Positions 1 through 64,000 of a stretch of DNA of 64,000 nt are shown in pieces (position 1 is the first letter of the stretch; each line of letters opens with the position of its first letter). Under the pieces are notes generated by a model. That model made no database searches. It was not told the DNA's origin and was given only the letters and a program-made list of their open reading frames with translations. Position numbers and translations under genes: made by a program. The stretch comes from Faecousia sp. (GTDB lineage Bacteria > Bacillota > Clostridia > Oscillospirales > Oscillospiraceae), in contig JBGVNV010000106.1 in assembly GCA_045125955.1 (NCBI GenBank), positions 667 to 64,666 on the forward strand. The letters are read 5' to 3'.

Positions 1-709
1 TACCTCCCAAATGGCGGATGACGGACTTGGCGATGAGGGCCCCGGCGGCATCGGGCTTGTATTTTCCGGGCAGTCCGTGGGCGATGACCACATCCGCGCC
101 GGGGAGCCAGACTCCGGTGGCCAGCTCCAGCTTCAGGCAGTCCGAGCGGGCGGTCCGGAGCTCCTCCTCGCTGAGCACCGCCGCCGGGATGGTGTTGACG
201 ATGCACTGATACCGCCCCAGGCTCCGGGTCAGCTCCCGGCGGTCCGCGTGGCGGTAGCCCAGGCAGGACAGCATGGCCCGGTCCGTATCCTTCCGGGCGT
301 AGACGGTGACATTGGCGTTCAGGTGGTGGAGCTGGTGGGTCAGGCATTTGCCGATGCGGCCCCAGCCCAGGATCAGGATGTTGGCCCGGGTGATCTCACA
401 GCGAAGCTCCTTTAAGATCAGCCCCAGGGCACTCTCGGCGGTGATGGCGGCGTTGGCGCAGAGGTAATGGGGGTCCTTCAGCAGGTCGATGCGCTCCACA
501 CATTCGTTGAGAAAATCCAGATTCCCGCCGATGATGGTCTGGTTGGCGGTGCATTCGCCCAGCATGTCGAGCTTCGTTGGCGCGCTGTACAGAAGATATT
601 CGGCATCGGCGGCGGTGTCCGTGATGATGGCACCCTGCCGCCGCAGGTGCCGGGCCGCAGATTCCAGTGCGGCGGTAGGCATCGGGATGTACATGGTGGG
701 TCCTTTCAT
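1..709 (-). CDS. dpaA: dipicolinate synthase subunit A (DpaA/SpoVFA); 3' end lies outside the window
   Basis: Absent from the ORF track because it runs off the left edge. Reverse translation from ATG 707-709 (GGAGG 5 nt upstream) gives MKGPTMYIPMP...ILILGWGRIGK...VNTIPAAVL...AHGLPGKYKPDAAG. The Rossmann GxGxxG and the C-terminal GLPG..P..AG layout are typical of DpaA. Confidence 0.75.
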   Translation of the reverse strand, partial: MKGPTMYIPMPTAALESAARHLRRQGAIITDTAADAEYLLYSAPTKLDMLGECTANQTIIGGNLDFLNECVERIDLLKDPHYLCANAAITAESALGLILKELRCEITRANILILGWGRIGKCLTHQLHHLNANVTVYARKDTDRAMLSCLGYRHADRRELTRSLGRYQCIVNTIPAAVLSEEELRTARSDCLKLELATGVWLPGADVVIAHGLPGKYKPDAAGALIAKSVIRHLGG

Positions 710-829
710 GGGATTCCTCCTTCCATGCCCCAAAATATGCTGGAAGCTTTCGACAGGTGCGGACTTGATTTTTTCTTTCGTATCGGTATAATAGGAAGAA
801 AAGACGACCATACGCGAGAGGAGATTAAT

Positions 830-1372
830 ATGCAGAGACTTGGATTTATTCACGATATGCTGGATGTGAAGGTGCTGATCCTGTTTGTGACTTCGCGGGC
901 CAATTACCCCATGACCCTGCAGGAGATCTATGAGACCTGTTATGTGGACGACTGCCTGAGCTATTTCGATGTCTGCACCGCCATCCCGGAGATGGTGGAG
1001 AGCGGTCATCTGAAGCTGGTGGAGGAGGAGAAGTACATCATCACCGAGCGGGGCCGGGAGGACGGCATCACAACTGCCGATTCCATTGCCTTTACCGTGC
1101 GCCAGAAGGCCGAGAAGCTCATCAACCGCTTCAACCGTCAGCTCAAGCGGTCCAGCTTCGTCAAGACCCAGATCATCCCCCGTGAGGGCGGCGAGTATTC
1201 TGTCATCATGACATTGGACGACGAGGTAAGCAACCTGATGACCCTGGAGCTGGTGGCTCCCGACCAGCGGCAGGCGGTGCGTCTGGCCAAGCTCTTCGAG
1301 AAGAAGGCGGAGCAGGTCTACAATCTGACCATGACCGAGCTCCTGTCCGCCGAGGATGAGCTGGAGGATTAA
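830..1372 (+). CDS. DUF4364-family protein
   Basis: Internal ATG of ORF 467..1372; the upstream extension overlaps the dpaA start region. MQRLGFIHDMLDVKVLILF...YIITERGRE resembles DUF4364 proteins common in sporulating Clostridia. Confidence 0.7.
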   Translation: MQRLGFIHDMLDVKVLILFVTSRANYPMTLQEIYETCYVDDCLSYFDVCTAIPEMVESGHLKLVEEEKYIITERGREDGITTADSIAFTVRQKAEKLINRFNRQLKRSSFVKTQIIPREGGEYSVIMTLDDEVSNLMTLELVAPDQRQAVRLAKLFEKKAEQVYNLTMTELLSAEDELED

Positions 1373-1392
1373 GTGATATAAATGGAATATTA

Positions 1393-1424
1393 TGGACCTT
1401 TTCTGCGGAGAAGGTCCATTTTTT
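1393..1424 (+). terminator. intrinsic terminator after the DUF4364 gene
   Basis: tggacctt-N10-aaggtcca stem followed by TTTTTT. Confidence 0.6.
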
Positions 1425-1520
1425 ATGCGCTGATGTGGAAACTTGCGGTTGATCGCGGGGGTGTTGCGACAGCTTTTCCGGCTCTGGGGTGCTATACTCT
1501 GTGCCACGGAGGTGAGGGGT

Positions 1521-2267
1521 GTGGTCATTTATCTCGATGCCTTCATGGGGCTGAATTTTCTGGTGGACCTGTGTCTGCTGCTGGGGGTGAACCGGCTTTC
1601 GGGGCATCCGCCGGGATTTCCCAGGGCGGCTGCGGCCGCGGCTCTGGGGGGCGGGTATGCCGGGATGTGTCTGGTTCCGGGGTTTTCCTTTTTGGGAAAT
1701 GGGTTCTGGCGGGGCGTGAGCCTGGGGCTCATGGGCTGGACGGCCTATGGGGCTGATCGGAGCGGCTGGCGCAGGAGCGTGCTCTTTGTGCTGCTGAGCA
1801 TGGCTCTGGGCGGCATCGCGGTGTGTTTTCACGCCGGGGGCGGGGGACTGGCCCTCTGTGCGGCGGTGCTGGGCCTGCTGGGGCGGATGGGGCTCAGGAG
1901 CTTCGGCAGGGAGCTGGTGGCGGTGACGGTTACATACCGGGGCCGGACGGAGCGGGTCATGGCCCTGGTGGACACGGGCAACAGCCTCCGGGACCCCATC
2001 ACCGGGGAGTGTGTCACGGTGCTCAGTCCCCGGATCGGGGAGCGGCTGGGGCTTCCGGCGGCGGTGTTGCGGGACCCGGCAGGGGAGCTGCTGCCGGGGA
2101 TGCGGGTGATTCCCGCCCGGACCGTGGGCGGCGGGGGGTTGCTGACGGCGGTCCGGTGTGAGTGCGTCACCATCGGCGGACGGGCGGCGGGGACATTGGT
2201 GGCCTTCGCCCGGGAAAATTTTGGGAATGGGGAATATCAGGCGTTGACGGGGGGAAGCTATGGGTAA
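1521..2267 (+). CDS. spoIIGA: sigma-E processing peptidase SpoIIGA
   Basis: Multi-TM N-terminus and the aspartic protease motif [16 protein letters not shown] 1521 is preceded by GGAGGTGAGGGG (the ORF track starts at 1443). Lies directly upstream of sigE. Confidence 0.85.
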
Positions 2268-2970
2268 GATCGTGGATTTTTTGATTTGGATCGGGATTCT
2301 GAACGCTGATGAGAGCGTTTTCTACATCGGCGGCAGCGATGTTCTGCCGCCGCCCCTGAAGGGGGCCGACGAACAGGAGGCTCTGGAGGGGCTGGAGCGT
2401 GGGGACGAGGGCCAGAAGCAGCGGCTCATCGAGCACAATCTGCGGCTGGTGGTCTACATTGCCCGTCGGTTTGAAAATACCGGCGTAAATCTGGAGGATC
2501 TCATCTCCATCGGCACCATCGGTCTCATCAAGGCCATCGGCACCTACCGCCGGGACAAAAATATCCGGCTGGCTACCTACGCCAGCCGGTGTATTGAAAA
2601 TGAAATTCTCATGCACATCCGGAAAATTGCCAACCAGAAGGCGGAGGTGAGCCTGGAGGAGCCCATCAACATGGACGGCGAGGGCAACGAGCTGCTCCTC
2701 AGCGACATTCTTGGCACCGACGAGGATGTGGTCTTCCGGGGGCTGGAGGAGGATGTGGACATCCTCTGCCTGCGGCAGGCCCTGTCCCGGCTCCCGGCCC
2801 GGGAGAAGGAGATCGTCACCATGCGCTACGGTCTGGAGGGGAGAAAGGAGCTGACCCAGAAGGAGGTGGCCCAGCACATGGGCATCTCCCAGAGCTACAT
2901 CTCCCGGCTGGAGAAACGCATCATGCTGCGGCTAAGAAAAGAATTGAACAGATTAACCGGTTGCGCATAG
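2260..2970 (+). CDS. sigE: RNA polymerase sporulation sigma factor SigE (pro-sigma-E)
   Basis: Sigma-70 regions 2-4 ([40 protein letters not shown]) with a pro-sequence. Overlaps spoIIGA by 8 nt. Confidence 0.9.
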
Positions 2971-2980
2971 AACACAAGTC

Positions 2981-3009
2981 TTGCATTTTTCGATTCCGTA
3001 TGTTATAAT
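2981..3009 (+). promoter_or_regulatory. sigma-A-type promoter upstream of rex
   Basis: TTGCAT (2981-2986), 17-nt spacer, TATAAT (3004-3009). Confidence 0.5.
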
Positions 3010-3050
3010 CGATATAGAAATGTATCGATATACATGGAGGGGAAATTTTA

Positions 3051-3695
3051 ATGATCGAACGCAAAGAAATCTCCAAGTCGGTGCTGAAGCGGCTGCCCGG
3101 ATATCTGGCATACCTGAAAAATATGTCGGAGGATGCACCGTCGCACATCTCCGCCACAGCACTGGCCGCCGCCCTGGGAATGGGGGAGGTCCAGGTCCGC
3201 AAGGATCTGGCATTGGTTTCCGACGGCGGCAGACCCAAGATCGGCTACCTGCGCTCCGCTCTGGTGGAGGACATTGAGTCCTTCCTGGGCTACGACAACA
3301 CCACCGACGCCATCATCGTCGGCGCGGGCAAGCTGGGCTGTGCATTGCTGGGCTATGAGGGCTTTGCGGAATACGGTCTGAACATCGTGGCGGCCTTCGA
3401 CCGCACGCCCCATGTGGACGACTCCGGCAAGCCGATCTATCCCATGGACAAGCTTCAGAGCTTCTGCAAGCGCAACAAGATCCTCATGGGCATCATCACC
3501 GTGCCCGCCTCCTGTGCCCAGGAGGTGGCCGACATGATGATCGAGGGCGGCATCAAGGCCATCTGGAACTTCGCCGCCGTCCATCTGGACGCGCCGGATA
3601 ACATTCTGATCCAGAATCAGAACATGGCAACGAATCTTGCGGTGCTGAGCATGCATCTGCAGGCCCAGATGAAGCCGAAGAAGGACAAGGAATGA
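3051..3695 (+). CDS. rex: redox-sensing transcriptional repressor Rex
   Basis: N-terminal winged helix (SKSVLKRLPGYLAYL) plus an NAD(H)-binding Rossmann domain (IIVGAGKLG). Confidence 0.9.
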   Translation: MIERKEISKSVLKRLPGYLAYLKNMSEDAPSHISATALAAALGMGEVQVRKDLALVSDGGRPKIGYLRSALVEDIESFLGYDNTTDAIIVGAGKLGCALLGYEGFAEYGLNIVAAFDRTPHVDDSGKPIYPMDKLQSFCKRNKILMGIITVPASCAQEVADMMIEGGIKAIWNFAAVHLDAPDNILIQNQNMATNLAVLSMHLQAQMKPKKDKE

Positions 3696-3745
3696 ACGAT
3701 TCGGCACAGCGAAGGCTGTGCCGTTTCCGTTATTGGGGTTAAAAA

Positions 3746-4348
3746 ATGAAGAAAACGAATTTTTTCAAGGAACTGGCCGTTGTGACCCTTTCCACGGCAT
3801 TGATCGGCGCGGCTACCTGCTGCTATGTCCGGGCGGGCCTGGGCGGTGACAGTGTGGCGGTTTTTCTGGAGGGACTGAGCGTTGCGGGAGGCATTTCTCT
3901 GGGAACGGCCTCCTGGAGTCTCAACATCGTGCTGGTGACCCTGGCCGTTCTGATGGCCCGGAAGCACATCGGCTGGACCACGGTGTACAGCTGCATCCTG
4001 ACCGGCTCCTTTGTCGATCTGGCGGATGTCTTGCTGGAACCGGTCTTTTCTCTGAGTGGTGCGTTGTGGTACAGGTGGGGAATCTTCCTGGCGGGACTGC
4101 TCCTGCTGACCGCTGGCTGCGCACTGATGATCCGCTTTTGCCCCGGCATGAGTGTCATGGATGCCATCGTCACCCGGCTGGCGGAACGGCTCGGCGTCAG
4201 CTTCCGGGCGGTGCGCATGACCATCGATGCCGGGCTGATGGTGGCGGGGCTTCTGATGGGCGGCGTGGTGGGTATCGGCTCCGTGGTCGCCGTCCTCGGC
4301 ACCGGGCCGCTGATCCAGTACTTTGCTCAGTTTAGTAAAAAAAGTTAA
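3746..4348 (+). CDS. polytopic membrane protein (YczE/YitT-like)
   Basis: 200 aa with about 6 hydrophobic helices and codon usage typical of this window. The family assignment is tentative. Confidence 0.6.
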   Translation: MKKTNFFKELAVVTLSTALIGAATCCYVRAGLGGDSVAVFLEGLSVAGGISLGTASWSLNIVLVTLAVLMARKHIGWTTVYSCILTGSFVDLADVLLEPVFSLSGALWYRWGIFLAGLLLLTAGCALMIRFCPGMSVMDAIVTRLAERLGVSFRAVRMTIDAGLMVAGLLMGGVVGIGSVVAVLGTGPLIQYFAQFSKKS

Positions 4349-4352
4349 GAAA

Positions 4353-4384
4353 ATGCCCCCTGTTCCGGTTGGTACAGGGGGCAT
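4353..4384. terminator. bidirectional hairpin terminator between convergent genes
   Basis: atgccccctgt...tacagggggcat stem flanked by A- and T-rich runs. Confidence 0.6.
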
Positions 4385-4391
4385 GCTGATT

Positions 4392-6035
4392 TTACAGGGA
4401 GGCGATGATGGCCTTCACGCGCTCGCAGGTATGCTCGTAACCCAGGATGCGGGTGACGGTGTACAGGTCGGGGGAATTGGTCTTGCCGGTGATGGCCTGA
4501 CGCAGGAAGGTGGAGACATCGGCCACAGTGCCGGGGAAGGCGGTGGGGTCAGCCTTGTAGGCCTTCATGTCGGTGGTGAAGCCAATCTCCTCGGTGATGG
4601 CCTTGACCTTGTTGAACCAGACGGTGGCATCGTCAGCGGCATCGAAGGAAGCGAGGTACTTCTCCAGGACGGTCTTGATCAGGGAAGCGTCGAACTTCTC
4701 GTCGAAGACGGGCTTCTCCAGCAGCTCGTCGTAGAAGAAGCCCATGTAGGGCTTGGCCTCCTTCCAGGTGGCCAGATCCTTGCGGGGCTTCTTGCCGCCG
4801 CGGCCGATGGCGAGAATGGACTTGGCGTAGTCGGCATCAGCGGACAGCAGACGGGCGAAGTCAGCATCGAACTCCTCGGCCCACTCAAGGAGCAGGGTGT
4901 AGACGGTCTCGGCATCCATGCGGGAGATGACGTTCTTGGAAACGTCGACGAGCTTGGCGTAGTCGAAGAGGGAACCGGCGGGATTCAGCTTCTTGGGGCT
5001 GAACTTGAAGGTCTCGATGGCGGCATCGGGGTTGGCCTTGCGCCAGTCCTCGAAGTTGGAGTTCAGGACGGTCATCAGATACTCGCGCATGGCCTGAACG
5101 GGGAAGCCCTCGCCCTTGTAGTAGGTCAGGGCCAGCTCGGGGTCCTTGCGCTTACTGAGCTTGCGCTTGGAATTGCCGTCCATCTTCATCAGGGGTCCGA
5201 TGTGGACGTACTTGGGCAGCTTGAAGCCCAGAGCCTTAAAGAGCTGAATGTGGAAGGGGAGAGAAGGCAGCCACTCGTCGCCGCGGACCACGTGGGTGGT
5301 GTGCATCAGCTCATCGTCCACAGCGTGGGCGAAGTGGTAGGTGGGGATGCCGTCGGACTTCAGCAGAACATTGTCGATGTCGTTCTCGGTGATGGTCAGC
5401 TTGCCCTTGACCAGATCATCGAACTTGAACTGGTTGGCGATGGAGCCCTCGGAGCGGAAACGCAGGACCCAGGAGTTGCCGGCATCCAGCTGGGCCTTGA
5501 TGTCCTCGATGCTGCGGTCGCGCCAGATGGCGTACTTGCCGTAGTAGCCGAAGTTCTCCTTGGCGGCCTCCTGCTGCTCGCGCATGGCGGTCAGCTCCTC
5601 CTCGGTGCAGAAGCAGGGGTAGGCCTTGCCCTCGGAGACTAATCTTTTGGCGAAGACATGGTAGATGGAGGCGCGCTGACGCTGGCGATAGGGACCGTAT
5701 GCGCCGTTGTCGCCCTCGATGGTGGCACCCTCGTCAAAGTTGATGGAGTAGTGCTTCAGGGAGTTGATCAGGACCTCGACGGCACCGGGGACCTCGCGCT
5801 TGGCATCGGTGTCCTCGACACGCAGGAACAGCACACCACCCGACTGGTGGGCCATGCGCTCGGAGATCATGCCCTGGACCAGGTTGCCCAGGTGGACGAA
5901 GCCAGTGGGGGAGGGGGCCATACGGGTGACGACGGCACCCTCGGGGACCTCACGCTTGGGGAAGCGGGCGTGGACCTCCTCGCAGGTCTCGGTGACCTGG
6001 GGGAAGAGCAGCTCCGCAAGAACATTGTAATCCAT
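4392..6035 (-). CDS. gltX: glutamate--tRNA ligase
   Basis: HIGH-type motif PSPTGFVHLGN and KMSKS-type motif KLSKRK. Start moved to MDYNVL, which has GAGG 8 nt upstream. Confidence 0.9.
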   Translation of the reverse strand: MDYNVLAELLFPQVTETCEEVHARFPKREVPEGAVVTRMAPSPTGFVHLGNLVQGMISERMAHQSGGVLFLRVEDTDAKREVPGAVEVLINSLKHYSINFDEGATIEGDNGAYGPYRQRQRASIYHVFAKRLVSEGKAYPCFCTEEELTAMREQQEAAKENFGYYGKYAIWRDRSIEDIKAQLDAGNSWVLRFRSEGSIANQFKFDDLVKGKLTITENDIDNVLLKSDGIPTYHFAHAVDDELMHTTHVVRGDEWLPSLPFHIQLFKALGFKLPKYVHIGPLMKMDGNSKRKLSKRKDPELALTYYKGEGFPVQAMREYLMTVLNSNFEDWRKANPDAAIETFKFSPKKLNPAGSLFDYAKLVDVSKNVISRMDAETVYTLLLEWAEEFDADFARLLSADADYAKSILAIGRGGKKPRKDLATWKEAKPYMGFFYDELLEKPVFDEKFDASLIKTVLEKYLASFDAADDATVWFNKVKAITEEIGFTTDMKAYKADPTAFPGTVADVSTFLRQAITGKTNSPDLYTVTRILGYEHTCERVKAIIASL

Positions 6036-6068
6036 GGTAAATACCTCGGTTTCGTAATTTATCAATTT

Positions 6069-6097
6069 ACTATAACATTTTCGGAACGAATTGTCAA
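6069..6097 (-). promoter_or_regulatory. sigma-A-type promoter for gltX
   Basis: On the minus strand: TTGACA, 17 nt, TATAGT. Confidence 0.45.
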
Positions 6098-6132
6098 TTT
6101 CCTTGTTGGTTGAATCAAGAAGAATTGGCGTC

Positions 6133-6160
6133 AGTCGGGCGACCGAGGGTCGCCCCTACA
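6133..6160. repeat. solo REP-like GC hairpin (CTGTAGGGG-hairpin-GAC family)
   Basis: The reverse complement ctgtaggggcgaccctcggtcgcccgac shares its CTGTAGGG head and GC-hairpin architecture with the arms at 19726-19757 and 19945-19976. Confidence 0.5.
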
Positions 6161-6284
6161 GTGCAAATACGAAATCCATCGCATAATTTATAAATGTGAC
6201 TTGTTATTTTTTGGCGAATGTGTTAGAATACAGTGATAGTATTATCCACCCGTATATCCTGCGGGGGAAAAGAGGTTTTTACTT

Positions 6285-7301
6285 ATGGAAGAAATCAAGA
6301 TTCAGAAAAAGCGCATGCTTTCCGGCATCAAGCCCAGCGGCGATCTGACCCTGGGCTCCTACCTGGGCGCGGTGAAGAACTGGGCCGAGCGTGCCGACGA
6401 GTATGAGTGCTTCTATTTTATGGCCGACCTGCACGCCATCACCGTCCGTCAGGATCCCGCATCCCTGCGCCGCCGGACCCTGGAGCAGCTGGCCCAGTAC
6501 ATCGCCTGCGGCCTGGACCCTGAGAAGAACACCCTCTTCGTCCAGTCCCACATCCACCAGCATGCCGAGCTGGGCTGGGTCCTGGACTGCTACAGCCAGT
6601 TCGGTGAGCTCTCCCGCATGAGCCAGTTCAAGGACAAGTCCGCCAAGAACGCCGACAACATCAACGCAGGCCTGTTCACTTACCCCAGCCTGATGGCCGC
6701 CGACATCCTGCTGTACCAGCCCGATTTGGTTCCCGTTGGCGAGGACCAGAAGCAGCACGTGGAGCTGACCCACACCATCGCCCGCCGCTTCAACGGCATC
6801 TACGGCGATGTGTTCAAGATCCCCGAGCCCTTCATCCCCAAGGTCGGTGCCAGAGTCATGTCCCTGACCAACCCCACCGCCAAGATGTCCAAGTCCGAGA
6901 ACGAGGACACCGGCCGTGTCCTGCTGATGGATGATCCCGCTTTCATCATGAAGCAGTTCAAGCGGGCCATCACCGACTCCGACACCGAGAACTGCGTCCG
7001 CTACGACAAGGAGAACAAGCCCGGTGTCTCCAACCTGATGACCATCTATTCCGCCGTCACCGGCAAGAGCTTCGAGGAGATCGAGACCGAGTTCGCCGGC
7101 TGCGGCTACGGCAAGTTCAAGCCCGCCGTCGGTGAGGCTGTCGTTGAGACTCTGCGTCCCATCCGGGAGGAGACCCAGCGGCTGCTGAAGGATAAGGCCT
7201 ACCTGGAGTCCGTCTACCGCGACGGTGCCCAGAAGGCAAGCTATGTTGCAGAGAAGACCCTCCGTAAGGTTTACAAGAAGGTGGGCTTCCTGCCCCGATA
7301 A
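6285..7301 (+). CDS. trpS: tryptophan--tRNA ligase
   Basis: Class I motifs: GIKPSGDLTLGSYLG (HIGH-like) and KMSKS. Confidence 0.9.
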   Translation: MEEIKIQKKRMLSGIKPSGDLTLGSYLGAVKNWAERADEYECFYFMADLHAITVRQDPASLRRRTLEQLAQYIACGLDPEKNTLFVQSHIHQHAELGWVLDCYSQFGELSRMSQFKDKSAKNADNINAGLFTYPSLMAADILLYQPDLVPVGEDQKQHVELTHTIARRFNGIYGDVFKIPEPFIPKVGARVMSLTNPTAKMSKSENEDTGRVLLMDDPAFIMKQFKRAITDSDTENCVRYDKENKPGVSNLMTIYSAVTGKSFEEIETEFAGCGYGKFKPAVGEAVVETLRPIREETQRLLKDKAYLESVYRDGAQKASYVAEKTLRKVYKKVGFLPR

Positions 7302-7316
7302 TAAGGAGTAACCAAA

Positions 7317-8402
7317 ATGAACGTGTTGCTTTCGCTTCCGTTTTTGACCCGGATCCTGTTGGCTCTGGCTGTGGCGGCGGTGATCTCCTACCTCTCCACG
7401 CCCTTCGTCAAGAAGCTGGCCTTCAAGATCGGCGCAGTGGACGTCCCCAAGGACAACCGCCGGATGCACAAAAAGCCCATCCCCCGGCTGGGCGGCCTGG
7501 CCATCGTCATTGCGTTCCTGCTGTGCACCTTCCTGTTCGTGAAGCTGGAAAAGCAGATGCAGGGCATCCTCCTCGGTGCCATCATCATTCTGGTGGTGGG
7601 TGTGCTGGATGACTGTCTGGCCCTGCCCGCGCTGCCCAAGTTATTCGCCCAGATCGCCGCAGGCACCATCGTGGTGCTCCACGGCTGCGAGATCCGCTAT
7701 GTGACCAATCCCTTCTCCGTGGTGCCCTTTGACCTGGGCTGGATGGCGGGTCCCGTGACGGTCTTCTGGATTGTGCTGATGACCAACGCCGTCAACTTCA
7801 TCGACGGTCTGGACGGCCTGGCCGTTGGCGTCAGCGGCATCTCCACCGCCACCATGCTGGTCATCGCCCTGCTGCTGGGGGAGGAGAGTGTCGCCGTGGT
7901 GCTGGCGGCGCTGCTGGGTGCCTGCATCGGCTTCATCCCCTATAACTTCAACCCCGCCCAGATCTTCATGGGCGACACCGGCTCCACCTTCCTGGGCTTC
8001 GTGCTGGCCTCCATCTCCGTTCAGGGCCTGTTCAAGATGTACGCGGTGATCTCCTTCATGGTCCCGTTCCTGATCCTGGGTGTGCCCTTCTTCGATGTGA
8101 GCTTTGCGGTCATCCGCCGTCTGGCCAAGGGCCAGAACCCCATGACCGCCGACCGGGGCCACATCCACCACCGCCTCATCGACATGGGCCTGAGCCAGAA
8201 GCAGAGCGTTGCCATCGTGTATATGCTCACCGGCGTTCTGGGTCTGGCGGCTGTGCTGCTGGCCAACAACACCGGTACCAAGGCCTTCATCCTGTTCGCC
8301 GCAGTTTTTGTGGTGGCAGTGCTGGGCTTTGCCGTCATCTTCGGACCCCACCACAGACCTCACCAGAAGGAGGAGGATCACAAGGAGGAAAAACATGGAT
8401 AA
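7317..8402 (+). CDS. UDP-GlcNAc:undecaprenyl-phosphate GlcNAc-1-phosphate transferase (TagO/WecA-type, MraY family)
   Basis: Polytopic membrane protein with NAVNFIDGLDGLA and FMGDTGS motifs. Confidence 0.85.
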   Translation: MNVLLSLPFLTRILLALAVAAVISYLSTPFVKKLAFKIGAVDVPKDNRRMHKKPIPRLGGLAIVIAFLLCTFLFVKLEKQMQGILLGAIIILVVGVLDDCLALPALPKLFAQIAAGTIVVLHGCEIRYVTNPFSVVPFDLGWMAGPVTVFWIVLMTNAVNFIDGLDGLAVGVSGISTATMLVIALLLGEESVAVVLAALLGACIGFIPYNFNPAQIFMGDTGSTFLGFVLASISVQGLFKMYAVISFMVPFLILGVPFFDVSFAVIRRLAKGQNPMTADRGHIHHRLIDMGLSQKQSVAIVYMLTGVLGLAAVLLANNTGTKAFILFAAVFVVAVLGFAVIFGPHHRPHQKEEDHKEEKHG

Positions 8403-9540
8403 GATCAGAGTTCTTTCCGTCTTCGGCACCCGTCCTGAGGCCATCAAGATGGCCCCCCTGGTGCTGGAGCTTGCGAACCGACCCGAATTTGTCAGCATGT
8501 GCTGTCTGACCGGTCAGCACCGCCAGATGCTGGACTCCGTCATGGAGATCTTCGAGCTGAAGGCCGAGTATGACCTGAACATCATGGAAAAGCAGCAGAC
8601 CCTCTCCACCATCACCACCAAGACCATCCTGGGCATGGACCGTGTCCTGGAGGAGGCCAAGCCCGACCTGGTGCTGGTCCACGGCGATACCTCCACCACC
8701 TTCGCCGGTGCCCTGGCGGCCTTCTACCATAAGGTCACCGTGGGTCATGTGGAGGCCGGTCTTCGTACTTATGATATGTATTCCCCCTTCCCCGAGGAGA
8801 TGAACCGGACCCTGGTGGGCGATATCGCCCGTCTGCATTTCAGCCCTACGGTAGCCAACGCCGAGAATCTGCGCAAGGAAGCGGTCCAGGGTGAGATCTT
8901 CATCACCGGCAACACCGTCATCGATGCCATGCGCACCACCGTGCGGCCCGATTTCGTCTTTGCCAACCCCGCACTGAACGCCATGGACTTTGGCAATCGG
9001 GTCATCACCCTGACCTGCCACCGCCGGGAGAACTACGGCCAGCCCATGGAGGATATCATGTCCGCCGTCCGGACCATCGTGGAGAAGTATGAGGATGTGG
9101 AGGTCGTCTATCCCGTCCACCTGAGTCCCGTGGTCCAGGAGTGCGCCAGGCGCAATCTGGGCGACCTCAGCCGGGTCCACCTGATCGAGCCTCTGGATGT
9201 CAACGAGATGCATAACCTGATGGCCCGTTCCTACATGATCATGACCGACTCCGGCGGACTCCAGGAGGAGGCTCCCGCCATGGGCAAGCCCGTTCTGGTC
9301 CTGCGCAAGGAGACCGAGCGTCCCGAGGCCATCGCCGCCGGCACCGTCAAGCTGGCGGGCGTGGACAAGGAGGACATCATCCGCCTGGCCTCCGAGCTTC
9401 TGGAGGACGAAAATGTGTACCAGTCCATGGCCAAGGCTGTCAACCCCTACGGCGACGGCACCGCCTGCGCCCGGATCGCCGAGGCCATCAAGTGGCATTT
9501 CGGCTTCCGTCAGGATCGCCCCGAGGATTTTAACGTTTAA
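8395..9540 (+). CDS. wecB: UDP-N-acetylglucosamine 2-epimerase (non-hydrolysing)
   Basis: MDKIRVLSVFGTRPEAIKMAPL...HGDTSTT...HVEAGLRT. The internal ATG at 8395 follows AAGGAGG; overlaps the previous gene by 8 nt. Confidence 0.9.
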   Translation: MDKIRVLSVFGTRPEAIKMAPLVLELANRPEFVSMCCLTGQHRQMLDSVMEIFELKAEYDLNIMEKQQTLSTITTKTILGMDRVLEEAKPDLVLVHGDTSTTFAGALAAFYHKVTVGHVEAGLRTYDMYSPFPEEMNRTLVGDIARLHFSPTVANAENLRKEAVQGEIFITGNTVIDAMRTTVRPDFVFANPALNAMDFGNRVITLTCHRRENYGQPMEDIMSAVRTIVEKYEDVEVVYPVHLSPVVQECARRNLGDLSRVHLIEPLDVNEMHNLMARSYMIMTDSGGLQEEAPAMGKPVLVLRKETERPEAIAAGTVKLAGVDKEDIIRLASELLEDENVYQSMAKAVNPYGDGTACARIAEAIKWHFGFRQDRPEDFNV

Positions 9541-9545
9541 TACGC

Positions 9546-9578
9546 AAAAAGCGGCGGACGATGGTCTGCCGCTTTTTT
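9546..9578 (+). terminator. intrinsic terminator after wecB
   Basis: aaaaagcggc...gccgc stem followed by TTTTTT. Confidence 0.6.
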
Positions 9579-9653
9579 CAGAATTCTTAAGATTTTCAGC
9601 CCTTGCAATGGGGTGTTTTTTCCTGTATCATATCCTCAGAAGGAGGGATGCGT

Positions 9654-9908
9654 ATGTCCCGGAACAAGGAAGACAAGAAGCGCGGTGCCGTCACCAGCGC
9701 AGTCATCATCATTGTCGTGCTGGCAGTCTTTGTGGGATTCATTCTGTTTCCCCTCATCAGTGAGATGGGCGGCGTGTTCTTCGCCGTGATGCTCCTGATG
9801 CTGTACATCGGCGGGATCCTGGCCGTGATCTTTGGTATCCTTGCGGCTCTGAAGCAGCGGCTGGAGGAGATCGAGGGCGGCGAGGAAGAAGAAGCCAAAA
9901 AATATTAA
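9654..9908 (+). CDS. small two-TM membrane protein with an acidic tail
   Basis: MSRNKEDKKRG followed by two hydrophobic helices and EEIEGGEEEEAKKY. GGAGGG lies 6 nt upstream of ATG 9654. Confidence 0.5.
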   Translation: MSRNKEDKKRGAVTSAVIIIVVLAVFVGFILFPLISEMGGVFFAVMLLMLYIGGILAVIFGILAALKQRLEEIEGGEEEEAKKY

Positions 9909-9920
9909 GGAGGAAATGTT

Positions 9921-10232
9921 ATGCTGTTGGTATCCATCAATCACATCCCCGGCAAGGATTTCGAGGTCCTGGGCATGGTCAAGGGCTGTGTGGTCCAGTC
10001 CAAGAATTTCGGTAAGGATTTCATGGCCGGCATGAAGACCCTGGTGGGCGGCGAGATCAAGGGCTACACCGAGATGCTGGTGGAGGCCCGCCAGATCGCC
10101 ACCAAGCGCATGGTGGACGAGGCCAATGCCCTGGGGGCTGATGCCGTTGTGGGCGTCACCTACGGCTCCTCTGCGGTCATGCAGGGCGCAGCCGAGGTCA
10201 TTGCCTATGGCACTGCGGTAAAATTCCGCTGA
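9921..10232 (+). CDS. YbjQ/UPF0145 family protein
   Basis: 103 aa: GKDFEVLGMV...GGEIKGYTEML..AR..A...M...A..LGADAVVGV. Confidence 0.85.
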   Translation: MLLVSINHIPGKDFEVLGMVKGCVVQSKNFGKDFMAGMKTLVGGEIKGYTEMLVEARQIATKRMVDEANALGADAVVGVTYGSSAVMQGAAEVIAYGTAVKFR

Positions 10233-10240
10233 ACCCGATG

Positions 10241-10275
10241 AAAAAAGCTCCCGACCATTGGTCGGGAGCTTTTTG
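10241..10275. terminator. bidirectional terminator
   Basis: aaaaaagctcccgacc-att-ggtcgggagcttttt. Confidence 0.65.
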
Positions 10276-11316
10276 TCAGTTGATGGCCCGCTTGGCACCC
10301 AGGTAGCGGTTTGCATACCAGTCGTGGTCGATATCGGTGACGATAACGCCCTTGCGGGAGTTGGCGGCGTGGACGAACTGGCCGTCTCCAATGTAGATGC
10401 CCACATGGAAGATGCCGCCGGAACGGCCGTTATTGGAGAAGAAGAGCAGATCGCCGGGGAGCAGGTCGGCCTTCTTGATGGTACCGTCCAGAATGGACCA
10501 CTGGTTTCTTGCACCGGGCTTCAGGCTGTAGCCGAAGTTCTTGTAGACGTAGTAGACAAAGCCGGAGCAGTCAAATTTATTGGGGCCCTGACCGCCGCGG
10601 ACATAGCGGCAGCCGACATAGTTCAGGGCGAACTCCGCGACCTCCTCACCGAGATAACGGTTGGGCTCTACGGGGTTTCGCTCCCACTCGCTGTAGAAGC
10701 TCATGACGCCGTCCAGGATGACGACGGCCTCCTCGGCGGTGATGGGGCGGGTGGGCTCCAGGGCGGAATCCGCATCGATGGCACCGGTGAAGATCAGAAC
10801 CTGGGCGGGCTGGATGGCGTAGTCCATCAGCTCGTCGGCATCCGCGCTCAGTTCCACGGAAATGTCATCGCTGTAGGGGTAGCCCAGAGCTTCCAGAAGC
10901 ATGGCTGCGGTGGTGAAGAAATCCTGCCGGGGCACAATATCGTTCGGTGCGAAAATACCGGCAAGCTTGGGCGCGACAAAGCCCATGGTGCAGGCGTGGA
11001 GCACATCGGTATCGGTGGTATCCAGGAACTGGCCCACAGGCTCGCCCAGGTCCTCGTCGGCGATGCCGGTCACGGAACGATAGGCGTTCATGACCATGCC
11101 GCAGAGGTCCTCGCGGGTCAGGGGAGCGGAAGCGGTGCGCAGCCGTGCACTTGCGGGAACAAGGGTGTCAACGGTATGGACTTCCATGGAAGTCCAGCTT
11201 TCGGTGATATCGGCGGGGGCGGCATCCAGCTCTGTACCGCAGACGGCAGGAATGGTGGTCAAAATGATTGCGGCGGCACTGGCCAGGGCCAGCATCCGCT
11301 TGGCAAAAGGTTTCAT
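10276..11316 (-). CDS. secreted NlpC/P60-family peptidoglycan endopeptidase
   Basis: Signal peptide, and a C-terminal NlpC/P60 core (FDCSGFVYYVY...HVGIYIGDGQFVHA). Confidence 0.85.
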   Translation of the reverse strand: MKPFAKRMLALASAAAIILTTIPAVCGTELDAAPADITESWTSMEVHTVDTLVPASARLRTASAPLTREDLCGMVMNAYRSVTGIADEDLGEPVGQFLDTTDTDVLHACTMGFVAPKLAGIFAPNDIVPRQDFFTTAAMLLEALGYPYSDDISVELSADADELMDYAIQPAQVLIFTGAIDADSALEPTRPITAEEAVVILDGVMSFYSEWERNPVEPNRYLGEEVAEFALNYVGCRYVRGGQGPNKFDCSGFVYYVYKNFGYSLKPGARNQWSILDGTIKKADLLPGDLLFFSNNGRSGGIFHVGIYIGDGQFVHAANSRKGVIVTDIDHDWYANRYLGAKRAIN

Positions 11317-11321
11317 GGTAT

Positions 11322-12083
11322 TTAATCCTCCAAATCGATCTCCAGGCCCACGGGACAGTGGTCCGAGCCCAGGATCTCATGATATATCGGCGTTCCGGTG
11401 ATCTTGTCGCGAATCCGGTCGGATACAAGGAAGTAGTCGATGCGCCATCCGGCGTTGTTCTGCCGGGCCTTGTACATGTAGCTCCACCAGGTATAGCAGC
11501 CGGTGGCATCCGGGTTGCGGAAGCGGAAGGAATCGGTGAAGCCCGCGTCCAGGAGCTTGGTGAAGCTCTCACGCTCTTCATCAGAGAAGCCTGCGTTGCC
11601 CCGGTTGGAGCCGGGATTCTTCAGGTCGATCTCCTTATGGGCCACATTCAGATCTCCGCAGACAATCACGGGCTTGTGCTGATCCAGTTCGGTCAGGAAG
11701 CTGCGGAATGCCTCGTCCCAGCGCATTCTGTGGTCCAGCCGGGCCAGACCCCGCTGTGCGTTGGGCGTGTAGCAGGTCACAAGGTAGAAGCCCGGGTACT
11801 CGGCGGTGATGACGCGGCCCTCGGTGTCCAGCTCGGGAACGCCGATGCCGTTGGTGATGGTGAGGGGCTGTTCCTTGCTGAACAGCGCGGTGCCGGAGTA
11901 GCCCTTCTTCTCGGCGGAGTACCAGAATTGCTCATAGCCGGGAAGGTCCAGGTCGATCTGACCGGGCTGGAGCTTCGTCTCCTGAAGACAGAAGCAGTCC
12001 GCGTCTACATCGCGGAAAAAGTCCAGAAAACCCTTCTGAACACAGGCTCTAAGGCCGTTTACGTTCCAGGAAATCAGTCGCAT
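11322..12083 (-). CDS. xth: exodeoxyribonuclease III
   Basis: MRLISWNVNGLRA...LQETK...SDHCPV. Start at the internal ATG preceded by AAGGAGG. Confidence 0.9.
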   Translation of the reverse strand: MRLISWNVNGLRACVQKGFLDFFRDVDADCFCLQETKLQPGQIDLDLPGYEQFWYSAEKKGYSGTALFSKEQPLTITNGIGVPELDTEGRVITAEYPGFYLVTCYTPNAQRGLARLDHRMRWDEAFRSFLTELDQHKPVIVCGDLNVAHKEIDLKNPGSNRGNAGFSDEERESFTKLLDAGFTDSFRFRNPDATGCYTWWSYMYKARQNNAGWRIDYFLVSDRIRDKITGTPIYHEILGSDHCPVGLEIDLED

Positions 12084-12235
12084 GGGGAAACCTCCTTGTG
12101 AATTGCTCCCGCGCATTATAACAAATGGTTACAATAATTGCAAGCCTTTTTTACTGAATAGTTACATTCTGTAATAATGTTTGTTAAAATGAAACGACTC
12201 CGACGGATGCGTTTTCCGTCGGAGTCGTCATTGTG

Positions 12236-13549
12236 TCACAAAAACCAGGTGTCGATCGGGGTCAAAATCCCGTTCCAGGTGCCCTCAAATTCGGCGGGGA
12301 CAGAGCCGTTGACGAGAATTTTCACGCCATTTACACCCTCGATGGCGCAGAGGGACGCCACCAGAACCCGGTTGGACCAGTCCAGGTTTTCCGGCTGGTT
12401 CAGGTATTCGCCGCTCAGGTCCACGGTGCAGATGCCGTCGTCCACCTTCGCGGAAAGGAGCCTGGTCCCCGGGCTGATGCAGCTGCGGATGCCGTTGGTG
12501 CCGGGGTCGGAAAGCAGGCTCTTGACCACCAATTCAGGGATGGTGGAGGAGGCACCGGGGCGGAGCCGCGCGGGAATGGGGACCAACAGGCCCTCACTGC
12601 CGTGGACCAGATAGAGGACCGCTTCGATCTCGCCCAGAGCCGTTCGCACGGGTCCCACACACCGCTCATCCATCACCAGCGGCCCCGGAATGGACAGGGC
12701 ACCGTAGCGGATCAGAAGCTTTCCCTCCACGGTGATCTCCACCCGGTCGATCTCCTCCAGAGCGGTCATGGTGTTGACGATGCTCAGCAGGCTCAGGCTC
12801 TGGGCGGACATGGAATAGAACCGGCGGCTGTCGAATTCCTCGCTGACATCCACGGTGCAAAGACCGTTCTCCACGGTGACAGAGTTGAAATAGGTGCCGG
12901 AGGGCAGGGCAGAGCGCAATGTGGTCCCGGCGGGGGGCGTCAGAAGCTGCTCCAGCAGGTACATGGGCAGCTCCTCTGGGGCCGTATGCCGGAGGGAGAT
13001 GGTCTCCTTTATGAGATACCGCCGGTCCGGGGAGGCATAGTAGACGGGGAACTCCGCATGGAGCAGATCCAGGTTGTCGTCCTGGAAATTCAGGTCCTCC
13101 AGGGTGACACGCAGGGAGGTTTCGCCGTTGAGAAACCCGCCGTCGGCGGTGAGGACCAGGGTGGTGGCCCCGGTCAGGGGCAGGAAGGTTCGGGCAAGAC
13201 ACCCGGCGGCCACCGTCAGCTCCACACCGGTGAGCTCGGACAGGCTGTCGTTGAACCGCAGGGTCAGCACCTGATTGTAGAGGGTGTGACCCAGCACGGC
13301 AGCATCGGAAGGCAGGGGACTTTCCAGAGCAGGATCCCTGGGTCCCTCGCAGTAGAGGGAAAGCAGGGTTTTCAGGTCATCGGAGATTCCCGCCAGCTCC
13401 CGCGTTTCCGGGGCCACCACGCCCTCGCTGCCCCGGTAGGCGGTGTCGGTGCGGTGGTAATAGAAGATGCCGGGCTCCGTAAAGCTGGGCCTTGCGCAGC
13501 CGGTGAACAGGAGGCTCAGGCAGAGCAGCAGGAGAATGGCTCGTTTCAT
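12236..13549 (-). CDS. GerM-domain lipoprotein
   Basis: Lipobox LLFTGC, and repeated GerM-like segments (LSGEY/VSEEF ... N.V. L.). Confidence 0.75.
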   Translation of the reverse strand: MKRAILLLLCLSLLFTGCARPSFTEPGIFYYHRTDTAYRGSEGVVAPETRELAGISDDLKTLLSLYCEGPRDPALESPLPSDAAVLGHTLYNQVLTLRFNDSLSELTGVELTVAAGCLARTFLPLTGATTLVLTADGGFLNGETSLRVTLEDLNFQDDNLDLLHAEFPVYYASPDRRYLIKETISLRHTAPEELPMYLLEQLLTPPAGTTLRSALPSGTYFNSVTVENGLCTVDVSEEFDSRRFYSMSAQSLSLLSIVNTMTALEEIDRVEITVEGKLLIRYGALSIPGPLVMDERCVGPVRTALGEIEAVLYLVHGSEGLLVPIPARLRPGASSTIPELVVKSLLSDPGTNGIRSCISPGTRLLSAKVDDGICTVDLSGEYLNQPENLDWSNRVLVASLCAIEGVNGVKILVNGSVPAEFEGTWNGILTPIDTWFL

Positions 13550-14982
13550 TCCGTCACCTCCATATCAAATGCCGGGAAGACCAGGGTGAAGACCGTGCCC
13601 GTGGGAGGCGCGTCGGAGCTGTTGACGGCGATGGTGCCGTGGTTGCGCTCCACCATCTCCTTGACGATGGCAAGACCCAGGCCGCTGCCGCCGCTCTGGC
13701 GGGACCGGGCCTTGTCCACCCGGTAGAAGCGGTCAAAAATTTTATCGATGGAATCGGCGGGGATGCCCATGCCGGTATCCCGGATGGTCAGCACCGCCTT
13801 GTCCGCCATCCGGGTCAGCCGGATGGTCAGGGTGCCGCCGGGGAGATTGTACTTGATGCCGTTTTCCACCAGATTGAAGATGATCTGATAGAGGTCGTCT
13901 TCCATAATTAAAATAGAAGAGTCCCGAACGATCTCTGTCCGCAGCTCCACGCAGGCCATGTCCGCGATGGTGGAGAGCATCCGCCGGACACGCTCGATGG
14001 TGGGGCGGAAATAGGTGATCTCGCAGTCGCTGCCGGTCTCCGGGTGGAATTTGGTCAGGGACAGGAGCTTGCCGCTCATGCGGGTGAGCCGGTCGGCTTC
14101 GTCGCCGATGTCCGCCACGAACTCCCGGACGGTGTCCACATCCATGTCGTTCTGCAAAATGGAGTCTGACAGAAGCTTGATGGAGGCCAGGGGCGTTTTC
14201 AGCTCATGGGAGGCATCGGAGACAAACTGCCGGCGCATCTCCTCGGACTGGCAGAGCCTGTCCGTCAGGTCGTTGAATTCCTGGGCCAGGACCGTCAGCT
14301 CGTCGTGACCACCGAGCCGGACCTTGTGGGAGTAGTCGCCCTCCCGGATGACCCGGATGGAGGCCATAATCTGCCGCAGGCGGCGGGTAAAGATGTTGGA
14401 ATTGATGATGCTGAACGCGGCCACGATGCCGATGACGATCAGGGAAACGGTCAGAATGTTCATCTGCAGATTGTGGATGAGCTGTCCCTGGGCCGTGTCG
14501 TATTCCAGAATGTAGGCACAGCCGGTGAGCTTGCCATAGCTCAGAATGGGGGCCGCGGCCCGGGAGGTCATGACACCGTCCCGGTAGTCGATGGTGATGA
14601 CATCGTTGCCCCGGAGGGCCTGGACCACTTCGGGGAAGAGGCAGTATTGGATGTTGTCCCCGGCGGAGTCATAGAGGGTCCGGCCCGCATCGTCGGTGAC
14701 CACCAGCCGGGCGGTCTTCAGATTGCCCAGAGTCCCCACGGCGGAACGGGCCGTGTCTGGGTTCAGGACCTCCTCCTGACCCAGGGCAGAGGAGACATGG
14801 AGGAGCTTGTCCATCATGGCCGTGTGCTTGCTGCGGTAGAAGAGCTGCTGGCTGGTCCAGGAGCAGTAGAAGTTCAGAAACAGCATGACGATCACGGTCA
14901 GTGCGATGTAGACCACCGCATAGCGCAGCTGGTTGCTGCCGTAGCGCAGTTTGCGCGGTTTATTTCTTGAAATAATAGCCAA
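13546..14982 (-). CDS. sensor histidine kinase (HAMP-HisKA-HATPase)
   Basis: H-box SDASHELKTPL, N-box NLVENGIKY, G-boxes RDTGMGI and GGSGLGLAIV. Confidence 0.85.
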   Translation of the reverse strand: MAIISRNKPRKLRYGSNQLRYAVVYIALTVIVMLFLNFYCSWTSQQLFYRSKHTAMMDKLLHVSSALGQEEVLNPDTARSAVGTLGNLKTARLVVTDDAGRTLYDSAGDNIQYCLFPEVVQALRGNDVITIDYRDGVMTSRAAAPILSYGKLTGCAYILEYDTAQGQLIHNLQMNILTVSLIVIGIVAAFSIINSNIFTRRLRQIMASIRVIREGDYSHKVRLGGHDELTVLAQEFNDLTDRLCQSEEMRRQFVSDASHELKTPLASIKLLSDSILQNDMDVDTVREFVADIGDEADRLTRMSGKLLSLTKFHPETGSDCEITYFRPTIERVRRMLSTIADMACVELRTEIVRDSSILIMEDDLYQIIFNLVENGIKYNLPGGTLTIRLTRMADKAVLTIRDTGMGIPADSIDKIFDRFYRVDKARSRQSGGSGLGLAIVKEMVERNHGTIAVNSSDAPPTGTVFTLVFPAFDMEVTE

Positions 14983-15646
14983 CGCCCCACTTCGTCATAA
15001 TGTGTTTCGGCTCTGCGGGATTCTCCTCCAGCTTTTCCCGCAGACGGCGGATGTGGACATCCACGGTCCGGATGTCCGAACGGTATTCGTAAGCCCAGAT
15101 GGTATCCAGCAGATTTTCCCGGGAGTAGACCCGGTTGGGATTGCGCATGAGGAACTCGATGACGTCGAATTCCTTGGCGGTCAGGTCTGCCGGCTCCGTG
15201 CCCTTGTAGGCGTTTCGTCCGTCCAGGTCCAGGCGTATGTGGCCGCCCACCAGCTCGTTTTTCGGCTCCTCCTTCTTGGCGGGGCTGCCGCTGCGGCGCA
15301 GGAGGGCCCGGATGCGGGCCTTCAGCTCCAGAATGTTGAATGGCTTGGTCAGATAGTCGTCCGCGCCCTGGTCGAAGCCCAGGAGCTTGTCCATATCCTC
15401 GGCCTTGGCGGTCAGCAGGATGATGGGCACATCGGAAAACTCCCGGATCTTGGAGCAGGCTCCCAGGCCGTCCAGCCGGGGCATCATCACATCCAGCACG
15501 ATCAGGTCCGGGTCCTGGCTCCGGGCCAGCTCCACAGCCTGAACGCCGTCGGAGCCGGTGATGACCTCGTAGCCGTCATTTTGCAGGTTGAATCGGATGC
15601 CCTTGACCAGCAGGGCCTCGTCATCCACAACAAGGATCTTTTTCAT
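14960..15646 (-). CDS. OmpR-family response regulator
   Basis: Receiver (ILVVDDE, LIVLDVMMP, ILLTAK) plus a winged-helix output domain (LTAKEFDVIEFL). Confidence 0.9.
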   Translation of the reverse strand: MKKILVVDDEALLVKGIRFNLQNDGYEVITGSDGVQAVELARSQDPDLIVLDVMMPRLDGLGACSKIREFSDVPIILLTAKAEDMDKLLGFDQGADDYLTKPFNILELKARIRALLRRSGSPAKKEEPKNELVGGHIRLDLDGRNAYKGTEPADLTAKEFDVIEFLMRNPNRVYSRENLLDTIWAYEYRSDIRTVDVHIRRLREKLEENPAEPKHIMTKWGVGYYFKK

Positions 15647-15657
15647 AAAATAACCTC

Positions 15658-16140
15658 CTATACGGTGGCGTAGGGTTTGATTTTTGCCAGGGTCTTCTCG
15701 CCGATGCCCTTGACCTTGATGAGGTCGTCGACACTTTGGAAGGGACCGTTGGCATTTCGGTAGTCGATGATCCGCTGGGCCAGGACTTCGCCGATGCCGG
15801 GCAGAGCGTCCAGCTCCTTTGCCGAAGCGGTATTGATGTTCACGGGGAAGGTGACTTCCTCCTTCTTCGGCTTGGTCTCTTTGGGCTTGTCCGTCTGGGT
15901 GGAGGGATTCGACCGGGAGGGGATGGTCTCTTCGGGTTCTGTGGCTGCGGAGGTTTCCGGCGGCAGGGTCACCAGGACCTCCTGCATGAGGATCACCGTC
16001 TCGCCGGGGACGGTTTCGTAGACGGTCTTCGTGGTCTGGATGGTCCCGACGCGGGTGTTGCGCCCAAGGAAGAATCCGCCGGTAAAGCCGCCGAAGAGGA
16101 GCACCAGGGCGGCGAGGATGGCGGTTGTCTTATTTTTCAC
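15658..16140 (-). CDS. comEA: ComEA-family helix-hairpin-helix DNA-binding protein
   Basis: TM anchor plus [32 protein letters not shown] 16140 follows AAAGGAGGGG (the ORF track starts at 16158). Confidence 0.8.
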
Positions 16141-16157
16141 GGCTGCCCCTCCTTTCA

Positions 16158-16186
16158 TTGACTAGGGGCGGAATCGATGCTATAAT
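16158..16186 (+). promoter_or_regulatory. sigma-A-type promoter about 100 nt upstream of the dacB-like gene
   Basis: TTGACT, 17 nt, TATAAT. Confidence 0.5.
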
Positions 16187-16286
16187 ATTATGGTATCTTC
16201 GGGGACTTCTCAGGAAGGTTCGCCCCGTTTCGACCATTATACACAATTTTTGACAGCCGGACAAGTCCGGCGAGAGGATATTGGTG

Positions 16287-17804
16287 ATGTTTATGAAAAA
16301 ATTTCGTTTGCTGTCCGCGCTGACGGCCCTGATGCTCCTGGTCAGTGCCGCCGCCCCCGTCCGGGCCACTGAGTCCGACGTGCCTGAGACCTCCGCTCCC
16401 GTGGAGACCACCACGCCCCTGGAGACCACCATTCCCATCATCGAGACGGAGCCCACCATGCCCGTGGGCTTCCAGGGCGATGCCAGCGTGGAGTACGGTT
16501 CCCGGACGTTGGATGCAAAAAAGCCCCTGACGGGCACCGATGATTACAGCGGCAAGGTCAAGGCCGCGCTGCTCTACGATCTGGGCTCCGATACCCTGGT
16601 CTTCGGTCAGAATATCGACGAAAAGCTCTATCCTGCAAGCTTGACCAAGATCATGACCTGTCTGATGACCATTGAGATGCAGCCTGACCTGGATGTGATG
16701 GTCACCGTTACCAAGGCGGGCCTTGCGGACCAGGAGCCCGGCGGCTCCAATGTGGCCCTGAAGGTGGGCGAGGAGATGTCCGTCCGGGATCTGCTGTACT
16801 GCCTGATGGTCAAGTCCGGCAACGATGCGGCCTCCGTTCTGGCGGTCCACAACGCCGGCTCCATCGAAGCTTTCGTGGAGCTGATGAACCAGCGAGCCCA
16901 GGAGCTGGGCTGCACCGGCACCCATTACATGAATGCCCACGGCCTGCACCATGATGACCACTATACCACCGCCCGGGACATGGCAAAGATCGCCGCCGCG
17001 GCCATGCAGTACCCTATTTTTGAGGAGATCTTCACCACCACCGAGTATACCGTCCCCGCCACCAACCTCTCCGAGGCCCGGGAGCTGAAGACCACGAACT
17101 TCCTCATCCGCAGCAACGGCTATCCCAATGTGGTGGATTCCCGGGTCCTGGGCGGCAAGACCGGCAACACCAGCAAGGCGGGCCGGTGTCTGGTGGCTCT
17201 GGCGGAGAAGAACGGCATGAAGCTTCTGAGCGTGGTGCTGGGTGCCAAGGCCACCTACGGTCCCGACGGCTACTCCTTCACCCGCTACGGCAATTTCGAG
17301 GAGACCTCCGGCCTCCTGAACTTTGCCTACAAGAATTTCACCACCATGCAGGTCCTGAATTCCACCCAGGTGGGTGCTCAGTTCGCCGTCAGCGGCGGCG
17401 ACCACAACGCCTTCGGCACCATTTCCCAGGAAATGAGCGCGGCGGTGCCCGTGGATGCGAATTTTGAGACCATCCGTTACGATTATACCCTGGTGGAGGG
17501 CGGTCTGACCGCGCCCATCAGCAAGGGCGACAAGATCGGCACCGTCCGGGTCTGGTACGGGGATACCTGCCTGGCCCAGCAGGATCTGCTGAGTGCCTCC
17601 GATGTGGCCCAGGCGAAGAAGTCCGGCTCCGGCAGCAAGCAGGAGGGCGACGACTCTCTGGACCTGTGGAACGGCATTTTGAAGATCGTTCTGGGTGTGG
17701 TTGCGGGCCTGTTCGTGCTGGTCGTGACCCTTCGCATCGTCAATACCGTCCGCTACCGCAACAGAAAGAAGCGCAAGGCTGCCGCCAAGAGAAGGAGACG
17801 CTGA
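16287..17804 (+). CDS. D-alanyl-D-alanine carboxypeptidase (S11, PBP5-type)
   Basis: SLTK (SxxK), SGND (SxN) and KTGNT (KTG) motifs, signal peptide, C-terminal TM and a basic tail. The start is ambiguous among 16281, 16287 and 16293. Confidence 0.85.
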   Translation: MFMKKFRLLSALTALMLLVSAAAPVRATESDVPETSAPVETTTPLETTIPIIETEPTMPVGFQGDASVEYGSRTLDAKKPLTGTDDYSGKVKAALLYDLGSDTLVFGQNIDEKLYPASLTKIMTCLMTIEMQPDLDVMVTVTKAGLADQEPGGSNVALKVGEEMSVRDLLYCLMVKSGNDAASVLAVHNAGSIEAFVELMNQRAQELGCTGTHYMNAHGLHHDDHYTTARDMAKIAAAAMQYPIFEEIFTTTEYTVPATNLSEARELKTTNFLIRSNGYPNVVDSRVLGGKTGNTSKAGRCLVALAEKNGMKLLSVVLGAKATYGPDGYSFTRYGNFEETSGLLNFAYKNFTTMQVLNSTQVGAQFAVSGGDHNAFGTISQEMSAAVPVDANFETIRYDYTLVEGGLTAPISKGDKIGTVRVWYGDTCLAQQDLLSASDVAQAKKSGSGSKQEGDDSLDLWNGILKIVLGVVAGLFVLVVTLRIVNTVRYRNRKKRKAAAKRRRR

Positions 17805-17805
17805 T

Positions 17806-18366
17806 ATGCAGACCTGGGAACAACTGGAGCAAAGCTGCCTGAGCTGCACCGGCTGCGGCCTGTGCGAGACCCGGCATAACGTGGTCTTCGGCGTGGGCCG
17901 GCGGGATACGGATGTGCTCTTCGTGGGCGAGGGCCCCGGCGAGCAGGAGGACCTCCAGGGCGAGCCCTTCGTGGGCCCCGCGGGAAAGCTCCTGGACGAT
18001 ATGCTGTCCATCCTGGACCTGGACCGAAATGCCAACTGCTACATCGCCAATATCGTCAAGTGCCGCCCGCCCCGGAACCGGGATCCCCTGGAGACGGAGC
18101 AGGAGGCCTGCATCGGGTTTCTTCGCAATCAGGTGGCCCTGATCCAGCCGAAGATCATCGTGTGTCTGGGCCGAATCGCCGCGAAGAAGCTCATCGACCC
18201 GGATTTTCGCATCACCCGCCAGCATGGCCAGTGGTTCAGGCGGGGGGATTTCTGGATGATGGCAACGTTCCATCCCAGTGCCCTCCTGCGGGATGTGAGC
18301 AAGCGGCCCGAGGCCTTTGATGACCTTATGAGCCTGCGCGGGAAGATGAAGGAGCTGGGGCTGTGA
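17806..18366 (+). CDS. uracil-DNA glycosylase, family 4
   Basis: CxxCxLC Fe-S Cys motif, GEGPGEQED, and HPSALLR. Confidence 0.85.
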   Translation: MQTWEQLEQSCLSCTGCGLCETRHNVVFGVGRRDTDVLFVGEGPGEQEDLQGEPFVGPAGKLLDDMLSILDLDRNANCYIANIVKCRPPRNRDPLETEQEACIGFLRNQVALIQPKIIVCLGRIAAKKLIDPDFRITRQHGQWFRRGDFWMMATFHPSALLRDVSKRPEAFDDLMSLRGKMKELGL

Positions 18367-18818
18367 AGTATCAAAACATCGACGACCTGCCCCGAAAGCA
18401 CAAACGCGGGGCCGAGGGATACGAATTCATCCGCCGGGATTTCCTGGCGGTCCACGAGGCCAATACGCTGGTCCGGGTCTACGAGCTCCCGCCGGGAAAG
18501 TCGGCGTATCCGTACCACTACCACCTGAAAAATGAGGAGACCTTCTTCATTCTGCGGGGCGAGGGCCTGCTTCGCACCCCGGAGGGGGAGCGGGCGGTCA
18601 AAGCGGGGGACCTGTTATTCTTCCCCGCCGGAGAGAACGGAGCCCACAAGCTGACCAATACCTCGGAAACGGAAATGCTGGTCTATCTGGATTTTGATAT
18701 CGTCCACGATCTGGATGTGACCATGTACCCCGATTCCGGCAAAATCGGCATCTGGGGCATGGATACCAACAAGATCTACCGCATCGGGGACGATGTGGAT
18801 TATTATGAAGGAGAATGA
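18363..18818 (+). CDS. cupin-domain protein
   Basis: YHYH..EETFFILRGEG...GD...FP.G..GAHKL is a cupin motif pair. GTG start overlaps the udg stop. Confidence 0.7.
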   Translation: MKYQNIDDLPRKHKRGAEGYEFIRRDFLAVHEANTLVRVYELPPGKSAYPYHYHLKNEETFFILRGEGLLRTPEGERAVKAGDLLFFPAGENGAHKLTNTSETEMLVYLDFDIVHDLDVTMYPDSGKIGIWGMDTNKIYRIGDDVDYYEGE

Positions 18819-18821
18819 GCG

Positions 18822-19148
18822 ATGACCGGTGAAGAATTTGTCCGCCTTTGCTTTGAAGAAAAGGAATCCATCCTGCGCGAATACTGCTCCCCGGAAACGG
18901 AATCGACCGTTGGTGCGATGGTCAGAGAGCTGGTCCGTGCCGGAGCGGATCAGGAGACGCTGCATAAGCTTCTGGATCTGGTGCTGACCGAGAACTGGTA
19001 CAGAATGCTCCTGGCCCTGGATGGAAGCGCATCCCTGGGCGGCGAGCAGATGACCTACGAGGTCCGGGACGAGGATGGCAATATCCTGAACGAATGCGGC
19101 GAGCTGGAAGCCGCCGCATGGGAAGTGTTCATGGAAAATGATGATTGA
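18822..19148 (+). CDS. hypothetical acidic protein
   Basis: 108-aa ORF with native codon usage, 3 nt after the preceding gene. Confidence 0.5.
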   Translation: MTGEEFVRLCFEEKESILREYCSPETESTVGAMVRELVRAGADQETLHKLLDLVLTENWYRMLLALDGSASLGGEQMTYEVRDEDGNILNECGELEAAAWEVFMENDD

Positions 19149-19153
19149 ATGAC

Positions 19154-19181
19154 AAAAACCTCCGCGTAAGCGGAGGTTTTT
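19154..19181. terminator. intrinsic terminator
   Basis: aaaaacctccgc-gtaa-gcggaggttttt. Confidence 0.65.
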
Positions 19182-19195
19182 AAGTTTCTGGGAAT

Positions 19196-19585
19196 TTACT
19201 CAATTCTTACTTTTGCATTTACGATATGGAATACCACAACAATGTCCTCATCCGTGGGATTTTCCATGGCGATACCAATTTTGTACCATGCTCCTTTTTC
19301 TGCATCAATCAGCATGGGTTCTCCCTTGGGGAAATTTGTACATTCATAGACATTCTCCTGCATTTCATCAACAGGCATTAATACGAATTCAGCATCTTCA
19401 GGCATATCGATGGACTTGATTTCCAATCGGCTCTTGTGGGAAGATATTTCTTCATCGGAGTAGATAAATTCACCCTGGCTTCCGGAAGGAACGACAATAC
19501 TGATCGCAAATTCAGATTGCATTGTACAACCAAACAAGCCAAGCACACAGCCCAATACGAAAACGAATGCGATCAATCTTTTCAT
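19196..19585 (-). CDS. small lipoprotein in a low-GC islet
   Basis: MKRLIAFVFVLGCVLGLFGC lipobox. The local sequence is markedly more AT-rich than its neighbours. Confidence 0.6.
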   Translation of the reverse strand: MKRLIAFVFVLGCVLGLFGCTMQSEFAISIVVPSGSQGEFIYSDEEISSHKSRLEIKSIDMPEDAEFVLMPVDEMQENVYECTNFPKGEPMLIDAEKGAWYKIGIAMENPTDEDIVVVFHIVNAKVRIE

Positions 19586-19725
19586 AAAATCACGCTCCCT
19601 TGCAAAATTCAAGTTTGTCTAACTGTTTACTTCATTTTATCACGAAGTCAAGATAAATGCAAGTACAGCCCCCGGCAGAGGTGTCTGCCGGGGGCTGTAA
19701 GCGTCTAAACATGTTCGGTCGTAAA

Positions 19726-19976
19726 CTGTAGGGCGGGCGGCATTGCCCCCGCCGACCATGCTGGATGTCCACATAGGTAACATTAGAAGGACCGACCGTA
19801 AGTTACCACGTCATTGCGAGGAGCGAAGCGACGTGGCAATCTCCCGGTAAACCGTACAGGCTGCAACGATGTACCAGGAGATTGCCACGCCCTTACGGGC
19901 TCGCAATGACGTGCTGACTTGTTGCACGCTCGGTCTTCGTAGGCGGTCGGCGTGGGCAGTGCCGCACGCCCTACTG
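19726..19976. mobile_element. composite MITE-like element with nested inverted repeats
   Basis: Outer 32-nt arms at 19726-19757 and 19945-19976 are 28/32 identical as an inverted repeat. Inner arms at 19810-19844 and 19877-19910 share GTCATTGCGAG...GTGGCAATCTCC. No coding capacity. Confidence 0.55.
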
Positions 19977-19979
19977 TTT

Positions 19980-20294
19980 CTATAACAGGAAGTACAGTGC
20001 CAGCGTCAGCACCGGGCTCAGGCCGCCCTCGTCGTCCTTGTTCATCAGCAGGAGCAGAAACACGATCATCAGGTCCGCCGTGTCGATGGAGCGGGGGAGA
20101 AGTCCCTTCAGAAAATCCAGGATGCCCGTCTGGGGCGGGCATGGGGGCGGCGGAGGTGGAACGGGCCGGGGCGGCGCCGGGGGACATTCCGGTTCTGGCT
20201 TTGGCTTCGGCGGCGGTGGGGGTCTGCGATGGTCTGCGGGGTTGCTGCGGCGGTAGGAGCCGTCGGACTGGGGGATATAGTGGTTGTACATCAT
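19980..20294 (-). CDS. proline-rich protein with a C-terminal TM segment
   Basis: PPPPPKPKPEPECPPAPPRPVPPPPPPCPP followed by a hydrophobic tail. ATGA overlap with the upstream ORF. Confidence 0.55.
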   Translation of the reverse strand: MMYNHYIPQSDGSYRRSNPADHRRPPPPPKPKPEPECPPAPPRPVPPPPPPCPPQTGILDFLKGLLPRSIDTADLMIVFLLLLMNKDDEGGLSPVLTLALYFLL

Positions 20295-20614
20295 CGTCCC
20301 TCCCGGTTCATGGCGTGGGATGCAAAGCGGGCGATGAGGCTCGCCTGCATGGCCTTCTCCAGCCGCACCAGCCGGTCATCCGGCACGAACCCCCGCAGGG
20401 CCTGGATGAGGTTCCGCTGCCGGGGCTCCAGCTGGGTGGCCTGGAGCATCTGCATCATCCCCGCCATGGCCCCGGGATCAAAGGGCATGGTGGGGGATGG
20501 CGGCGGAGGAGGGGGCGCGGCCTGCTGGTTCAGGCTCCCGGCCATGGACATGATCTGCCCCATGAGCTCGGGGTTCCCCAGAATGGAGCTGAGCTTGTCT
20601 TCAAACTCCGCCAT
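20291..20614 (-). CDS. small hypothetical protein (Pro/Met-rich centre)
   Basis: 107 aa; overlaps both neighbouring ORFs, which suggests translational coupling. Confidence 0.55.
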   Translation of the reverse strand: MAEFEDKLSSILGNPELMGQIMSMAGSLNQQAAPPPPPPSPTMPFDPGAMAGMMQMLQATQLEPRQRNLIQALRGFVPDDRLVRLEKAMQASLIARFASHAMNREGR

Positions 20615-20840
20615 GGCCGTCCCTCATCTGCTCCGAAAGCTGCTGCACCTGCCGGTCGGCCAGGAGGGGAGAGAGGGCCTCCTTCGCCCCGGCGGTGTCG
20701 CCCCGGAAGGCTTTGTCAACCGCATTCTGCAAAGCGGCCTGGTCCAGCTGCTGCAGCCGGGCCAGAAGGGCCTGGGCTTCAGGGCTCCGGAGCATCCGCT
20801 CTAAGTCGGACTTGGAAAAATCACCGTTTTTTTGAAACAT
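20601..20840 (-). CDS. small helical hypothetical protein
   Basis: 79 aa; first ORF of a three-ORF overlapping set. Confidence 0.55.
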   Translation of the reverse strand: MFQKNGDFSKSDLERMLRSPEAQALLARLQQLDQAALQNAVDKAFRGDTAGAKEALSPLLADRQVQQLSEQMRDGHGGV

Positions 20841-20907
20841 TCGATTGCCTCCTGTTCGCTGGGCTGATATAATAGCTCTATACTATTATGAAATGAGGCG
20901 CAAGCTT

Positions 20908-21414
20908 ATGAAGCGAATTCTGGTCCTTTCGGATTCCCACAGCGGAACTTCCTTTATGCACTGGTGCATCCATACGGTCAAGCCCGATGCCATCGTCCAT
21001 CTGGGCGATTACTATGATGACGGATGCCTGATCCATGAGGAGTATCCCCAGATCCCCTTCCGCCAGGTCCCCGGCAACTGTGACCGGTACCGGACCCCGC
21101 CCTATGCCCAGGACATTTCCATTGAACGGCTCTTCGATGTGGACCTGTACCTGACCCACGGCCACCGCCACGGGGTCAAGAGCACCACGGGCCTGCTGAT
21201 CCGGGATGCCCGGAAGGCCAGGGTCCAGGCGGTGCTCTACGGCCACACCCACATTGCCGATTGCCGCTATGAGGACGGTCTTTGGATCCTGAATCCCGGC
21301 TCCTGCGGCTCCTGCGGCTCCTGGGGCGGCAGTGCGGGCATCATCGAGGTGGAGGACGGCAAAATTCTGCGCTGCTTTAATTTCCGCTACGGCGATGAGG
21401 AGGAGCTGAAATGA
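20908..21414 (+). CDS. YfcE/MJ0936-family metallophosphoesterase
   Basis: ILVLSDSHSG, HLGD, GNCD, THGH and GHTH motifs. Confidence 0.85.
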   Translation: MKRILVLSDSHSGTSFMHWCIHTVKPDAIVHLGDYYDDGCLIHEEYPQIPFRQVPGNCDRYRTPPYAQDISIERLFDVDLYLTHGHRHGVKSTTGLLIRDARKARVQAVLYGHTHIADCRYEDGLWILNPGSCGSCGSWGGSAGIIEVEDGKILRCFNFRYGDEEELK

Positions 21415-22178
21415 TCCTGACCATTGAGATCGGCAACTCCACCATCACCCTTGGCGGCGTGGAGGGCAGCGACATCCGCTTCGAGTGCCGCATCAACACC
21501 GACCGGGTGAAGACCTCGGACACCTACTGCATCGACTTAAAGACCCTTTTTGAAATTTACGGCATCGATATGGCTTCCATCGAGGGCGTCATCATTGCCT
21601 CCGTGGTGCCCCAGGTGCTGAATTCCGTGCGGACCGCCATCCGAAAGCTTTTGAACACGGAGCCCTTGGTGGTGGGGCCCGGACTGAAGACGGGCCTGGA
21701 CATCCGGCTGGAAAATCCCGGCCAGATGGGCGCGGATCTGGTGGCGGCGGATGTGGCGGCCCTCAGCGAGCATAAGCCGCCGCTGATCATCATCGATATG
21801 GGCACCGCCACCACCATGGCGGTTCTGGATCCCAATGGTGCCCACCTGGGCGGCTGTGTCTGCCCCGGCGTGAAGATCAGTCTGGAAGCCCTGACGGGCA
21901 ATACCTCCCTGCTCCCCGGCATCCAGCTGGACAGTCCGAAGCAGGCCCTGGGCCGCAATACCGCCGATGCCATGCGCAGCGGTATCATGTTCGGCACCGC
22001 CTCCATGCTGGACGGCATGATCGACCGGTTCCGCGCTGAGACCGGCTGGGATTTCACCATTGTCGCCACCGGCGGACTGGCAAAGCGTATTGTGCCCCTT
22101 TGCCACAACGAGATCGTCTATGACCGGCACCTCATTATCAAGGGCCTGGCCAGGCTCTACCGGGACAATGCCCGCTGA
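21411..22178 (+). CDS. coaX: type III pantothenate kinase
   Basis: LTIEIGNSTI...IIDMGTATT...ATGGLA, an ASKHA fold. Confidence 0.9.
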   Translation: MILTIEIGNSTITLGGVEGSDIRFECRINTDRVKTSDTYCIDLKTLFEIYGIDMASIEGVIIASVVPQVLNSVRTAIRKLLNTEPLVVGPGLKTGLDIRLENPGQMGADLVAADVAALSEHKPPLIIIDMGTATTMAVLDPNGAHLGGCVCPGVKISLEALTGNTSLLPGIQLDSPKQALGRNTADAMRSGIMFGTASMLDGMIDRFRAETGWDFTIVATGGLAKRIVPLCHNEIVYDRHLIIKGLARLYRDNAR

Positions 22179-22334
22179 TCACAGGGTAAACAGGAAGAAC
22201 ATGGACACGATGACACCCATGGTGCAGGCTCCGCACAGGAGCACGTCGGCCACCTTGTTCCAGAAAAGGCTCCGGCGGCCGGTGAAGCGGAAGCTTCTCT
22301 CACAGTAAGGGCTGTTGGTGTAGATGGTTTGCAT
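22179..22334 (-). CDS. possible 51-aa tail-anchored membrane peptide (below the ORF-track cutoff)
   Basis: MQTIYTNSPYCERSFRFTGRRSLFWNKVADVLLCGACTMGVIVSMFFLFTL. AAGGAGG lies 8 nt upstream of ATG 22334. Confidence 0.35.
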   Translation of the reverse strand: MQTIYTNSPYCERSFRFTGRRSLFWNKVADVLLCGACTMGVIVSMFFLFTL

Positions 22335-22478
22335 GGGTCATACCTCCTTGTGTTTTGTGACCATATCATAACACGGACAAAGTCCAAAAAAGGGGACTTA
22401 TGATGAAATATCTGCCACTTGAAAGCGGGCGCGATCTGTGGTATGATAATCAAAGATTATGAAAGCCGGAGGTGGCTT

Positions 22479-22898
22479 ATGAAACAACTGGAACAGCTTA
22501 CGGCCAAATTCAGCGAGCTGCGGCAGAAGGCCCAGCCCTACGTGGAGAAGGCCAATCATGGATATCAGAAGGCACAGGCCGTTTGGAAAAAGGCAAAGCC
22601 CTGGGTCTGGGCCAGCCGCAAGGTTTTGCTGGCCATCCCCGTGCTCTGGCTGATGCTCTATTTTGCGCGGCTCAACTGGAACGTCCTGCCCGATCCCGTG
22701 GGTCTGAATCTGCAGACCACCGGTGAGTACGCCCAGTATATTTCCAAGGAGCTGGCGGTCTACGGCCCCATGGGCGTCACCGGCGGATGCCTCGCCATGA
22801 TGTTCCTCTCCCGCAAGACCGTGTATCCCTGGATGATCTGCATGTTCAGCATGCTCCTGCCCCTGCTGATTTTGGTCACCAATATTTTCCCCTCTTGA
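22479..22898 (+). CDS. membrane protein, unknown function
   Basis: N-terminal amphipathic helix plus 3 TM segments. GGAGG lies upstream of the internal ATG at 22479. Confidence 0.6.
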   Translation: MKQLEQLTAKFSELRQKAQPYVEKANHGYQKAQAVWKKAKPWVWASRKVLLAIPVLWLMLYFARLNWNVLPDPVGLNLQTTGEYAQYISKELAVYGPMGVTGGCLAMMFLSRKTVYPWMICMFSMLLPLLILVTNIFPS

Positions 22899-22905
22899 AC
22901 ATCAT

Positions 22906-22934
22906 CCCGGCTGCATTTGCAGCCGGGATTTTTT
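22906..22934 (+). terminator. intrinsic terminator
   Basis: cccggctgc-attt-gcagccggg followed by ATTTTTT. Confidence 0.6.
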
Positions 22935-22957
22935 GCGGGATCGGTTGCGCGATTTCC

Positions 22958-22986
22958 TTTACATTAGCTCTTACTTAGAGTATAAT
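22958..22986 (+). promoter_or_regulatory. sigma-A-type promoter for the pullulanase gene
   Basis: TTTACA, 17 nt, TATAAT. Confidence 0.5.
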
Positions 22987-23034
22987 CGATGTATCCAGGC
23001 ATTTTCTGCCGAAATTGAATAAGGAGAGAGCATT

Positions 23035-25410
23035 ATGAGAAGATTTTTGACGCGGATGCTGGCCTTTGCGCTGGCAGTGTTCTTCGCCGCAGGGCTGGTC
23101 CCCATGGCGTTTGCCGACCAGGATGTGCGCATCCGGGACACTGCCTATTCCGAGCCCCTGGGCCTGCGGGCCGCCATGTCCGGCGCGGTCAGCGACACCG
23201 CCGCATTCACCCTCACGGGCCCCGATGGCGCAATGACCATCACCGACGTCATCGCGGGTGAGAAGAACATCTACACCATCGTCACCGCCGAGCCCATCGA
23301 TGTGACCGCCGCCTACACCCTGACCTACGGCGCGGAGAGCCGGGAGGTGCGGATGCCCATCTGGTATTCCACTGCAGTTTTCGAGGACAAGTATACCTAC
23401 GAGGGCGACGATCTGGGTGCCACCTGGACCCCGGAGCAGACCACCTTCCGTGTCTGGGCTCCCACGGCTGACGCTGTTACTGTCATGCTCTACGACAACG
23501 GCGGCGAGACCGGCCTGGACATCATGCTGGGCTCCATTCCCATGACTGCCGATGTCAATGGTACCTGGGTTGCAGTGGTTGAGGGCAATCTGAACGGCAC
23601 CTACTATACCTACAGTGTTGAGGTCGATGGTGAAGTCCGGGAGGCCTGTGATCCCTACGCCCGGACCACCGGCGTCAACGGCAAGCGGGCCATGGTCCTC
23701 GATCTGGATTCGACAGACCCCGTGGGCTGGGAGAATGACAAGATCCCCCACACCTCCGGCGAGATCACCGATGCGGTCATCTACGAGCTCCATGTCCGGG
23801 ACCTGAGCTCCGATCCCAGCTCCGGCATCACCCAGTCCGGCAAGTTCCTGGGCCTGCTCCAGACCGGCACCACCAATTCTGACGGCATCCCCACGGGGCT
23901 GGACCACATCAAGAATCTGGGCATCACCCACATCCACCTGCTGCCCAGCTATGACTATGCCTCCGTGGACGAGATGAACCCCGAGGCGGGCTTCAACTGG
24001 GGCTACGATCCCGTCAACTACAATGTCCCTGAGGGCAGCTACTCCACGGACCCCTACCACGGCGAGGTCCGTGTGAAGGAGTTCAAGCAGATGGTCCAGG
24101 GGCTTCATGAGGCCGGAATCGGCGTCATTCTGGATGTGGTCTACAACCATGTCTATGACGCGGAGAGCTTCTGCTTCAACAACATCGTCCCCGGCTATTT
24201 CAGCCGCATCGACCAGGAGGGCAACTACTCCAACGGCTCCGTCTGCGGCAACGACACCGCCTCCGAGCGGTCCATGGTCCGCAAGTACATTGTCGATTCC
24301 GTCAAGTATTGGGCGGACGAGTACCATCTGGACGGCTTCCGCTTTGACCTGCTGGGCCTGATCGACGTGCAGACCGTCAACGAGGTCATCGAGGAGGTCC
24401 ACAAGACCCATCCCCACGTGATCTTCTACGCCGAGGGCTGGAACATGGGCACCCAGGTCACCAAGGAGAATGTGGTTCTGGCCACCCAGGCCAATTCCAA
24501 GGAGACGCCCGGCATGGCCTACTTCTCCGACATGATCCGCGATGCGGTCCGGGGCTCCAATTCCAACGCCAGCAAGACCGGTTACGCCGCCGGTGCGGGC
24601 GGCTTTGCCTCCAATGTGAAGGATTCCTTCCTGGGACATCCCACCTGGGCCCAGAATCCCAGCCAGGTGGTCAACTATGTTTCCTGCCACGACGGACTGA
24701 GCCTTTTCGACCGGCTGACCATGTCCACCCAGGACCGGACTCTGGAAGAGCGGGTCCGCATGAACAATCTGGCCGCCGCCATCGTTATGACGAGCCAGGG
24801 CACCCCCTTCTTCCAGGCGGGTGAAGAGATGCTCCGCTCCAAGCCCCTGCCCGAGGGCGGCTTTGACCACAATTCCTACAAATCCCCCGATTCCATCAAC
24901 TCCATCAGATGGGACACCCTGTCCGATCCCATGTACCAGGATGTGGTGGACTACTACACGGGACTTATTGCCTTCCGCCGGGAGCACTCCGCTCTGCGGA
25001 TGACCACCGCCCAGGAGGTCGCGGAGAAGATCACCCAGCTTTCCGGACTGGACTTCAATGTGCTGGGCTTCCACATCGCCAAGGATGCAAACGGCGAGCA
25101 GAATGAGCTGGTCGTGATCTTCAACCCCAACGCCGAAGCTACCACCGTCACCCTGCCGGAGGGAAGCTGGGAGATCCACATCAACGGCGAGGATGCGGGC
25201 ACCAGGGCCCTGGCCACTGCCGAGGGCACCGTGGAGGTGGCCCCCATCTCCGCCATGGTCCTGGTCCTTCCCGGTGAGGAGCCTGTCCCCACCGAGCCCG
25301 TGGTTGCAGACCCCGTCCCCAAGGGCAACGACAACCTCTGGCTCGCCTGCGCCGCCATTGGCCTGATTTGCGGTGCCGGATGCGGCGTCCTCTTAAAGCG
25401 CAAAAAGTAA
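23035..25410 (+). CDS. pulA: type I pullulanase (GH13), signal peptide and C-terminal TM anchor
   Basis: FNWGYDPVNY, VILDVVYNH, DGFRFDLLG, YAEGWN and YVSCHD, the conserved GH13/pullulanase regions. Confidence 0.9.
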   Translation: MRRFLTRMLAFALAVFFAAGLVPMAFADQDVRIRDTAYSEPLGLRAAMSGAVSDTAAFTLTGPDGAMTITDVIAGEKNIYTIVTAEPIDVTAAYTLTYGAESREVRMPIWYSTAVFEDKYTYEGDDLGATWTPEQTTFRVWAPTADAVTVMLYDNGGETGLDIMLGSIPMTADVNGTWVAVVEGNLNGTYYTYSVEVDGEVREACDPYARTTGVNGKRAMVLDLDSTDPVGWENDKIPHTSGEITDAVIYELHVRDLSSDPSSGITQSGKFLGLLQTGTTNSDGIPTGLDHIKNLGITHIHLLPSYDYASVDEMNPEAGFNWGYDPVNYNVPEGSYSTDPYHGEVRVKEFKQMVQGLHEAGIGVILDVVYNHVYDAESFCFNNIVPGYFSRIDQEGNYSNGSVCGNDTASERSMVRKYIVDSVKYWADEYHLDGFRFDLLGLIDVQTVNEVIEEVHKTHPHVIFYAEGWNMGTQVTKENVVLATQANSKETPGMAYFSDMIRDAVRGSNSNASKTGYAAGAGGFASNVKDSFLGHPTWAQNPSQVVNYVSCHDGLSLFDRLTMSTQDRTLEERVRMNNLAAAIVMTSQGTPFFQAGEEMLRSKPLPEGGFDHNSYKSPDSINSIRWDTLSDPMYQDVVDYYTGLIAFRREHSALRMTTAQEVAEKITQLSGLDFNVLGFHIAKDANGEQNELVVIFNPNAEATTVTLPEGSWEIHINGEDAGTRALATAEGTVEVAPISAMVLVLPGEEPVPTEPVVADPVPKGNDNLWLACAAIGLICGAGCGVLLKRKK

Positions 25411-25416
25411 AAAAGG

Positions 25417-25451
25417 CCCCCTGCACCAGTTGTCCCAGTTGGTGCAGGGGG
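25417..25451. terminator. bidirectional hairpin between convergent pulA and cysK
   Basis: ccccctgcacc-N13-ggtgcaggggg. Confidence 0.6.
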
Positions 25452-25457
25452 TTCGTT

Positions 25458-26387
25458 TTATTCATCAAACAGGGGCGTGGAGAAGTACCGCTCGGCGGTG
25501 TCGGGGAGGATGGTGACGACGGTCTTGCCGGGGCCAAGCTTTTTGGCCATGGCAATGGCGGCGGCCACATTGGTGCCGGAGGAGATGCCGCACATGAGAC
25601 CCTCCATCCGGGCCAGGTCACGGGCGGTCTTCAGTGCCTCGTCATCGGAGACGATGTAGATGTCGGAATAGATATCCTGGTTCAAAATGGCGGGGATCAG
25701 GCCGTCACCGATGCCCATCTGCAGATGGCTTCCAACAGTGCCGCCGGCGAGAATGGCGGCGTTTTCCGGCTCCACGGCCCAGATGGTCATGTCGGGATTC
25801 AGGGCCTTCAGGGTCTCGCCGATGCCGGTGATGGTGCCGCCGGTGCCGATGCCGGAGCAGAAGCCGTCAATGGGGCCGCCCACCTGCTCCAGGATCTCCA
25901 GGCCCGTCTGGTGGCGGTGGATCATGGGGTTTGCGGGGTTCTCAAACTGCTGGGGCACGAACACATTGGGGTCCTCTCGCTGCATCCGCAGGGCGGTCTG
26001 TAAGCACTCCTCGATGGCGTCGCCGATGTTGCCCTTGTCGTGGACCAGGACCACCTCCGCGCCGTAGTGGCGCATGAGCTTCTGCCGCTCCACACTGACG
26101 GAGTCGGGCATGATGATGCGGACCTTGTAGCCCAGGACGGCACCGATGAGGGAAAGGCCGATGCCCTGGTTGCCGGAGGTGGGCTCGACGATGATGGTGT
26201 CTTCGGTGATCTTGCCCTGGCGCACGGCCTCCATGACCATGTTGTAGGCCACGCGGGTCTTGATGGAGCCGCCGACATTCAGGCCCTCGTACTTGACCAG
26301 GACCCGTGCCGCACCCTCAGGGACCATGCGGCGAAGCTGGACCATGGGGGTATGGCCCATGGCATCGAGAATGTTGTGATAGATCAT
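25458..26387 (-). CDS. cysK: cysteine synthase family PLP enzyme (CysK-like)
   Basis: GGSIKTR (PLP lysine), TSGNQGIGL and GTGGTITG. Start at the internal ATG after AGGAGA. Confidence 0.85.
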   Translation of the reverse strand: MIYHNILDAMGHTPMVQLRRMVPEGAARVLVKYEGLNVGGSIKTRVAYNMVMEAVRQGKITEDTIIVEPTSGNQGIGLSLIGAVLGYKVRIIMPDSVSVERQKLMRHYGAEVVLVHDKGNIGDAIEECLQTALRMQREDPNVFVPQQFENPANPMIHRHQTGLEILEQVGGPIDGFCSGIGTGGTITGIGETLKALNPDMTIWAVEPENAAILAGGTVGSHLQMGIGDGLIPAILNQDIYSDIYIVSDDEALKTARDLARMEGLMCGISSGTNVAAAIAMAKKLGPGKTVVTILPDTAERYFSTPLFDE

Positions 26388-26468
26388 AGCTGATTCTCCT
26401 AAAACGAATATATGGGCTATTGTATCGCACAACGGTTGTATACGCAAGTGTAAAAATACAAAATTTGT

Positions 26469-27422
26469 TTAATTTTGCAAAAGGATGTCCTCATTTTCCA
26501 GAAGCTTCCACCGGCGCAGGGCGTTATATTCCAGATTTTCCCGGTCCATGGCGATGGCGGTGATCCGGCGGTTGGTATCTGTGACATAGCAGTAGCGGCG
26601 GTTTACGGTATCACAGCAGGAGCTGTAGCGGGTGAATTCCAGCGCGCCATCCTCGGTATAACAGCATCCTCTGGTCTGACGGACCGTATCCAGCAGGTGG
26701 AAGAACTGTTCCACGCCGCCATTTTCCGCGTGGCTCTTGGTAAAAACCGCCCGGACAAACCGGGAGGGACTGCTCAGATCCCCGGGCAGGCCCACGGCAC
26801 CCATGCCGAGGCTGTGGAGCGGCAGATCACATTCCGGATATATATGATTATGCGGCTGACGGGGGCTCAGGTGCATGAAGCTTGACAGATGGCGCATCTG
26901 CTCGCCAAAGGGCGGCGCGTTGGTCAGGACCCCCACGGGATTCTCCCAGACCCGGAGCCCGTCAGCCAACGATTCGATGGTCAGCGCACCCGTCCGGTCC
27001 GCCAGAAGCCAGTGGAGCCGCGCGGCAGGGTACTCTGCGGAAAAAGACTCCTCCGTAATGGAAAGGTTTTTCAACAGCTCCCGCGCTTCGCGCAGGTTGG
27101 CGCACTGTCCCAGGACCCAGGGGATCAGTTCGAATGCCGCCACCCGGTCCCGCCCGATGCCCCCATACCGGGCGAAGCCCTCAAAATTCAGCCCCGCCAT
27201 GCAAAGTCCATGCTCGTTCATGGCATCGTAGTAAAGGGGATACCCGCCCGCCACATGGGCCATGCCGAGGATCGCGTGGTGTCGGCCCAGCTCCCGGACA
27301 TGACGGAAGGGGAGCGGGAAATTCCGGGGCGTCAGGACCACCTCCTCGCCGTAGGAGCAGGTGTGGTCCAGGGTCCGGCCGAAATAGTGGCCGTCACCGT
27401 GAAAGGAAATGGCAGTGCACAT
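26469..27422 (-). CDS. choloylglycine hydrolase family (bile salt hydrolase-like Ntn hydrolase)
   Basis: Mature N-terminus MCTAISF with the Cys2 nucleophile. AGGAGG lies 6 nt upstream of ATG 27422. Confidence 0.85.
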   Translation of the reverse strand: MCTAISFHGDGHYFGRTLDHTCSYGEEVVLTPRNFPLPFRHVRELGRHHAILGMAHVAGGYPLYYDAMNEHGLCMAGLNFEGFARYGGIGRDRVAAFELIPWVLGQCANLREARELLKNLSITEESFSAEYPAARLHWLLADRTGALTIESLADGLRVWENPVGVLTNAPPFGEQMRHLSSFMHLSPRQPHNHIYPECDLPLHSLGMGAVGLPGDLSSPSRFVRAVFTKSHAENGGVEQFFHLLDTVRQTRGCCYTEDGALEFTRYSSCCDTVNRRYCYVTDTNRRITAIAMDRENLEYNALRRWKLLENEDILLQN

Positions 27423-27478
27423 AAAAAACCTCCTGGGCATTTTTCCATAGAATGTCCAGGAGGGGTGGCGTTATGCAG

Positions 27479-27808
27479 TCAGAGCGTATCCCGCAGGGCG
27501 TCGTAATAGCCCTCGGCAGATACAAGGGCGTATTCCGTGTGCTCATCGGGCTCATCCTCATCCATGGCGATGGTGAAGGACGCGGGCTCGATCTGGATGT
27601 CCACATACATCCGGTCCCGGCGGCCCTGGATGTCGATGCACTTGTAGTCGGGGAGCCAGTCAATGTGAAATTCCAGCTTTCTGAGCCTCAGCGATTCCAG
27701 ACGCCCCCGCATCTGCCCTGCATGCCACTGTTCCAGCAGTCCATGAAAAGGGGAGGGGGAAGCGGTCTTTAAATATGCGGCAATCTTGCCGCGCTTGGTC
27801 AGAAACAT
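27479..27808 (-). CDS. hypothetical protein
   Basis: 109-aa ORF with native codon usage and no recognisable motif. Confidence 0.5.
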   Translation of the reverse strand: MFLTKRGKIAAYLKTASPSPFHGLLEQWHAGQMRGRLESLRLRKLEFHIDWLPDYKCIDIQGRRDRMYVDIQIEPASFTIAMDEDEPDEHTEYALVSAEGYYDALRDTL

Positions 27809-27870
27809 GGAAACACCTCCTTTTTCATAGTTTAGCAGGATTTCTGGGGAAAATCAACCTGTTTTACCCC

Positions 27871-27899
27871 TTGACAACCGCCTGGAAATTCATTATAAT
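27871..27899 (+). promoter_or_regulatory. perfect-consensus sigma-A promoter driving tRNA-Pro
   Basis: TTGACA, 17 nt, TATAAT; the -10 element ends 11 nt before the tRNA 5' end. Confidence 0.7.
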
Positions 27900-27910
27900 G
27901 TATTGGCTAT

Positions 27911-27987
27911 CGGGGTGTGGCGAAGTTTGGTATCGCGCATGGTTCGGGTCCATGAGGCCGCGGGTTCGAATCCCGCCACTCCGACCA
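27911..27987 (+). tRNA. tRNA-Pro (anticodon CGG), CCA encoded
   Basis: Hand-folded cloverleaf. Acceptor CGGGGTG/CACTCCG, D stem GCGA/TCGC. Anticodon stem CATGG/CCATG with loop TTCGGGT (G37). T arm GCGGG-TTCGAAT-CCCGC, discriminator A, then CCA. Confidence 0.9.
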
Positions 27988-27990
27988 TGA

Positions 27991-28021
27991 AAAAACCGTC
28001 GACATTCGTCGACGGTTTTTT
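27991..28021 (+). terminator. intrinsic terminator after tRNA-Pro
   Basis: aaaaaccgtcgac-attc-gtcgacggttttt. Confidence 0.75.
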
Positions 28022-28200
28022 CAATGATATCCGTTCCCTGCGGAAACGGGTGATATCGCTGCCGCCATGATATCCGCTGCGCGGGTGATATACGCTGAGG
28101 CGTATGAAGGAACGGATATTATATCCCATTTCGCAGAAATATATCATGCGGCAAGGCTGTATATCATATCGCGCGAGCGATATATCATTGTTGTTACACA
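28022..28200. repeat. array of short imperfect palindromes with GATAT(C/A) cores
   Basis: At least 9 GATAT-type cores in about 180 nt. They form serial hairpins, e.g. atacgc-tgag-gcgtat, ggatat-t-atatcc and atatcgc-gcga-gcgatat. Confidence 0.6.
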
Positions 28201-28216
28201 TCAAAGGAGGTCTACC

Positions 28217-28837
28217 ATGCCCGAAATCATCGATCCGAAAACCACCACCCGTGCCATGGCCTATGAGCTGTGGATGAAGGCACCCAATCCAATGGTGACC
28301 TTTTTCAAGACCGTGGATGTGACGAATCTGGTCCGGGTGTCGAAAAAGCGGGGGCTGAAATTCAACATGCTCCTGGACTGGTGCATCGGCAAGGCGGCAT
28401 CCGGGGTGAAGGAGTTTTACATCCTCCCCGTGGGCCAGGACCTGATCCGGTACGACACCATCGCCGTCAATACCATTGTCAAGAACTGCACCGGCGAGGT
28501 CAGCTCCTGCGACATCCTCTTTTCCGAGGATCTGGAACAGTTCAACCGGGAATATCTGGAGCACACCACCCGCGTGGCCCAGAGCTGCGAGGATCGGGAC
28601 CTGTCGGAAAACAGCATGGTCATCGGCACCTCCGCCATCGTGGACACGGAGCTGGACGGAGCCGTTGGCATGAACAGCGGCATTTTCAACAACCCCTTTA
28701 TGATCTGGGGCCGCTACCGCAGGCGTTTCTTCCGGTTTACGCTCCCCATTTCCCTCCAGTTCCACCACACCCAGATGGACGGTGCCCACGCGGGCCGGTT
28801 CCTGGAAAATCTGCAGATGGAGATCAACAAACTGTAA
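28217..28837 (+). CDS. CatA-like (chloramphenicol acetyltransferase family) O-acetyltransferase
   Basis: The C-terminal catalytic motif LQFHHTQMDGAHAGRF matches the CAT HHxxxDG signature. AAAGGAGG lies upstream of ATG 28217. Confidence 0.8.
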   Translation: MPEIIDPKTTTRAMAYELWMKAPNPMVTFFKTVDVTNLVRVSKKRGLKFNMLLDWCIGKAASGVKEFYILPVGQDLIRYDTIAVNTIVKNCTGEVSSCDILFSEDLEQFNREYLEHTTRVAQSCEDRDLSENSMVIGTSAIVDTELDGAVGMNSGIFNNPFMIWGRYRRRFFRFTLPISLQFHHTQMDGAHAGRFLENLQMEINKL

Positions 28838-28912
28838 AATCGATACCGTGGAGCCTTCGGGCTTCACGGTATTTTTGCATTTCGGAGCCGTAAGCTGTAG
28901 GGGAGGGATGCT

Positions 28913-29059
28913 ATGAGCTATCGAATTCGTTATGGTAAGCCCAGGGGCCGCTGGCCCTGGTGGGTGTTGGGATTTGGTGTGTTGACGGTCTGCGGTGTGG
29001 CGCGGCAGTATGATGCCCTGGCGCGGTATGTGGGCGGGATGATCCTTGGGCCGCGTTAG
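28913..29059 (+). CDS. possible 48-aa single-TM peptide preceding the mini-M50 gene
   Basis: MSYRIRYGKPRGRWPWWVLGFGVLTVCGV... with GGGAGGG 6 nt upstream; below the ORF-track cutoff. Confidence 0.3.
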   Translation: MSYRIRYGKPRGRWPWWVLGFGVLTVCGVARQYDALARYVGGMILGPR

Positions 29060-29450
29060 AGTGGAAGGGGGAGCATGGATCGTGCTGGGGCTGGCGGTCT
29101 TGCTCCTGCCTTTGCGGGTATTGCTTGGAATCGTCCTGGCGGCGGCGGTCCATGAGCTTGGGCATCTTACAGCCATGTATTTTCTGGGTGTCCCGGTTCT
29201 GGGCATTGTTTTCCGCCCCAGCGGGGCGCGGATCGAGGCGGGGCCCATGGAGCCGGGAGTTGAAGTGATCTGCGCCCTGGGAGGTCCCGTGGCGGGGGCC
29301 GTGACCATTTTCGCCTGGAAATGGTTCCCGGAGCTGGCTGTGGCGGGGCTAGTACAGACGGTTTTCAACCTCATTCCCGTTTATCCCCTGGACGGCGGGC
29401 GGGTGGCAAGAAATATCTGTTGCAAAATGCGGGATTTGGGAGTACAATGA
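29046..29450 (+). CDS. minimal site-2 protease (M50) family protein
   Basis: HELGH in TM1 and NLIPVYPLDGGR in TM3. Start uncertain (GTG 29061 or 29082 are possible). Confidence 0.7.
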   Translation: MGRVRVEGGAWIVLGLAVLLLPLRVLLGIVLAAAVHELGHLTAMYFLGVPVLGIVFRPSGARIEAGPMEPGVEVICALGGPVAGAVTIFAWKWFPELAVAGLVQTVFNLIPVYPLDGGRVARNICCKMRDLGVQ

Positions 29451-29481
29451 TATGGTTAAGAACTATAAATGAGGTATCACT

Positions 29482-31317
29482 ATGACCGATTTGTTACATC
29501 GAATCCTGCCCGGTGTGCAGAAGCCTGCCCGCTACACCGGCGGCGAATTCAATGAAATTCAAAAGGACCCGGCTTCCGTCCGGGTGAATGTGGCCTTCTG
29601 TTTCCCGGATACCTATGAGATCGGCATGTCCAATGTGGGCATGCGCATCCTCTACGGCGTGATGAACGAGATGGAGGGCGTCTGGTGCCAGCGGGTGTTC
29701 CACCCCTGGGGCGATCTGGAAGCCAAAATGCGCGAGCACGGTCTGCCCCTGTGGGCCCTGGAGAGCCAAAGGGCAGTGAAGGATTTCGACATGATCGCCT
29801 TCACCATCGGCTACGAGATGGCCTACACCAGCATCGTCAACATGCTGGACTTGGCGGGGGTTCCCATCTACGCCAAGGACCGCGTTGGGTTGGAGCAGAT
29901 GGTCTTCGCCGGTGGTGTCTGCACCTGCAATCCGGAGCCCCTGGCTCCCTTCTTCGACTTCTTCTCCCTGGGCGAGGGCGAGGAGTCTACCGTGGAAATC
30001 GTGTCCCTGTACGATAAGGCGAAGGCCGAGGGCTGGACCAGGGAGCAGTTCCTGCTGGAGGTCTCCAAAATCGAGGGCGTGTATGTTCCCAGCTTTTACG
30101 AGCATATTTACAATGAGGACGGCACCCTGAAGGAGATCATCGCCCGGGAGGGCCAGCCGGAGGTCCACACCAAGCGCATCGTCGAGGATCTGGACAAGGC
30201 CTACTATCCCACCAAGATGATCGTGCCCTCCACGGAGATCGTCCACGACCGGACCAACATCGAGCTCTTCCGTGGCTGTATTCGCGGCTGCCGCTTCTGC
30301 CAGGCGGGCTACGCCTGCCGACCCGTCCGCCGCAAGAGTGCCGCCGTTGCCTGCCGGCAGGCCATCGAATCTCTGGAAGATTCCGGTGCCAATGAGATCA
30401 CCCTGTCCAGCCTCTCCACCTCCGATTACCGGGGGCTCAAGGAGCTGACCGACGAGCTGATCCCCTACTGCGAAAGAACCCATGTGAGCCTGTCCGTGCC
30501 TTCTCTCCGCGCCGACAATTTCAGCCGGGAGCTGATGCAGCGGCTCCAGACCGGCAAGAAGTCCGGCCTGACCTTCGCCCCCGAGGCGGGTTCCCAGCGG
30601 CTCCGGGATGTCATCAACAAGAATCTGACCGAGGAAGAGATCCTGACCACCTGTGAGAATGCCTTCTCCGGCGGCTGGAGCAATGTCAAGCTCTATTTCA
30701 TGCTGGGCCTGCCCACGGAGACCGACGAGGACGTGCTGGCCATTGCGGATCTCGTTTACAAAATCATCCTCAAGTGGAAGGAGTGCGGCACCGCCAAGAA
30801 GCGGGGTCTGCGCATCCATGTGGCCACGGCCTTCTTCGTGCCCAAGCCCCACACCCCCTTCCAGTGGGAGCAGCAGATCACCATGGCCGAGTACCTGCGC
30901 CGGTGCAAGCTCCTGAAGAGCCATTTCTACTCCAAGTCCATCGACTACAACTACCATACCCCGGAGATCAGCCGCCTGGAGTCCGTCATGGCTCGCGGCG
31001 ACCGCCGGATCGCCCCTGTCATCGCGGAAGCTGCCCGCAATGGTGCCAAGCTGGACGGCTGGGACGAGTATTTCAAGCACGAGGCCTGGATCAACGCATT
31101 CGAGAAGTGCGGCGTGGACCCGGAGTTCTACACCACCCGTGGCTTCGGTGAGGACGAGCTCCTGGCATGGGACCACATCAATGTGGGCCTGACCAAGAAG
31201 TTCCTCCTGCGGGAGCGGCACACCGCCTACGAGTCCAGGGTCACCCCCGACTGCCGCCACGGCTGCGCCGGATGCGGTGCCAACTGCCTGCTGAAGGAGG
31301 TCAAGTGCGATGCCTAA
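29482..31317 (+). CDS. TIGR03960-type B12-binding-domain radical SAM protein
   Basis: CIRGCRFCQAGY (CxxxCxxC) and the characteristic N-terminus LPGVQKPARYTGGEFN. Confidence 0.85.
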   Translation: MTDLLHRILPGVQKPARYTGGEFNEIQKDPASVRVNVAFCFPDTYEIGMSNVGMRILYGVMNEMEGVWCQRVFHPWGDLEAKMREHGLPLWALESQRAVKDFDMIAFTIGYEMAYTSIVNMLDLAGVPIYAKDRVGLEQMVFAGGVCTCNPEPLAPFFDFFSLGEGEESTVEIVSLYDKAKAEGWTREQFLLEVSKIEGVYVPSFYEHIYNEDGTLKEIIAREGQPEVHTKRIVEDLDKAYYPTKMIVPSTEIVHDRTNIELFRGCIRGCRFCQAGYACRPVRRKSAAVACRQAIESLEDSGANEITLSSLSTSDYRGLKELTDELIPYCERTHVSLSVPSLRADNFSRELMQRLQTGKKSGLTFAPEAGSQRLRDVINKNLTEEEILTTCENAFSGGWSNVKLYFMLGLPTETDEDVLAIADLVYKIILKWKECGTAKKRGLRIHVATAFFVPKPHTPFQWEQQITMAEYLRRCKLLKSHFYSKSIDYNYHTPEISRLESVMARGDRRIAPVIAEAARNGAKLDGWDEYFKHEAWINAFEKCGVDPEFYTTRGFGEDELLAWDHINVGLTKKFLLRERHTAYESRVTPDCRHGCAGCGANCLLKEVKCDA

Positions 31318-31975
31318 GAGATTGCTGTTTCAGAAGCAGGGAGTTGCCATCTACATTTCCCATCTGGACCTGATGCGCGTGTTCCAGCGGGCCTTCAAGC
31401 GGGCCGGACTGAACCTGAAGCATACCCAGGGCTTTTCTCCCAGGGCCATGGTCTCCATCGCTCTGCCCCTGAGCCTGGGCTCCGGGAGCCTGTGCGAGAT
31501 CCTGGACTTTGAGCTGGTGGGGCAGGAGGAGCTTTCCTGTGAGCAGATCAGGGAGAAGCTCAACAGAGCCCTGCCCGACGGTGTTCGGGTGCGCGAGTGC
31601 TACGAAAGCGACCGTAAGATCAAGCATCTGACCCATCTGGATGTGGCGATTTTTCTGGAATATGATGCCGGTATTCCCGCAGGAGCCGCAGAAGCCATTG
31701 AGACGCTGCTGAACCGGGAGAGTCTGATCGTCACCAAGCGGGGCAAGAACGGCCCCACGGAGCAGGACATCATCCCCATGATGTTTGGGCTGCAGATGGT
31801 GCGGGATAATGACTGGATGCTTCGGATCAATGTCCGGATCTGCGCTCAGAATCCCAGCCTGAATCCCCAACTTATCATCACTGCCATTGAAAACGAGCTG
31901 AGCGAATATAAACCCGATTTTTCGTTCTATCACCGTCTGGAGACCATTGCCGACGACGGAACCATTTTCCGATAA
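31310..31975 (+). CDS. TIGR03936/DUF2344 radical-SAM-associated protein
   Basis: ISHLDLMRVFQRAFKRAGL... Overlaps the radical SAM gene by 8 nt. Confidence 0.8.
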   Translation: MPKRLLFQKQGVAIYISHLDLMRVFQRAFKRAGLNLKHTQGFSPRAMVSIALPLSLGSGSLCEILDFELVGQEELSCEQIREKLNRALPDGVRVRECYESDRKIKHLTHLDVAIFLEYDAGIPAGAAEAIETLLNRESLIVTKRGKNGPTEQDIIPMMFGLQMVRDNDWMLRINVRICAQNPSLNPQLIITAIENELSEYKPDFSFYHRLETIADDGTIFR

Positions 31976-31992
31976 GAAAAGGAGTTTTTACC

Positions 31993-32220
31993 ATGGATAA
32001 CAACATCACTTACTACGAGCTGGAAGACTGCCCCCACTGCCGCGGCGTGGGCCAGCTGATGCACGAGGGCGGCTGGAACTGCTATGTTGAGTGCCTGGAC
32101 TGCGGCGCACAGACCACCTTCGTCGACTATGACGATGCAGGCGGTAAGGAAGAGGCCGAGAAGACCGTCGTCCGCCTGTGGAACATGGGCAAGGTCATCC
32201 GCATCGAGCGGGGTGAGTAA
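31993..32220 (+). CDS. Lar-like zinc-ribbon protein
   Basis: CPHC...CLDCG zinc ribbon and a C-terminal RLWNMG, resembling Lar-family restriction alleviation proteins. Confidence 0.6.
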   Translation: MDNNITYYELEDCPHCRGVGQLMHEGGWNCYVECLDCGAQTTFVDYDDAGGKEEAEKTVVRLWNMGKVIRIERGE

Positions 32221-32221
32221 G

Positions 32222-33667
32222 ATGGAGGCCCTTCGTCTGGCGGGCCTGGAGCCCGCATCCGTCTTCGGCTATTTCGAGAAGCTGTGCACCATGCCCCACG
32301 GCTCCGGAAACACCAGGATCATCTCCGATTATCTGGTTTCCTTTGCCAAAGAGCAGAATATCCCCTATATCCAGGACGAGCTGAACAACGTCATCCTCTT
32401 CGGACCTGCCTCCGAGGGCTATGAGGACCACGAGCCCGTTATCATCCAGGGCCACATGGACATGGTCTGCGAGAAGGACCCTGAGTGCCCCATCAATTTC
32501 GAGACTGACGGTCTGGACATTACCCATGACGGCAATTATGTCTTCGCCAAGGGCACCACCCTGGGCGGCGACGACGGCATCGCCGTGGCCTACGCCCTGG
32601 CACTGCTTGCCGACAAGTCCATTCCCCATCCCGCACTGGAAGTGGTCATCACCGTGGACGAGGAGACCGGCATGTACGGTGCCGCTGGCATCGATCTGTC
32701 ACAGCTGCGCGGCAAGAAGCTGCTGAACATCGACTCCGAGGAGGAGGGTGTCTTCACTGTTTCCTGTGCCGGTGGTGCCCGGGCCAATGTGATTCTGCCC
32801 GTCTCCCGTCATGCGGTCTACGGCCCCTGCGTCAAGCTGGTGGTGGACGGTCTCGCCGGCGGTCACTCCGGCGTGGAGATCGACAAGGGCCGCGCCAATG
32901 CCAATAAGATCATGGGCGAGTTCCTGGACGGCGTGACCAAGCTGTTCCCCGTGTGCCTGACGGGCCTGGAGGGCGGCAGCAAGGACAACGCCATCCCCAG
33001 AAGCTGCACCGCCACCCTGGTGGCCATGGGCATGGAGATCGAGCGCATCAACGGCGTTGCCGAGGCCCTGCAGGCCAAGGTCCGCGCCGAGTACAACGAG
33101 CCCGATGCTCTCATTTATGCGGACAATGTGGATGCCCTGGGCGGCAATGCCCTGTCCACCAAGGATTCCGACAAGGTCATCGGCCTGCTCTGCGGCGCAC
33201 CCAACGGCATCCAGGCCATGTGCGCCGACATGCCCGGTCTGGTGCAGACCAGCCTGAACATGGGCGTTGCCAAGCTGGACAAGGAGCAGTTCGACATGAC
33301 CTTCTCCGTCCGCTCCAGCGTCAACGGCGAGAAGCTGGAGCTGCTGGACCGGCTGGAAAAGCTGGCCGGTATGTACGAGGCCAAGTATGAGTCCCGGGGC
33401 CACTATCCCGCCTGGGAGTACAAGGCTGACTCTGTCCTGCGGGATGTGATGGTGGACGAGTACAAGAAGATGTTCGATGCAGACCCCGCCGTGGTGTCCA
33501 TCCACGCGGGATTGGAGTGCGGTCTGCTGGGTGAAAAGATCCAGGGCCTGGACGCTGTTTCCATCGGCCCGGAGATGCACGACATCCACACCAGCCGCGA
33601 ACGCCTGGGTATCGCTTCCACCGCCAGAATGTGGGAGTTTATCAAGGCCGTGCTGAAGGCACTGTAA
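32222..33667 (+). CDS. pepD: aminoacyl-histidine dipeptidase (PepD, M20C)
   Basis: FEKLCTMPHGSGN, IIQGHMDMV and GTTLGGDDG. Confidence 0.9.
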   Translation: MEALRLAGLEPASVFGYFEKLCTMPHGSGNTRIISDYLVSFAKEQNIPYIQDELNNVILFGPASEGYEDHEPVIIQGHMDMVCEKDPECPINFETDGLDITHDGNYVFAKGTTLGGDDGIAVAYALALLADKSIPHPALEVVITVDEETGMYGAAGIDLSQLRGKKLLNIDSEEEGVFTVSCAGGARANVILPVSRHAVYGPCVKLVVDGLAGGHSGVEIDKGRANANKIMGEFLDGVTKLFPVCLTGLEGGSKDNAIPRSCTATLVAMGMEIERINGVAEALQAKVRAEYNEPDALIYADNVDALGGNALSTKDSDKVIGLLCGAPNGIQAMCADMPGLVQTSLNMGVAKLDKEQFDMTFSVRSSVNGEKLELLDRLEKLAGMYEAKYESRGHYPAWEYKADSVLRDVMVDEYKKMFDADPAVVSIHAGLECGLLGEKIQGLDAVSIGPEMHDIHTSRERLGIASTARMWEFIKAVLKAL

Positions 33668-33674
33668 ATGTTGA

Positions 33675-33704
33675 ATTGGGCATGCTCGCGCATGCCCAAT
33701 TTTT
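33675..33704 (+). terminator. intrinsic terminator after pepD
   Basis: attgggcatgc-tcgc-gcatgcccaat followed by TTTT. Confidence 0.65.
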
Positions 33705-33721
33705 GCAGAAAGGGGAATATC

Positions 33722-34615
33722 ATGAGCGTTCAGAAGGACTTTACAGATGCAGTTGTAAGAGAAGAGTGCACTCGACATCATATTAATTCAGGTTATCAGG
33801 TAAATAACGGAAATTATTATGACTCCTATATGGAAAATAAAGCATGGGAAAATTACCTTGCTGCAATGAATCCAGTCCATAAACAAAGATACATGGAAGG
33901 CGATGGCGGAGAGTTGAAGGAAAAAGGAAAGCAGCCGCCCAAAATGGCATCGCTGATTTCCTCCAGCAGGATGATTTATTTACTTTCCAAAGATATTCCT
34001 TATTCTGGTTCTACGGAGTTCTATTTTGAGCAGAAGCGGGACACTGTCGTTGGTCATGATGCGAATTTGGATGGATTTTACTACAACGGGGACAAGTATT
34101 TCTATGTAGAAGCGAAATGCCGTGAACCTTATGGCCATAGCCTGGTGCAGCACATCAGTTCTAATTATTCTGATGTATATTGCATGCTTCGAGAAAAAAT
34201 GAGAAGCGTCTTCAATTGTGTGATGGAGGATTTGAAGGACGGATACATGAATGTGATTTTCCTGAGCCGAGGAAAACCGGTAAAGTATTTTGATATTAAG
34301 CAGATGATTTGCCATCTTCTTGGAATTGCCGCGTATCATTTGCGCGCAGAGGAAGACCCCAAGCCGATTACCTTTTTGTATCTGCTATATGATCCTCGGA
34401 AACTTGTATTTCCTGAGAAAACATCTGCAGAGATACTGAGGATTTATGAGAAGACCTGTCAGGCGGCGTTGGGTTATCGCTTTGAGGAGATGTTTGGGTA
34501 TATTATTGATTATCTGGTCGATGTAAAGAATCTTCCCGGCAAGCACAGGGAGACACTCAAGCGTGTATTCACTTTTGAACTGTGCAGTCAATATGACTAT
34601 CACAGTAAATTCTGA
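33722..34615 (+). CDS. low-GC orphan gene; putative PD-(D/E)XK-type nuclease
   Basis: NLDGFYYNGDKYFYVEAKCRE gives a D...ExK arrangement, preceded by PPKMASLISSSRM. The function call is tentative; the CDS call is solid. Confidence 0.6.
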   Translation: MSVQKDFTDAVVREECTRHHINSGYQVNNGNYYDSYMENKAWENYLAAMNPVHKQRYMEGDGGELKEKGKQPPKMASLISSSRMIYLLSKDIPYSGSTEFYFEQKRDTVVGHDANLDGFYYNGDKYFYVEAKCREPYGHSLVQHISSNYSDVYCMLREKMRSVFNCVMEDLKDGYMNVIFLSRGKPVKYFDIKQMICHLLGIAAYHLRAEEDPKPITFLYLLYDPRKLVFPEKTSAEILRIYEKTCQAALGYRFEEMFGYIIDYLVDVKNLPGKHRETLKRVFTFELCSQYDYHSKF

Positions 34616-34620
34616 TTATA

Positions 34621-34656
34621 AAAAGTCCGCAATCCAAAGATGGTTGCGGACTTTTT
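34621..34656. terminator. bidirectional terminator
   Basis: aaaagtccgcaa-N11-ttgcggacttttt. Confidence 0.65.
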
Positions 34657-34670
34657 GTGCCAAAAACCTG

Positions 34671-36185
34671 TCAACTATTGGTTGCATCTGCTGTTTTGGG
34701 CTGTTTTCTGGTCTGGAAAATGAGGTTGTGAAGCCAGCGGATATCGCCTTTTCCCAGAACGCCCAGGTAGAAGCTCAGGCCGAAGAACAGCCCCCAAAAT
34801 GCGGCGGCGCGCCGGATGGGGCCGGTGAAGCAGGAGCCGCCGAAGATGGAGAATCCCGCGCAGGCTACCATCAGCAGGGCGGAGGACCAGCTCAGCCGTA
34901 CGCCACCGATGGATAGCACCTTGCGCAGTCCCAGCAGAAAATTCACCGCGTGGGTCAGGGCGAAGCTCAGAAAATAGCCGTCCATGCCGAGTTTCGGGAG
35001 GAGGAAGAACAGGAGCCCCACATCGAGCACATTGGAAATGATGCTGTACCGGGCGCAGGCGGCCTGCTGGCCCAGGCCCTTTGTCATGGCGTCGGAGATC
35101 AGGTCGCAGTAGAGCATGGGCACCAGAAGCGCGAACCGACGTAGGGTGGGCGCAATGTCCTCGCCGGGATAAAACCGGGCGCAGATGGCATCTGAAAGCA
35201 GAAACAGCAGTCCGCCGCTGCACAGGCCGTAGACCAGAGCTGCCCGGAGATTCCGCCGGATGAGGTAGCGGATCCGTGTTCTGCTTCCTACGGCCCTGCA
35301 CCGGGCCAGCTCCGGGATCAGCACCTCGGCAAGGGAGCTGAGGATGGCGGCAGGGAGCATCATCACGGGGAAGACCATGCCGCTGACCCGCCCGAAGGCC
35401 GCCAGCGGGTCCCCCGCGCCGCTGAACAGGGCCAGCCGACGGGGGACCATGAGGTTTTCCAGGGCGGAGATGCCCGCCTTCAGGTCGTCGGCGACGGCCA
35501 GGGGAATGGCGCATTTCAGGATGGGCCCTGCCGTTGGGATGCGGCTTTCGCCGTTCGTTCCCCGGCGGGCATAGAGGACCATCAGACAGCTTAAGGTGAG
35601 TACGGACCCCAGGCAGGTCCCCAGCACCACGGCCCGGCAGGCTCCCGCCCGGTCCTTCACCTGCGTGAGTACCGCCGCTGTCACGAGAATCGAGAAGACC
35701 TGCTCCGCCACCTCCACCGCCGCCAGAGCTCCGATCCGCTTCGCCGCCGTGAAATAGCCCGTCATCACCCCCGTCAGGCAGACCACCGGCAGAAACGCCG
35801 CCCAGGTCCGCAGGGCCGGGAGGGCATCGCCGCTTCCGATCCAGCCGTTGGCCAGAGCGGGGGAGAGAAAGTATAAACAGAAGCTGACCGCCCCGGCGGT
35901 AAAGATGCAGTAGAGGAAGCATCCGTGGAGCAGCCGGTCCGCATCGGCGGGGCGTTTCCTGCCCATGGCCTCGGCGGTCAGGTACATGGCGGTGGTCCGC
36001 CCACCCGCCGCACCCAGGGTCAGTGCCAGCATATTCACCGATAAAATCAGCTGTAACAGGCCGATGCCCGCCGCGCCGATGCGCCCGCTGAGCCAGACCT
36101 GGAACGCCGTACCGCCAAAGCGAAGCATGAGATTTACGGCAGTCAGCATCAATGCCCCGCCCAGGAGCGTATTTTTCCTTATCAT
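34671..36185 (-). CDS. MOP-superfamily flippase (SpoVB/MurJ/polysaccharide-biosynthesis type)
   Basis: About 14 TM helices. Start at MIRKNTLLGG, after GGGAGGG. Confidence 0.8.
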   Translation of the reverse strand: MIRKNTLLGGALMLTAVNLMLRFGGTAFQVWLSGRIGAAGIGLLQLILSVNMLALTLGAAGGRTTAMYLTAEAMGRKRPADADRLLHGCFLYCIFTAGAVSFCLYFLSPALANGWIGSGDALPALRTWAAFLPVVCLTGVMTGYFTAAKRIGALAAVEVAEQVFSILVTAAVLTQVKDRAGACRAVVLGTCLGSVLTLSCLMVLYARRGTNGESRIPTAGPILKCAIPLAVADDLKAGISALENLMVPRRLALFSGAGDPLAAFGRVSGMVFPVMMLPAAILSSLAEVLIPELARCRAVGSRTRIRYLIRRNLRAALVYGLCSGGLLFLLSDAICARFYPGEDIAPTLRRFALLVPMLYCDLISDAMTKGLGQQAACARYSIISNVLDVGLLFFLLPKLGMDGYFLSFALTHAVNFLLGLRKVLSIGGVRLSWSSALLMVACAGFSIFGGSCFTGPIRRAAAFWGLFFGLSFYLGVLGKGDIRWLHNLIFQTRKQPKTADATNS

Positions 36186-36371
36186 AGCCATCCCTCCCAG
36201 GACAAGTGTATGCAAGACCATCCAAGATAAGCAGTTGTTCACCATGCACAAACAACAGATGGAAGCGAAGGAATAACTATATAAAATGCTGAATTCCCTC
36301 TTGCAAATTGCCGGGATTGTGTTACTATAAAAGTGTCAAAACCCCAAGAAAATATGGAAAGGAGCATCATT

Positions 36372-37487
36372 ATGCGTATCGGTTGTCCCAAAGAGATCAA
36401 GGCTCAGGAGTGCCGCGTGGGTCTGACCCCCGCCGGTGTGGACGCGCTGGTCCGTGCCGGTCATGCGGTCTATATGGAGGATAACGCCGGTCTTGCCAGC
36501 GGCTTCCCCAACGAGGAGTACATCGCCCAGGGCGCGCAGATCCTGCCCACTGCCAAGGAAGTTTATGAAATCGCGGATATGATCGTCAAGGTCAAGGAGC
36601 CTCTGGAGCCCGAGTATGAGCTGCTCCACGAGGGTCAGATCCTGTTCACCTATCTGCATCTGGCTCCCGATCCCGAGCAGACCCAGGCTCTGCTGCGGCA
36701 GAAGGTCACCGGCATCGCCTACGAGACGGTCCAGCTTGCGGACCGGAGCCTGCCCCTGCTGAGCCCCATGTCCGAGGTGGCCGGCCGTCTGTCCATCCAG
36801 GTGGGCGCGCGGATGCTGGAGAGCAACTGCGGTGGCCGTGGCATCCTGCTTGGTGGCGTCACCGGTGTCGAGCGGGCCAATGTGGTCATCGTCGGCGGCG
36901 GCAATGTGGGTACCAACGCGGCGAAGATGGCCGTGGGCCTGGGTGCCAATGTCACCGTCATCGATCTGAACGCCAAGCGGCTGGCCTATCTGGACGACAT
37001 CTTCGGCGGCCGGATCCAGACCCTGCTTTCCAATTCCTATAACATCGCCCGTGCGGTGAAGAACGCGGACCTGGTGGTGGGCTGTGTGCTGATCCCCGGT
37101 GCCAAGGCTCCCAAGCTGGTCACCGAGGAGATGGTCAAGACCATGAAGCCCGGCTCCGTGCTGGTGGACGTGGCCATCGACCAGGGCGGCTCCATTGCGA
37201 CCATCGACCGAATCACCACCCACGCCGATCCCTACTTCGTCAAGCACGGCGTCATCCACTATTCCGTGGCGAATATGCCCGGTGCCGTGCCCCGGACCTC
37301 CACCCTGGCTCTGACCGGCGCGACTCTGCCCTACGCACTGAAGATCGCAAACCTCGGTGCCGAGGAGGCCTGCCGCCGGGATCCCGCCCTGATGAAGGGC
37401 CTGAACACCTACCAGGGCCACGTGACCTACAAGGCCGTCGCAGACGACCAGGGGCTGGAGTACGTGGACCCCACCACGCTGTTCTGA
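36372..37487 (+). CDS. ald: alanine dehydrogenase
   Basis: [17 protein letters not shown] and [14 protein letters not shown]. Confidence 0.9.
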
Positions 37488-37500
37488 TTTATGAAAATTT

Positions 37501-37528
37501 GACCGCCCCGGCAATCGCCGGGGCGGTC
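37501..37528 (+). terminator. 12-bp GC hairpin after ald (weak T tail)
   Basis: gaccgccccggc-aatc-gccggggcggtc. Confidence 0.5.
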
Positions 37529-37590
37529 CTTGTGTTTGTGGGTGAAGTGTGGTATATTGATATGGAAAGACAAACTTGAGTTTGTAGGAG

Positions 37591-38205
37591 GTGGTTAGAA
37601 TAAAATTGATTTTTGTGCGGCACGGAAAAGACGATGATAGATATCGTGGGGGATGGAGTAGTTTAGACTTAATTCCAGAGGGCGTGGAGCAAGCAAAGCA
37701 ACTTGCAAAGCATATCAAGGATAATAACCACACCTACCAAATTGCACATATTCTATCAAGTGACTTGACCAGAACTTTAAGCACGGCGAAGATAATATCA
37801 TGTGAGTTATCTTTGCCTATTCAAAATGAATCTCAAATAAGAGAAGTAAATAATGGTGATTTGGCAGGGATGCTCAATGATACTGTGCTTAAACAATATC
37901 CTGGATTATTTTTTCATTCATTAGAAATGGATGAAGCTTATCCCAATGGAGAAAGTCCCAATGAGTTTTACTTACGAATAAAAAAGTGGTTTTCAGGCGT
38001 TATCTGCAATTACCATAATGCGAAAAGTAACGTTCTGGTTGTAACACACGGCGGTGTGATTAATGTTGTTTATCATTTGGTTAAGGGTATTGAATGGAAC
38101 AACAAAAGTCGCATGTTGAAAGCAGGTAATTGTAGCATTCATGTTCTAAATATGGACACAATGGAATTTGAGGTAGAGAACAGAATGGATTTCCTTTTAG
38201 AGTAA
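37591..38205 (+). CDS. histidine phosphatase (phosphoglycerate mutase) family protein in a low-GC islet
   Basis: FVRHG, SSDLTRT and VTHGGVI motifs. Start codon uncertain. Confidence 0.8.
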   Translation: MVRIKLIFVRHGKDDDRYRGGWSSLDLIPEGVEQAKQLAKHIKDNNHTYQIAHILSSDLTRTLSTAKIISCELSLPIQNESQIREVNNGDLAGMLNDTVLKQYPGLFFHSLEMDEAYPNGESPNEFYLRIKKWFSGVICNYHNAKSNVLVVTHGGVINVVYHLVKGIEWNNKSRMLKAGNCSIHVLNMDTMEFEVENRMDFLLE

Positions 38206-38245
38206 GTAAATAGGATAATTCAAATTTGACGAAGGAGTTGACAGA

Positions 38246-38464
38246 ATGAATAAGAAGCTTTGGCGGACCCTGTTGGTGCTTGGGATCGTTCCGGTTTTGA
38301 TCCCGTTCTTTGGGTTTGGGTATGAAATGCTCAATGGTTCCGGTTGGACCTTGCTTGATTATTTGGTTTTGTATTCCTTCCTCTATTGGCCCACCTATCT
38401 TGTGGGGCTGGTTCTGATCGTCCTTGCTGTGTGTAAGCTGAGAGGGAGAAAAGTCCATGCGTGA
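38246..38464 (+). CDS. small 2-3 TM membrane protein
   Basis: 72-aa hydrophobic ORF; overlaps the next gene by 8 nt. Confidence 0.5.
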   Translation: MNKKLWRTLLVLGIVPVLIPFFGFGYEMLNGSGWTLLDYLVLYSFLYWPTYLVGLVLIVLAVCKLRGRKVHA

Positions 38465-39104
38465 ACGGATCATCGCGGATATCCGCCTGTTCAAGAGCGA
38501 GGGCCGAACCGAGTCCGGGCATTTTGATATGGTTTCCTTTGGGGATAAGAAGCTGAACGCCATCGTAAAGCGGATCGTCATGAAATTACGGGAAAATGGC
38601 TTCTCCATGGGGGAGTTTGACCATCTTTACATCAATTTCACTCTCTGTGAGCTTTCCGTGCCCATGGAGCTGTCCCGGGAGGTGGACCGATATCACCCTT
38701 GGTTTCGGCATTGCCATGTCCGGGTGGCGCGGGAGGTCTATGAGAGCCTGGGCACGGTGGACGGCTATGGGCACATCATCCCCATCATTGGCGATGTCCT
38801 GACGGCCTTTTTCGCCCGTGCGGATTTTGACGCGGACAGGATCCGCAACTGCATTCAGGAGGCCATCACCGGGGGCGAGGGAATGTTGATGCCCTTCAAG
38901 GAAAAGACCACCGCCAAACGCCGTGCTGTCATCTACCTGCGGTTTCTGGATTCCTGCAGATACGCGCCGCTTTTGCGGGTGTACGATGGGGCAGGCGATC
39001 TGCTCCTGGAGCGGGACCTGCCGCAGATGGTCACGCTGGATGCCATCGGAGAACTTCAGGTGGCCATGAAAAAAGTGACCGTAAAACCCCGGAAAATGCC
39101 CTGA
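38457..39104 (+). CDS. hypothetical cytoplasmic protein
   Basis: 215-aa ORF with native codon usage and no recognisable motif. Confidence 0.55.
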   Translation: MRERIIADIRLFKSEGRTESGHFDMVSFGDKKLNAIVKRIVMKLRENGFSMGEFDHLYINFTLCELSVPMELSREVDRYHPWFRHCHVRVAREVYESLGTVDGYGHIIPIIGDVLTAFFARADFDADRIRNCIQEAITGGEGMLMPFKEKTTAKRRAVIYLRFLDSCRYAPLLRVYDGAGDLLLERDLPQMVTLDAIGELQVAMKKVTVKPRKMP

Positions 39105-39140
39105 CCGCCGGGAAGAAGCCGATCATCTTTGGATATTGAC

Positions 39141-39177
39141 AAAAAAGAAATGCCGCTCAAAGCGGCATTTCTTTTTT
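39141..39177. terminator. bidirectional terminator
   Basis: aaaaaagaaatgccgct-caa-agcggcatttctttttt. Confidence 0.7.
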
Positions 39178-39188
39178 GACATCTTGCG

Positions 39189-40865
39189 TTACTTTCCGAA
39201 AATGCGCTCGGCCAGGGTGGGCTTGCGGTCGCGGAGCATGGTGTTGTAGACCTCCCGCAGCTGCTGGTACCAGTCGGGGGCGGTGCGGCTGTCGATGCCG
39301 CTGTGGAGCCAGGTGCAGGCGGGGAGCCGTGCATCACCGAACTTTGCCGCGAACTGCTTGTCCAGGCCGAAGGCCAGGGCGTAGGGGGACAGCTCGAAAT
39401 AGTAATTTCGGTTGGAGGCCAGGATGCGCCGGAGCTCCTCGGACCGGGACTTGCGCATATACCGCCGCAGACCCAGGATCTCCGTGTAGATGCGGATGCC
39501 GTTGTCGCTGCGCCGTCCGCCGTAGAAGGCCATGATGCCGGCGACAATGTTCCAGGCCAGGGCACCCAGGGCGTAGCCGGTGCAGCCGCAGAGGATGCCC
39601 GCGATCATCAGGCCGATGGCGGCGAAGAGGCCCAGCTTCAGGCTGGACTTGCCCCGGAAATGGAGCTCGCCCATGCCCTCCTGGATGAGCCAGCAGAGGA
39701 TCAGACCCAGCAGACCCAGCGCGGCCATGAGGATGGGACGCCAGGTGTGGCTGGTGGCGATGGTGTCGCCCATGGCGACGGCTGCGAAGGCACCCAGCAG
39801 GGCGGACAGGAGCCGGAAGAGCTTCTCGCTGTTCTTGGGGCTGATGTAGCCGTTGGACTTGCGGCGGCTCATGGCGGCGCATTTTTCACAGACCCGCTGG
39901 AACCGCTGGCTGGACACGTCCATCATCTGCTTCCGGCCGAAGAGGTCCCGGAAGCACCGCAGCTCAAAGGTGCTGCGCTCGTTGCCCATGTCCATCTTCT
40001 TGTGGAGGAACACACGTCCGTTGTCGTCCAGATGAATGATGAGGTAGCCAAGCTGGGCCCATTGCAGGACCATGACGGGGAGCTGTGCGGTCTTGCGGAC
40101 CAGGTAGGCAGCCATTTCACCGGCGCAGATGCCCTCCGGCACCGTGGCCCGGCGCAGAGCCAGGTGGGGGATGCAGCGCATGGTCAGCAGCCAGTAGAGC
40201 AGAGCCAGTGCCGCGCAAACGGCCATGGCGGCGGCATCGAAGGTCAGGCTACCGCCGAAGGTCTGACTGGCAGGGAACATGCCCTCCACAGCCTCCAGCT
40301 CCAGGAACAGGGTCTCGCTGTCCTTCAGGGGCTGGACCACACTGCCGCTGATGGAACCACCGCTGATGGTTCCGTTCATCTGGCGTTCGATGTCCTGGCC
40401 GTGGTAGCCGCTGTAGAAGGTGGGGATGGTGGAGAATTCCTTGGGCATGGTGACGGTGAAGGTCATCTCCTCCACATTGTAGGGGAAGCCGTAGAGCAGG
40501 GGAACGGTGACCATCTGCTTGCCGTCTTCATTTACCTCCACCACGGAGTTGACGACATAGCTGATGGAGCAGGAATAGAGCCCTGTCTTGCCGTCCAGAT
40601 GGCTCAGGTTCACACTGGTGATGCCGCCGGACTGGGTCACGGGGGCGGCGGAGCCGTTGAGGGTGACGGAATGGATGTCCTTGCCCAGGGGGAATTTCAG
40701 ACCCCGTGCGGGATCGTCCAGGCGGATGTCCGCCTCGATGGTGACGTGACACTCGCCGTTGGCCTTGACCTCGGCGGCGGTATGGACCCGGGTGGCGGCA
40801 TTTTTGGCCCCCACGGGAATGGCAAAGAGAACGATGCAGAGCACAAGCGCGAGGATACGGCGCAT
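39189..40865 (-). CDS. DUF2207-family membrane protein
   Basis: Signal peptide, a beta-rich ectodomain, then multiple TM helices and a C-terminal cytoplasmic tail. Confidence 0.8.
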   Translation of the reverse strand: MRRILALVLCIVLFAIPVGAKNAATRVHTAAEVKANGECHVTIEADIRLDDPARGLKFPLGKDIHSVTLNGSAAPVTQSGGITSVNLSHLDGKTGLYSCSISYVVNSVVEVNEDGKQMVTVPLLYGFPYNVEEMTFTVTMPKEFSTIPTFYSGYHGQDIERQMNGTISGGSISGSVVQPLKDSETLFLELEAVEGMFPASQTFGGSLTFDAAAMAVCAALALLYWLLTMRCIPHLALRRATVPEGICAGEMAAYLVRKTAQLPVMVLQWAQLGYLIIHLDDNGRVFLHKKMDMGNERSTFELRCFRDLFGRKQMMDVSSQRFQRVCEKCAAMSRRKSNGYISPKNSEKLFRLLSALLGAFAAVAMGDTIATSHTWRPILMAALGLLGLILCWLIQEGMGELHFRGKSSLKLGLFAAIGLMIAGILCGCTGYALGALAWNIVAGIMAFYGGRRSDNGIRIYTEILGLRRYMRKSRSEELRRILASNRNYYFELSPYALAFGLDKQFAAKFGDARLPACTWLHSGIDSRTAPDWYQQLREVYNTMLRDRKPTLAERIFGK

Positions 40866-40936
40866 GGCATCACCTCCAAAAATTGCATGATTTTACATTA
40901 TACTACGGTTTCAGACCAAATGCAACGGGAAAAATC

Positions 40937-42229
40937 TTAAGATTCCAGGATCTCGCCCAGTACGCCGTCCCGGAAGACTACCGTAATGCGCACCTCGCGG
41001 ACCTGGTTGTGCAGGTCCTGACCTTCGGCGTAGACCCGGACATAGTTGGGGGCATGGCCGGTGAAGAGGCCCTCGGCGGGCTCCTCAAAGAGGACCTGCT
41101 GAACGGTTCCCACCAGGGAAGCCCGGTAGCGGGCGGTCATCTCCTCGGCAATGGCGATGGCCCGGCGGCTTCGCTCGGATTTGACGGCGTTGGGGTGCTG
41201 TCCGGGCATTTTGTCCGCAGGGGTGCCGGGACGGCGGGAGTAGGGGAAGATGTGCATCTCCGCGAAGGCGCATTTCTGGATGAAAGCGAGAGATTCGGCG
41301 TATTCCTCCTCGGTCTCGCCGGGGAAGGCCACGATCATGTCCGTGGTCAGGGCACAGCCGGGGAAGTATTTGCGCAGGAGCTCGATGGATTCATAGTAGC
41401 GGGCGGTGTCATACTTGCGCTTCATCCGGGCCAGCACCGTGTCGGAGCCGGACTGCATGGACAGATGGAAATGGGGGCAGAGGTTGGGGAATTTCGACAG
41501 CTTCTCGCAGAATTCCTCGGTGATGACCCGGGGCTCCAGGGAGCCAAGGCGGACACGCAGATCGGGGACCGCCTGACAGATGGCCTCGATCAGCGTGACC
41601 ATGCTGGGTTTGCCGGGCAGGTCCACGCCCCAGGAGGCGATCTCGATGCCCGTCACCACGATCTCCCGGAAGCCCTGGCTTTCCAGGTCCTTCGCCTGCG
41701 CCACCGCCAGCTCCAGAGGGGCAGAGCGGACAGGGCCCCGGGTGTAGGGGATGATGCAGTAGGAGCAGAAATTCACACAGCCGTCCTGGACTTTCAGCAT
41801 GGCCCGGGTCCGCTCGGAAAGGCCGCCGGCGGGCAGGACCTCGAAGCTCCGGCGGCGCAGGGCCGCGTCCACATCCATGCGCATCTGGCGGTCCATGAGG
41901 GCCGCGAGCATCATGTCGATGAAGTTCTCCCGGCCCGCAGAGCCGGAGACCACATCCACGCCCAGCTCCTTCACGGCCTCCTGGGCGTGCTGGCTGTAGC
42001 AGCCGCAGACACCGATGACCGCATCGGGATGGTTTTTCCGGCACCGCCGGATCAGGGAGCGGTTTTTCCGGTCCGCCTCGCCGGTGACGGAGCAGGTGTT
42101 GACGATGTAGCCGTCGCAGTCTTCGTCAAACCGGCAGATCTCATGACCCCGGTCCCGGAGCAGCTGCTCCATGGCCTGGGTCTCATATTGGTTTACCTTA
42201 CAGCCGAAGGTATGAAAAGCAAATCTCAT
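40937..42229 (-). CDS. mtaB: tRNA threonylcarbamoyladenosine methylthiotransferase MtaB (radical SAM)
   Basis: FHTFGCKVNQYE N-terminus, CVNFCSYC radical SAM motif, and a C-terminal TRAM-like region. Confidence 0.85.
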   Translation of the reverse strand: MRFAFHTFGCKVNQYETQAMEQLLRDRGHEICRFDEDCDGYIVNTCSVTGEADRKNRSLIRRCRKNHPDAVIGVCGCYSQHAQEAVKELGVDVVSGSAGRENFIDMMLAALMDRQMRMDVDAALRRRSFEVLPAGGLSERTRAMLKVQDGCVNFCSYCIIPYTRGPVRSAPLELAVAQAKDLESQGFREIVVTGIEIASWGVDLPGKPSMVTLIEAICQAVPDLRVRLGSLEPRVITEEFCEKLSKFPNLCPHFHLSMQSGSDTVLARMKRKYDTARYYESIELLRKYFPGCALTTDMIVAFPGETEEEYAESLAFIQKCAFAEMHIFPYSRRPGTPADKMPGQHPNAVKSERSRRAIAIAEEMTARYRASLVGTVQQVLFEEPAEGLFTGHAPNYVRVYAEGQDLHNQVREVRITVVFRDGVLGEILES

Positions 42230-42354
42230 AGGAATACCACCATTGGGAAAATTCGGGACATAATATCCCTGATAACATTATACAGGAAAAAAGGTCGGTT
42301 GTACAGAAGAAAAAAACTGCACCGCAGAAGCGGCGCAGTTGATTTGATTCGGCA

Positions 42355-43788
42355 TTAAATTGCAGCGGGCTCTGCCACCAGATCGGGCTCCAGGGGGCAG
42401 TCGTAGCCGCTGGCGGCGGTTTCCTTGAACTCCTCCCGGGCATCGGTCAGGATGTCAGGGGAGGTCATCAGGTCAGCGGCGGTGCCAGCCAGGACCATTC
42501 CCGCGTAGAGCATGGCCTTGTGGGCGAAGCTCGTTTTGCCGGTGGAGACCATCTGCCAGCTATGGCCGGGGCAGTTGCTGGCCCAGGTGGCGGCACTGAA
42601 CTGGGCGGTGGGAGTCAGCCAGCTCACATCGCCCACGTCCGTGGAGCCGGGGCTCATGTAGTCCGAGGGAACGTAGGGCATGACGAAATCGTTGATGGCA
42701 TTCTGACCGTCCCAGGTCCAGTCCCGAACCTGCTTGCGCACCCGCCAGTCGTACTTGTGGCCGGTGCCGGGGAGATCCCGGCAGTCGTAGGTGTTGTGGA
42801 TGGCCTCGATGAAGGTCCGCTCCGCGCCGGAGTAGACGGGCAGGGGAGCCGCCTCCAGATTCTTCTGGATCAGCCGCTCCAGGACCGTGTTGCTGAGCGT
42901 GCTGGCGGTGCCGTCCACCTGACGGATGGAGACTGTGGTGCCGGTCATGAGGCTGGCACCTCTTGCGATGTTGTGGACCCGCTCCAGCAGGACCTTGGCA
43001 TTGCGGACATTGTCACTGCGGACCATGTACAGCACAGAGGCGGTGGGCTGGACCACATTGGGGCTGGGACCGCCCACATCCAGGAAGGAGTAGTGGACGC
43101 TTTCACAGCCGCGCATGTGCTCCCGGAGGAACTGGACGCCCACATTCATGAGCTCTGCGGCATCCAGGGCACTGCGGCCCAGGTGGGGATCACCGGCGGC
43201 GTGGGCGGTGACACCCTGGAAGGAGTAGAGATACTGCAGGCAGGCGGCGTTGGAGCCGGTGCGGACCTCGTTGACATCGCCGGGGTGCCAGGTGATGGCG
43301 GCATCCAGATCCCGGAATTCGCCGTCCCGGGCCATGAAGGTCTTACCGGCACAGCCCTCCTCGCCGGGACAGCCGTAGAAAACCACGGTGCCATGGAGCT
43401 TGCCCTCCTCAATGAGCTTCTTGACGGCCACAGCCGCCGCCAGGGAGCCCGCGCCCAGGAGATTGTGTCCACAGCCGTGACCGTGACCGCCGGGGACCAG
43501 GGGGACCTTGTGGGCCACGCCGGGCTTCTGGGACAGGGAGGACAGGGCATCGTATTCCGCCAGAATGCCGATCCGGGGACGGCCCTCGCCGTAGGTTGCC
43601 ACAAAGGCGGTGGGCACATTGGCGGCCTTTTCCCGGACGGTGAAGCCTTCCTTTTTCAGAAAGTCCAGATAGCATGCCACGGACTTGTATTCGTTCAGAC
43701 TCAGCTCCGCAAATTCCCAGATCTTGTCGGAAATGCCGATGAATTCATCGGCTCGGGATTGGATGTAATCGTAGATGGATTGTTTCAT
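42355..43788 (-). CDS. M20-family amidohydrolase (AbgB-like)
   Basis: EYDALSSL...GHGCGHNLLG and about 477 aa in length. Confidence 0.85.
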   Translation of the reverse strand: MKQSIYDYIQSRADEFIGISDKIWEFAELSLNEYKSVACYLDFLKKEGFTVREKAANVPTAFVATYGEGRPRIGILAEYDALSSLSQKPGVAHKVPLVPGGHGHGCGHNLLGAGSLAAAVAVKKLIEEGKLHGTVVFYGCPGEEGCAGKTFMARDGEFRDLDAAITWHPGDVNEVRTGSNAACLQYLYSFQGVTAHAAGDPHLGRSALDAAELMNVGVQFLREHMRGCESVHYSFLDVGGPSPNVVQPTASVLYMVRSDNVRNAKVLLERVHNIARGASLMTGTTVSIRQVDGTASTLSNTVLERLIQKNLEAAPLPVYSGAERTFIEAIHNTYDCRDLPGTGHKYDWRVRKQVRDWTWDGQNAINDFVMPYVPSDYMSPGSTDVGDVSWLTPTAQFSAATWASNCPGHSWQMVSTGKTSFAHKAMLYAGMVLAGTAADLMTSPDILTDAREEFKETAASGYDCPLEPDLVAEPAAI

Positions 43789-43815
43789 ATCGTTATGGTA
43801 CCTTAATCTATAAAA

Positions 43816-44631
43816 TTATTCAGAAGTGTGCTCTTTCACAGTGATGCCCGCCAGCGTTAGAGCCTGGGCATACCACTTGGGGTAATAGCCTGCGGCATCG
43901 GCCTTGGCCAGCAGTTCATTGACGGCCTCGGTCAGCTCCGTATCCCCCTTTTGCAGGAGGATCAGATTGTCGGTCAGCTCCTCGGAGACGGAAAAGCGGA
44001 AGGGGGCCATGGCAAGATCGGACTGGGCCGCCAGAATGGCAACGGCGTTGCCCTCGGCAACTGCCATGGCATCGATCTTACCCTGCAGCAGCAGCGCAAG
44101 TCCCTGATCCAGATCCTCAAAGGGAACGCAGACCCCGTCGGGAAGCTGGTCGCTGACCAGCCACTCCTGCAGGGAGGCCGCCTGGGCACCGATCTGCAGT
44201 CCGGCAAAGGCGGCGGGGGAGTCAAGAGCCGCAGACAAATCGGCACGGACCAGCAGAAGCTGATTGTTGCTGTTGTTTCCGGCCCGGTAGGTGTCGGAGA
44301 GATTAAACCGCTCCGCACGGTCGGGAAGCCAGCTGAAGCCGGAGATGGCCATGTCCACATCGCCGTTTTCCAGAGAGGACTGGCACTCCTCAAAGCTCAT
44401 GGGCACGATCTCCAGCTCCATCCCCAGGCCATCCGCCAGATACCGGGCAAGGGAAACATCAAAGCCCACGAACCGGTCCTGACCGGATTTGGACTCATCG
44501 AGAAACTCCATGGGCGGAAAATCCGGGGACATGGCCACACGCAGGAGGGGCTTTTCCGGACGGTCACAGGCGCACAGAGTCATGAGCAACATAATCGCCA
44601 GGATCAGGGCGAGAACCTTCTTCATCTGCAT
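43816..44631 (-). CDS. amino-acid ABC transporter substrate-binding lipoprotein
   Basis: Lipobox LMTLCAC and a periplasmic-binding-protein type 3 layout. Confidence 0.8.
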   Translation of the reverse strand: MQMKKVLALILAIMLLMTLCACDRPEKPLLRVAMSPDFPPMEFLDESKSGQDRFVGFDVSLARYLADGLGMELEIVPMSFEECQSSLENGDVDMAISGFSWLPDRAERFNLSDTYRAGNNSNNQLLLVRADLSAALDSPAAFAGLQIGAQAASLQEWLVSDQLPDGVCVPFEDLDQGLALLLQGKIDAMAVAEGNAVAILAAQSDLAMAPFRFSVSEELTDNLILLQKGDTELTEAVNELLAKADAAGYYPKWYAQALTLAGITVKEHTSE

Positions 44632-44693
44632 CAGCTTCCTTTCGTTGACGGTATTTTCCAATTATACCCCGATACAGAAGAAAATGCAACAGA

Positions 44694-44727
44694 AAAACCG
44701 CCTGTCCCCAACGGGACAGGCAGTTTT
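44694..44727. terminator. hairpin terminator after the COG0523 operon
   Basis: aaaaaccgcctgtccc-caac-gggacaggcagtttt. Confidence 0.6.
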
Positions 44728-44735
44728 AAGAAAAA

Positions 44736-45677
44736 TCAGAAGGTGCAGACCTCCTCCACGGCGGGAGCCGCGGGGGTGACGGAGATGGCGGTGAGCACGG
44801 GGCCCATCTCGCCCTGGTACAGGCGGTGCTTCTCGGCGGAGATGGTGGCCTCCACCATGACCCAGGAACGGGACTTCAGCTCCTTGGAGCCGGGCCACTT
44901 GCAGGGCAGGCCGCAGAACTGGATATCATCGGCACAGCAGGTCATGATGAACCGGCCGGGGGCGAACATGCCGTTCTTGTCCCGGCGGAGCATGGCCACC
45001 TGGGCCTTGTAGCGGACGGTCTTGCCCATGTACTTATTGGGTTCCTCGGTCACGTCCCGGAACCACAGGGCGTAGTCGTCGTCCTCGATCTGGATAACGG
45101 GAGCGTTGATATCAAAGGGCAGGGGGTCTTCGATGTCGTCAAACTGGGTGGAGCCGTCGGTGAACTCATACATGATGTCCACCCGGCGGGAGGCGGCGCG
45201 GGCGATCTTGTGGAAGGGCATGATGTCCGCATCCTTCTCCAGGCGGTTGAAAACCACCATCTGGGCACCGGTCAGCTTGTCCATGACCAGATTGCGCATG
45301 TTGGCGTTGTAGGCCATGAAGGTGGTGGAGTCGGCGAACATGACCTCCTGGGCGATGACCCAGTCCTCGGGGAACCGGGCGTAGAGGTCGCCGACGAGCT
45401 GCATGCCGTTGAGCTCCGCCACGATGCGCTCGGGGCGGTGCTTCTTGACCAGGGCCTTCAGGTCCTTCTCGGTGACGGTCTCCTGGTCCAGGACCTCCAG
45501 ATAGACATTCTGGTGGGGGTAGGTGGAGAAATCGTACTCCTCCTCACCCTCCTCGAAGACCAGCAGCAGCGTCCGCTCGCCGGCGTTGAAGCGTTCGTCC
45601 TCCAGGGTCTCCTGGATGAATTTGGTCTTACCGGAATCCAGGAAACCGGTAAATGCATATACGGGAATTTCAGTCAT
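44736..45677 (-). CDS. fusion of a degenerate COG0523/G3E-like N-domain with a DUF1980 (TIGR03943-like) C-domain
   Basis: Walker-A-like GFLDSGKT but no CxCC motif. The C-terminus FIMTCCADDIQFCGLPC...WVMVEA matches the DUF1980 pattern. Confidence 0.7.
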   Translation of the reverse strand: MTEIPVYAFTGFLDSGKTKFIQETLEDERFNAGERTLLLVFEEGEEEYDFSTYPHQNVYLEVLDQETVTEKDLKALVKKHRPERIVAELNGMQLVGDLYARFPEDWVIAQEVMFADSTTFMAYNANMRNLVMDKLTGAQMVVFNRLEKDADIMPFHKIARAASRRVDIMYEFTDGSTQFDDIEDPLPFDINAPVIQIEDDDYALWFRDVTEEPNKYMGKTVRYKAQVAMLRRDKNGMFAPGRFIMTCCADDIQFCGLPCKWPGSKELKSRSWVMVEATISAEKHRLYQGEMGPVLTAISVTPAAPAVEEVCTF

Positions 45678-45687
45678 GATGTTCTCC

Positions 45688-46974
45688 TTACAGGCCGAAG
45701 AGCTTGCAGATAGCGGCCTCGTCCAGCTTGGAGCCGATGACGCACAGGCGGCCCATCACATCGGCAGAGCCGAAGCGGACGTTGTGTTCGCCGGGGACGA
45801 AGTCAAAGTGGATCCACTTGCCGTCCTCGCCGGCCACGATGCCCTTGGCGCGCAGAATGATGCCGTACTCGCCGGAATCAAACTCCTCCAGGATCTGGGC
45901 GATCTGATCGGCAGTGTACTTCCTGGCAGTCTCACGGCCCCAGGAGGTGAAGACCTCGTCGGCGTGGTGATGATGGTGATGATCATGGTCGTGGCAGCCG
46001 CAGGTGCACTCCTCACCGTGCTCATGATGGTGGTGATGCTCGTGGTCATGATGATGACCGCAGCCGCACTCCTCGCCGTGCTCGTGGTGGTGATGATGCT
46101 CATGCTCATGGTGGTCGTGACCACAGCAGCAATCTTCGCCATGCTCGTGATGGTGATGGTGCTCATGCTCGTGGTGGTCGTGACCGCAGCAGCACTCCTC
46201 ACCGTGCTCATGATGGTGCTCGTGATGGTCGTGACCACAGCAGCACTCCTCATCGTGCTCGTGGTGATGGTGATGCTCATGATGGTCATGGCCGCAACAG
46301 CAGTGCTCGTCATGGTCATGATGGTGGTGATGATGCTCGTGCTCGGTCTCCTCCATGTGCTTGGCCAGGGTGTGCTCGCCCTCGAAAGCGGCGATGAGCT
46401 GCTCAGCGGTCAGGTCCTCCCAGGGGGTGGTGACGATGGTGGCGTGGTCGTTGTGCTGGCGGATCAGCTCCAGAGCAGTATCCAGCTTCTTCTCAGAAAT
46501 GCCGGTGGTACGGGACAGGATGATGGTGGAGGCGGTCTCGATCTGGTTGTTGTAGAACTCACCGAAGTTCTTCATGTAGACCTTGACCTTGTTGGCGTCG
46601 GCCACAGCAACGGCGTAGCCCAGCTCCACATCATGGCCCACCACCTTCTTCACGGCACCGATGACGTCGGACAGCTTGCCAACGCCGGAGGGCTCGATGA
46701 TGACCCGGTCGGGGTGATACTCGGAGATGACCTTCTCCAGAGCCTTGCCGAAGTCGCCCACCAGGGAGCAGCAGATGCAGCCGGAATTCATCTCGGTGAT
46801 GTTGATGCCGGCATCCTGCAGAAAGCCGCCGTCAATGCCGATCTCGCCAAACTCGTTCTCGATGAGAACCAGTTTCTGGCCCTTGTAGCCCTCGGCGATC
46901 AACTTCTTGATGAGGGTGGTCTTGCCGGCTCCCAGGAAGCCGGAGTAGATGTCGATTTTAGTCATATTCTTCAT
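45688..46974 (-). CDS. COG0523 (CobW/ZigA-type) metallochaperone GTPase with a giant His/Cys-rich insert
   Basis: GFLGAGKTT (Walker A), GCICCS (CxCC) and IIEPSGV. Residues ~207-337 are almost entirely H, E, D, C and G. Confidence 0.85.
   Translation of the reverse strand: MKNMTKIDIYSGFLGAGKTTLIKKLIAEGYKGQKLVLIENEFGEIGIDGGFLQDAGINITEMNSGCICCSLVGDFGKALEKVISEYHPDRVIIEPSGVGKLSDVIGAVKKVVGHDVELGYAVAVADANKVKVYMKNFGEFYNNQIETASTIILSRTTGISEKKLDTALELIRQHNDHATIVTTPWEDLTAEQLIAAFEGEHTLAKHMEETEHEHHHHHHDHDEHCCCGHDHHEHHHHHEHDEECCCGHDHHEHHHEHGEECCCGHDHHEHEHHHHHEHGEDCCCGHDHHEHEHHHHHEHGEECGCGHHHDHEHHHHHEHGEECTCGCHDHDHHHHHHADEVFTSWGRETARKYTADQIAQILEEFDSGEYGIILRAKGIVAGEDGKWIHFDFVPGEHNVRFGSADVMGRLCVIGSKLDEAAICKLFGL
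45964..46356 (-). repeat. in-frame tandem coding repeats (about 6 units of HEHGEECCCGHDHHEHEHHHH)
   Basis: Periodic 60-66-nt units are visible in the DNA and the translation. They also generate the spurious alternative-frame ORFs 45756..46319 and 45523..47001. Confidence 0.85.
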
Positions 46975-46994
46975 AACCTCCGTTTTGAGATATG

Positions 46995-47030
46995 TGTATG
47001 ATGATTTACAACTTCATATTTTATCATACA
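46995..47030. promoter_or_regulatory. inverted repeat TGTATGAT-N20-ATCATACA upstream of the COG0523 gene (candidate operator)
   Basis: 8-nt perfect arms, 21 nt upstream of the COG0523 start codon. Confidence 0.25.
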
Positions 47031-47170
47031 GAGCTGCACTTTGCAACCGTTTTCACGGAAATATCGTGGATGGGAGTGGGGTAAGGTCCCGAAGTACGAG
47101 AGGAAACGGTAGATTTCCGATGGGGAATGTGGTATGATGGACGCAGAAAAATTTTGAGAGGGTCATAAAC

Positions 47171-48832
47171 ATGCAGAAACAGAAAACCGCGGCACGCAAT
47201 TATGCCATCATCGCAGCTGTTCTGATGGCAGTCGCCTTTTTGCTGCGCGAAATTTACGAGGACCTGCCCAATGCCATGCTCCAGAGTATTATGTGCCTGA
47301 TCCGGGACACGATCCATATTTCCTTGCTGTTTTCCTGGGTGGTATCCGTACAGCGAAGGCTGGTCAACAGGAATGTCCGGCGGCTGATGCTGATGGTGGG
47401 CTGTCTGCTGCTGTTCTGGCTCGTTGACAAGATCGTCAAGTGGGATTTTACCGGCAGTGTGACCCATCCGCTGGTGCGGTACCTGTGGTACGGTTTCTAT
47501 GTGGGAATGCTGTTTGTCCCCACTCTGGGTGCCTTCATCATCAACTACCTGGGAAAGCCCGAGGACTATTCCCACCCGAAGAAGCTGAACTACCTGCTGA
47601 TCCCACCTACGGTGATGCTGATCGCGGTCTTCACCAACGATCTGCACCAGAAGGTCTTTGTGTTCTACAATGGCTTTATCAACTTTGATCTGGAATATGG
47701 CTATGACTGGGTGTACTACATCGTCATGGGCTGGTTCATCGTCATGGGCTTCTATTTTGTGGTGATGATGCTGGTGAAGAGCCGGGTCCCCGGCAGCCGG
47801 AAGCTCCAGAAGATGCCCGTGGCCATCATGACCTTTGCGGCGTTCTTCTGGCTGGGGTACAGTATGCGGCTGTACAACTGCGACCTGACCATCATGGACT
47901 GCCTGATCATCGTGCTTTTGCTGGAAAGTGCCATTCAGAGCGGTCTGCTGCCGTCCAACACCCGGTATCAGGAGGTCTTCGACAGCACCACCGTCCCGGT
48001 GCAGATCGTGGATCGGGATTATCAGCCCCATTATGTGTCCGGTGCCGCTCTGCCGGTGTCTGAAGCGCAGATGCGCCAATCGGCAGTGGGCACCGTGGAT
48101 CTGGGCGACGCGCTTCTGAGCAGCGCGCCCATCAATGCAGGCCATGTGGTGTGGCAGAACGACATTACCAAGCTCAATGAGCTGCGCTCCCGGCTTCAGA
48201 GTACCCTGGAACAGCTGGGCGAGGAAAATACCCTTTTGCAGGCGGAGCTGGAGCTGAAGGAGAAACGGGCCAAGGCGGACGAACAGAACCGCCTGTACGA
48301 CCGGATCGCCAGCGAAGTGGAGCCGCAGCTCATCAAGGCGGAGCAGCTGCTTCACCGGATCGAGCAGGAGCCGGAGAACAACCGAAATCTGCTGGCAAAG
48401 CTCTGTGTGCTGGGTTCCTTTATCAAACGCCGGGGCAACCTGCTTCTGCTGGGGGAGGAGAACGGCGTGATCCAGGCAAGAGAATTGGAATACTGCATCC
48501 GGGAATCGATGGACAATCTGAATCTGTCCGGTGTGTTCACTTCCTTCAGCAGCCGCTGTGATGGGCAGCTGCAGCTGAAATCCATTGTGGCGGCCTATGA
48601 CTTCTATGAGCAGCTGGTGGAGCGGTTCCTGGACGAAATGGCAGCCATGATGGTCAATCTGTCCTGTACAAAGGGCAAGATCCGCATGAACATTCAGATG
48701 GGCTGCACCGGAGAGATCACCCAGCAGGTGCTGGAGGATCTGGAGCTGCCCCTTGGGCGCGTTACTTATGAGATCATGGATGAGGACATCGTCCTGGATC
48801 TGACCATTACGGAAGGAGGCGGCGAAGCATGA
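47171..48832 (+). CDS. 7-8 TM sensor with a degenerate histidine-kinase-like C-terminus (pseudo-kinase)
   Basis: Polytopic N-domain and a coiled coil. The DHp-like helix reads RIASEVEPQL (no His), and there are no clear G1/G2 boxes. ATGA overlap with the next gene. Confidence 0.7.
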   Translation: MQKQKTAARNYAIIAAVLMAVAFLLREIYEDLPNAMLQSIMCLIRDTIHISLLFSWVVSVQRRLVNRNVRRLMLMVGCLLLFWLVDKIVKWDFTGSVTHPLVRYLWYGFYVGMLFVPTLGAFIINYLGKPEDYSHPKKLNYLLIPPTVMLIAVFTNDLHQKVFVFYNGFINFDLEYGYDWVYYIVMGWFIVMGFYFVVMMLVKSRVPGSRKLQKMPVAIMTFAAFFWLGYSMRLYNCDLTIMDCLIIVLLLESAIQSGLLPSNTRYQEVFDSTTVPVQIVDRDYQPHYVSGAALPVSEAQMRQSAVGTVDLGDALLSSAPINAGHVVWQNDITKLNELRSRLQSTLEQLGEENTLLQAELELKEKRAKADEQNRLYDRIASEVEPQLIKAEQLLHRIEQEPENNRNLLAKLCVLGSFIKRRGNLLLLGEENGVIQARELEYCIRESMDNLNLSGVFTSFSSRCDGQLQLKSIVAAYDFYEQLVERFLDEMAAMMVNLSCTKGKIRMNIQMGCTGEITQQVLEDLELPLGRVTYEIMDEDIVLDLTITEGGGEA

Positions 48833-50097
48833 TGCTCTATTCTCAGCTTTCCATTCCCGGAAAATCTGCCGTCATCCTGAGCCTTTTCCTGGCGGTGTGC
48901 ATCGGCGGCTGTCTGATCGGTGCTGTCCTTCGGCACAAGGGAATCGTGCATAAGATCCTGCTTCCTGCGAGTGTTTTGTTGATTGCGGTGCCGATGATCG
49001 TCTACACGGGGGAAGCCAGAGCGAATCTGCGTTCGCTCGAAGTGCCGGCGGTCTCGAGGTGGTTCTGCTCCCAGCCGGTGCTGCTGCCTGTGGGGCTGTT
49101 GCTGCCGATTCTTTTGTATTACGGATATTTGTGGTATGAGGATTGGCAGTTCCGCAAAACGACCATCACCCGTTCCTCCATTAAGGAGGGCGTGGATAAG
49201 ATCGCTTCCGGTCTGTGCTTCTATATGACCGGCGGCAGAGTGATCCTGGCCAACAGCTGTATGAACGATCTGAGCCACCGGATCGTGGGCCAGGACCTGC
49301 AGAATGCGGAAGCGTTTTGGCAGAGCCTCAGCGGAGGCGAGGTACTGCCCGGTGTGGAGCGCATTTCCTTTGGCGTGTATCCCAATTTCCGCCTGAGCGA
49401 CGGCAGCGTGTGGACCTTTTCCAGGGAAGAACTGGATGGCTTTATTCAGCTGACCGCTGCGGATACGACGCTCCAGCAGAATCTGACCGACGAGCTTCGG
49501 GATAAAAATCTGGATCTGGCGGCGCTGAATCTGCGTCTGCGCCGATACAGTGAGAATGTGGATGAACTGACACGGGAAAAAGAACGCCTGGAAACAAAAG
49601 TGCGCATCCACGGTGAATTGGGACAGGCACTGCTGGCGGTCCGGCGTTATCTGGTGGATCAGAGCCAGCAGGCACCGCCGCTGAACATCTGGCGCAATAA
49701 TATCGCCATGCTCCGCAAGGAGATGGTGGAAAACAAGTCCGAGGATCCGCTGCGGATCCTTCAGAAGGCTGCAAAGTCTGCCAGTGTCATGCTCTGTATC
49801 CGGGGACAGCTTCCACAGAAGCCGGAGTACCGTCGGTTCTTCCTGGTGGCCGCATCGGAGGCACTGACCAACGCCGTGTTCCACGCAGGCGCACGAACGC
49901 TCACGGTCGAGCTGACTGAGACGGAGGATCATTGGAGGATGTGCTTTACCAATGACGGCTCCAGGCCGGAGAAGACCGTCACCGAAGGCGGCGGTCTGGG
50001 TTCCCTCCGACGCAAGGCAGAGAGCATCGGTGCAGCTATGCAGGTTCTGAGCGAGAGCGAATTTGCGCTCATCATCACGGGACGAAAGGGGTGTTAA
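48829..50097 (+). CDS. membrane sensor histidine kinase (HisKA_3-like)
   Basis: H-box VRIHGELGQAL, N-box EALTNAVFHA, and TNDG/GGGLGSL G-boxes. Confidence 0.8.
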   Translation: MMLYSQLSIPGKSAVILSLFLAVCIGGCLIGAVLRHKGIVHKILLPASVLLIAVPMIVYTGEARANLRSLEVPAVSRWFCSQPVLLPVGLLLPILLYYGYLWYEDWQFRKTTITRSSIKEGVDKIASGLCFYMTGGRVILANSCMNDLSHRIVGQDLQNAEAFWQSLSGGEVLPGVERISFGVYPNFRLSDGSVWTFSREELDGFIQLTAADTTLQQNLTDELRDKNLDLAALNLRLRRYSENVDELTREKERLETKVRIHGELGQALLAVRRYLVDQSQQAPPLNIWRNNIAMLRKEMVENKSEDPLRILQKAAKSASVMLCIRGQLPQKPEYRRFFLVAASEALTNAVFHAGARTLTVELTETEDHWRMCFTNDGSRPEKTVTEGGGLGSLRRKAESIGAAMQVLSESEFALIITGRKGC

Positions 50098-50100
50098 GAG

Positions 50101-50730
50101 ATGATCAAAGTCATGATCGTGGAGGACGATCCCATGGCTCAGAAGCTGCTGGAGATCTTCGTCAGCGAAACCGGGAGATTCGAGGTGGCCCATGCCATCG
50201 AAAGTGCCGCAATGGCGGAATTTTACTGCATGACCCATCCCATTGACCTGATCCTGATGGATGTCTGCACCGCCATGAATGTCAGCGGTCTGGAAGCTGC
50301 CGAGAAGATCAAGAGCCGCTTTCCGCAGATCAAAGTCATTATCATCACCAGTCAGCCGGAGTGCAGCTTCCTTGACCGGGCCCGTGCCGCAGGCGTGGAG
50401 AGCTTCTGGTACAAGACGGCCTCCGCCGAGGAGATCCTGACCGTCATGGACAAAACCATGGCAGGGGAGCGGATCTATCCGGACAATACCCCCAGCCTGA
50501 AGCTGGGCGATGCGGCCAGTGAGAAATTTACCGACCGGGAGCTGGAGGTGCTGCGGCTGGTGGTGGCGGGAGAGACCGATGCTGCCATTGCAGAAAAGCT
50601 TTTCCTGTCCGTGCGCACGGTAAAGCAGCACATCCAGTCCATGCGCGACAAGACCGGCTTCCGAAACCGCACGGAGCTGGCTGTCCGGGCCAGAGAAAGC
50701 GGCCTGGTCATCAACGATAAAACAGAATGA
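50101..50730 (+). CDS. NarL/LuxR-family response regulator
   Basis: Receiver (IVEDD, LILMDV, IIITS, WYKT) plus a LuxR helix-turn-helix (LTDRELEVLRLVVAGETDAAIAEKLFLSVRTVKQH). Confidence 0.9.
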   Translation: MIKVMIVEDDPMAQKLLEIFVSETGRFEVAHAIESAAMAEFYCMTHPIDLILMDVCTAMNVSGLEAAEKIKSRFPQIKVIIITSQPECSFLDRARAAGVESFWYKTASAEEILTVMDKTMAGERIYPDNTPSLKLGDAASEKFTDRELEVLRLVVAGETDAAIAEKLFLSVRTVKQHIQSMRDKTGFRNRTELAVRARESGLVINDKTE

Positions 50731-50743
50731 TCCCTGCACATAG

Positions 50744-50777
50744 GTGCCACCCGACCGGGTGGCACTTTTTGCGTTTT
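50744..50777 (+). terminator. intrinsic terminator after the response regulator
   Basis: gtgccaccc-gacc-gggtggcac followed by TTTTTGCGTTTT. Confidence 0.7.
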
Positions 50778-50880
50778 CAGTGAAAAGCATGCACGAAAGT
50801 ACGATGTGAAAAAATGGAAGAGCTGATAAAATGAACATGTAAAATACTCTTCGTGAGAATGGAAGATTGGAGGGATAGCC

Positions 50881-51267
50881 GTGCGAAAGATCGTTGTGAG
50901 CATCCAGAACGGCCTCCTGGCGGAGGCACTGACAAGCTTGCTGCAGCTTTCCGGCGAGTTCGAGCCATATCGTGCTGCGGTGGATAAAAACAAGCGGACG
51001 GTGAGTGCCTGTGTGGCCTGCCATGCAGATCTGGTGCTGATGGAGGTGACCCACACGGCCCACGCGAATCTGGAGGGAAGACTTCACGAGGGAGAGCAGA
51101 TCCGTCAGTTGGTCCCCGGCTGCAAGATCGTGCTGCTGTGTGACGAAAATGTATCCCCTGACATCGCCAGGGAAGTGGTGGCGGCGAAAAAATCCGGCCG
51201 GATCGATGCCTTCTACTATTCCTCCGTCACGGGAAAATATCTGGTGGCTGCGCTGTATGCGCTGTAA
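50881..51267 (+). CDS. aspartate-less receiver-like protein, paralogue 1
   Basis: Aligns with the adjacent true receiver. EDD becomes IQN, LILMDV becomes LVLMEV, and WYKT becomes YYSS. The GTG start follows GGAGGG. Confidence 0.65.
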   Translation: MRKIVVSIQNGLLAEALTSLLQLSGEFEPYRAAVDKNKRTVSACVACHADLVLMEVTHTAHANLEGRLHEGEQIRQLVPGCKIVLLCDENVSPDIAREVVAAKKSGRIDAFYYSSVTGKYLVAALYAL

Positions 51268-51282
51268 GGAGTGATTAAGAAC

Positions 51283-51555
51283 ATGCAAGGACCATTAAAG
51301 GATCATTTGGTGGAGCATCACGACGGGGAAGGGGTTTATTTTACCAGGACCTGCACCGTATGCGGCGCAGTCTGGAAGAGTGCTGCCCGCCCGGGCCTGG
51401 ATCGCAGTGCCGCCGGGGAGGAGGCCATCCGGCAGACCCATATTTGTCCGTTCTGCGGCAGAGCGGTATGCAAGGGCTGCTACACAGACGTGGATGGGAT
51501 CGCGCTTTGTGTCCGGTGCGCCGAACGGCTCACAGAGAGGATTGGGAAGCTATGA
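51283..51555 (+). CDS. Cys-rich (8 Cys) zinc-ribbon/B-box-like small protein
   Basis: CTVCG...CPFCGRAVCKGC...CVRC. An alternative GTG start exists at 51271. Confidence 0.55.
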   Translation: MQGPLKDHLVEHHDGEGVYFTRTCTVCGAVWKSAARPGLDRSAAGEEAIRQTHICPFCGRAVCKGCYTDVDGIALCVRCAERLTERIGKL

Positions 51556-51890
51556 AGCGGATTTATGTAAGCATTCACAACAGTCTGCTTTCGGCAGCGA
51601 TCATCCGAAGCCTGGAGGGCCAGGGTGAATTTTCCGTTGTTGGCACGGTGGAGGGTGCGGATATCGTGCTGATGGAAGCCTGCTATGGGGCAGGGGCCAG
51701 CCTGGACGAGTGCCTGGAGAAGGTAAAGTCCCTGGGTCCCGGATGTGCAGTGGTGATGCTCTGCGATGAAAATTCCGCACCGGGGGTCGCACGACGGGTG
51801 GTCCAGGCCAAGAAAGACGGTCTGATCGACGACTTTGTCTATTCCTCCGTCAGCGAGACGTACCTGACAGCATTGCTGTCTGCACTGTAA
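51552..51890 (+). CDS. aspartate-less receiver-like protein, paralogue 2
   Basis: About 40% identical to paralogue 1 by eye: VSIHNSLL, DIVLMEA, MLCDENS and VYSSVS. ATGA overlap with the Cys-rich gene. Confidence 0.65.
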   Translation: MKRIYVSIHNSLLSAAIIRSLEGQGEFSVVGTVEGADIVLMEACYGAGASLDECLEKVKSLGPGCAVVMLCDENSAPGVARRVVQAKKDGLIDDFVYSSVSETYLTALLSAL

Positions 51891-51905
51891 AAAGGAGGCA
51901 TGTAT

Positions 51906-53447
51906 ATGAAAAAAAGAATTGCTGCGCTGGCTCTTTCGGGAGCATTGCTGCTGAGCGGCTGCGGCGGCGGAGCAGCCCCGGACGGGACCACCGTCCTCAC
52001 CGAACCCCCGGTCCACACCACCGCTCCCACGGAAACCACGGCCCCCGTGCAGACCGTTCCCCCGGAGACGGAGCCGGTCATCGCGGACGATGCCCTGAGC
52101 CTGCTCCGGGCGGACATGAAGCCCCACATGGCGGCTCTGGGCTATTTGGGCTATTGCGATCTGGAAAAATACGATTCTCCCATGTCGTATCTGCAGGGCG
52201 AGTTCCCCAACTACCTGGCCTCCAACGCCTACCTGTCCGGGATCGATAAGGTCTACGGCAATTACGGCAGCCTCTACTGCGTGGTCCCGAAAGACCCCGA
52301 TGCAAGGGTCACCGTCAACCATGTGAAGTTCGAGGGCGAGTACCCCTACGAGCATCTCCAAACCATCGAAGCCGATGCCCCCGGCGAGCCCTTCTTTGTG
52401 CTGTGCATCGTGGATGAGGAGACGCTGCTGGAGGTCATCATCACCGAACCCGATGGACGGACTCTGCGCTGGTATCCCACCATTTCCGAGCTTTACTGCA
52501 AGGGGACCCGGCTGACCTCCTCCTATCTGGTGGCGGACTACGGTCCCTACGAGGATCTCCCGGAGGCGGATCCCGCCAACGCGGACAAGGCCCTGGATGC
52601 CCTCCGGGCGGATATGGTTGTGCCCGTCGCGGCCCGGGCCATGCTTGACCACTGGGACGAGATGTCCGGCAAGGACCCCATCGAATATGCCCGTGAGATC
52701 TATCCCAAGTTTTTTGCCGAAAATGCGTTCCTGGCGGAGGCGCAGAAATGCTATGGCGGAAGCGGCAGCATTTACTGCGTGGTGCCCCGGCTGCCTGATA
52801 CCGCTGTCACCGTGAATGTGGTCAGCACCGACGGTGAATATCCCTACCAAAAGCTGGAGAGCCTTGATTCCCATCCCAATGGTGAGCCCTTCTTCGTTCT
52901 GTCGGATCTGGACGAGACCAGAATGCTGGAGATCATCTTCACCGAGCCGGATGGTCGGACCCTTACCTGGTACCCCTACTGGAACGAGGTCCAGGGTGAT
53001 ACCAAGGTCGTGGCACCAGAGAGCCTGATGACGGGCATCTCGGCCCCCTCGGAGCGGACCTTCCGGGATACCCTGATGAGCTACGGCTGGGTCGTGCCGG
53101 AGCTGAGCCAGATCGACGGCACCTGCTGGGAATCCCGGTACTATAGCTACGGTCTGGATCTTTTCTCCGGCGGCGAGGCCATCCTCTATGACATCACCTA
53201 TGACGAGGATTTCAACTGCCTTTATTCCGTGGGCTACCGGGGTGTGTGGCTTTTCGACAACGGCTATCTGACCCTGACCATGCGCCCGGAGGAGGGCACC
53301 GACTACACTGCCTTTACGGGCACCTATCCGCTCCTGCTGGCCTCCTACGGCGAGCTTTGGATCGGTCGCAGCGAGGCCGACGGCACCGCACTGCCCTACA
53401 TCCCGGCGGGCTTCGAGGGTGACGATCTGTCACCCACTGTGGGCTGA
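51906..53447 (+). CDS. lipoprotein with an internal tandem domain duplication
   Basis: Lipobox LLLSGC. Residues ~63-193 and ~229-361 are clearly homologous (LRADM...YCVVP...VTVN...GEYPY...GEPFFVL...TEPDGRTL.WYP). Confidence 0.7.
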   Translation: MKKRIAALALSGALLLSGCGGGAAPDGTTVLTEPPVHTTAPTETTAPVQTVPPETEPVIADDALSLLRADMKPHMAALGYLGYCDLEKYDSPMSYLQGEFPNYLASNAYLSGIDKVYGNYGSLYCVVPKDPDARVTVNHVKFEGEYPYEHLQTIEADAPGEPFFVLCIVDEETLLEVIITEPDGRTLRWYPTISELYCKGTRLTSSYLVADYGPYEDLPEADPANADKALDALRADMVVPVAARAMLDHWDEMSGKDPIEYAREIYPKFFAENAFLAEAQKCYGGSGSIYCVVPRLPDTAVTVNVVSTDGEYPYQKLESLDSHPNGEPFFVLSDLDETRMLEIIFTEPDGRTLTWYPYWNEVQGDTKVVAPESLMTGISAPSERTFRDTLMSYGWVVPELSQIDGTCWESRYYSYGLDLFSGGEAILYDITYDEDFNCLYSVGYRGVWLFDNGYLTLTMRPEEGTDYTAFTGTYPLLLASYGELWIGRSEADGTALPYIPAGFEGDDLSPTVG

Positions 53448-53481
53448 GCAATTTTGAAAAAAAGAAAGAGGAGAATGAATT

Positions 53482-54897
53482 ATGGGTCTTATCAAAGCAA
53501 TCACCGGTGCCGTCGGCGGCGTTCTGGCGGATCAGTGGAAGGAGTTTTTCTACTGCGATGCGCTCGATTCCGACACCCTGATGGTCAAGGGCCAGAAGCG
53601 CGTTTCCGGCCGCAGCTCCAACACTAAGGGCAGCGAAAATGTTATCAGTAACGGCTCCGGCATCGCCGTGGCCGATGGCCAGTGCATGATCATTGTGGAT
53701 CAGGGCAAGATCGTGGAGTTCTGCGCCGAACCCGGTCAGTTTACCTACGACACCTCCACCGAGCCCAGCATCTTCACCGGCGACCTGGACGATGCCATCA
53801 TGGACACCTTCCAGGACATCGGCCGCCGCTTTACCTACGGCGGCGACACCGGCAAGGATCAGAGAGTTTATTATTTCAACACCAAGGAGATCATGGGCAA
53901 CAAGTTCGGCACCCCCAGCCCCATCATCTTCGAGGTCATGAACAAGCGTATCGGCTTCAGCCGGACCGTCAATGTCCGCTGCAACGGTGTCTATTCCTAC
54001 CACATCACCGACCCGCTGCTGTTCTATACCAAGGTCTGCGGCAATGTCAAGGACCGCTTCACCCGGGATATGATCGACGAGCAGCTGAAATCTGAGTTTA
54101 TCTCCGCCCTCCAGCCCGCCTTCGGTGCTCTGGCCGAGCAGGAGCTCCGCCCCGCCCAGCTTCCCGCCAAAGCCAATGAGCTGAAAAAGGCCATGAACGA
54201 TGCCCTGGCGGCGGATTGGGTCTCCCGCGGCATCACCGTCGCCAGCATTGCCCTGAATCCCATCACCCTCAACCCCGAGGACATGAAGAAGATCCAGCAG
54301 CTGGAGGATGCCGCATCCGTCGGCTCCAATCCCTTCATGATGGCGGGCCTCCAGGCCACCGCCACCGCCAATGCCATGGAGGCCGCGGCTTCCAATTCTG
54401 CCGGTGCCATGACGGGCTTCATGGGCATGAATATGGCAGGCTCCGCCATGGGCGGCGGCTTCAACAATGCCCAGCAGTTCTACCAGATGGGCATGCAGCA
54501 GCAGGCCCATCAGCAGGCAGCGGCTCCCGCCCCTGCCCAGAACGGCTGGAAGTGCGCCTGCGGTGCCACGGCAACCGGCAAGTTCTGCCCCGAGTGCGGC
54601 GCGAAGAAGCCCGAACCCCAGGCGGCAAATGGCTGGAAGTGCAGCTGCGGTGCCACCGCCACCGGAAAATTCTGCCCCGAATGCGGCAGCCCCAAGCCTG
54701 CGGACAACGGCAGCTGGTCCTGCTCCTGCGGTCAGCAGAACAAGGGCAAATTCTGCTCCAATTGTGGCAGCAAAAAGCCTGCCGGCGTTCCCCAGTACCG
54801 CTGCGACAAGTGCGGCTGGCAGCCCGCCGACCCCACCAAGGCACCCCGGTTCTGCCCCGAGTGCGGCGATCCCTTTGACAACGGCGACATCATCTGA
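53482..54897 (+). CDS. SPFH-domain (COG4260/YdjI-like) protein with a Q/A/M-rich linker and four C-terminal zinc ribbons
   Basis: The N-terminus MGLIKAITGAVGGVLADQWKEFFYCD is typical of COG4260 SPFH proteins. The C-terminus has 3x GWKCxCG..TGKFCPECG-type ribbons plus one CDKCG...CPECG. Confidence 0.85.
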   Translation: MGLIKAITGAVGGVLADQWKEFFYCDALDSDTLMVKGQKRVSGRSSNTKGSENVISNGSGIAVADGQCMIIVDQGKIVEFCAEPGQFTYDTSTEPSIFTGDLDDAIMDTFQDIGRRFTYGGDTGKDQRVYYFNTKEIMGNKFGTPSPIIFEVMNKRIGFSRTVNVRCNGVYSYHITDPLLFYTKVCGNVKDRFTRDMIDEQLKSEFISALQPAFGALAEQELRPAQLPAKANELKKAMNDALAADWVSRGITVASIALNPITLNPEDMKKIQQLEDAASVGSNPFMMAGLQATATANAMEAAASNSAGAMTGFMGMNMAGSAMGGGFNNAQQFYQMGMQQQAHQQAAAPAPAQNGWKCACGATATGKFCPECGAKKPEPQAANGWKCSCGATATGKFCPECGSPKPADNGSWSCSCGQQNKGKFCSNCGSKKPAGVPQYRCDKCGWQPADPTKAPRFCPECGDPFDNGDII

Positions 54898-54916
54898 GTT
54901 TTGAGGAGGTAAAAAT

Positions 54917-56113
54917 ATGGCTTTCTTCGGTAAATTATTTGAGAAAAAGGTCTGCGATCTCTGCGGCGGCGAGATCGGACTGCTGGGCAACAAGAAGCTG
55001 GAGGACGGCAACTGCTGCAAGGAGTGCGCCGGTAAGCTTTCCCCCTGGTTTGATGAGCGCAGACATTCCACCGTGGAGCAGATCCGGCGGCAGATTGCCG
55101 CCCGTGAGGAAAACCGGCAGAAGCTCCAGACCTGGAACCACGACATGGTCTTCGGCGAGTATCAGAAGCTCTATGTGAAATTCTCCGGCAGAATTCCCGA
55201 TTCCTTCGTGATCTCCTCCGCTTCCAATTACAAGGAGGCCAACGCCGATATTCTGCAGTTTGCCCATGTGTCCTCCTGCGATGCCGACATCCGGGAGTCC
55301 CACAAGGAGCTGAAGCAGAATAATGCCCAGGGTGAGGAGATCAGCTACAATCCGCCCCGGTATGAGTACAGCTACGAGTTCTATGTCAAGCTCATGATCA
55401 TGGGCTGCGAGTACATCGATGACATGCGCTTCCGCCTGAACCGCAATACCCTGAAGCTGCAGACCGTCCAGAGTCTGAACGGCAGAGGCCTGAAATTCAG
55501 CAGGGCCTTTGATCCCATGCAGTACCCCGAATACCGGGAGCTGAAAAGCGAGCTGGACACCGTCTGCCGGATCTTCTCCTGCGGCCAGCGGGGCATCCCC
55601 TACGAGGGCAATGCCGCCACCGGTGGCGACGGCATCCAGAACCTGCTGGAGCAGATCCGTACCGCTCCCGATCTGGAGACGGCCATGCAGCTCCAGGCAG
55701 CTCTGGCTCTGATGACCATTGCCAATCCCAATAAGGATCATATCAACGCCCAGGCCGCCCAGGCTCTGGCCCAGGTGAAGAACCGCTGTATGCAGGGCAA
55801 TGCAGGTGTCAATCGCCCTGCCGCACCTGCTGCTTCCGGTCAGTGGGTCTGCCAGAGCTGCGGCAGTCAGAACACCGGCAAATTCTGCTCCGGCTGCGGC
55901 AATCCCAGACCTGTTCCCGTCCAGCAGTCCGGCTGGAAGTGCTTCTGCGGCACCACCAACACCGGCCGCTTCTGCAATGAGTGCGGCACCACCCGCTTTG
56001 AGCCCCGTCAGATCTGGTGCAGCGAATGCAGCTGGACCATCGAGGAGGAGGGCCAGGTCCCCAAGTTCTGCCCCAACTGCGGCAAAAAATTCAACAATGA
56101 CGACATCCGATAA
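54917..56113 (+). CDS. DUF4428-type protein with three C-terminal zinc ribbons
   Basis: N-terminal CDLCGGEIGLLGNKKLEDGNCCKECAGKLSPWF matches the DUF4428 pattern. C-terminal ribbons: CQSCG..GKFCSGCG, CFCG..GRFCNECG and CSEC...CPNCG. Confidence 0.8.
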   Translation: MAFFGKLFEKKVCDLCGGEIGLLGNKKLEDGNCCKECAGKLSPWFDERRHSTVEQIRRQIAAREENRQKLQTWNHDMVFGEYQKLYVKFSGRIPDSFVISSASNYKEANADILQFAHVSSCDADIRESHKELKQNNAQGEEISYNPPRYEYSYEFYVKLMIMGCEYIDDMRFRLNRNTLKLQTVQSLNGRGLKFSRAFDPMQYPEYRELKSELDTVCRIFSCGQRGIPYEGNAATGGDGIQNLLEQIRTAPDLETAMQLQAALALMTIANPNKDHINAQAAQALAQVKNRCMQGNAGVNRPAAPAASGQWVCQSCGSQNTGKFCSGCGNPRPVPVQQSGWKCFCGTTNTGRFCNECGTTRFEPRQIWCSECSWTIEEEGQVPKFCPNCGKKFNNDDIR

Positions 56114-56136
56114 ACCCGGAAAAGGAGTGATACACG

Positions 56137-57207
56137 ATGTCCGTTTTACAGCAATTCAAATGCCCCTGCTGTGACGGTGCCATCGAGTTCGACAGCACCG
56201 TACAGAAGATGAAGTGCCCCTACTGCGGCACGGAATTTGACATGGAAGCCATCCAGCCCCAGGAAGAGCATGCCGATGAAATGACCTGGGATACCGCCGC
56301 AGGCGGCGAGTGGCTTGAGGGCGAGACCGAGGGCCTGCGGGTCTACACCTGCCAGACCTGCGGCGGCGAGATCGTGGCCGAAGGGACCACCGGTGCGACA
56401 GAATGTCCCTACTGCGGCAATCCCGTGGTGATGACCGGCCAGTTCGCGGGCGACCTGAAGCCCGATCTTGTCATCCCCTTCAAGCTGGATAAGAAGTCGG
56501 CAATCGCCAAGCTCCAGGAACTGTACAAGGGCAAGCTCCTGCTGCCCAGAGTCTTCAAGGATCGGAACCACATCAGGGAGGTCAAGGGCCTGTATGTCCC
56601 CGTGTGGCTCTTTGACACCGATGCCGATGCCCATGTGCGCTACAAGGCCTCCACGGTCCGCACCTGGAGCGACAGCGATTACAATTACACGGAGACCAGC
56701 TATTTTTCCGTGACCCGCGGCGGCTCCATCGGCTTTGCGGACGTTCCTGTGGACGGCTCCACCAAAATGGATGACACTCTGATGGAATCCATCGAGCCCT
56801 ATGACCTCTCCGCCGCCGTGGATTTCCAGACGGCCTACCTCTCCGGCTACCTGGCGGACAAGTACGATGTGGATGCAGAGGAGCGTGTCCAGAGGGCCAA
56901 CGAGCGCATCCGGCGCAGTACCGAGGAGGCCTTCGCCGCCACGGTCCAGGGCTACGCCACCGTGACCCCCACCGCCTCCTCCATCCGGCTGAACAACGGC
57001 AGAGCCCGATACGCCCTGCTGCCGGTGTGGATCCTGAACACCCAGTGGAACGGCCAGAAATTCACCTTCGCCATCAACGGTCAGACCGGCAAAATCGTGG
57101 GCGACCTGCCCGTGGACAAGGGTGCTTACAACAAGTGGCTCTTCGGCGTGGCCGGTGCGGTATCCGCGGCGGTGTTTGCCCTGAGCTATCTGCTCTGGCT
57201 GCTGTGA
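56137..57207 (+). CDS. YdjG-like double zinc-ribbon protein with a C-terminal TM anchor
   Basis: CPCCDG...CPYCG and CQTCGG...CPYCGN ribbons, with a TM segment WLFGVAGAVSAAVFALSYLLWLL. Confidence 0.7.
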   Translation: MSVLQQFKCPCCDGAIEFDSTVQKMKCPYCGTEFDMEAIQPQEEHADEMTWDTAAGGEWLEGETEGLRVYTCQTCGGEIVAEGTTGATECPYCGNPVVMTGQFAGDLKPDLVIPFKLDKKSAIAKLQELYKGKLLLPRVFKDRNHIREVKGLYVPVWLFDTDADAHVRYKASTVRTWSDSDYNYTETSYFSVTRGGSIGFADVPVDGSTKMDDTLMESIEPYDLSAAVDFQTAYLSGYLADKYDVDAEERVQRANERIRRSTEEAFAATVQGYATVTPTASSIRLNNGRARYALLPVWILNTQWNGQKFTFAINGQTGKIVGDLPVDKGAYNKWLFGVAGAVSAAVFALSYLLWLL

Positions 57208-57220
57208 GGAGGTGCTGAAC

Positions 57221-57970
57221 ATGAAGAAATTATTTTCCCTGCTGCTCGTCCTGGTTCTGGTTCTGAGCATGGCGGTTTCCGTTTCTGCGGCAACGGATGC
57301 CTTTGTTTACGACGATGCAGGACTCCTGACGGAAGGGGAGCGGGCGGACCTTGCAAACCGGCTGGCCCGGCTCAGCGATACATACAACGCCCAGATCGTG
57401 GTGGTCACGATCCCCTCGGCGGAGGGCAACGATCCGGACGCCATCGTGGAATATTTCTACGACAACATGGGCATCGGCTACGGCGAGAACCTGGACGGCG
57501 TTCTGCTGCTTGTCTGCATGGACCCCAGAGAGTACCGGATCCTCAGCAACGGCTACTGCGCTGCGGCCATTGATCCCGCCGACATCAATGCCATCGGCAG
57601 TGTCATTGTCAATGACCTGAGCGAAGGCGACTACGCCGACGCCTTCGATATCTTCGCCGAAAAGTGCGAGTATTATCTGGACGGCCACCTCAACGGCTTC
57701 TCCTTCAATTTCGGCATGAATCTGATGATCGCGCTGATGGTCGGCCTCGTTGCAGGCCTCATCACCGCCAAGAGCCTGAAGGGCCAGCTCAAGACCGTCC
57801 ACAAAAAGAACGAGGCCAAAAGCTACATCAAGGCCGGAAGCATGAATCTGCAAACCCAGAACGATGTGTTCCTGTACCGGGACGTCCGGCGCACCCCGAA
57901 GCCCAAAGAAACCAACACCCGCTCCTCCTCCGGCAGCTCCTCCCGGAGCGTCGGCGGCGGTTCCTTCTGA
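57221..57970 (+). CDS. TPM-domain (YdjH/YgcG-like) membrane protein
   Basis: Signal peptide, FVYDDAGLLT..E...L...L......AQIVVVT, a TM segment and a Ser/Gly tail ending GGGSF. ATG 57221 follows GAGGAGG. Confidence 0.85.
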   Translation: MKKLFSLLLVLVLVLSMAVSVSAATDAFVYDDAGLLTEGERADLANRLARLSDTYNAQIVVVTIPSAEGNDPDAIVEYFYDNMGIGYGENLDGVLLLVCMDPREYRILSNGYCAAAIDPADINAIGSVIVNDLSEGDYADAFDIFAEKCEYYLDGHLNGFSFNFGMNLMIALMVGLVAGLITAKSLKGQLKTVHKKNEAKSYIKAGSMNLQTQNDVFLYRDVRRTPKPKETNTRSSSGSSSRSVGGGSF

Positions 57971-57988
57971 CGAAAAGGAGAGAAAATT

Positions 57989-59827
57989 ATGAAAAGAATC
58001 ATCAGTTTATTGCTTTGCATGGTGTTGATGACTGTGCTGGCCGCGCCTGTGTCCGCCGCCAGCCCGGAGATCATCTTCACCGCCGACAGCGGCTTTACCC
58101 CCGGCTGTACCGTGACGGTGGACAAGGGTGAGACCCTCATGAGCTGCTACAACAACGGCACCTCTGACATCTACAACGCCTATCTGGAGGGCGATGTCCA
58201 GTATTACTGGATGCGAAACGATAGCTATTACGCCGACGGCCCCAGCATCACCATCCGGGAGGAGGACCGGGGCTGCTCCTTCTACTGCATGGCCGCCCTC
58301 TACGGCGATGAGGACCACATCCAGCAGATCGGCACCATTTACTCCGACTCCTTCTTTGTCCCCAACGACCTGGTGGAGCCTGAGATCCCGGTGATCACCA
58401 CCGAATCACTTCCCAACGCCGTGGTCGGTCAGGAGTACTACTTCAAGCTTGAATGCACCGACCCCGATGTACATTACTCCCTGTTCCGCAGCTCTTTGCC
58501 TGATGGCATGTACCTGACCCAGCACGGCGAGATCGAGGGTAACCCCACCGAGACGGGCTTCTGGTATGTGGTCATCATGGCCACCCCCGAGGCAGGAGAG
58601 GACTACGCCACCACCGCAGAATTCGAGTTCTATGTGGTGGAGGACGGCCCCGATTACACCCTGGAGATCATGCGCCTGCCCGACAAGCTGACCTATTATC
58701 TGGGCGAGAGCTTCGATATGACCGGCGCGTGGGTCCGCATCTGGACCCCCGAGGGCTACCTCGATTCCTTTGACGGCGAATATCTGGACTACTACACGGG
58801 TCCCCTGGAGAATCTGGGCGAGCGGCGGATCAAGCTCCGCTATATGGATGCCATGGAGATCATCTATATCGAAGTGGTGGAAGATCCCAATGCGGAATAT
58901 CATACCGTCACTTACTATCTGGGCGGCGACCTCTTTGAGGAGATGGAAGTCAGACACGGAGCATGCGCCGAGGATCTGCTGGTGCCCGAGGTGGAAGGCA
59001 TGGCTTTCACGGGCTGGCTTACCGAAGAGGGGGAATATTACGATTTCTCCGCACCCGTCACCGGGGATGTGGAAGTCTATGGTGCCTATGGCTATGTGGT
59101 GGCCCTCTGCTTCGGCATTGACAATCCCGTGGGCTGGCAGGTGGTGGAGCCGGGCAAGTGCGCCGTTGAGCCGGAGCCTCCCGCCCAGGAGGGCAAGGAG
59201 TTCCTGGGCTGGTATACGGAGTTCACCGGCGGCGTGAAGTTCGATTTCTCCACTCCCATCACCGGCAATATCAATCTGTATGCCCGGTTTGTGGATGCCA
59301 CTCCCTTCACCGATGTTCCCGTGGGCAGCTTCTATTATGAGCCCGTCATCTGGGCCCTGGAGAACGGTATCACCACCGGTGCCACCGCCACCACGTTCAA
59401 TCCCAACGGCCCCTGTCTGCGGGCCCATGTGGTCACCTTCCTGTGGCGTGCGGAGGGACAGCCTGCGCTGACCCATTACAATAACCCCTTCACCGATGTT
59501 CGCCCCAACGATTTCTTCTTCGTCCCCGTCCAGTGGGCGGTGGCGGAGGGAATCACCAACGGCACCTCTGCCACCACCTTCGGCTCCTATGACAACTGCA
59601 ACCGGGCCGCCGTCGTCACCTTCCTCTGGCGCGCCGCCGGTTGCCCGGAGCCCAAGGCAGTGAACAATCCCTTCGTGGATGTGAAGCCCACCGACTTCTT
59701 CTATAAGGCCGTCCTGTGGGCGGTGGAGTGCGGCATCACCAATGGCGTGGATGCCACCCACTTCGGCCCCACTGCCGGCTGCAACCGCGCCCAGGTGGTG
59801 ACCTTCCTGTACAGAGCCTACAACTGA
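57989..59827 (+). CDS. secreted multi-domain surface protein (Ig-like and Listeria-Bacteroides-type repeats) with 3 SLH-like C-terminal repeats
   Basis: Signal peptide, two GW(L/Y)TE..G..(Y/F)DFS.P(V/I)TG repeats, and three F.DV...F(F/Y)...V.WA.E.GIT.G...T.F...G.C.RA.VVTFL.RA units. Confidence 0.8.
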   Translation: MKRIISLLLCMVLMTVLAAPVSAASPEIIFTADSGFTPGCTVTVDKGETLMSCYNNGTSDIYNAYLEGDVQYYWMRNDSYYADGPSITIREEDRGCSFYCMAALYGDEDHIQQIGTIYSDSFFVPNDLVEPEIPVITTESLPNAVVGQEYYFKLECTDPDVHYSLFRSSLPDGMYLTQHGEIEGNPTETGFWYVVIMATPEAGEDYATTAEFEFYVVEDGPDYTLEIMRLPDKLTYYLGESFDMTGAWVRIWTPEGYLDSFDGEYLDYYTGPLENLGERRIKLRYMDAMEIIYIEVVEDPNAEYHTVTYYLGGDLFEEMEVRHGACAEDLLVPEVEGMAFTGWLTEEGEYYDFSAPVTGDVEVYGAYGYVVALCFGIDNPVGWQVVEPGKCAVEPEPPAQEGKEFLGWYTEFTGGVKFDFSTPITGNINLYARFVDATPFTDVPVGSFYYEPVIWALENGITTGATATTFNPNGPCLRAHVVTFLWRAEGQPALTHYNNPFTDVRPNDFFFVPVQWAVAEGITNGTSATTFGSYDNCNRAAVVTFLWRAAGCPEPKAVNNPFVDVKPTDFFYKAVLWAVECGITNGVDATHFGPTAGCNRAQVVTFLYRAYN

Positions 59828-59860
59828 CAGCAGACAGGGGGATGCTCCTGCTTCCCCAGT

Positions 59861-59972
59861 TGTCATCCTGAGCGAGCAAAGCGAGTCGAAGGATCTGCGC
59901 ATCGATTATGGTGCTGAGGTTCCGGAAGTGCGAAGATTCTTCGACTCCGCTGACGCTCCGCTCAGAATGACA
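59861..59972. mobile_element. MITE-like palindromic element between the two SLH genes
   Basis: Arms 59861-59895 (tgtcatcctgagcgagcaaagcgagtcgaaggatc) and 59935-59972 (reverse complement tgtcattctgagcggagcgtcagcggagtcgaagaatc) form an imperfect 35-38-nt inverted repeat. Confidence 0.55.
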
Positions 59973-60017
59973 GATCTGTGAGCCAGTACAAAAAATCAAA
60001 ACAAGGAGGAAAAAACA

Positions 60018-62963
60018 ATGAAAAAACGATTGATAAGCTTTTTGCTCGTCCTGGTCATGGTCCTGTCGCTGATCCCGGCCATGGCACCGGAGGTTCAGGC
60101 CGCCGATTTTTATTGGGTCCAGGTACGTCAGATGGATGATTACCCGGACGGCTATTATGATGAATATGGCCATTTCACGAGTCAGAAACCCTATGACTAT
60201 GACTATAACGAATATATCCATTACAGCGATGGCGTGGTGACCCTCCATAATTGCCACGGCAGATTGCTCACCTGCGATTCCGTCGAAGGACTCGATACGC
60301 TGACGATCGTTCTGGAAGGAGACAACACCTTTAAGCAGATCCGCAGCGATATTCCCGTGGTGATCAAGGGCACCGGCACGCTGACCTTGACCATGCATGT
60401 AACGACGCGGGGCCCCGGACTCGAAGTTCCCGAGCTGACGATCAAGAGCGGCGTGGTCAAGTGCGACATACTGGAAACTACGAAACACAACAGAGGCATT
60501 ACCATAGACGGCGGTGCCCTGGAGGCGAAGAAAATCGATATGCGTGCAGATTGCTTCATCGATCTCGAAGCGGGCAACCTGACGCTGGAGAACAACCGCT
60601 ATGATTTTGTGTTCCCTGCGAACCAGCTTTGGTCAGCTCATAGAGTGATCTGGGATACCTACGATAGTTACTGGACATGGCTGGATAATTACATCCCCGA
60701 TCTGAAAACCAACAGCGGTGTCGAGAGCCGGTATTGGTGCATTACGAACGACGATGATCAGCATGTCAATCCGAATAAGCAGAAGGGCGTTCCGCCCTCC
60801 GGCACCAGACGCGGTCTGCTGGTCGAGTGGCATGCCTATGATCTGAGCAGGATGACCAGCTATCCCGCAATGCCGAAGGGAAAGAAATCCACGGATGTTG
60901 TGGTGACCACCGATGCGTACGAATTTTCCATGAATGCAATTCCGCTGACCAGCGGATGGGTCGACGCCGGATACATCCAGTCGGAGACCATGCTCGTCTT
61001 CGACAGCGACGGCAAGGTGATCTTCTCCAAAACCAAGGATGACGCTGACGCCGGCGCTGCACCCATTACCTTTAACATGGAGGGCCTGCCCGGCGGCAAG
61101 TACAAGGTCCAGATGATCGTCCGCTTCTACGACTCCAATGACAACAAGAAGAAGGAGCTGACCTATACCTACAATGTGGATCGTCAGCTCTCCACGATCC
61201 TTGCCGTCGGCGGATTTGTTCCGGCTGGCACGGTGGTGTATGCCAAGGTGTATAAAGCAAGAACCGACGAGTGTGTAGCCGAGGAGCGTATTGTAACGGA
61301 GAAAAGCGATGAGGCGTTCATGGTCTTCTTCACGGATGTGGAGCCGGGCAAATATGATGTGAAATTAAAGTCCACCGGCTACCTGGATGCCGTTGGTACC
61401 GTTGAAGTGGGACCCAAGCAACTGGGATCGATTGGGCTGGAAATGGTGAAGATCCCCCTGAGCTTCCGGTCCATGAATCCCTACGCCTCGGTGGAAGAGC
61501 GGCAGAAGGGCTTGACGGATCTCGGCACCGTGAAGCTCGGCAGTGCGGAAACCGACATCGACTTCTATGGCTTCCCCAACAAGCTGGATCTGGAATTCAC
61601 CATTAAAGGCTGGGTCGCCGGACGGAGCATCACCGTGACCAAGGACGGTGAGGAGTTCTACAAGAGAACCTACGAAGAGAACGAAGCCTTCGGCTGGAAC
61701 CTGAAGGACAACATTGATGACGGCGGCACCTACCGCATCACGCTGGTGGCCTTCGTTGAGAACGGCTCGAATGTGAGCGAAATAAGCCACACCTTCCAGA
61801 TCAAGGTCGAAGGCTCCAACATCCGGAGCGTCAATGTCGATGGCATCGGCACCCCCGTCATCGGCAAGGCTCCCTCCACCATCAACACCGCAACCACCGA
61901 TGCCGCCGGTGCGTATATTGATAAGGTGGTCTGGGCCTATTACTCCAACGAGATGGGCGGCTCCTGGACCAATATGCCTGCCGGTAAGGTGTTTGAGGCA
62001 GGAAAGCGTTACATGGCGATCGTGGAAATGGAGCATGAGGACGGATACTCCTTCGCTCTGAACAGAGAGGATATGTATGGCTCCATCAACGGTAATAAGG
62101 CGATCGTCTCTCCTGTGTACAGCACCGATGAGCTTGCGCTGGATCTTGAGTATACCCCCATCACCAACCCCGCCTTCACCACCCAGCCCGAGAGCACCGA
62201 AGCCCCCGAGGACGGCAGCGGCTTCGTCAGCTGGATGCTGAACTTTGAACCCAGCAAGCTGGAGATCCTGCGCTATGACGGTGATCGTCCTTCCTACAAC
62301 TACAATACCCTCAGCGTCAGAACCCGCTCTGCACTGGTGGAACCCAGCACCGATGCATACTGCATCCGGGCTTACTACAATGACAAGGAGTATGTGGATT
62401 CTGCGAAGTTCCATGTGTACAAGATGAACCCGGAGGCACCCTTCTACGATGTTCCCTCGGACAGCTATTACAACGACCCCGTCATCTGGGCCGTGGAGAA
62501 CGGCATCACCAACGGCGTGTCGAATCTGCTCTTTGGCTCCAATGACTCCTGCCTCCGGGCCCATGTGGTCACCTTCCTCCACCGGGCCGCAGGCAACCCT
62601 GAGCCCAGCTCCACGAAGAATCCCTTCACCGATGTGAAGTCCAGCGACTTCTTCTACAAGCCCGTCCTGTGGGCCGTGGAGAAGGGGATCACCAACGGCA
62701 CCTCCGCCACCACCTTCGGCTCCTTCGACACCTGTAACCGTGCCGCAGTCGTCACCTTCCTGTGGCGGGCCCAGGGAAGCCCGGAGCCCACCTCCACCCA
62801 AAATCCCTTCGTGGATGTGAAGAGCACCGACTTCTTCTATAAGGCCGTCCTGTGGGCGGTGGAGAACGGCATCACCAATGGCATCGATGCCACCCACTTC
62901 GGCCCCACCAACGGCTGCAACCGCGCCCAGGTGGTGACCTTCCTGTACAGAGCTTATAACTGA
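60018..62963 (+). CDS. 981-aa secreted surface protein with 3 SLH-like C-terminal repeats
   Basis: Signal peptide ending EVQA, a beta-rich body, and a C-terminal triple repeat nearly identical to that of the preceding gene. Confidence 0.8.
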   Translation: MKKRLISFLLVLVMVLSLIPAMAPEVQAADFYWVQVRQMDDYPDGYYDEYGHFTSQKPYDYDYNEYIHYSDGVVTLHNCHGRLLTCDSVEGLDTLTIVLEGDNTFKQIRSDIPVVIKGTGTLTLTMHVTTRGPGLEVPELTIKSGVVKCDILETTKHNRGITIDGGALEAKKIDMRADCFIDLEAGNLTLENNRYDFVFPANQLWSAHRVIWDTYDSYWTWLDNYIPDLKTNSGVESRYWCITNDDDQHVNPNKQKGVPPSGTRRGLLVEWHAYDLSRMTSYPAMPKGKKSTDVVVTTDAYEFSMNAIPLTSGWVDAGYIQSETMLVFDSDGKVIFSKTKDDADAGAAPITFNMEGLPGGKYKVQMIVRFYDSNDNKKKELTYTYNVDRQLSTILAVGGFVPAGTVVYAKVYKARTDECVAEERIVTEKSDEAFMVFFTDVEPGKYDVKLKSTGYLDAVGTVEVGPKQLGSIGLEMVKIPLSFRSMNPYASVEERQKGLTDLGTVKLGSAETDIDFYGFPNKLDLEFTIKGWVAGRSITVTKDGEEFYKRTYEENEAFGWNLKDNIDDGGTYRITLVAFVENGSNVSEISHTFQIKVEGSNIRSVNVDGIGTPVIGKAPSTINTATTDAAGAYIDKVVWAYYSNEMGGSWTNMPAGKVFEAGKRYMAIVEMEHEDGYSFALNREDMYGSINGNKAIVSPVYSTDELALDLEYTPITNPAFTTQPESTEAPEDGSGFVSWMLNFEPSKLEILRYDGDRPSYNYNTLSVRTRSALVEPSTDAYCIRAYYNDKEYVDSAKFHVYKMNPEAPFYDVPSDSYYNDPVIWAVENGITNGVSNLLFGSNDSCLRAHVVTFLHRAAGNPEPSSTKNPFTDVKSSDFFYKPVLWAVEKGITNGTSATTFGSFDTCNRAAVVTFLWRAQGSPEPTSTQNPFVDVKSTDFFYKAVLWAVENGITNGIDATHFGPTNGCNRAQVVTFLYRAYN

Positions 62964-62974
62964 TCAAATCTAAG

Positions 62975-63000
62975 GCAGCCGCCCGGAATCGGGCGGCTGC
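62975..63000 (+). terminator. 10-bp perfect GC hairpin after the SLH gene (poor T tail)
   Basis: gcagccgccc-ggaatc-gggcggctgc. Confidence 0.4.
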
Positions 63001-63039
63001 TTCCGGGCCGGTGCCGTTGGTCCCGACTTTTTCCCGGAT

Positions 63040-64000
63040 ATGATCACGGGGCAGATGAGCATCCATCCCCAGAATTCCGGAAAATGGCTGGATATGATGT
63101 TCGGGGAGCTTCGCAGGATGCACCCCTATGGGGACGAATTCGAGAAGGCCCTGGCCTTCTACATGGGCTGGCTGATGCATTACTGCGGCGATATGTACGG
63201 CCATCAGTATGTGAATATCTATGCCTACGGCTGGTTCCCCAGCATCGGTGAGATGTTCGAGCATACAAAGGCACTGATCATTTCCCCGGCGATGAAAGCG
63301 ATCATGGACTATCTACAGCGTCATCTGACCGAGGAGGAGCTGAATGCCTTTTATGAAAACCCCGATGTCGCCGCCCTTGCGAACCTGATCCTGGATGTCC
63401 GGAAGCTCCTCAACTGCGAGCCGCTGTTCCATGTGAAGGGTCTGGAGAAGTCCCTGAATGAGCAGTGGGCAAGGCTGGGAACGGAAGGCCGGAACTGCTT
63501 CAATCTGGAGTGTCCCATGATGGAAAACAGCCTTCAGATGGGCAAGCTGTGCCTGCTGGGAGCATGGGAGCTGAACCGTCTGTTTGAAACGCACATCGGA
63601 CCCGGCGCACCCTTCCAGGCATCGGACATCCGCTGGTCCCTTTCGGAGCTGGTGTTGGAGATCGTTCCGCTGGAAAATCGATTCCGGAATCACGATTTTA
63701 CCATCTTCCATGAGGTGGTGGCCGAGGACAGCGACGGTCAGCTCTATGCAGTCCACAAGCAGACGGTATGGTCCGGCGGCAAAATCAAAGGGCCCATCAG
63801 CGCGGAGCTGCGTCTGGCCGAGCCGCTGGAGGCAGACAAAATCGCCATGTGCAGAGTGTATTTCCTCAGAAATGCGGCAGGTCAGGACGCTCGGGAGAAG
63901 TATCTGCGATGCACCATGCGTCTGTATGATAAGACCACCGGACTGCTGCTGTTCACTGCAGAGCACCACATCCGCAATGTAAACGGAAGCTGCTACGAGC
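63040..64000 (+). CDS. hypothetical protein (possible zinc-dependent phospholipase C-like His motif), open to the window end
   Basis: Not in the ORF track because it has no stop in the window. The translation MITGQMSIHPQ...GWLMHYCGDMYGHQYVN... has native GC3-rich codon usage. No clear RBS, so the start is uncertain. Confidence 0.5.
   Translation, partial: MITGQMSIHPQNSGKWLDMMFGELRRMHPYGDEFEKALAFYMGWLMHYCGDMYGHQYVNIYAYGWFPSIGEMFEHTKALIISPAMKAIMDYLQRHLTEEELNAFYENPDVAALANLILDVRKLLNCEPLFHVKGLEKSLNEQWARLGTEGRNCFNLECPMMENSLQMGKLCLLGAWELNRLFETHIGPGAPFQASDIRWSLSELVLEIVPLENRFRNHDFTIFHEVVAEDSDGQLYAVHKQTVWSGGKIKGPISAELRLAEPLEADKIAMCRVYFLRNAAGQDAREKYLRCTMRLYDKTTGLLLFTAEHHIRNVNGSCYE

Follow-up and report, generated by a model that had tools for sequence, protein, structure and literature searches.

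The three-component envelope stress systems of the Firmicutes, LiaFSR-liaIH and VraTSR, drive, from a palindromic site, an output operon that protects the membrane. The B. subtilis ydjGHI (samGHI) module functions in the response to envelope or membrane stress, and loss of SamI results in SamG-SamH imbalance and constitutive stress signalling (PMC8581546, bioRxiv 10.64898/2026.02.06.704340). The locus analysed here, in a 64,000-nucleotide stretch of Faecousia sp. DNA (the window), appears to couple such a known membrane-stress module to a decoy-like signalling protein and to exported surface proteins, as in many gut Clostridia. We propose, with a probability of about 0.7, that its nine genes, g1 to g9, are the target operon of an adjacent three-gene sensor module, u1 to u3, together forming an envelope-stress and surface-remodelling regulon.

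The predicted operon and its sensor module

The features of the locus are:

47171..48832, + strand: u1, seven-TM sensor protein with a degenerate kinase core (pseudo-kinase); Pfam HisKA_7TM, E 3e-9
48829..50097, + strand: u2, membrane histidine kinase with three TM segments, a HisKA_3-like DHp domain and an ATP-binding domain
50101..50730, + strand: u3, NarL/LuxR-type response regulator, REC domain with Asp54 plus GerE HTH; Pfam Response_reg, 2e-15, and GerE, 2.4e-15
50742..50777, + strand: intrinsic terminator closing the sensor operon; stem at 50742-50767 of 11 bp with 7 G-C pairs and a 4-nt loop, then a T-run
50791..50806, + strand: predicted conserved operator box GCACGAAAGTACGATG, a 4-4-4 inverted repeat plus GATG, overlapping the -35 position
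50824..50832, + strand: extended -10 element TGATAAAAT, read from the sequence; the hexamer begins 20 nt after the box
50881..51267, + strand: g1, stand-alone pseudo-receiver, operon leader gene, 128 aa
51283..51555, + strand: g2, small protein with eight invariant Cys; the ORF opens at GTG 51271, likely start ATG 51283
51552..51890, + strand: g3, paralogue of g1 and second pseudo-receiver, 112 aa; a 4-nt overlap joins its start to the g2 stop
51906..53447, + strand: g4, lipoprotein with an internal tandem duplication; signal peptide and lipobox (LLSGC)
53482..54897, + strand: g5, cytosolic SPFH (Band_7_1) protein with C-terminal zinc-ribbon repeats, YdjI/SamI-like; Pfam PF13421, E 9e-19
54917..56113, + strand: g6, DUF4428 zinc-ribbon protein; Pfam DUF4428, E 2e-14
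56137..57207, + strand: g7, two N-terminal zinc ribbons, central domain and C-terminal TM anchor, YdjG/SamG-like
57221..57970, + strand: g8, signal peptide, extracytoplasmic TPM domain, TM segment and Ser/Gly-rich tail, YdjH/SamH-like; Pfam TPM_phosphatase, E 1e-25
57989..59827, + strand: g9, secreted wall-anchored protein with signal peptide, two Flg_new repeats and three SLH domains
59861..59972, + strand: nested inverted repeat closing the operon, arm pairs of 14 nt and 19 nt, a long hairpin

A preliminary description of this DNA had reported a near-gapless nine-gene operon. Judged from its sequence, this is a genuine, tightly packed operon: an ORF check found all nine + strand ORFs in place at 50881-59827, separated, with the start codons first assigned, by 3, -4, 9, 34, 19, 23, 4 and 18 nt, and each is preceded, as described, by a Shine-Dalgarno sequence of the AGGAG/GGAGG type. 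Because the first starts of g2, g4 and g8 overlap or abut the Shine-Dalgarno sequence, slightly downstream starts are better: ATG 51283 (90 aa), ATG 51906 (513 aa) and ATG 57221 (249 aa). The junction range, -4 to +34 nt, is unchanged by these moves, and on near-identical contigs g2 was independently called at 90 or 81 aa and g4 at 513 aa. The flanks also are as first reported. The strong upstream terminator is the 11-bp stem and T-run, a hairpin with T-run also standing ahead of the box at this place in most related loci, and the gap behind the terminator (50778-50880) is AT-rich, with 39% G+C versus 60% in the operon. A hairpin scan of 50881-59827 found no intergenic terminator-like hairpin ahead of the palindromic element; the + strand matches are weak 5-7-bp stems, all in coding sequence. 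The palindromic element itself (folding energy -78.9 kcal/mol, z = -5.9) has no T-tail and no match in an Rfam search. A promoter-like match in the g4-g5 gap (53454-53483; TTGAAA, 18 nt, AATTAT) means that the SPFH part could have its own promoter as well.

The operon had been placed directly downstream of a 7TM pseudo-kinase, histidine kinase and LuxR module, and this link is both real and conserved, the HisKA_7TM, histidine kinase and REC plus GerE assignments all being recovered. The stop codon of u1 overlaps the start of u2 (ATGA). The u1 product has seven hydrophobic segments and, across 33 homologues, no conserved His, N box or G boxes, and its C-terminal half is co-linear with the DHp+CA region of u2 (hhalign probability 66.7%, E 5e-5). 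In u2, His261, the N box (EaLtNavfHA) and the G boxes are conserved among 30 homologues; its HATPase matches, to Pfam and to DevS/DosT/VraS in the PDB, are weak. The solved structure nearest to u3 is VraR (E 7.6e-23, full length), with DesR next.

The box GCACGAAAGTACGATG, which the preliminary description missed, occurs only once in the 64-kb window. In at least 31 of the 55 species-level loci, versus 0.39 expected, a variant of it precedes the pseudo-receiver gene at a fixed distance from a -10 element, a frequency at that one position about 80-fold over expectation; the 20-nt spacing is kept in the window and in L012, L016 and L047. Between lineages the box changes in sequence and keeps its palindromic character. 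The half-sites (GTAC, CTAC/GTAG, GCCA/TGGC, CTTC/GAAG) track variants of the regulator recognition helix (SxRTVK, SVATVK, SPNTVRDY, SRFTVRDY), a co-variation that is confounded by phylogeny. Two loci, L013 and L043, have a physically separate SPFH-module operon with its own copy of the box. Thus the operon appears to be switched on by the adjoining membrane sensor system via this conserved DNA box, which u3 would bind.

Pseudo-receivers, membrane module and exported proteins

The products of g1 and g3 had been called aspartate-less receiver paralogues, and the analysis agrees: both are true pseudo-receivers with the REC fold. The AF2 model of g1 (pLDDT 90.8) has (beta-alpha)5 topology, and its top Foldseek matches are all receiver domains (TM 0.70-0.77), the FrzS receiver and a PhoB D53E structure among them. 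Glu55 replaces the phospho-Asp in g1, and g3, 45% identical to g1 (E 1e-30), also has Glu at this site (LMEA); both lack the acidic pocket and the Lys. Substituting Glu at this position is a known way to mimic phosphorylation. No Pfam or NCBIfam model matches g1, and its family has the invariant motifs LCDEN and IDxFxYxS. By profile alignment (hhalign 97.2% probability, E 3.6e-11), g1 is a homologue of the receiver domain of its cognate regulator. We read the leader gene as representing an uncharacterised pseudo-receiver family, a decoy-like signalling protein previously undescribed.

Between them, g2 has CxxC at four positions. Its eight invariant Cys, which probably form two zinc sites, are common to proteins behind the pseudo-receiver in three diverged lineages, and from this distribution the eight-Cys protein recurs in some lineages. 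A fold search with g2 gave no significant match; the B-box likeness first proposed for it is supported neither by Pfam nor by this search.

The likeness of the SPFH/zinc-ribbon/TPM trio to B. subtilis ydjG-ydjH-ydjI, already recognized in the preliminary description, is based on Pfam families and on architecture, which agrees with that of YdjI, YdjG and YdjH (PMC11237479). The g5 protein has no TM segment and five CxxC motifs in its C-terminal part, and its homologues are found near a pseudo-receiver in many species. Zinc-ribbon repeats are common to g6 and the g5 C-terminus (42% identity over 102 aa), and g6 is an accessory module member in L013, L028, L029, L039, L042, L065 and many metagenome loci. 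In g7, four CxxC motifs in residues 9-93, weak zinc-ribbon Pfam matches and a TM segment at 338-356 make up an architecture in agreement with the published description of YdjG (PMC11237479). The g8 protein matches PDB TPM domains (E 1e-10); its hydrophobic segments span residues 7-25 and 163-181, and its tail is of low complexity. The gene for the ESCRT-III homologue PspA is absent from the operon and from all related loci examined.

The remaining two proteins are a duplicated lipoprotein and an SLH surface protein, as originally proposed. The halves of g4 are 49% identical over 137 aa (E 2e-45), and g9 combines Flg_new repeats with its three SLH domains (Pfam SLH 1e-19, Flg_new 1e-18). No Pfam or NCBIfam model matches g4, and its full-length homologues are confined to close relatives, with only a weak partial match in L013; homologues of g9 are found only in L010 and L011, the closest relatives. 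By this distribution g4 and g9 are lineage-specific cargo. Among non-core genes of the same loci, exported proteins account for 78/101 in pseudo-receiver-led runs versus 44/153 elsewhere (p = 3e-14), a strong enrichment that fits the envelope-stress or surface-remodelling role first suggested.

Conservation and alternative readings

A synteny survey anchored on the pseudo-receiver covered 57 species-level loci, spanning Oscillospiraceae, Acutalibacteraceae, Lachnospiraceae, Anaerovoracaceae, Christensenellales, Tissierellia and others, with gene order and side varying. Two or more sensor genes are present in 29 of the 36 loci with at least 4.5 kb upstream, and, of the 16 flanked on each side by 8 kb or more, 8 have two or more SPFH-module genes within 10 kb; in roughly half of the fully flanked loci no SPFH module lies within that distance. 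The reverse survey, of metagenomes, started from the SPFH protein: of the 41 loci with 5 kb or more upstream, 17 have the pseudo-receiver and/or sensor genes, and 24, the majority of the SPFH modules of this clade, have neither partner nearby; at several, a pseudo-receiver directly precedes SPFH-ZnR-TPM. By these counts the link between sensor, SPFH module and pseudo-receiver is frequent, not obligatory. The genes do co-occur outside this genome, across several Clostridia families and in varying order, which answers the preliminary description's concern about chance juxtaposition. From the synteny of the surveyed loci and the SPFH unit's own box in L013 and L043, the conserved core is deduced to be the sensor module, the box, the stand-alone pseudo-receiver and the YdjGHI/SamGHI-like module without PspA. 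The nine genes hold as part of the functional unit, to which the sensor genes and promoter box belong too.

Among the alternatives, the one that survives best, although we think it rather unlikely, is that the SPFH/ZnR/TPM complex and the pseudo-receiver make up a separate signalling device, in which the membrane complex senses damage and the pseudo-receiver modulates a kinase or regulator encoded nearby or elsewhere. In that case g1 and g3 would be functionally part of the SPFH module and not only feedback regulators of the sensor system. Such a device would be consistent with the SamI-loss phenotype of B. subtilis and with the loci in which the pseudo-receiver directly precedes SPFH-ZnR-TPM, with sensor genes adjoining (L076, L077, L110, L115) or without them (L078, L121, L146), or directly follows TPM (L065, L066). 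However, an SPFH module is missing within 10 kb of many pseudo-receiver operons, and the closest similarity of the pseudo-receiver is to the adjoining regulator's receiver domain.

It is less probable still that the nine proteins make up a single fixed envelope machine, each being indispensable to it and all acting together physically. The packing is tight, with some junctions overlapping or nearly abutting, and homologous operons repeatedly include lipoproteins and giant surface proteins as classes, but the families are not conserved. Homologues of g4 and g9 are nearly confined to the closest relatives, and other lineages place there unrelated lipoproteins (DUF5067 and others), BspA-type LRR giants, or dockerin or peptidoglycan-binding proteins. 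Indeed, gene sets already differ at 79-86% g1 identity: the relative at 86% is without the SPFH and DUF4428 genes, and at 79% the downstream genes are wholly different. The fixed nine-gene system of the preliminary description was abandoned on these grounds.

An anti-phage defence or other conflict system, with SPFH and zinc-ribbon proteins at the membrane, is very improbable. Some SNIPE (membrane nuclease) homologues carry DUF4428 as an N-terminal domain, and one relative (L010) has restriction-modification and Fic genes upstream; however, PADLOC run on ten proteins gave no model match except one 15.7-bit fragment, Pfam found no nuclease, NTPase or toxin domains, the neighbours are exported structural proteins, and the characterised homologue acts in membrane stress. 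Least credible of all is a chance juxtaposition, with the box belonging to another regulator or an unrelated promoter element, for although the half-site/helix co-variation could reflect shared ancestry, the box is enriched at one specific position, stays palindromic as it changes, and marks pseudo-receiver and SPFH units in the same genome, and synteny holds across families despite rearrangements.

Proposed regulon and comparison with known systems

In the regulon that we favour, the translationally coupled 7TM pseudo-kinase u1 and the bona fide kinase u2 would sense an envelope or membrane signal and phosphorylate u3, a VraR/LiaR-like LuxR regulator. A u3 dimer would bind the palindromic box at 50791-50806, overlapping the -35 of a promoter that has an extended -10 and is otherwise weak, and so turn on g1-g9 as one unit. 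The first output would be the YdjGHI/SamGHI-like membrane module, in which cytosolic g5, the anchors g7 and g8, and the accessory g6 may, by analogy with B. subtilis, assemble at the membrane to stabilise or monitor it without PspA. The second would be lineage-variable exported cargo, the duplicated lipoprotein g4 and the SLH-anchored g9, and the third the leader proteins g1 and g3 with eight-Cys g2. As putative non-phosphorylatable copies of the regulator's own receiver domain, g1 and g3 would, we speculate, most likely feed back as decoy or connector, pairing with the regulator receiver or docking on the kinase.

Like B. subtilis pspA-ydjGHI (samGHI), the locus encodes three proteins: an SPFH protein of the Band_7_1 type, which is cytosolic and carries zinc ribbons at its C terminus; a TM-anchored membrane protein that begins with two zinc ribbons; and a membrane protein with a TPM domain and a low-complexity tail (PMC11237479, PMC8581546, bioRxiv 10.64898/2026.02.06.704340). 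It differs in having no pspA, whose product defines the B. subtilis context, in an extra DUF4428 protein, in the order I-(DUF4428)-G-H versus G-H-I, in an apparent two-component regulator box versus sigma-W control, and in the predicted co-transcription of the module with pseudo-receivers and exported cargo. As in LiaFSR and VraTSR, a third membrane protein is encoded alongside a kinase that is HisKA_3-like with a small membrane domain and a regulator closest to VraR. Unlike in those systems, the accessory protein is not of the LiaF/VraT type but a degenerate 7TM kinase, the target operon opens with a pseudo-receiver and encodes an SPFH module and no PspA homologue, and the sensor genes, lying upstream of the box behind a terminator, are not obviously autoregulated. 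With FrzS, KaiA and other atypical response regulators, g1 has in common the (beta-alpha)5 receiver fold and non-canonical active-site residues. In contrast to these, the g1 family is stand-alone, about 128 aa without an output domain, and has invariant motifs of its own; g1 derives from the cognate NarL-type receiver, and its gene opens the operon that this regulator presumably targets.

Anatomy of the nine-gene operon

The nine plus-strand open reading frames (g1 to g9, 50881-59827) listed in the preliminary description are all present. In order, they encode a pseudo-receiver (g1), an 8-Cys protein (g2), a second pseudo-receiver (g3), a lipoprotein (g4), an SPFH protein (g5), a DUF4428 protein (g6), a zinc-ribbon protein (g7; ZnR), a TPM protein (g8) and an SLH protein (g9). 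Directly upstream of g1 is a sensor module made up of a 7TM pseudo-kinase (u1), a histidine kinase (u2) and a LuxR regulator (u3). The principal features are as follows.

50742-50767: terminator with T-run, closing the sensor operon
50791-50806, plus strand: box GCACGAAAGTACGATG, between the u3 terminator and g1
50824-50832, plus strand: extended -10 TGATAAAAT, 3' of the box
51283, plus strand: better-fitting ATG start of g2 (90 aa)
51906, plus strand: better-fitting ATG start of g4 (513 aa)
53454-53483: promoter-like match in the g4-g5 gap
57221, plus strand: better-fitting ATG start of g8 (249 aa)
59861-59972: nested inverted repeat between g9 and the next SLH gene

The packing is near-gapless, as had been described, with junctions of 3, -4, 9, 34, 19, 23, 4 and 18 nt from the starts originally assigned, and an AGGAG/GGAGG-type ribosome-binding site precedes each of the nine genes. 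Three of those starts (g2, g4 and g8) overlap or abut the Shine-Dalgarno sequence and were moved to the ATG codons listed, which leaves the junction range at -4 to +34 nt. In near-identical contigs, g4 was independently called at 513 aa and g2 at 90 or 81 aa. The strong upstream terminator is confirmed, and the gap that follows it is AT-rich (39% G+C versus 60% in the operon); the box and extended -10 inside this gap had been missed. No intergenic terminator-like hairpin was found within the operon, again as described, and the promoter-like match between g4 and g5 leaves room for an internal promoter. Beyond g9, the nested repeat (a 14-nt and a 19-nt pair of arms) forms a long hairpin of -78.9 kcal/mol (z = -5.9) without a T-tail. 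It has only degenerate partial matches elsewhere in the window and looks like a REP/MITE-type extragenic palindrome. An Rfam search of 50600-60100 matched nothing.

A second giant secreted SLH protein of 981 aa is encoded after the operon (60018-62963, plus strand). The triple-SLH anchor at its C-terminus shares 74% identity with the g9 anchor, no box lies upstream of the gene, and strong convergent terminators follow it (62975-63023); duplication of the anchor probably gave rise to it as a separate unit. Long antisense ORFs of 498-840 aa lie over real genes on the minus strand (48766-51288, 840 aa; 53314-55146; 58406-59902) and were rejected as artefacts of high G+C. Elsewhere in the window, the minus strand encodes a CobW/HypB/UreG-type GTPase (45688-46974) whose insert of about 120 residues contains some five tandem His/Cys-rich units (HDHHEHEHHHHHEHGEECCCG), adjoined by another CobW-like protein, which has a DUF1980_C domain (44736-45677). 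The two probably act as a pair of metal (Zn or Ni) chaperones. A composition-scored ORF caller took the opposite strand for coding here, in error.

Pseudo-receivers and the sensor module

The products of g1 and g3 had been read as aspartate-less receiver paralogues, and this reading is supported. The two share 45% identity (E 1e-30), and g1 can be aligned to the receiver domain of u3, with LMEV of g1 opposite LMDV of u3. A library search for the family, clustered at 50% identity, returned 273 clusters; the proteins mostly stand alone and are about 128 aa long. When a 64-member family profile was compared with the REC domain of the cognate regulators, the two matched over 117 columns (hhalign probability 97.2%, E 3.6e-11), and the best solved match of the profile was the VraR receiver domain. 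The AF2 model of g1 (pLDDT 90.8) has the (beta-alpha)5 topology E-H-E-H-E-H-E-H-E-H, and its Foldseek neighbours are all receiver domains (NarL, DesR, VraR, PhoB and CheY; TM 0.70-0.77).

The receiver fold is kept, and the phosphorylation site is not. The phospho-acceptor Asp at the end of beta3 is replaced by Glu in both proteins (LMEV in g1, LMEA in g3); among the 64 representatives, 45 have Glu at this position, 13 have Asp and 6 have another residue. The E-D-D of the regulator, in the region of the acidic Mg2+ pair, stands opposite I/M-Q-N in the pseudo-receivers, its beta4 Thr/Ser (T-S) opposite C-D, and its beta5 Lys opposite S, A, T or G, never Lys in the 64 representatives. D88 (LCDEN) is invariant across the same set. 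The pseudo-receivers are devoid of a DNA-binding domain and have beta4 and beta5-alpha5 motifs in common with the cognate receiver. Neither g1 nor g3 has a Pfam match, and the family is covered by no Pfam or NCBIfam model. Pseudo-receivers are already known as a phenomenon; this is a genuine pseudo-receiver family, and an undescribed one.

The small Cys-rich protein g2 had been called B-box-like, a description that we reject: no B-box model was matched in Pfam, only zinc-ribbon, RING-like and double zinc ribbon (DZR) models below threshold, and no structural neighbour was significant. The AF2 single-sequence model is moderately confident (pLDDT 78), and its partial Foldseek matches are FYVE-like, LIM and RNA polymerase zinc ribbons (best E-value 0.55). 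The 8-Cys proteins are 24-34% identical and have eight invariant Cys in the pattern CxxC...CxxC-x4-CxxC-x9-12-CxxC. One is encoded directly after the pseudo-receiver in the window and in the homologous loci L010, L014, L015, L028-31, L034 and L037.

In the sensor module, u1 has a HisKA_7TM domain by Pfam and no conserved His, N or G boxes; a kinase core can be aligned co-linearly, though distantly, with its C-terminal half (hhalign E 5e-5). Its gene overlaps that of u2 by 4 nt (ATGA). The kinase u2 keeps the conserved His, N box and G boxes, with weak matches to the VraS/DevS ATP-binding domain, and u3 is closest to VraR over its full length (E 7.6e-23), then to DesR. This is a sensor module of the LiaRS/VraSR/DesKR kind.

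An operator-like box and the conserved neighbourhood

Alignment of the regions upstream of pseudo-receiver genes uncovered the box, a short inverted repeat whose arms are 4 nt apart; GATG comes next and, 20 nt on, a TATAAT-like hexamer. In the window it overlaps the -35 site of a promoter whose -35 is poor, a layout typical of activator-dependent promoters. With a strict pattern, 31 of 55 loci have the box in the stretch 50-175 nt before the pseudo-receiver, where 0.39 would be expected, and variants missed by this pattern are present in other lineages. Palindromy is conserved while the sequence changes, and the half-sites track the recognition helix of the regulator.

Half-sites of the box, with the recognition helix of the regulator
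GTAC/GCAC...GTAC: S(V/L)RTVK
CATAC...GTAG: SVATVK
AGCCA...TGGCT: SVATVK, on a different scaffold
GGCCA...GGCC: SVG(S/T)VK or SVSSVK
CCTAC...GTAGG: SPNTVRDY (SANTVRDY in locus L057)
CCTTC...GAAGG: SRFTVRDY
Half-site variants of metagenome loci: GTCCTCA...TGAGGAC; CACTGGCA...TGCCAGTG

The co-varying box also stands before SPFH modules that form units of their own, in L013 and L043. L013 has three boxes, one before DUF6935-SPFH-DUF4428-ZnR-TPM, one before the pseudo-receiver and one before a divergent gene; L043 has two, before SPFH-ZnR-TPM and before pseudo-receiver-DUF5067. The same box on a separate SPFH unit is the strongest evidence that this unit and the pseudo-receiver unit belong to one regulon. 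Extra boxes in L017 and L026 precede a small c15-c12-DUF6935 unit. That the palindrome acts as an RNA hairpin was rejected in view of its position 5' of the -10 and its short arms (4-7 bp). A sensor operon autoregulated by way of this box is likewise unsupported, since the box is single-copy in the 64-kb window (no second copy with up to three mismatches). Literature searches on HisKA_7TM, DUF6935 and the LiaR '7-4-7' repeat returned nothing relevant, and so we claim no likeness to the LiaR box.

For the neighbourhood analysis, one genome per species was scanned with a 13-sequence pseudo-receiver alignment, the 64-sequence alignment being too diverse. The scan gave 60 loci, all from Clostridia or related Bacillota, which were searched by tblastn with the window proteins; their contigs are incomplete. 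The composition-scored caller used for locus genes is crude and misses some small genes, and counts are therefore from tblastn. At least two of the three sensor genes were found in 29 of the 36 loci having at least 4.5 kb upstream, usually directly upstream on the same strand and divergent in L041, L046 and L048. The linkage to the SPFH module also recurs in this search, which is of the kind suggested in the preliminary description: of 16 loci flanked by 8 kb or more on each side, 8 have at least two of its genes within 10 kb, and at least one is present in 19 of all 57 loci. The module may be downstream (window, L028, L029, L039), upstream (L013, L043, L061, L065) or split (L027), and its internal gene order varies among loci.

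The reverse analysis started from SPFH domains in metagenome contigs, most of them from human gut. Here the SPFH-ZnR-TPM trio is nearly always intact. Where at least 5 kb of upstream sequence was available, a pseudo-receiver was found in 13 of 41 loci, at least two sensor genes in 13, and either in 17; other SPFH modules stand alone beside unrelated genes. The link between the pseudo-receiver or sensor genes and the SPFH module is frequent and not universal. The pseudo-receiver comes immediately before SPFH in L076, L077, L078, L110, L115, L121 and L146. Three of these (L078:9537-, L121:9534- and L146:9333-) are compact pseudo-receiver-SPFH-ZnR-TPM units with no adjacent sensor genes, and in L078 and L146 the palindromic box is nonetheless upstream. 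Such units point to control in trans, or to a pseudo-receiver function tied to the SPFH module.

The nearest relatives of the window are Oscillospiraceae-type MAGs, e.g., Faecousia and Limivicinus. Among close relatives the gene content of the operon is plastic. In a relative whose g1 is 86% identical (L010), the lipoprotein, ZnR, TPM and SLH genes are present and SPFH and DUF4428 are absent; in another, with 79% identity, two pseudo-receivers are followed by transglutaminase-like and zinc-ribbon genes. In L010 (10001-17178) and in L011 the ZnR gene is seemingly 5'-shortened (339 aa) and the TPM gene extended to 563 aa. This L010/L011 form of the operon arose recently, by deletion or fusion.

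Almost everywhere, the pseudo-receiver gene is the first of its unit and the next gene is variable. It may encode a lipoprotein (DUF5067 is one of several unrelated families), a DUF6935 protein, a protein that binds peptidoglycan, or a secreted giant of the BspA-type LRR, dockerin-bearing or pectate-lyase-like sort; in L036 and L020 it is SPFH or ZnR. The DUF6935 protein, of about 190 aa, recurs in 14 species-level loci and many metagenome loci, often adjoining SPFH or the pseudo-receiver (e.g., L013:2738-3316, L027:10415-10993 and L039:7006-); tblastn found no match to it in the window. The window's own cargo would be g4, which has a lipobox by motif scan, no Pfam match and an internally duplicated stretch (137 aa at 49% identity, E 2e-45), and g9, with two Flg_new repeats and three SLH domains by Pfam. 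In tblastn of the pseudo-receiver loci, homologues of the two were confined to the closest relatives. A crude signal-peptide heuristic marks 78 of the 101 non-core genes in same-strand runs led by a pseudo-receiver as apparently exported, versus 44 of 153 elsewhere in those loci (Fisher p = 2.6e-14, indicative only, as the loci are phylogenetically related), and at least one exported gene occurs in such a run in 36 of 39 loci. The mix of a lipoprotein and a surface giant noted earlier thus recurs as a gene class, and not as families. No known anti-phage defence system was recognized: ten proteins gave no meaningful match to PADLOC models.

The SPFH module, a proposed circuit and known systems

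Domain assignments for g5 to g8 fit the earlier comparison of the SPFH/zinc-ribbon/TPM trio with B. subtilis ydjG-ydjH-ydjI. By Pfam, g5 has a Band_7_1 SPFH domain (PF13421, E 9e-19) and C-terminal zinc ribbons; hydropathy and motif scans found no TM segment and five C-terminal CxxC motifs. DUF4428 (E 2e-14) and zinc ribbons were matched in g6, which is also without a TM segment. Weak zinc-ribbon matches were obtained for g7, whose residues 9-93 contain four CxxC motifs and whose C-terminus carries a TM anchor. The TPM domain of g8 (PF04536, E 1e-25) also matches PDB TPM domains (E 1e-10); the protein has a signal peptide, TM segments at 7-25 and, after the TPM domain, at 163-181, and a Ser/Gly-rich tail. 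PDB sequence searches with g5 and g7 were uninformative, and NCBIfam contributed no useful names. Both g5 (54547-54891) and g6 (55805-56107) end in a common zinc-ribbon cassette, GWKCxCG...GKFCxxCG, with about 42% identity over 102 aa, which suggests a shared binding partner or membrane-targeting device of the SPFH and DUF4428 proteins.

We propose that an envelope signal would be sensed by u1/u2 and that phosphorylated u3 would bind the box and activate g1-g9. The g5-g8 proteins would then act at the membrane in a SamGHI-like manner without PspA, g4 and g9 would be exported cargo, and g1/g3 would feed back on the pathway, perhaps with g2, a possibility raised by the tight g1-g2-g3 coupling. 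A heterodimer of pseudo-receiver and u3 would have one HTH only and should bind a palindrome poorly, for which reason we favour negative feedback with g1/g3 as a decoy; docking of g1/g3 on the kinase would be equally possible. An unlikely further reading is that SPFH/ZnR/TPM senses membrane damage and, using the pseudo-receiver as go-between (joined in some lineages by the 8-Cys zinc protein), directly tunes the pseudo-kinase/kinase/LuxR relay, which in turn controls the complex and the variable surface proteins. Were it true, the pseudo-receiver would be the missing signalling link of SamGHI-type SPFH complexes, within a circuit, self-contained and widespread in gut Clostridia, that leads from 'membrane state to surface remodelling'.

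Judged from its sequence, the locus is best classified as a probable envelope-stress two-component regulon containing an undescribed protein family. SPFH/YdjGHI (SamGHI) modules are widespread, and the locus offers a concrete, testable circuit from them towards gene regulation in abundant, poorly studied gut Clostridia, with a defined sensor trio and an uncharacterised pseudo-receiver family as leader gene. Its defined operator and lineage-specific variants make the regulon computationally predictable. Such a regulon would couple membrane maintenance to the export of surface proteins (adhesin-like, SLH, LRR and dockerin). If borne out, it would account for surface change under envelope stress (bile, antimicrobial peptides, phage), and a regulator countered by a decoy made from its own receiver domain would be a new mode of two-component feedback. 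The combination of a 7TM pseudo-kinase/kinase/regulator, a lineage-variable palindromic box, a stand-alone pseudo-receiver leader, a PspA-less SamGHI-like module with DUF4428 and variable exported cargo was not found in the searchable literature.

In B. subtilis, stress induces a membrane complex of YdjG, YdjH and YdjI, by which PspA is recruited (PMC8581546), and "constitutive stress signalling" has been linked to SamGHI (bioRxiv 10.64898/2026.02.06.704340). The published architectures of YdjI and YdjH are of the g5 and g8 type (PMC11237479): g5 is likewise a cytosolic Band_7_1 SPFH protein with C-terminal zinc ribbons, and g8 a TPM-domain protein with TM segments and a Ser/Gly-rich tail. YdjG is described as having a central NTF2-like domain behind a pair of N-terminal zinc ribbons, together with a TM segment; in g7, zinc ribbons and a C-terminal TM segment are present. 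The trio is assigned to the known YdjGHI/SamGHI module from Pfam families and published architecture rather than by direct alignment. Unlike the B. subtilis module, which is co-transcribed with pspA, the g1-g9 operon has no pspA: none of the nine genes matches PspA/IM30 in Pfam, a window search with an E. coli PspA sequence (a weak test) gave no match, and the genes directly upstream of ten stand-alone SPFH modules were not PspA-like by inspection.

With LiaFSR and VraTSR the locus shares a NarL/LuxR regulator of the LiaR/VraR group (u3) and a HisKA_3-type kinase (u2). The accessory protein differs, u1 being a HisKA_7TM protein with degenerate DHp/CA rather than of the LiaF/VraT type. The presumed target differs also: unlike liaIH of LiaFSR, g1-g9 includes no PspA homologue and comprises pseudo-receivers, exported proteins and an SPFH module.
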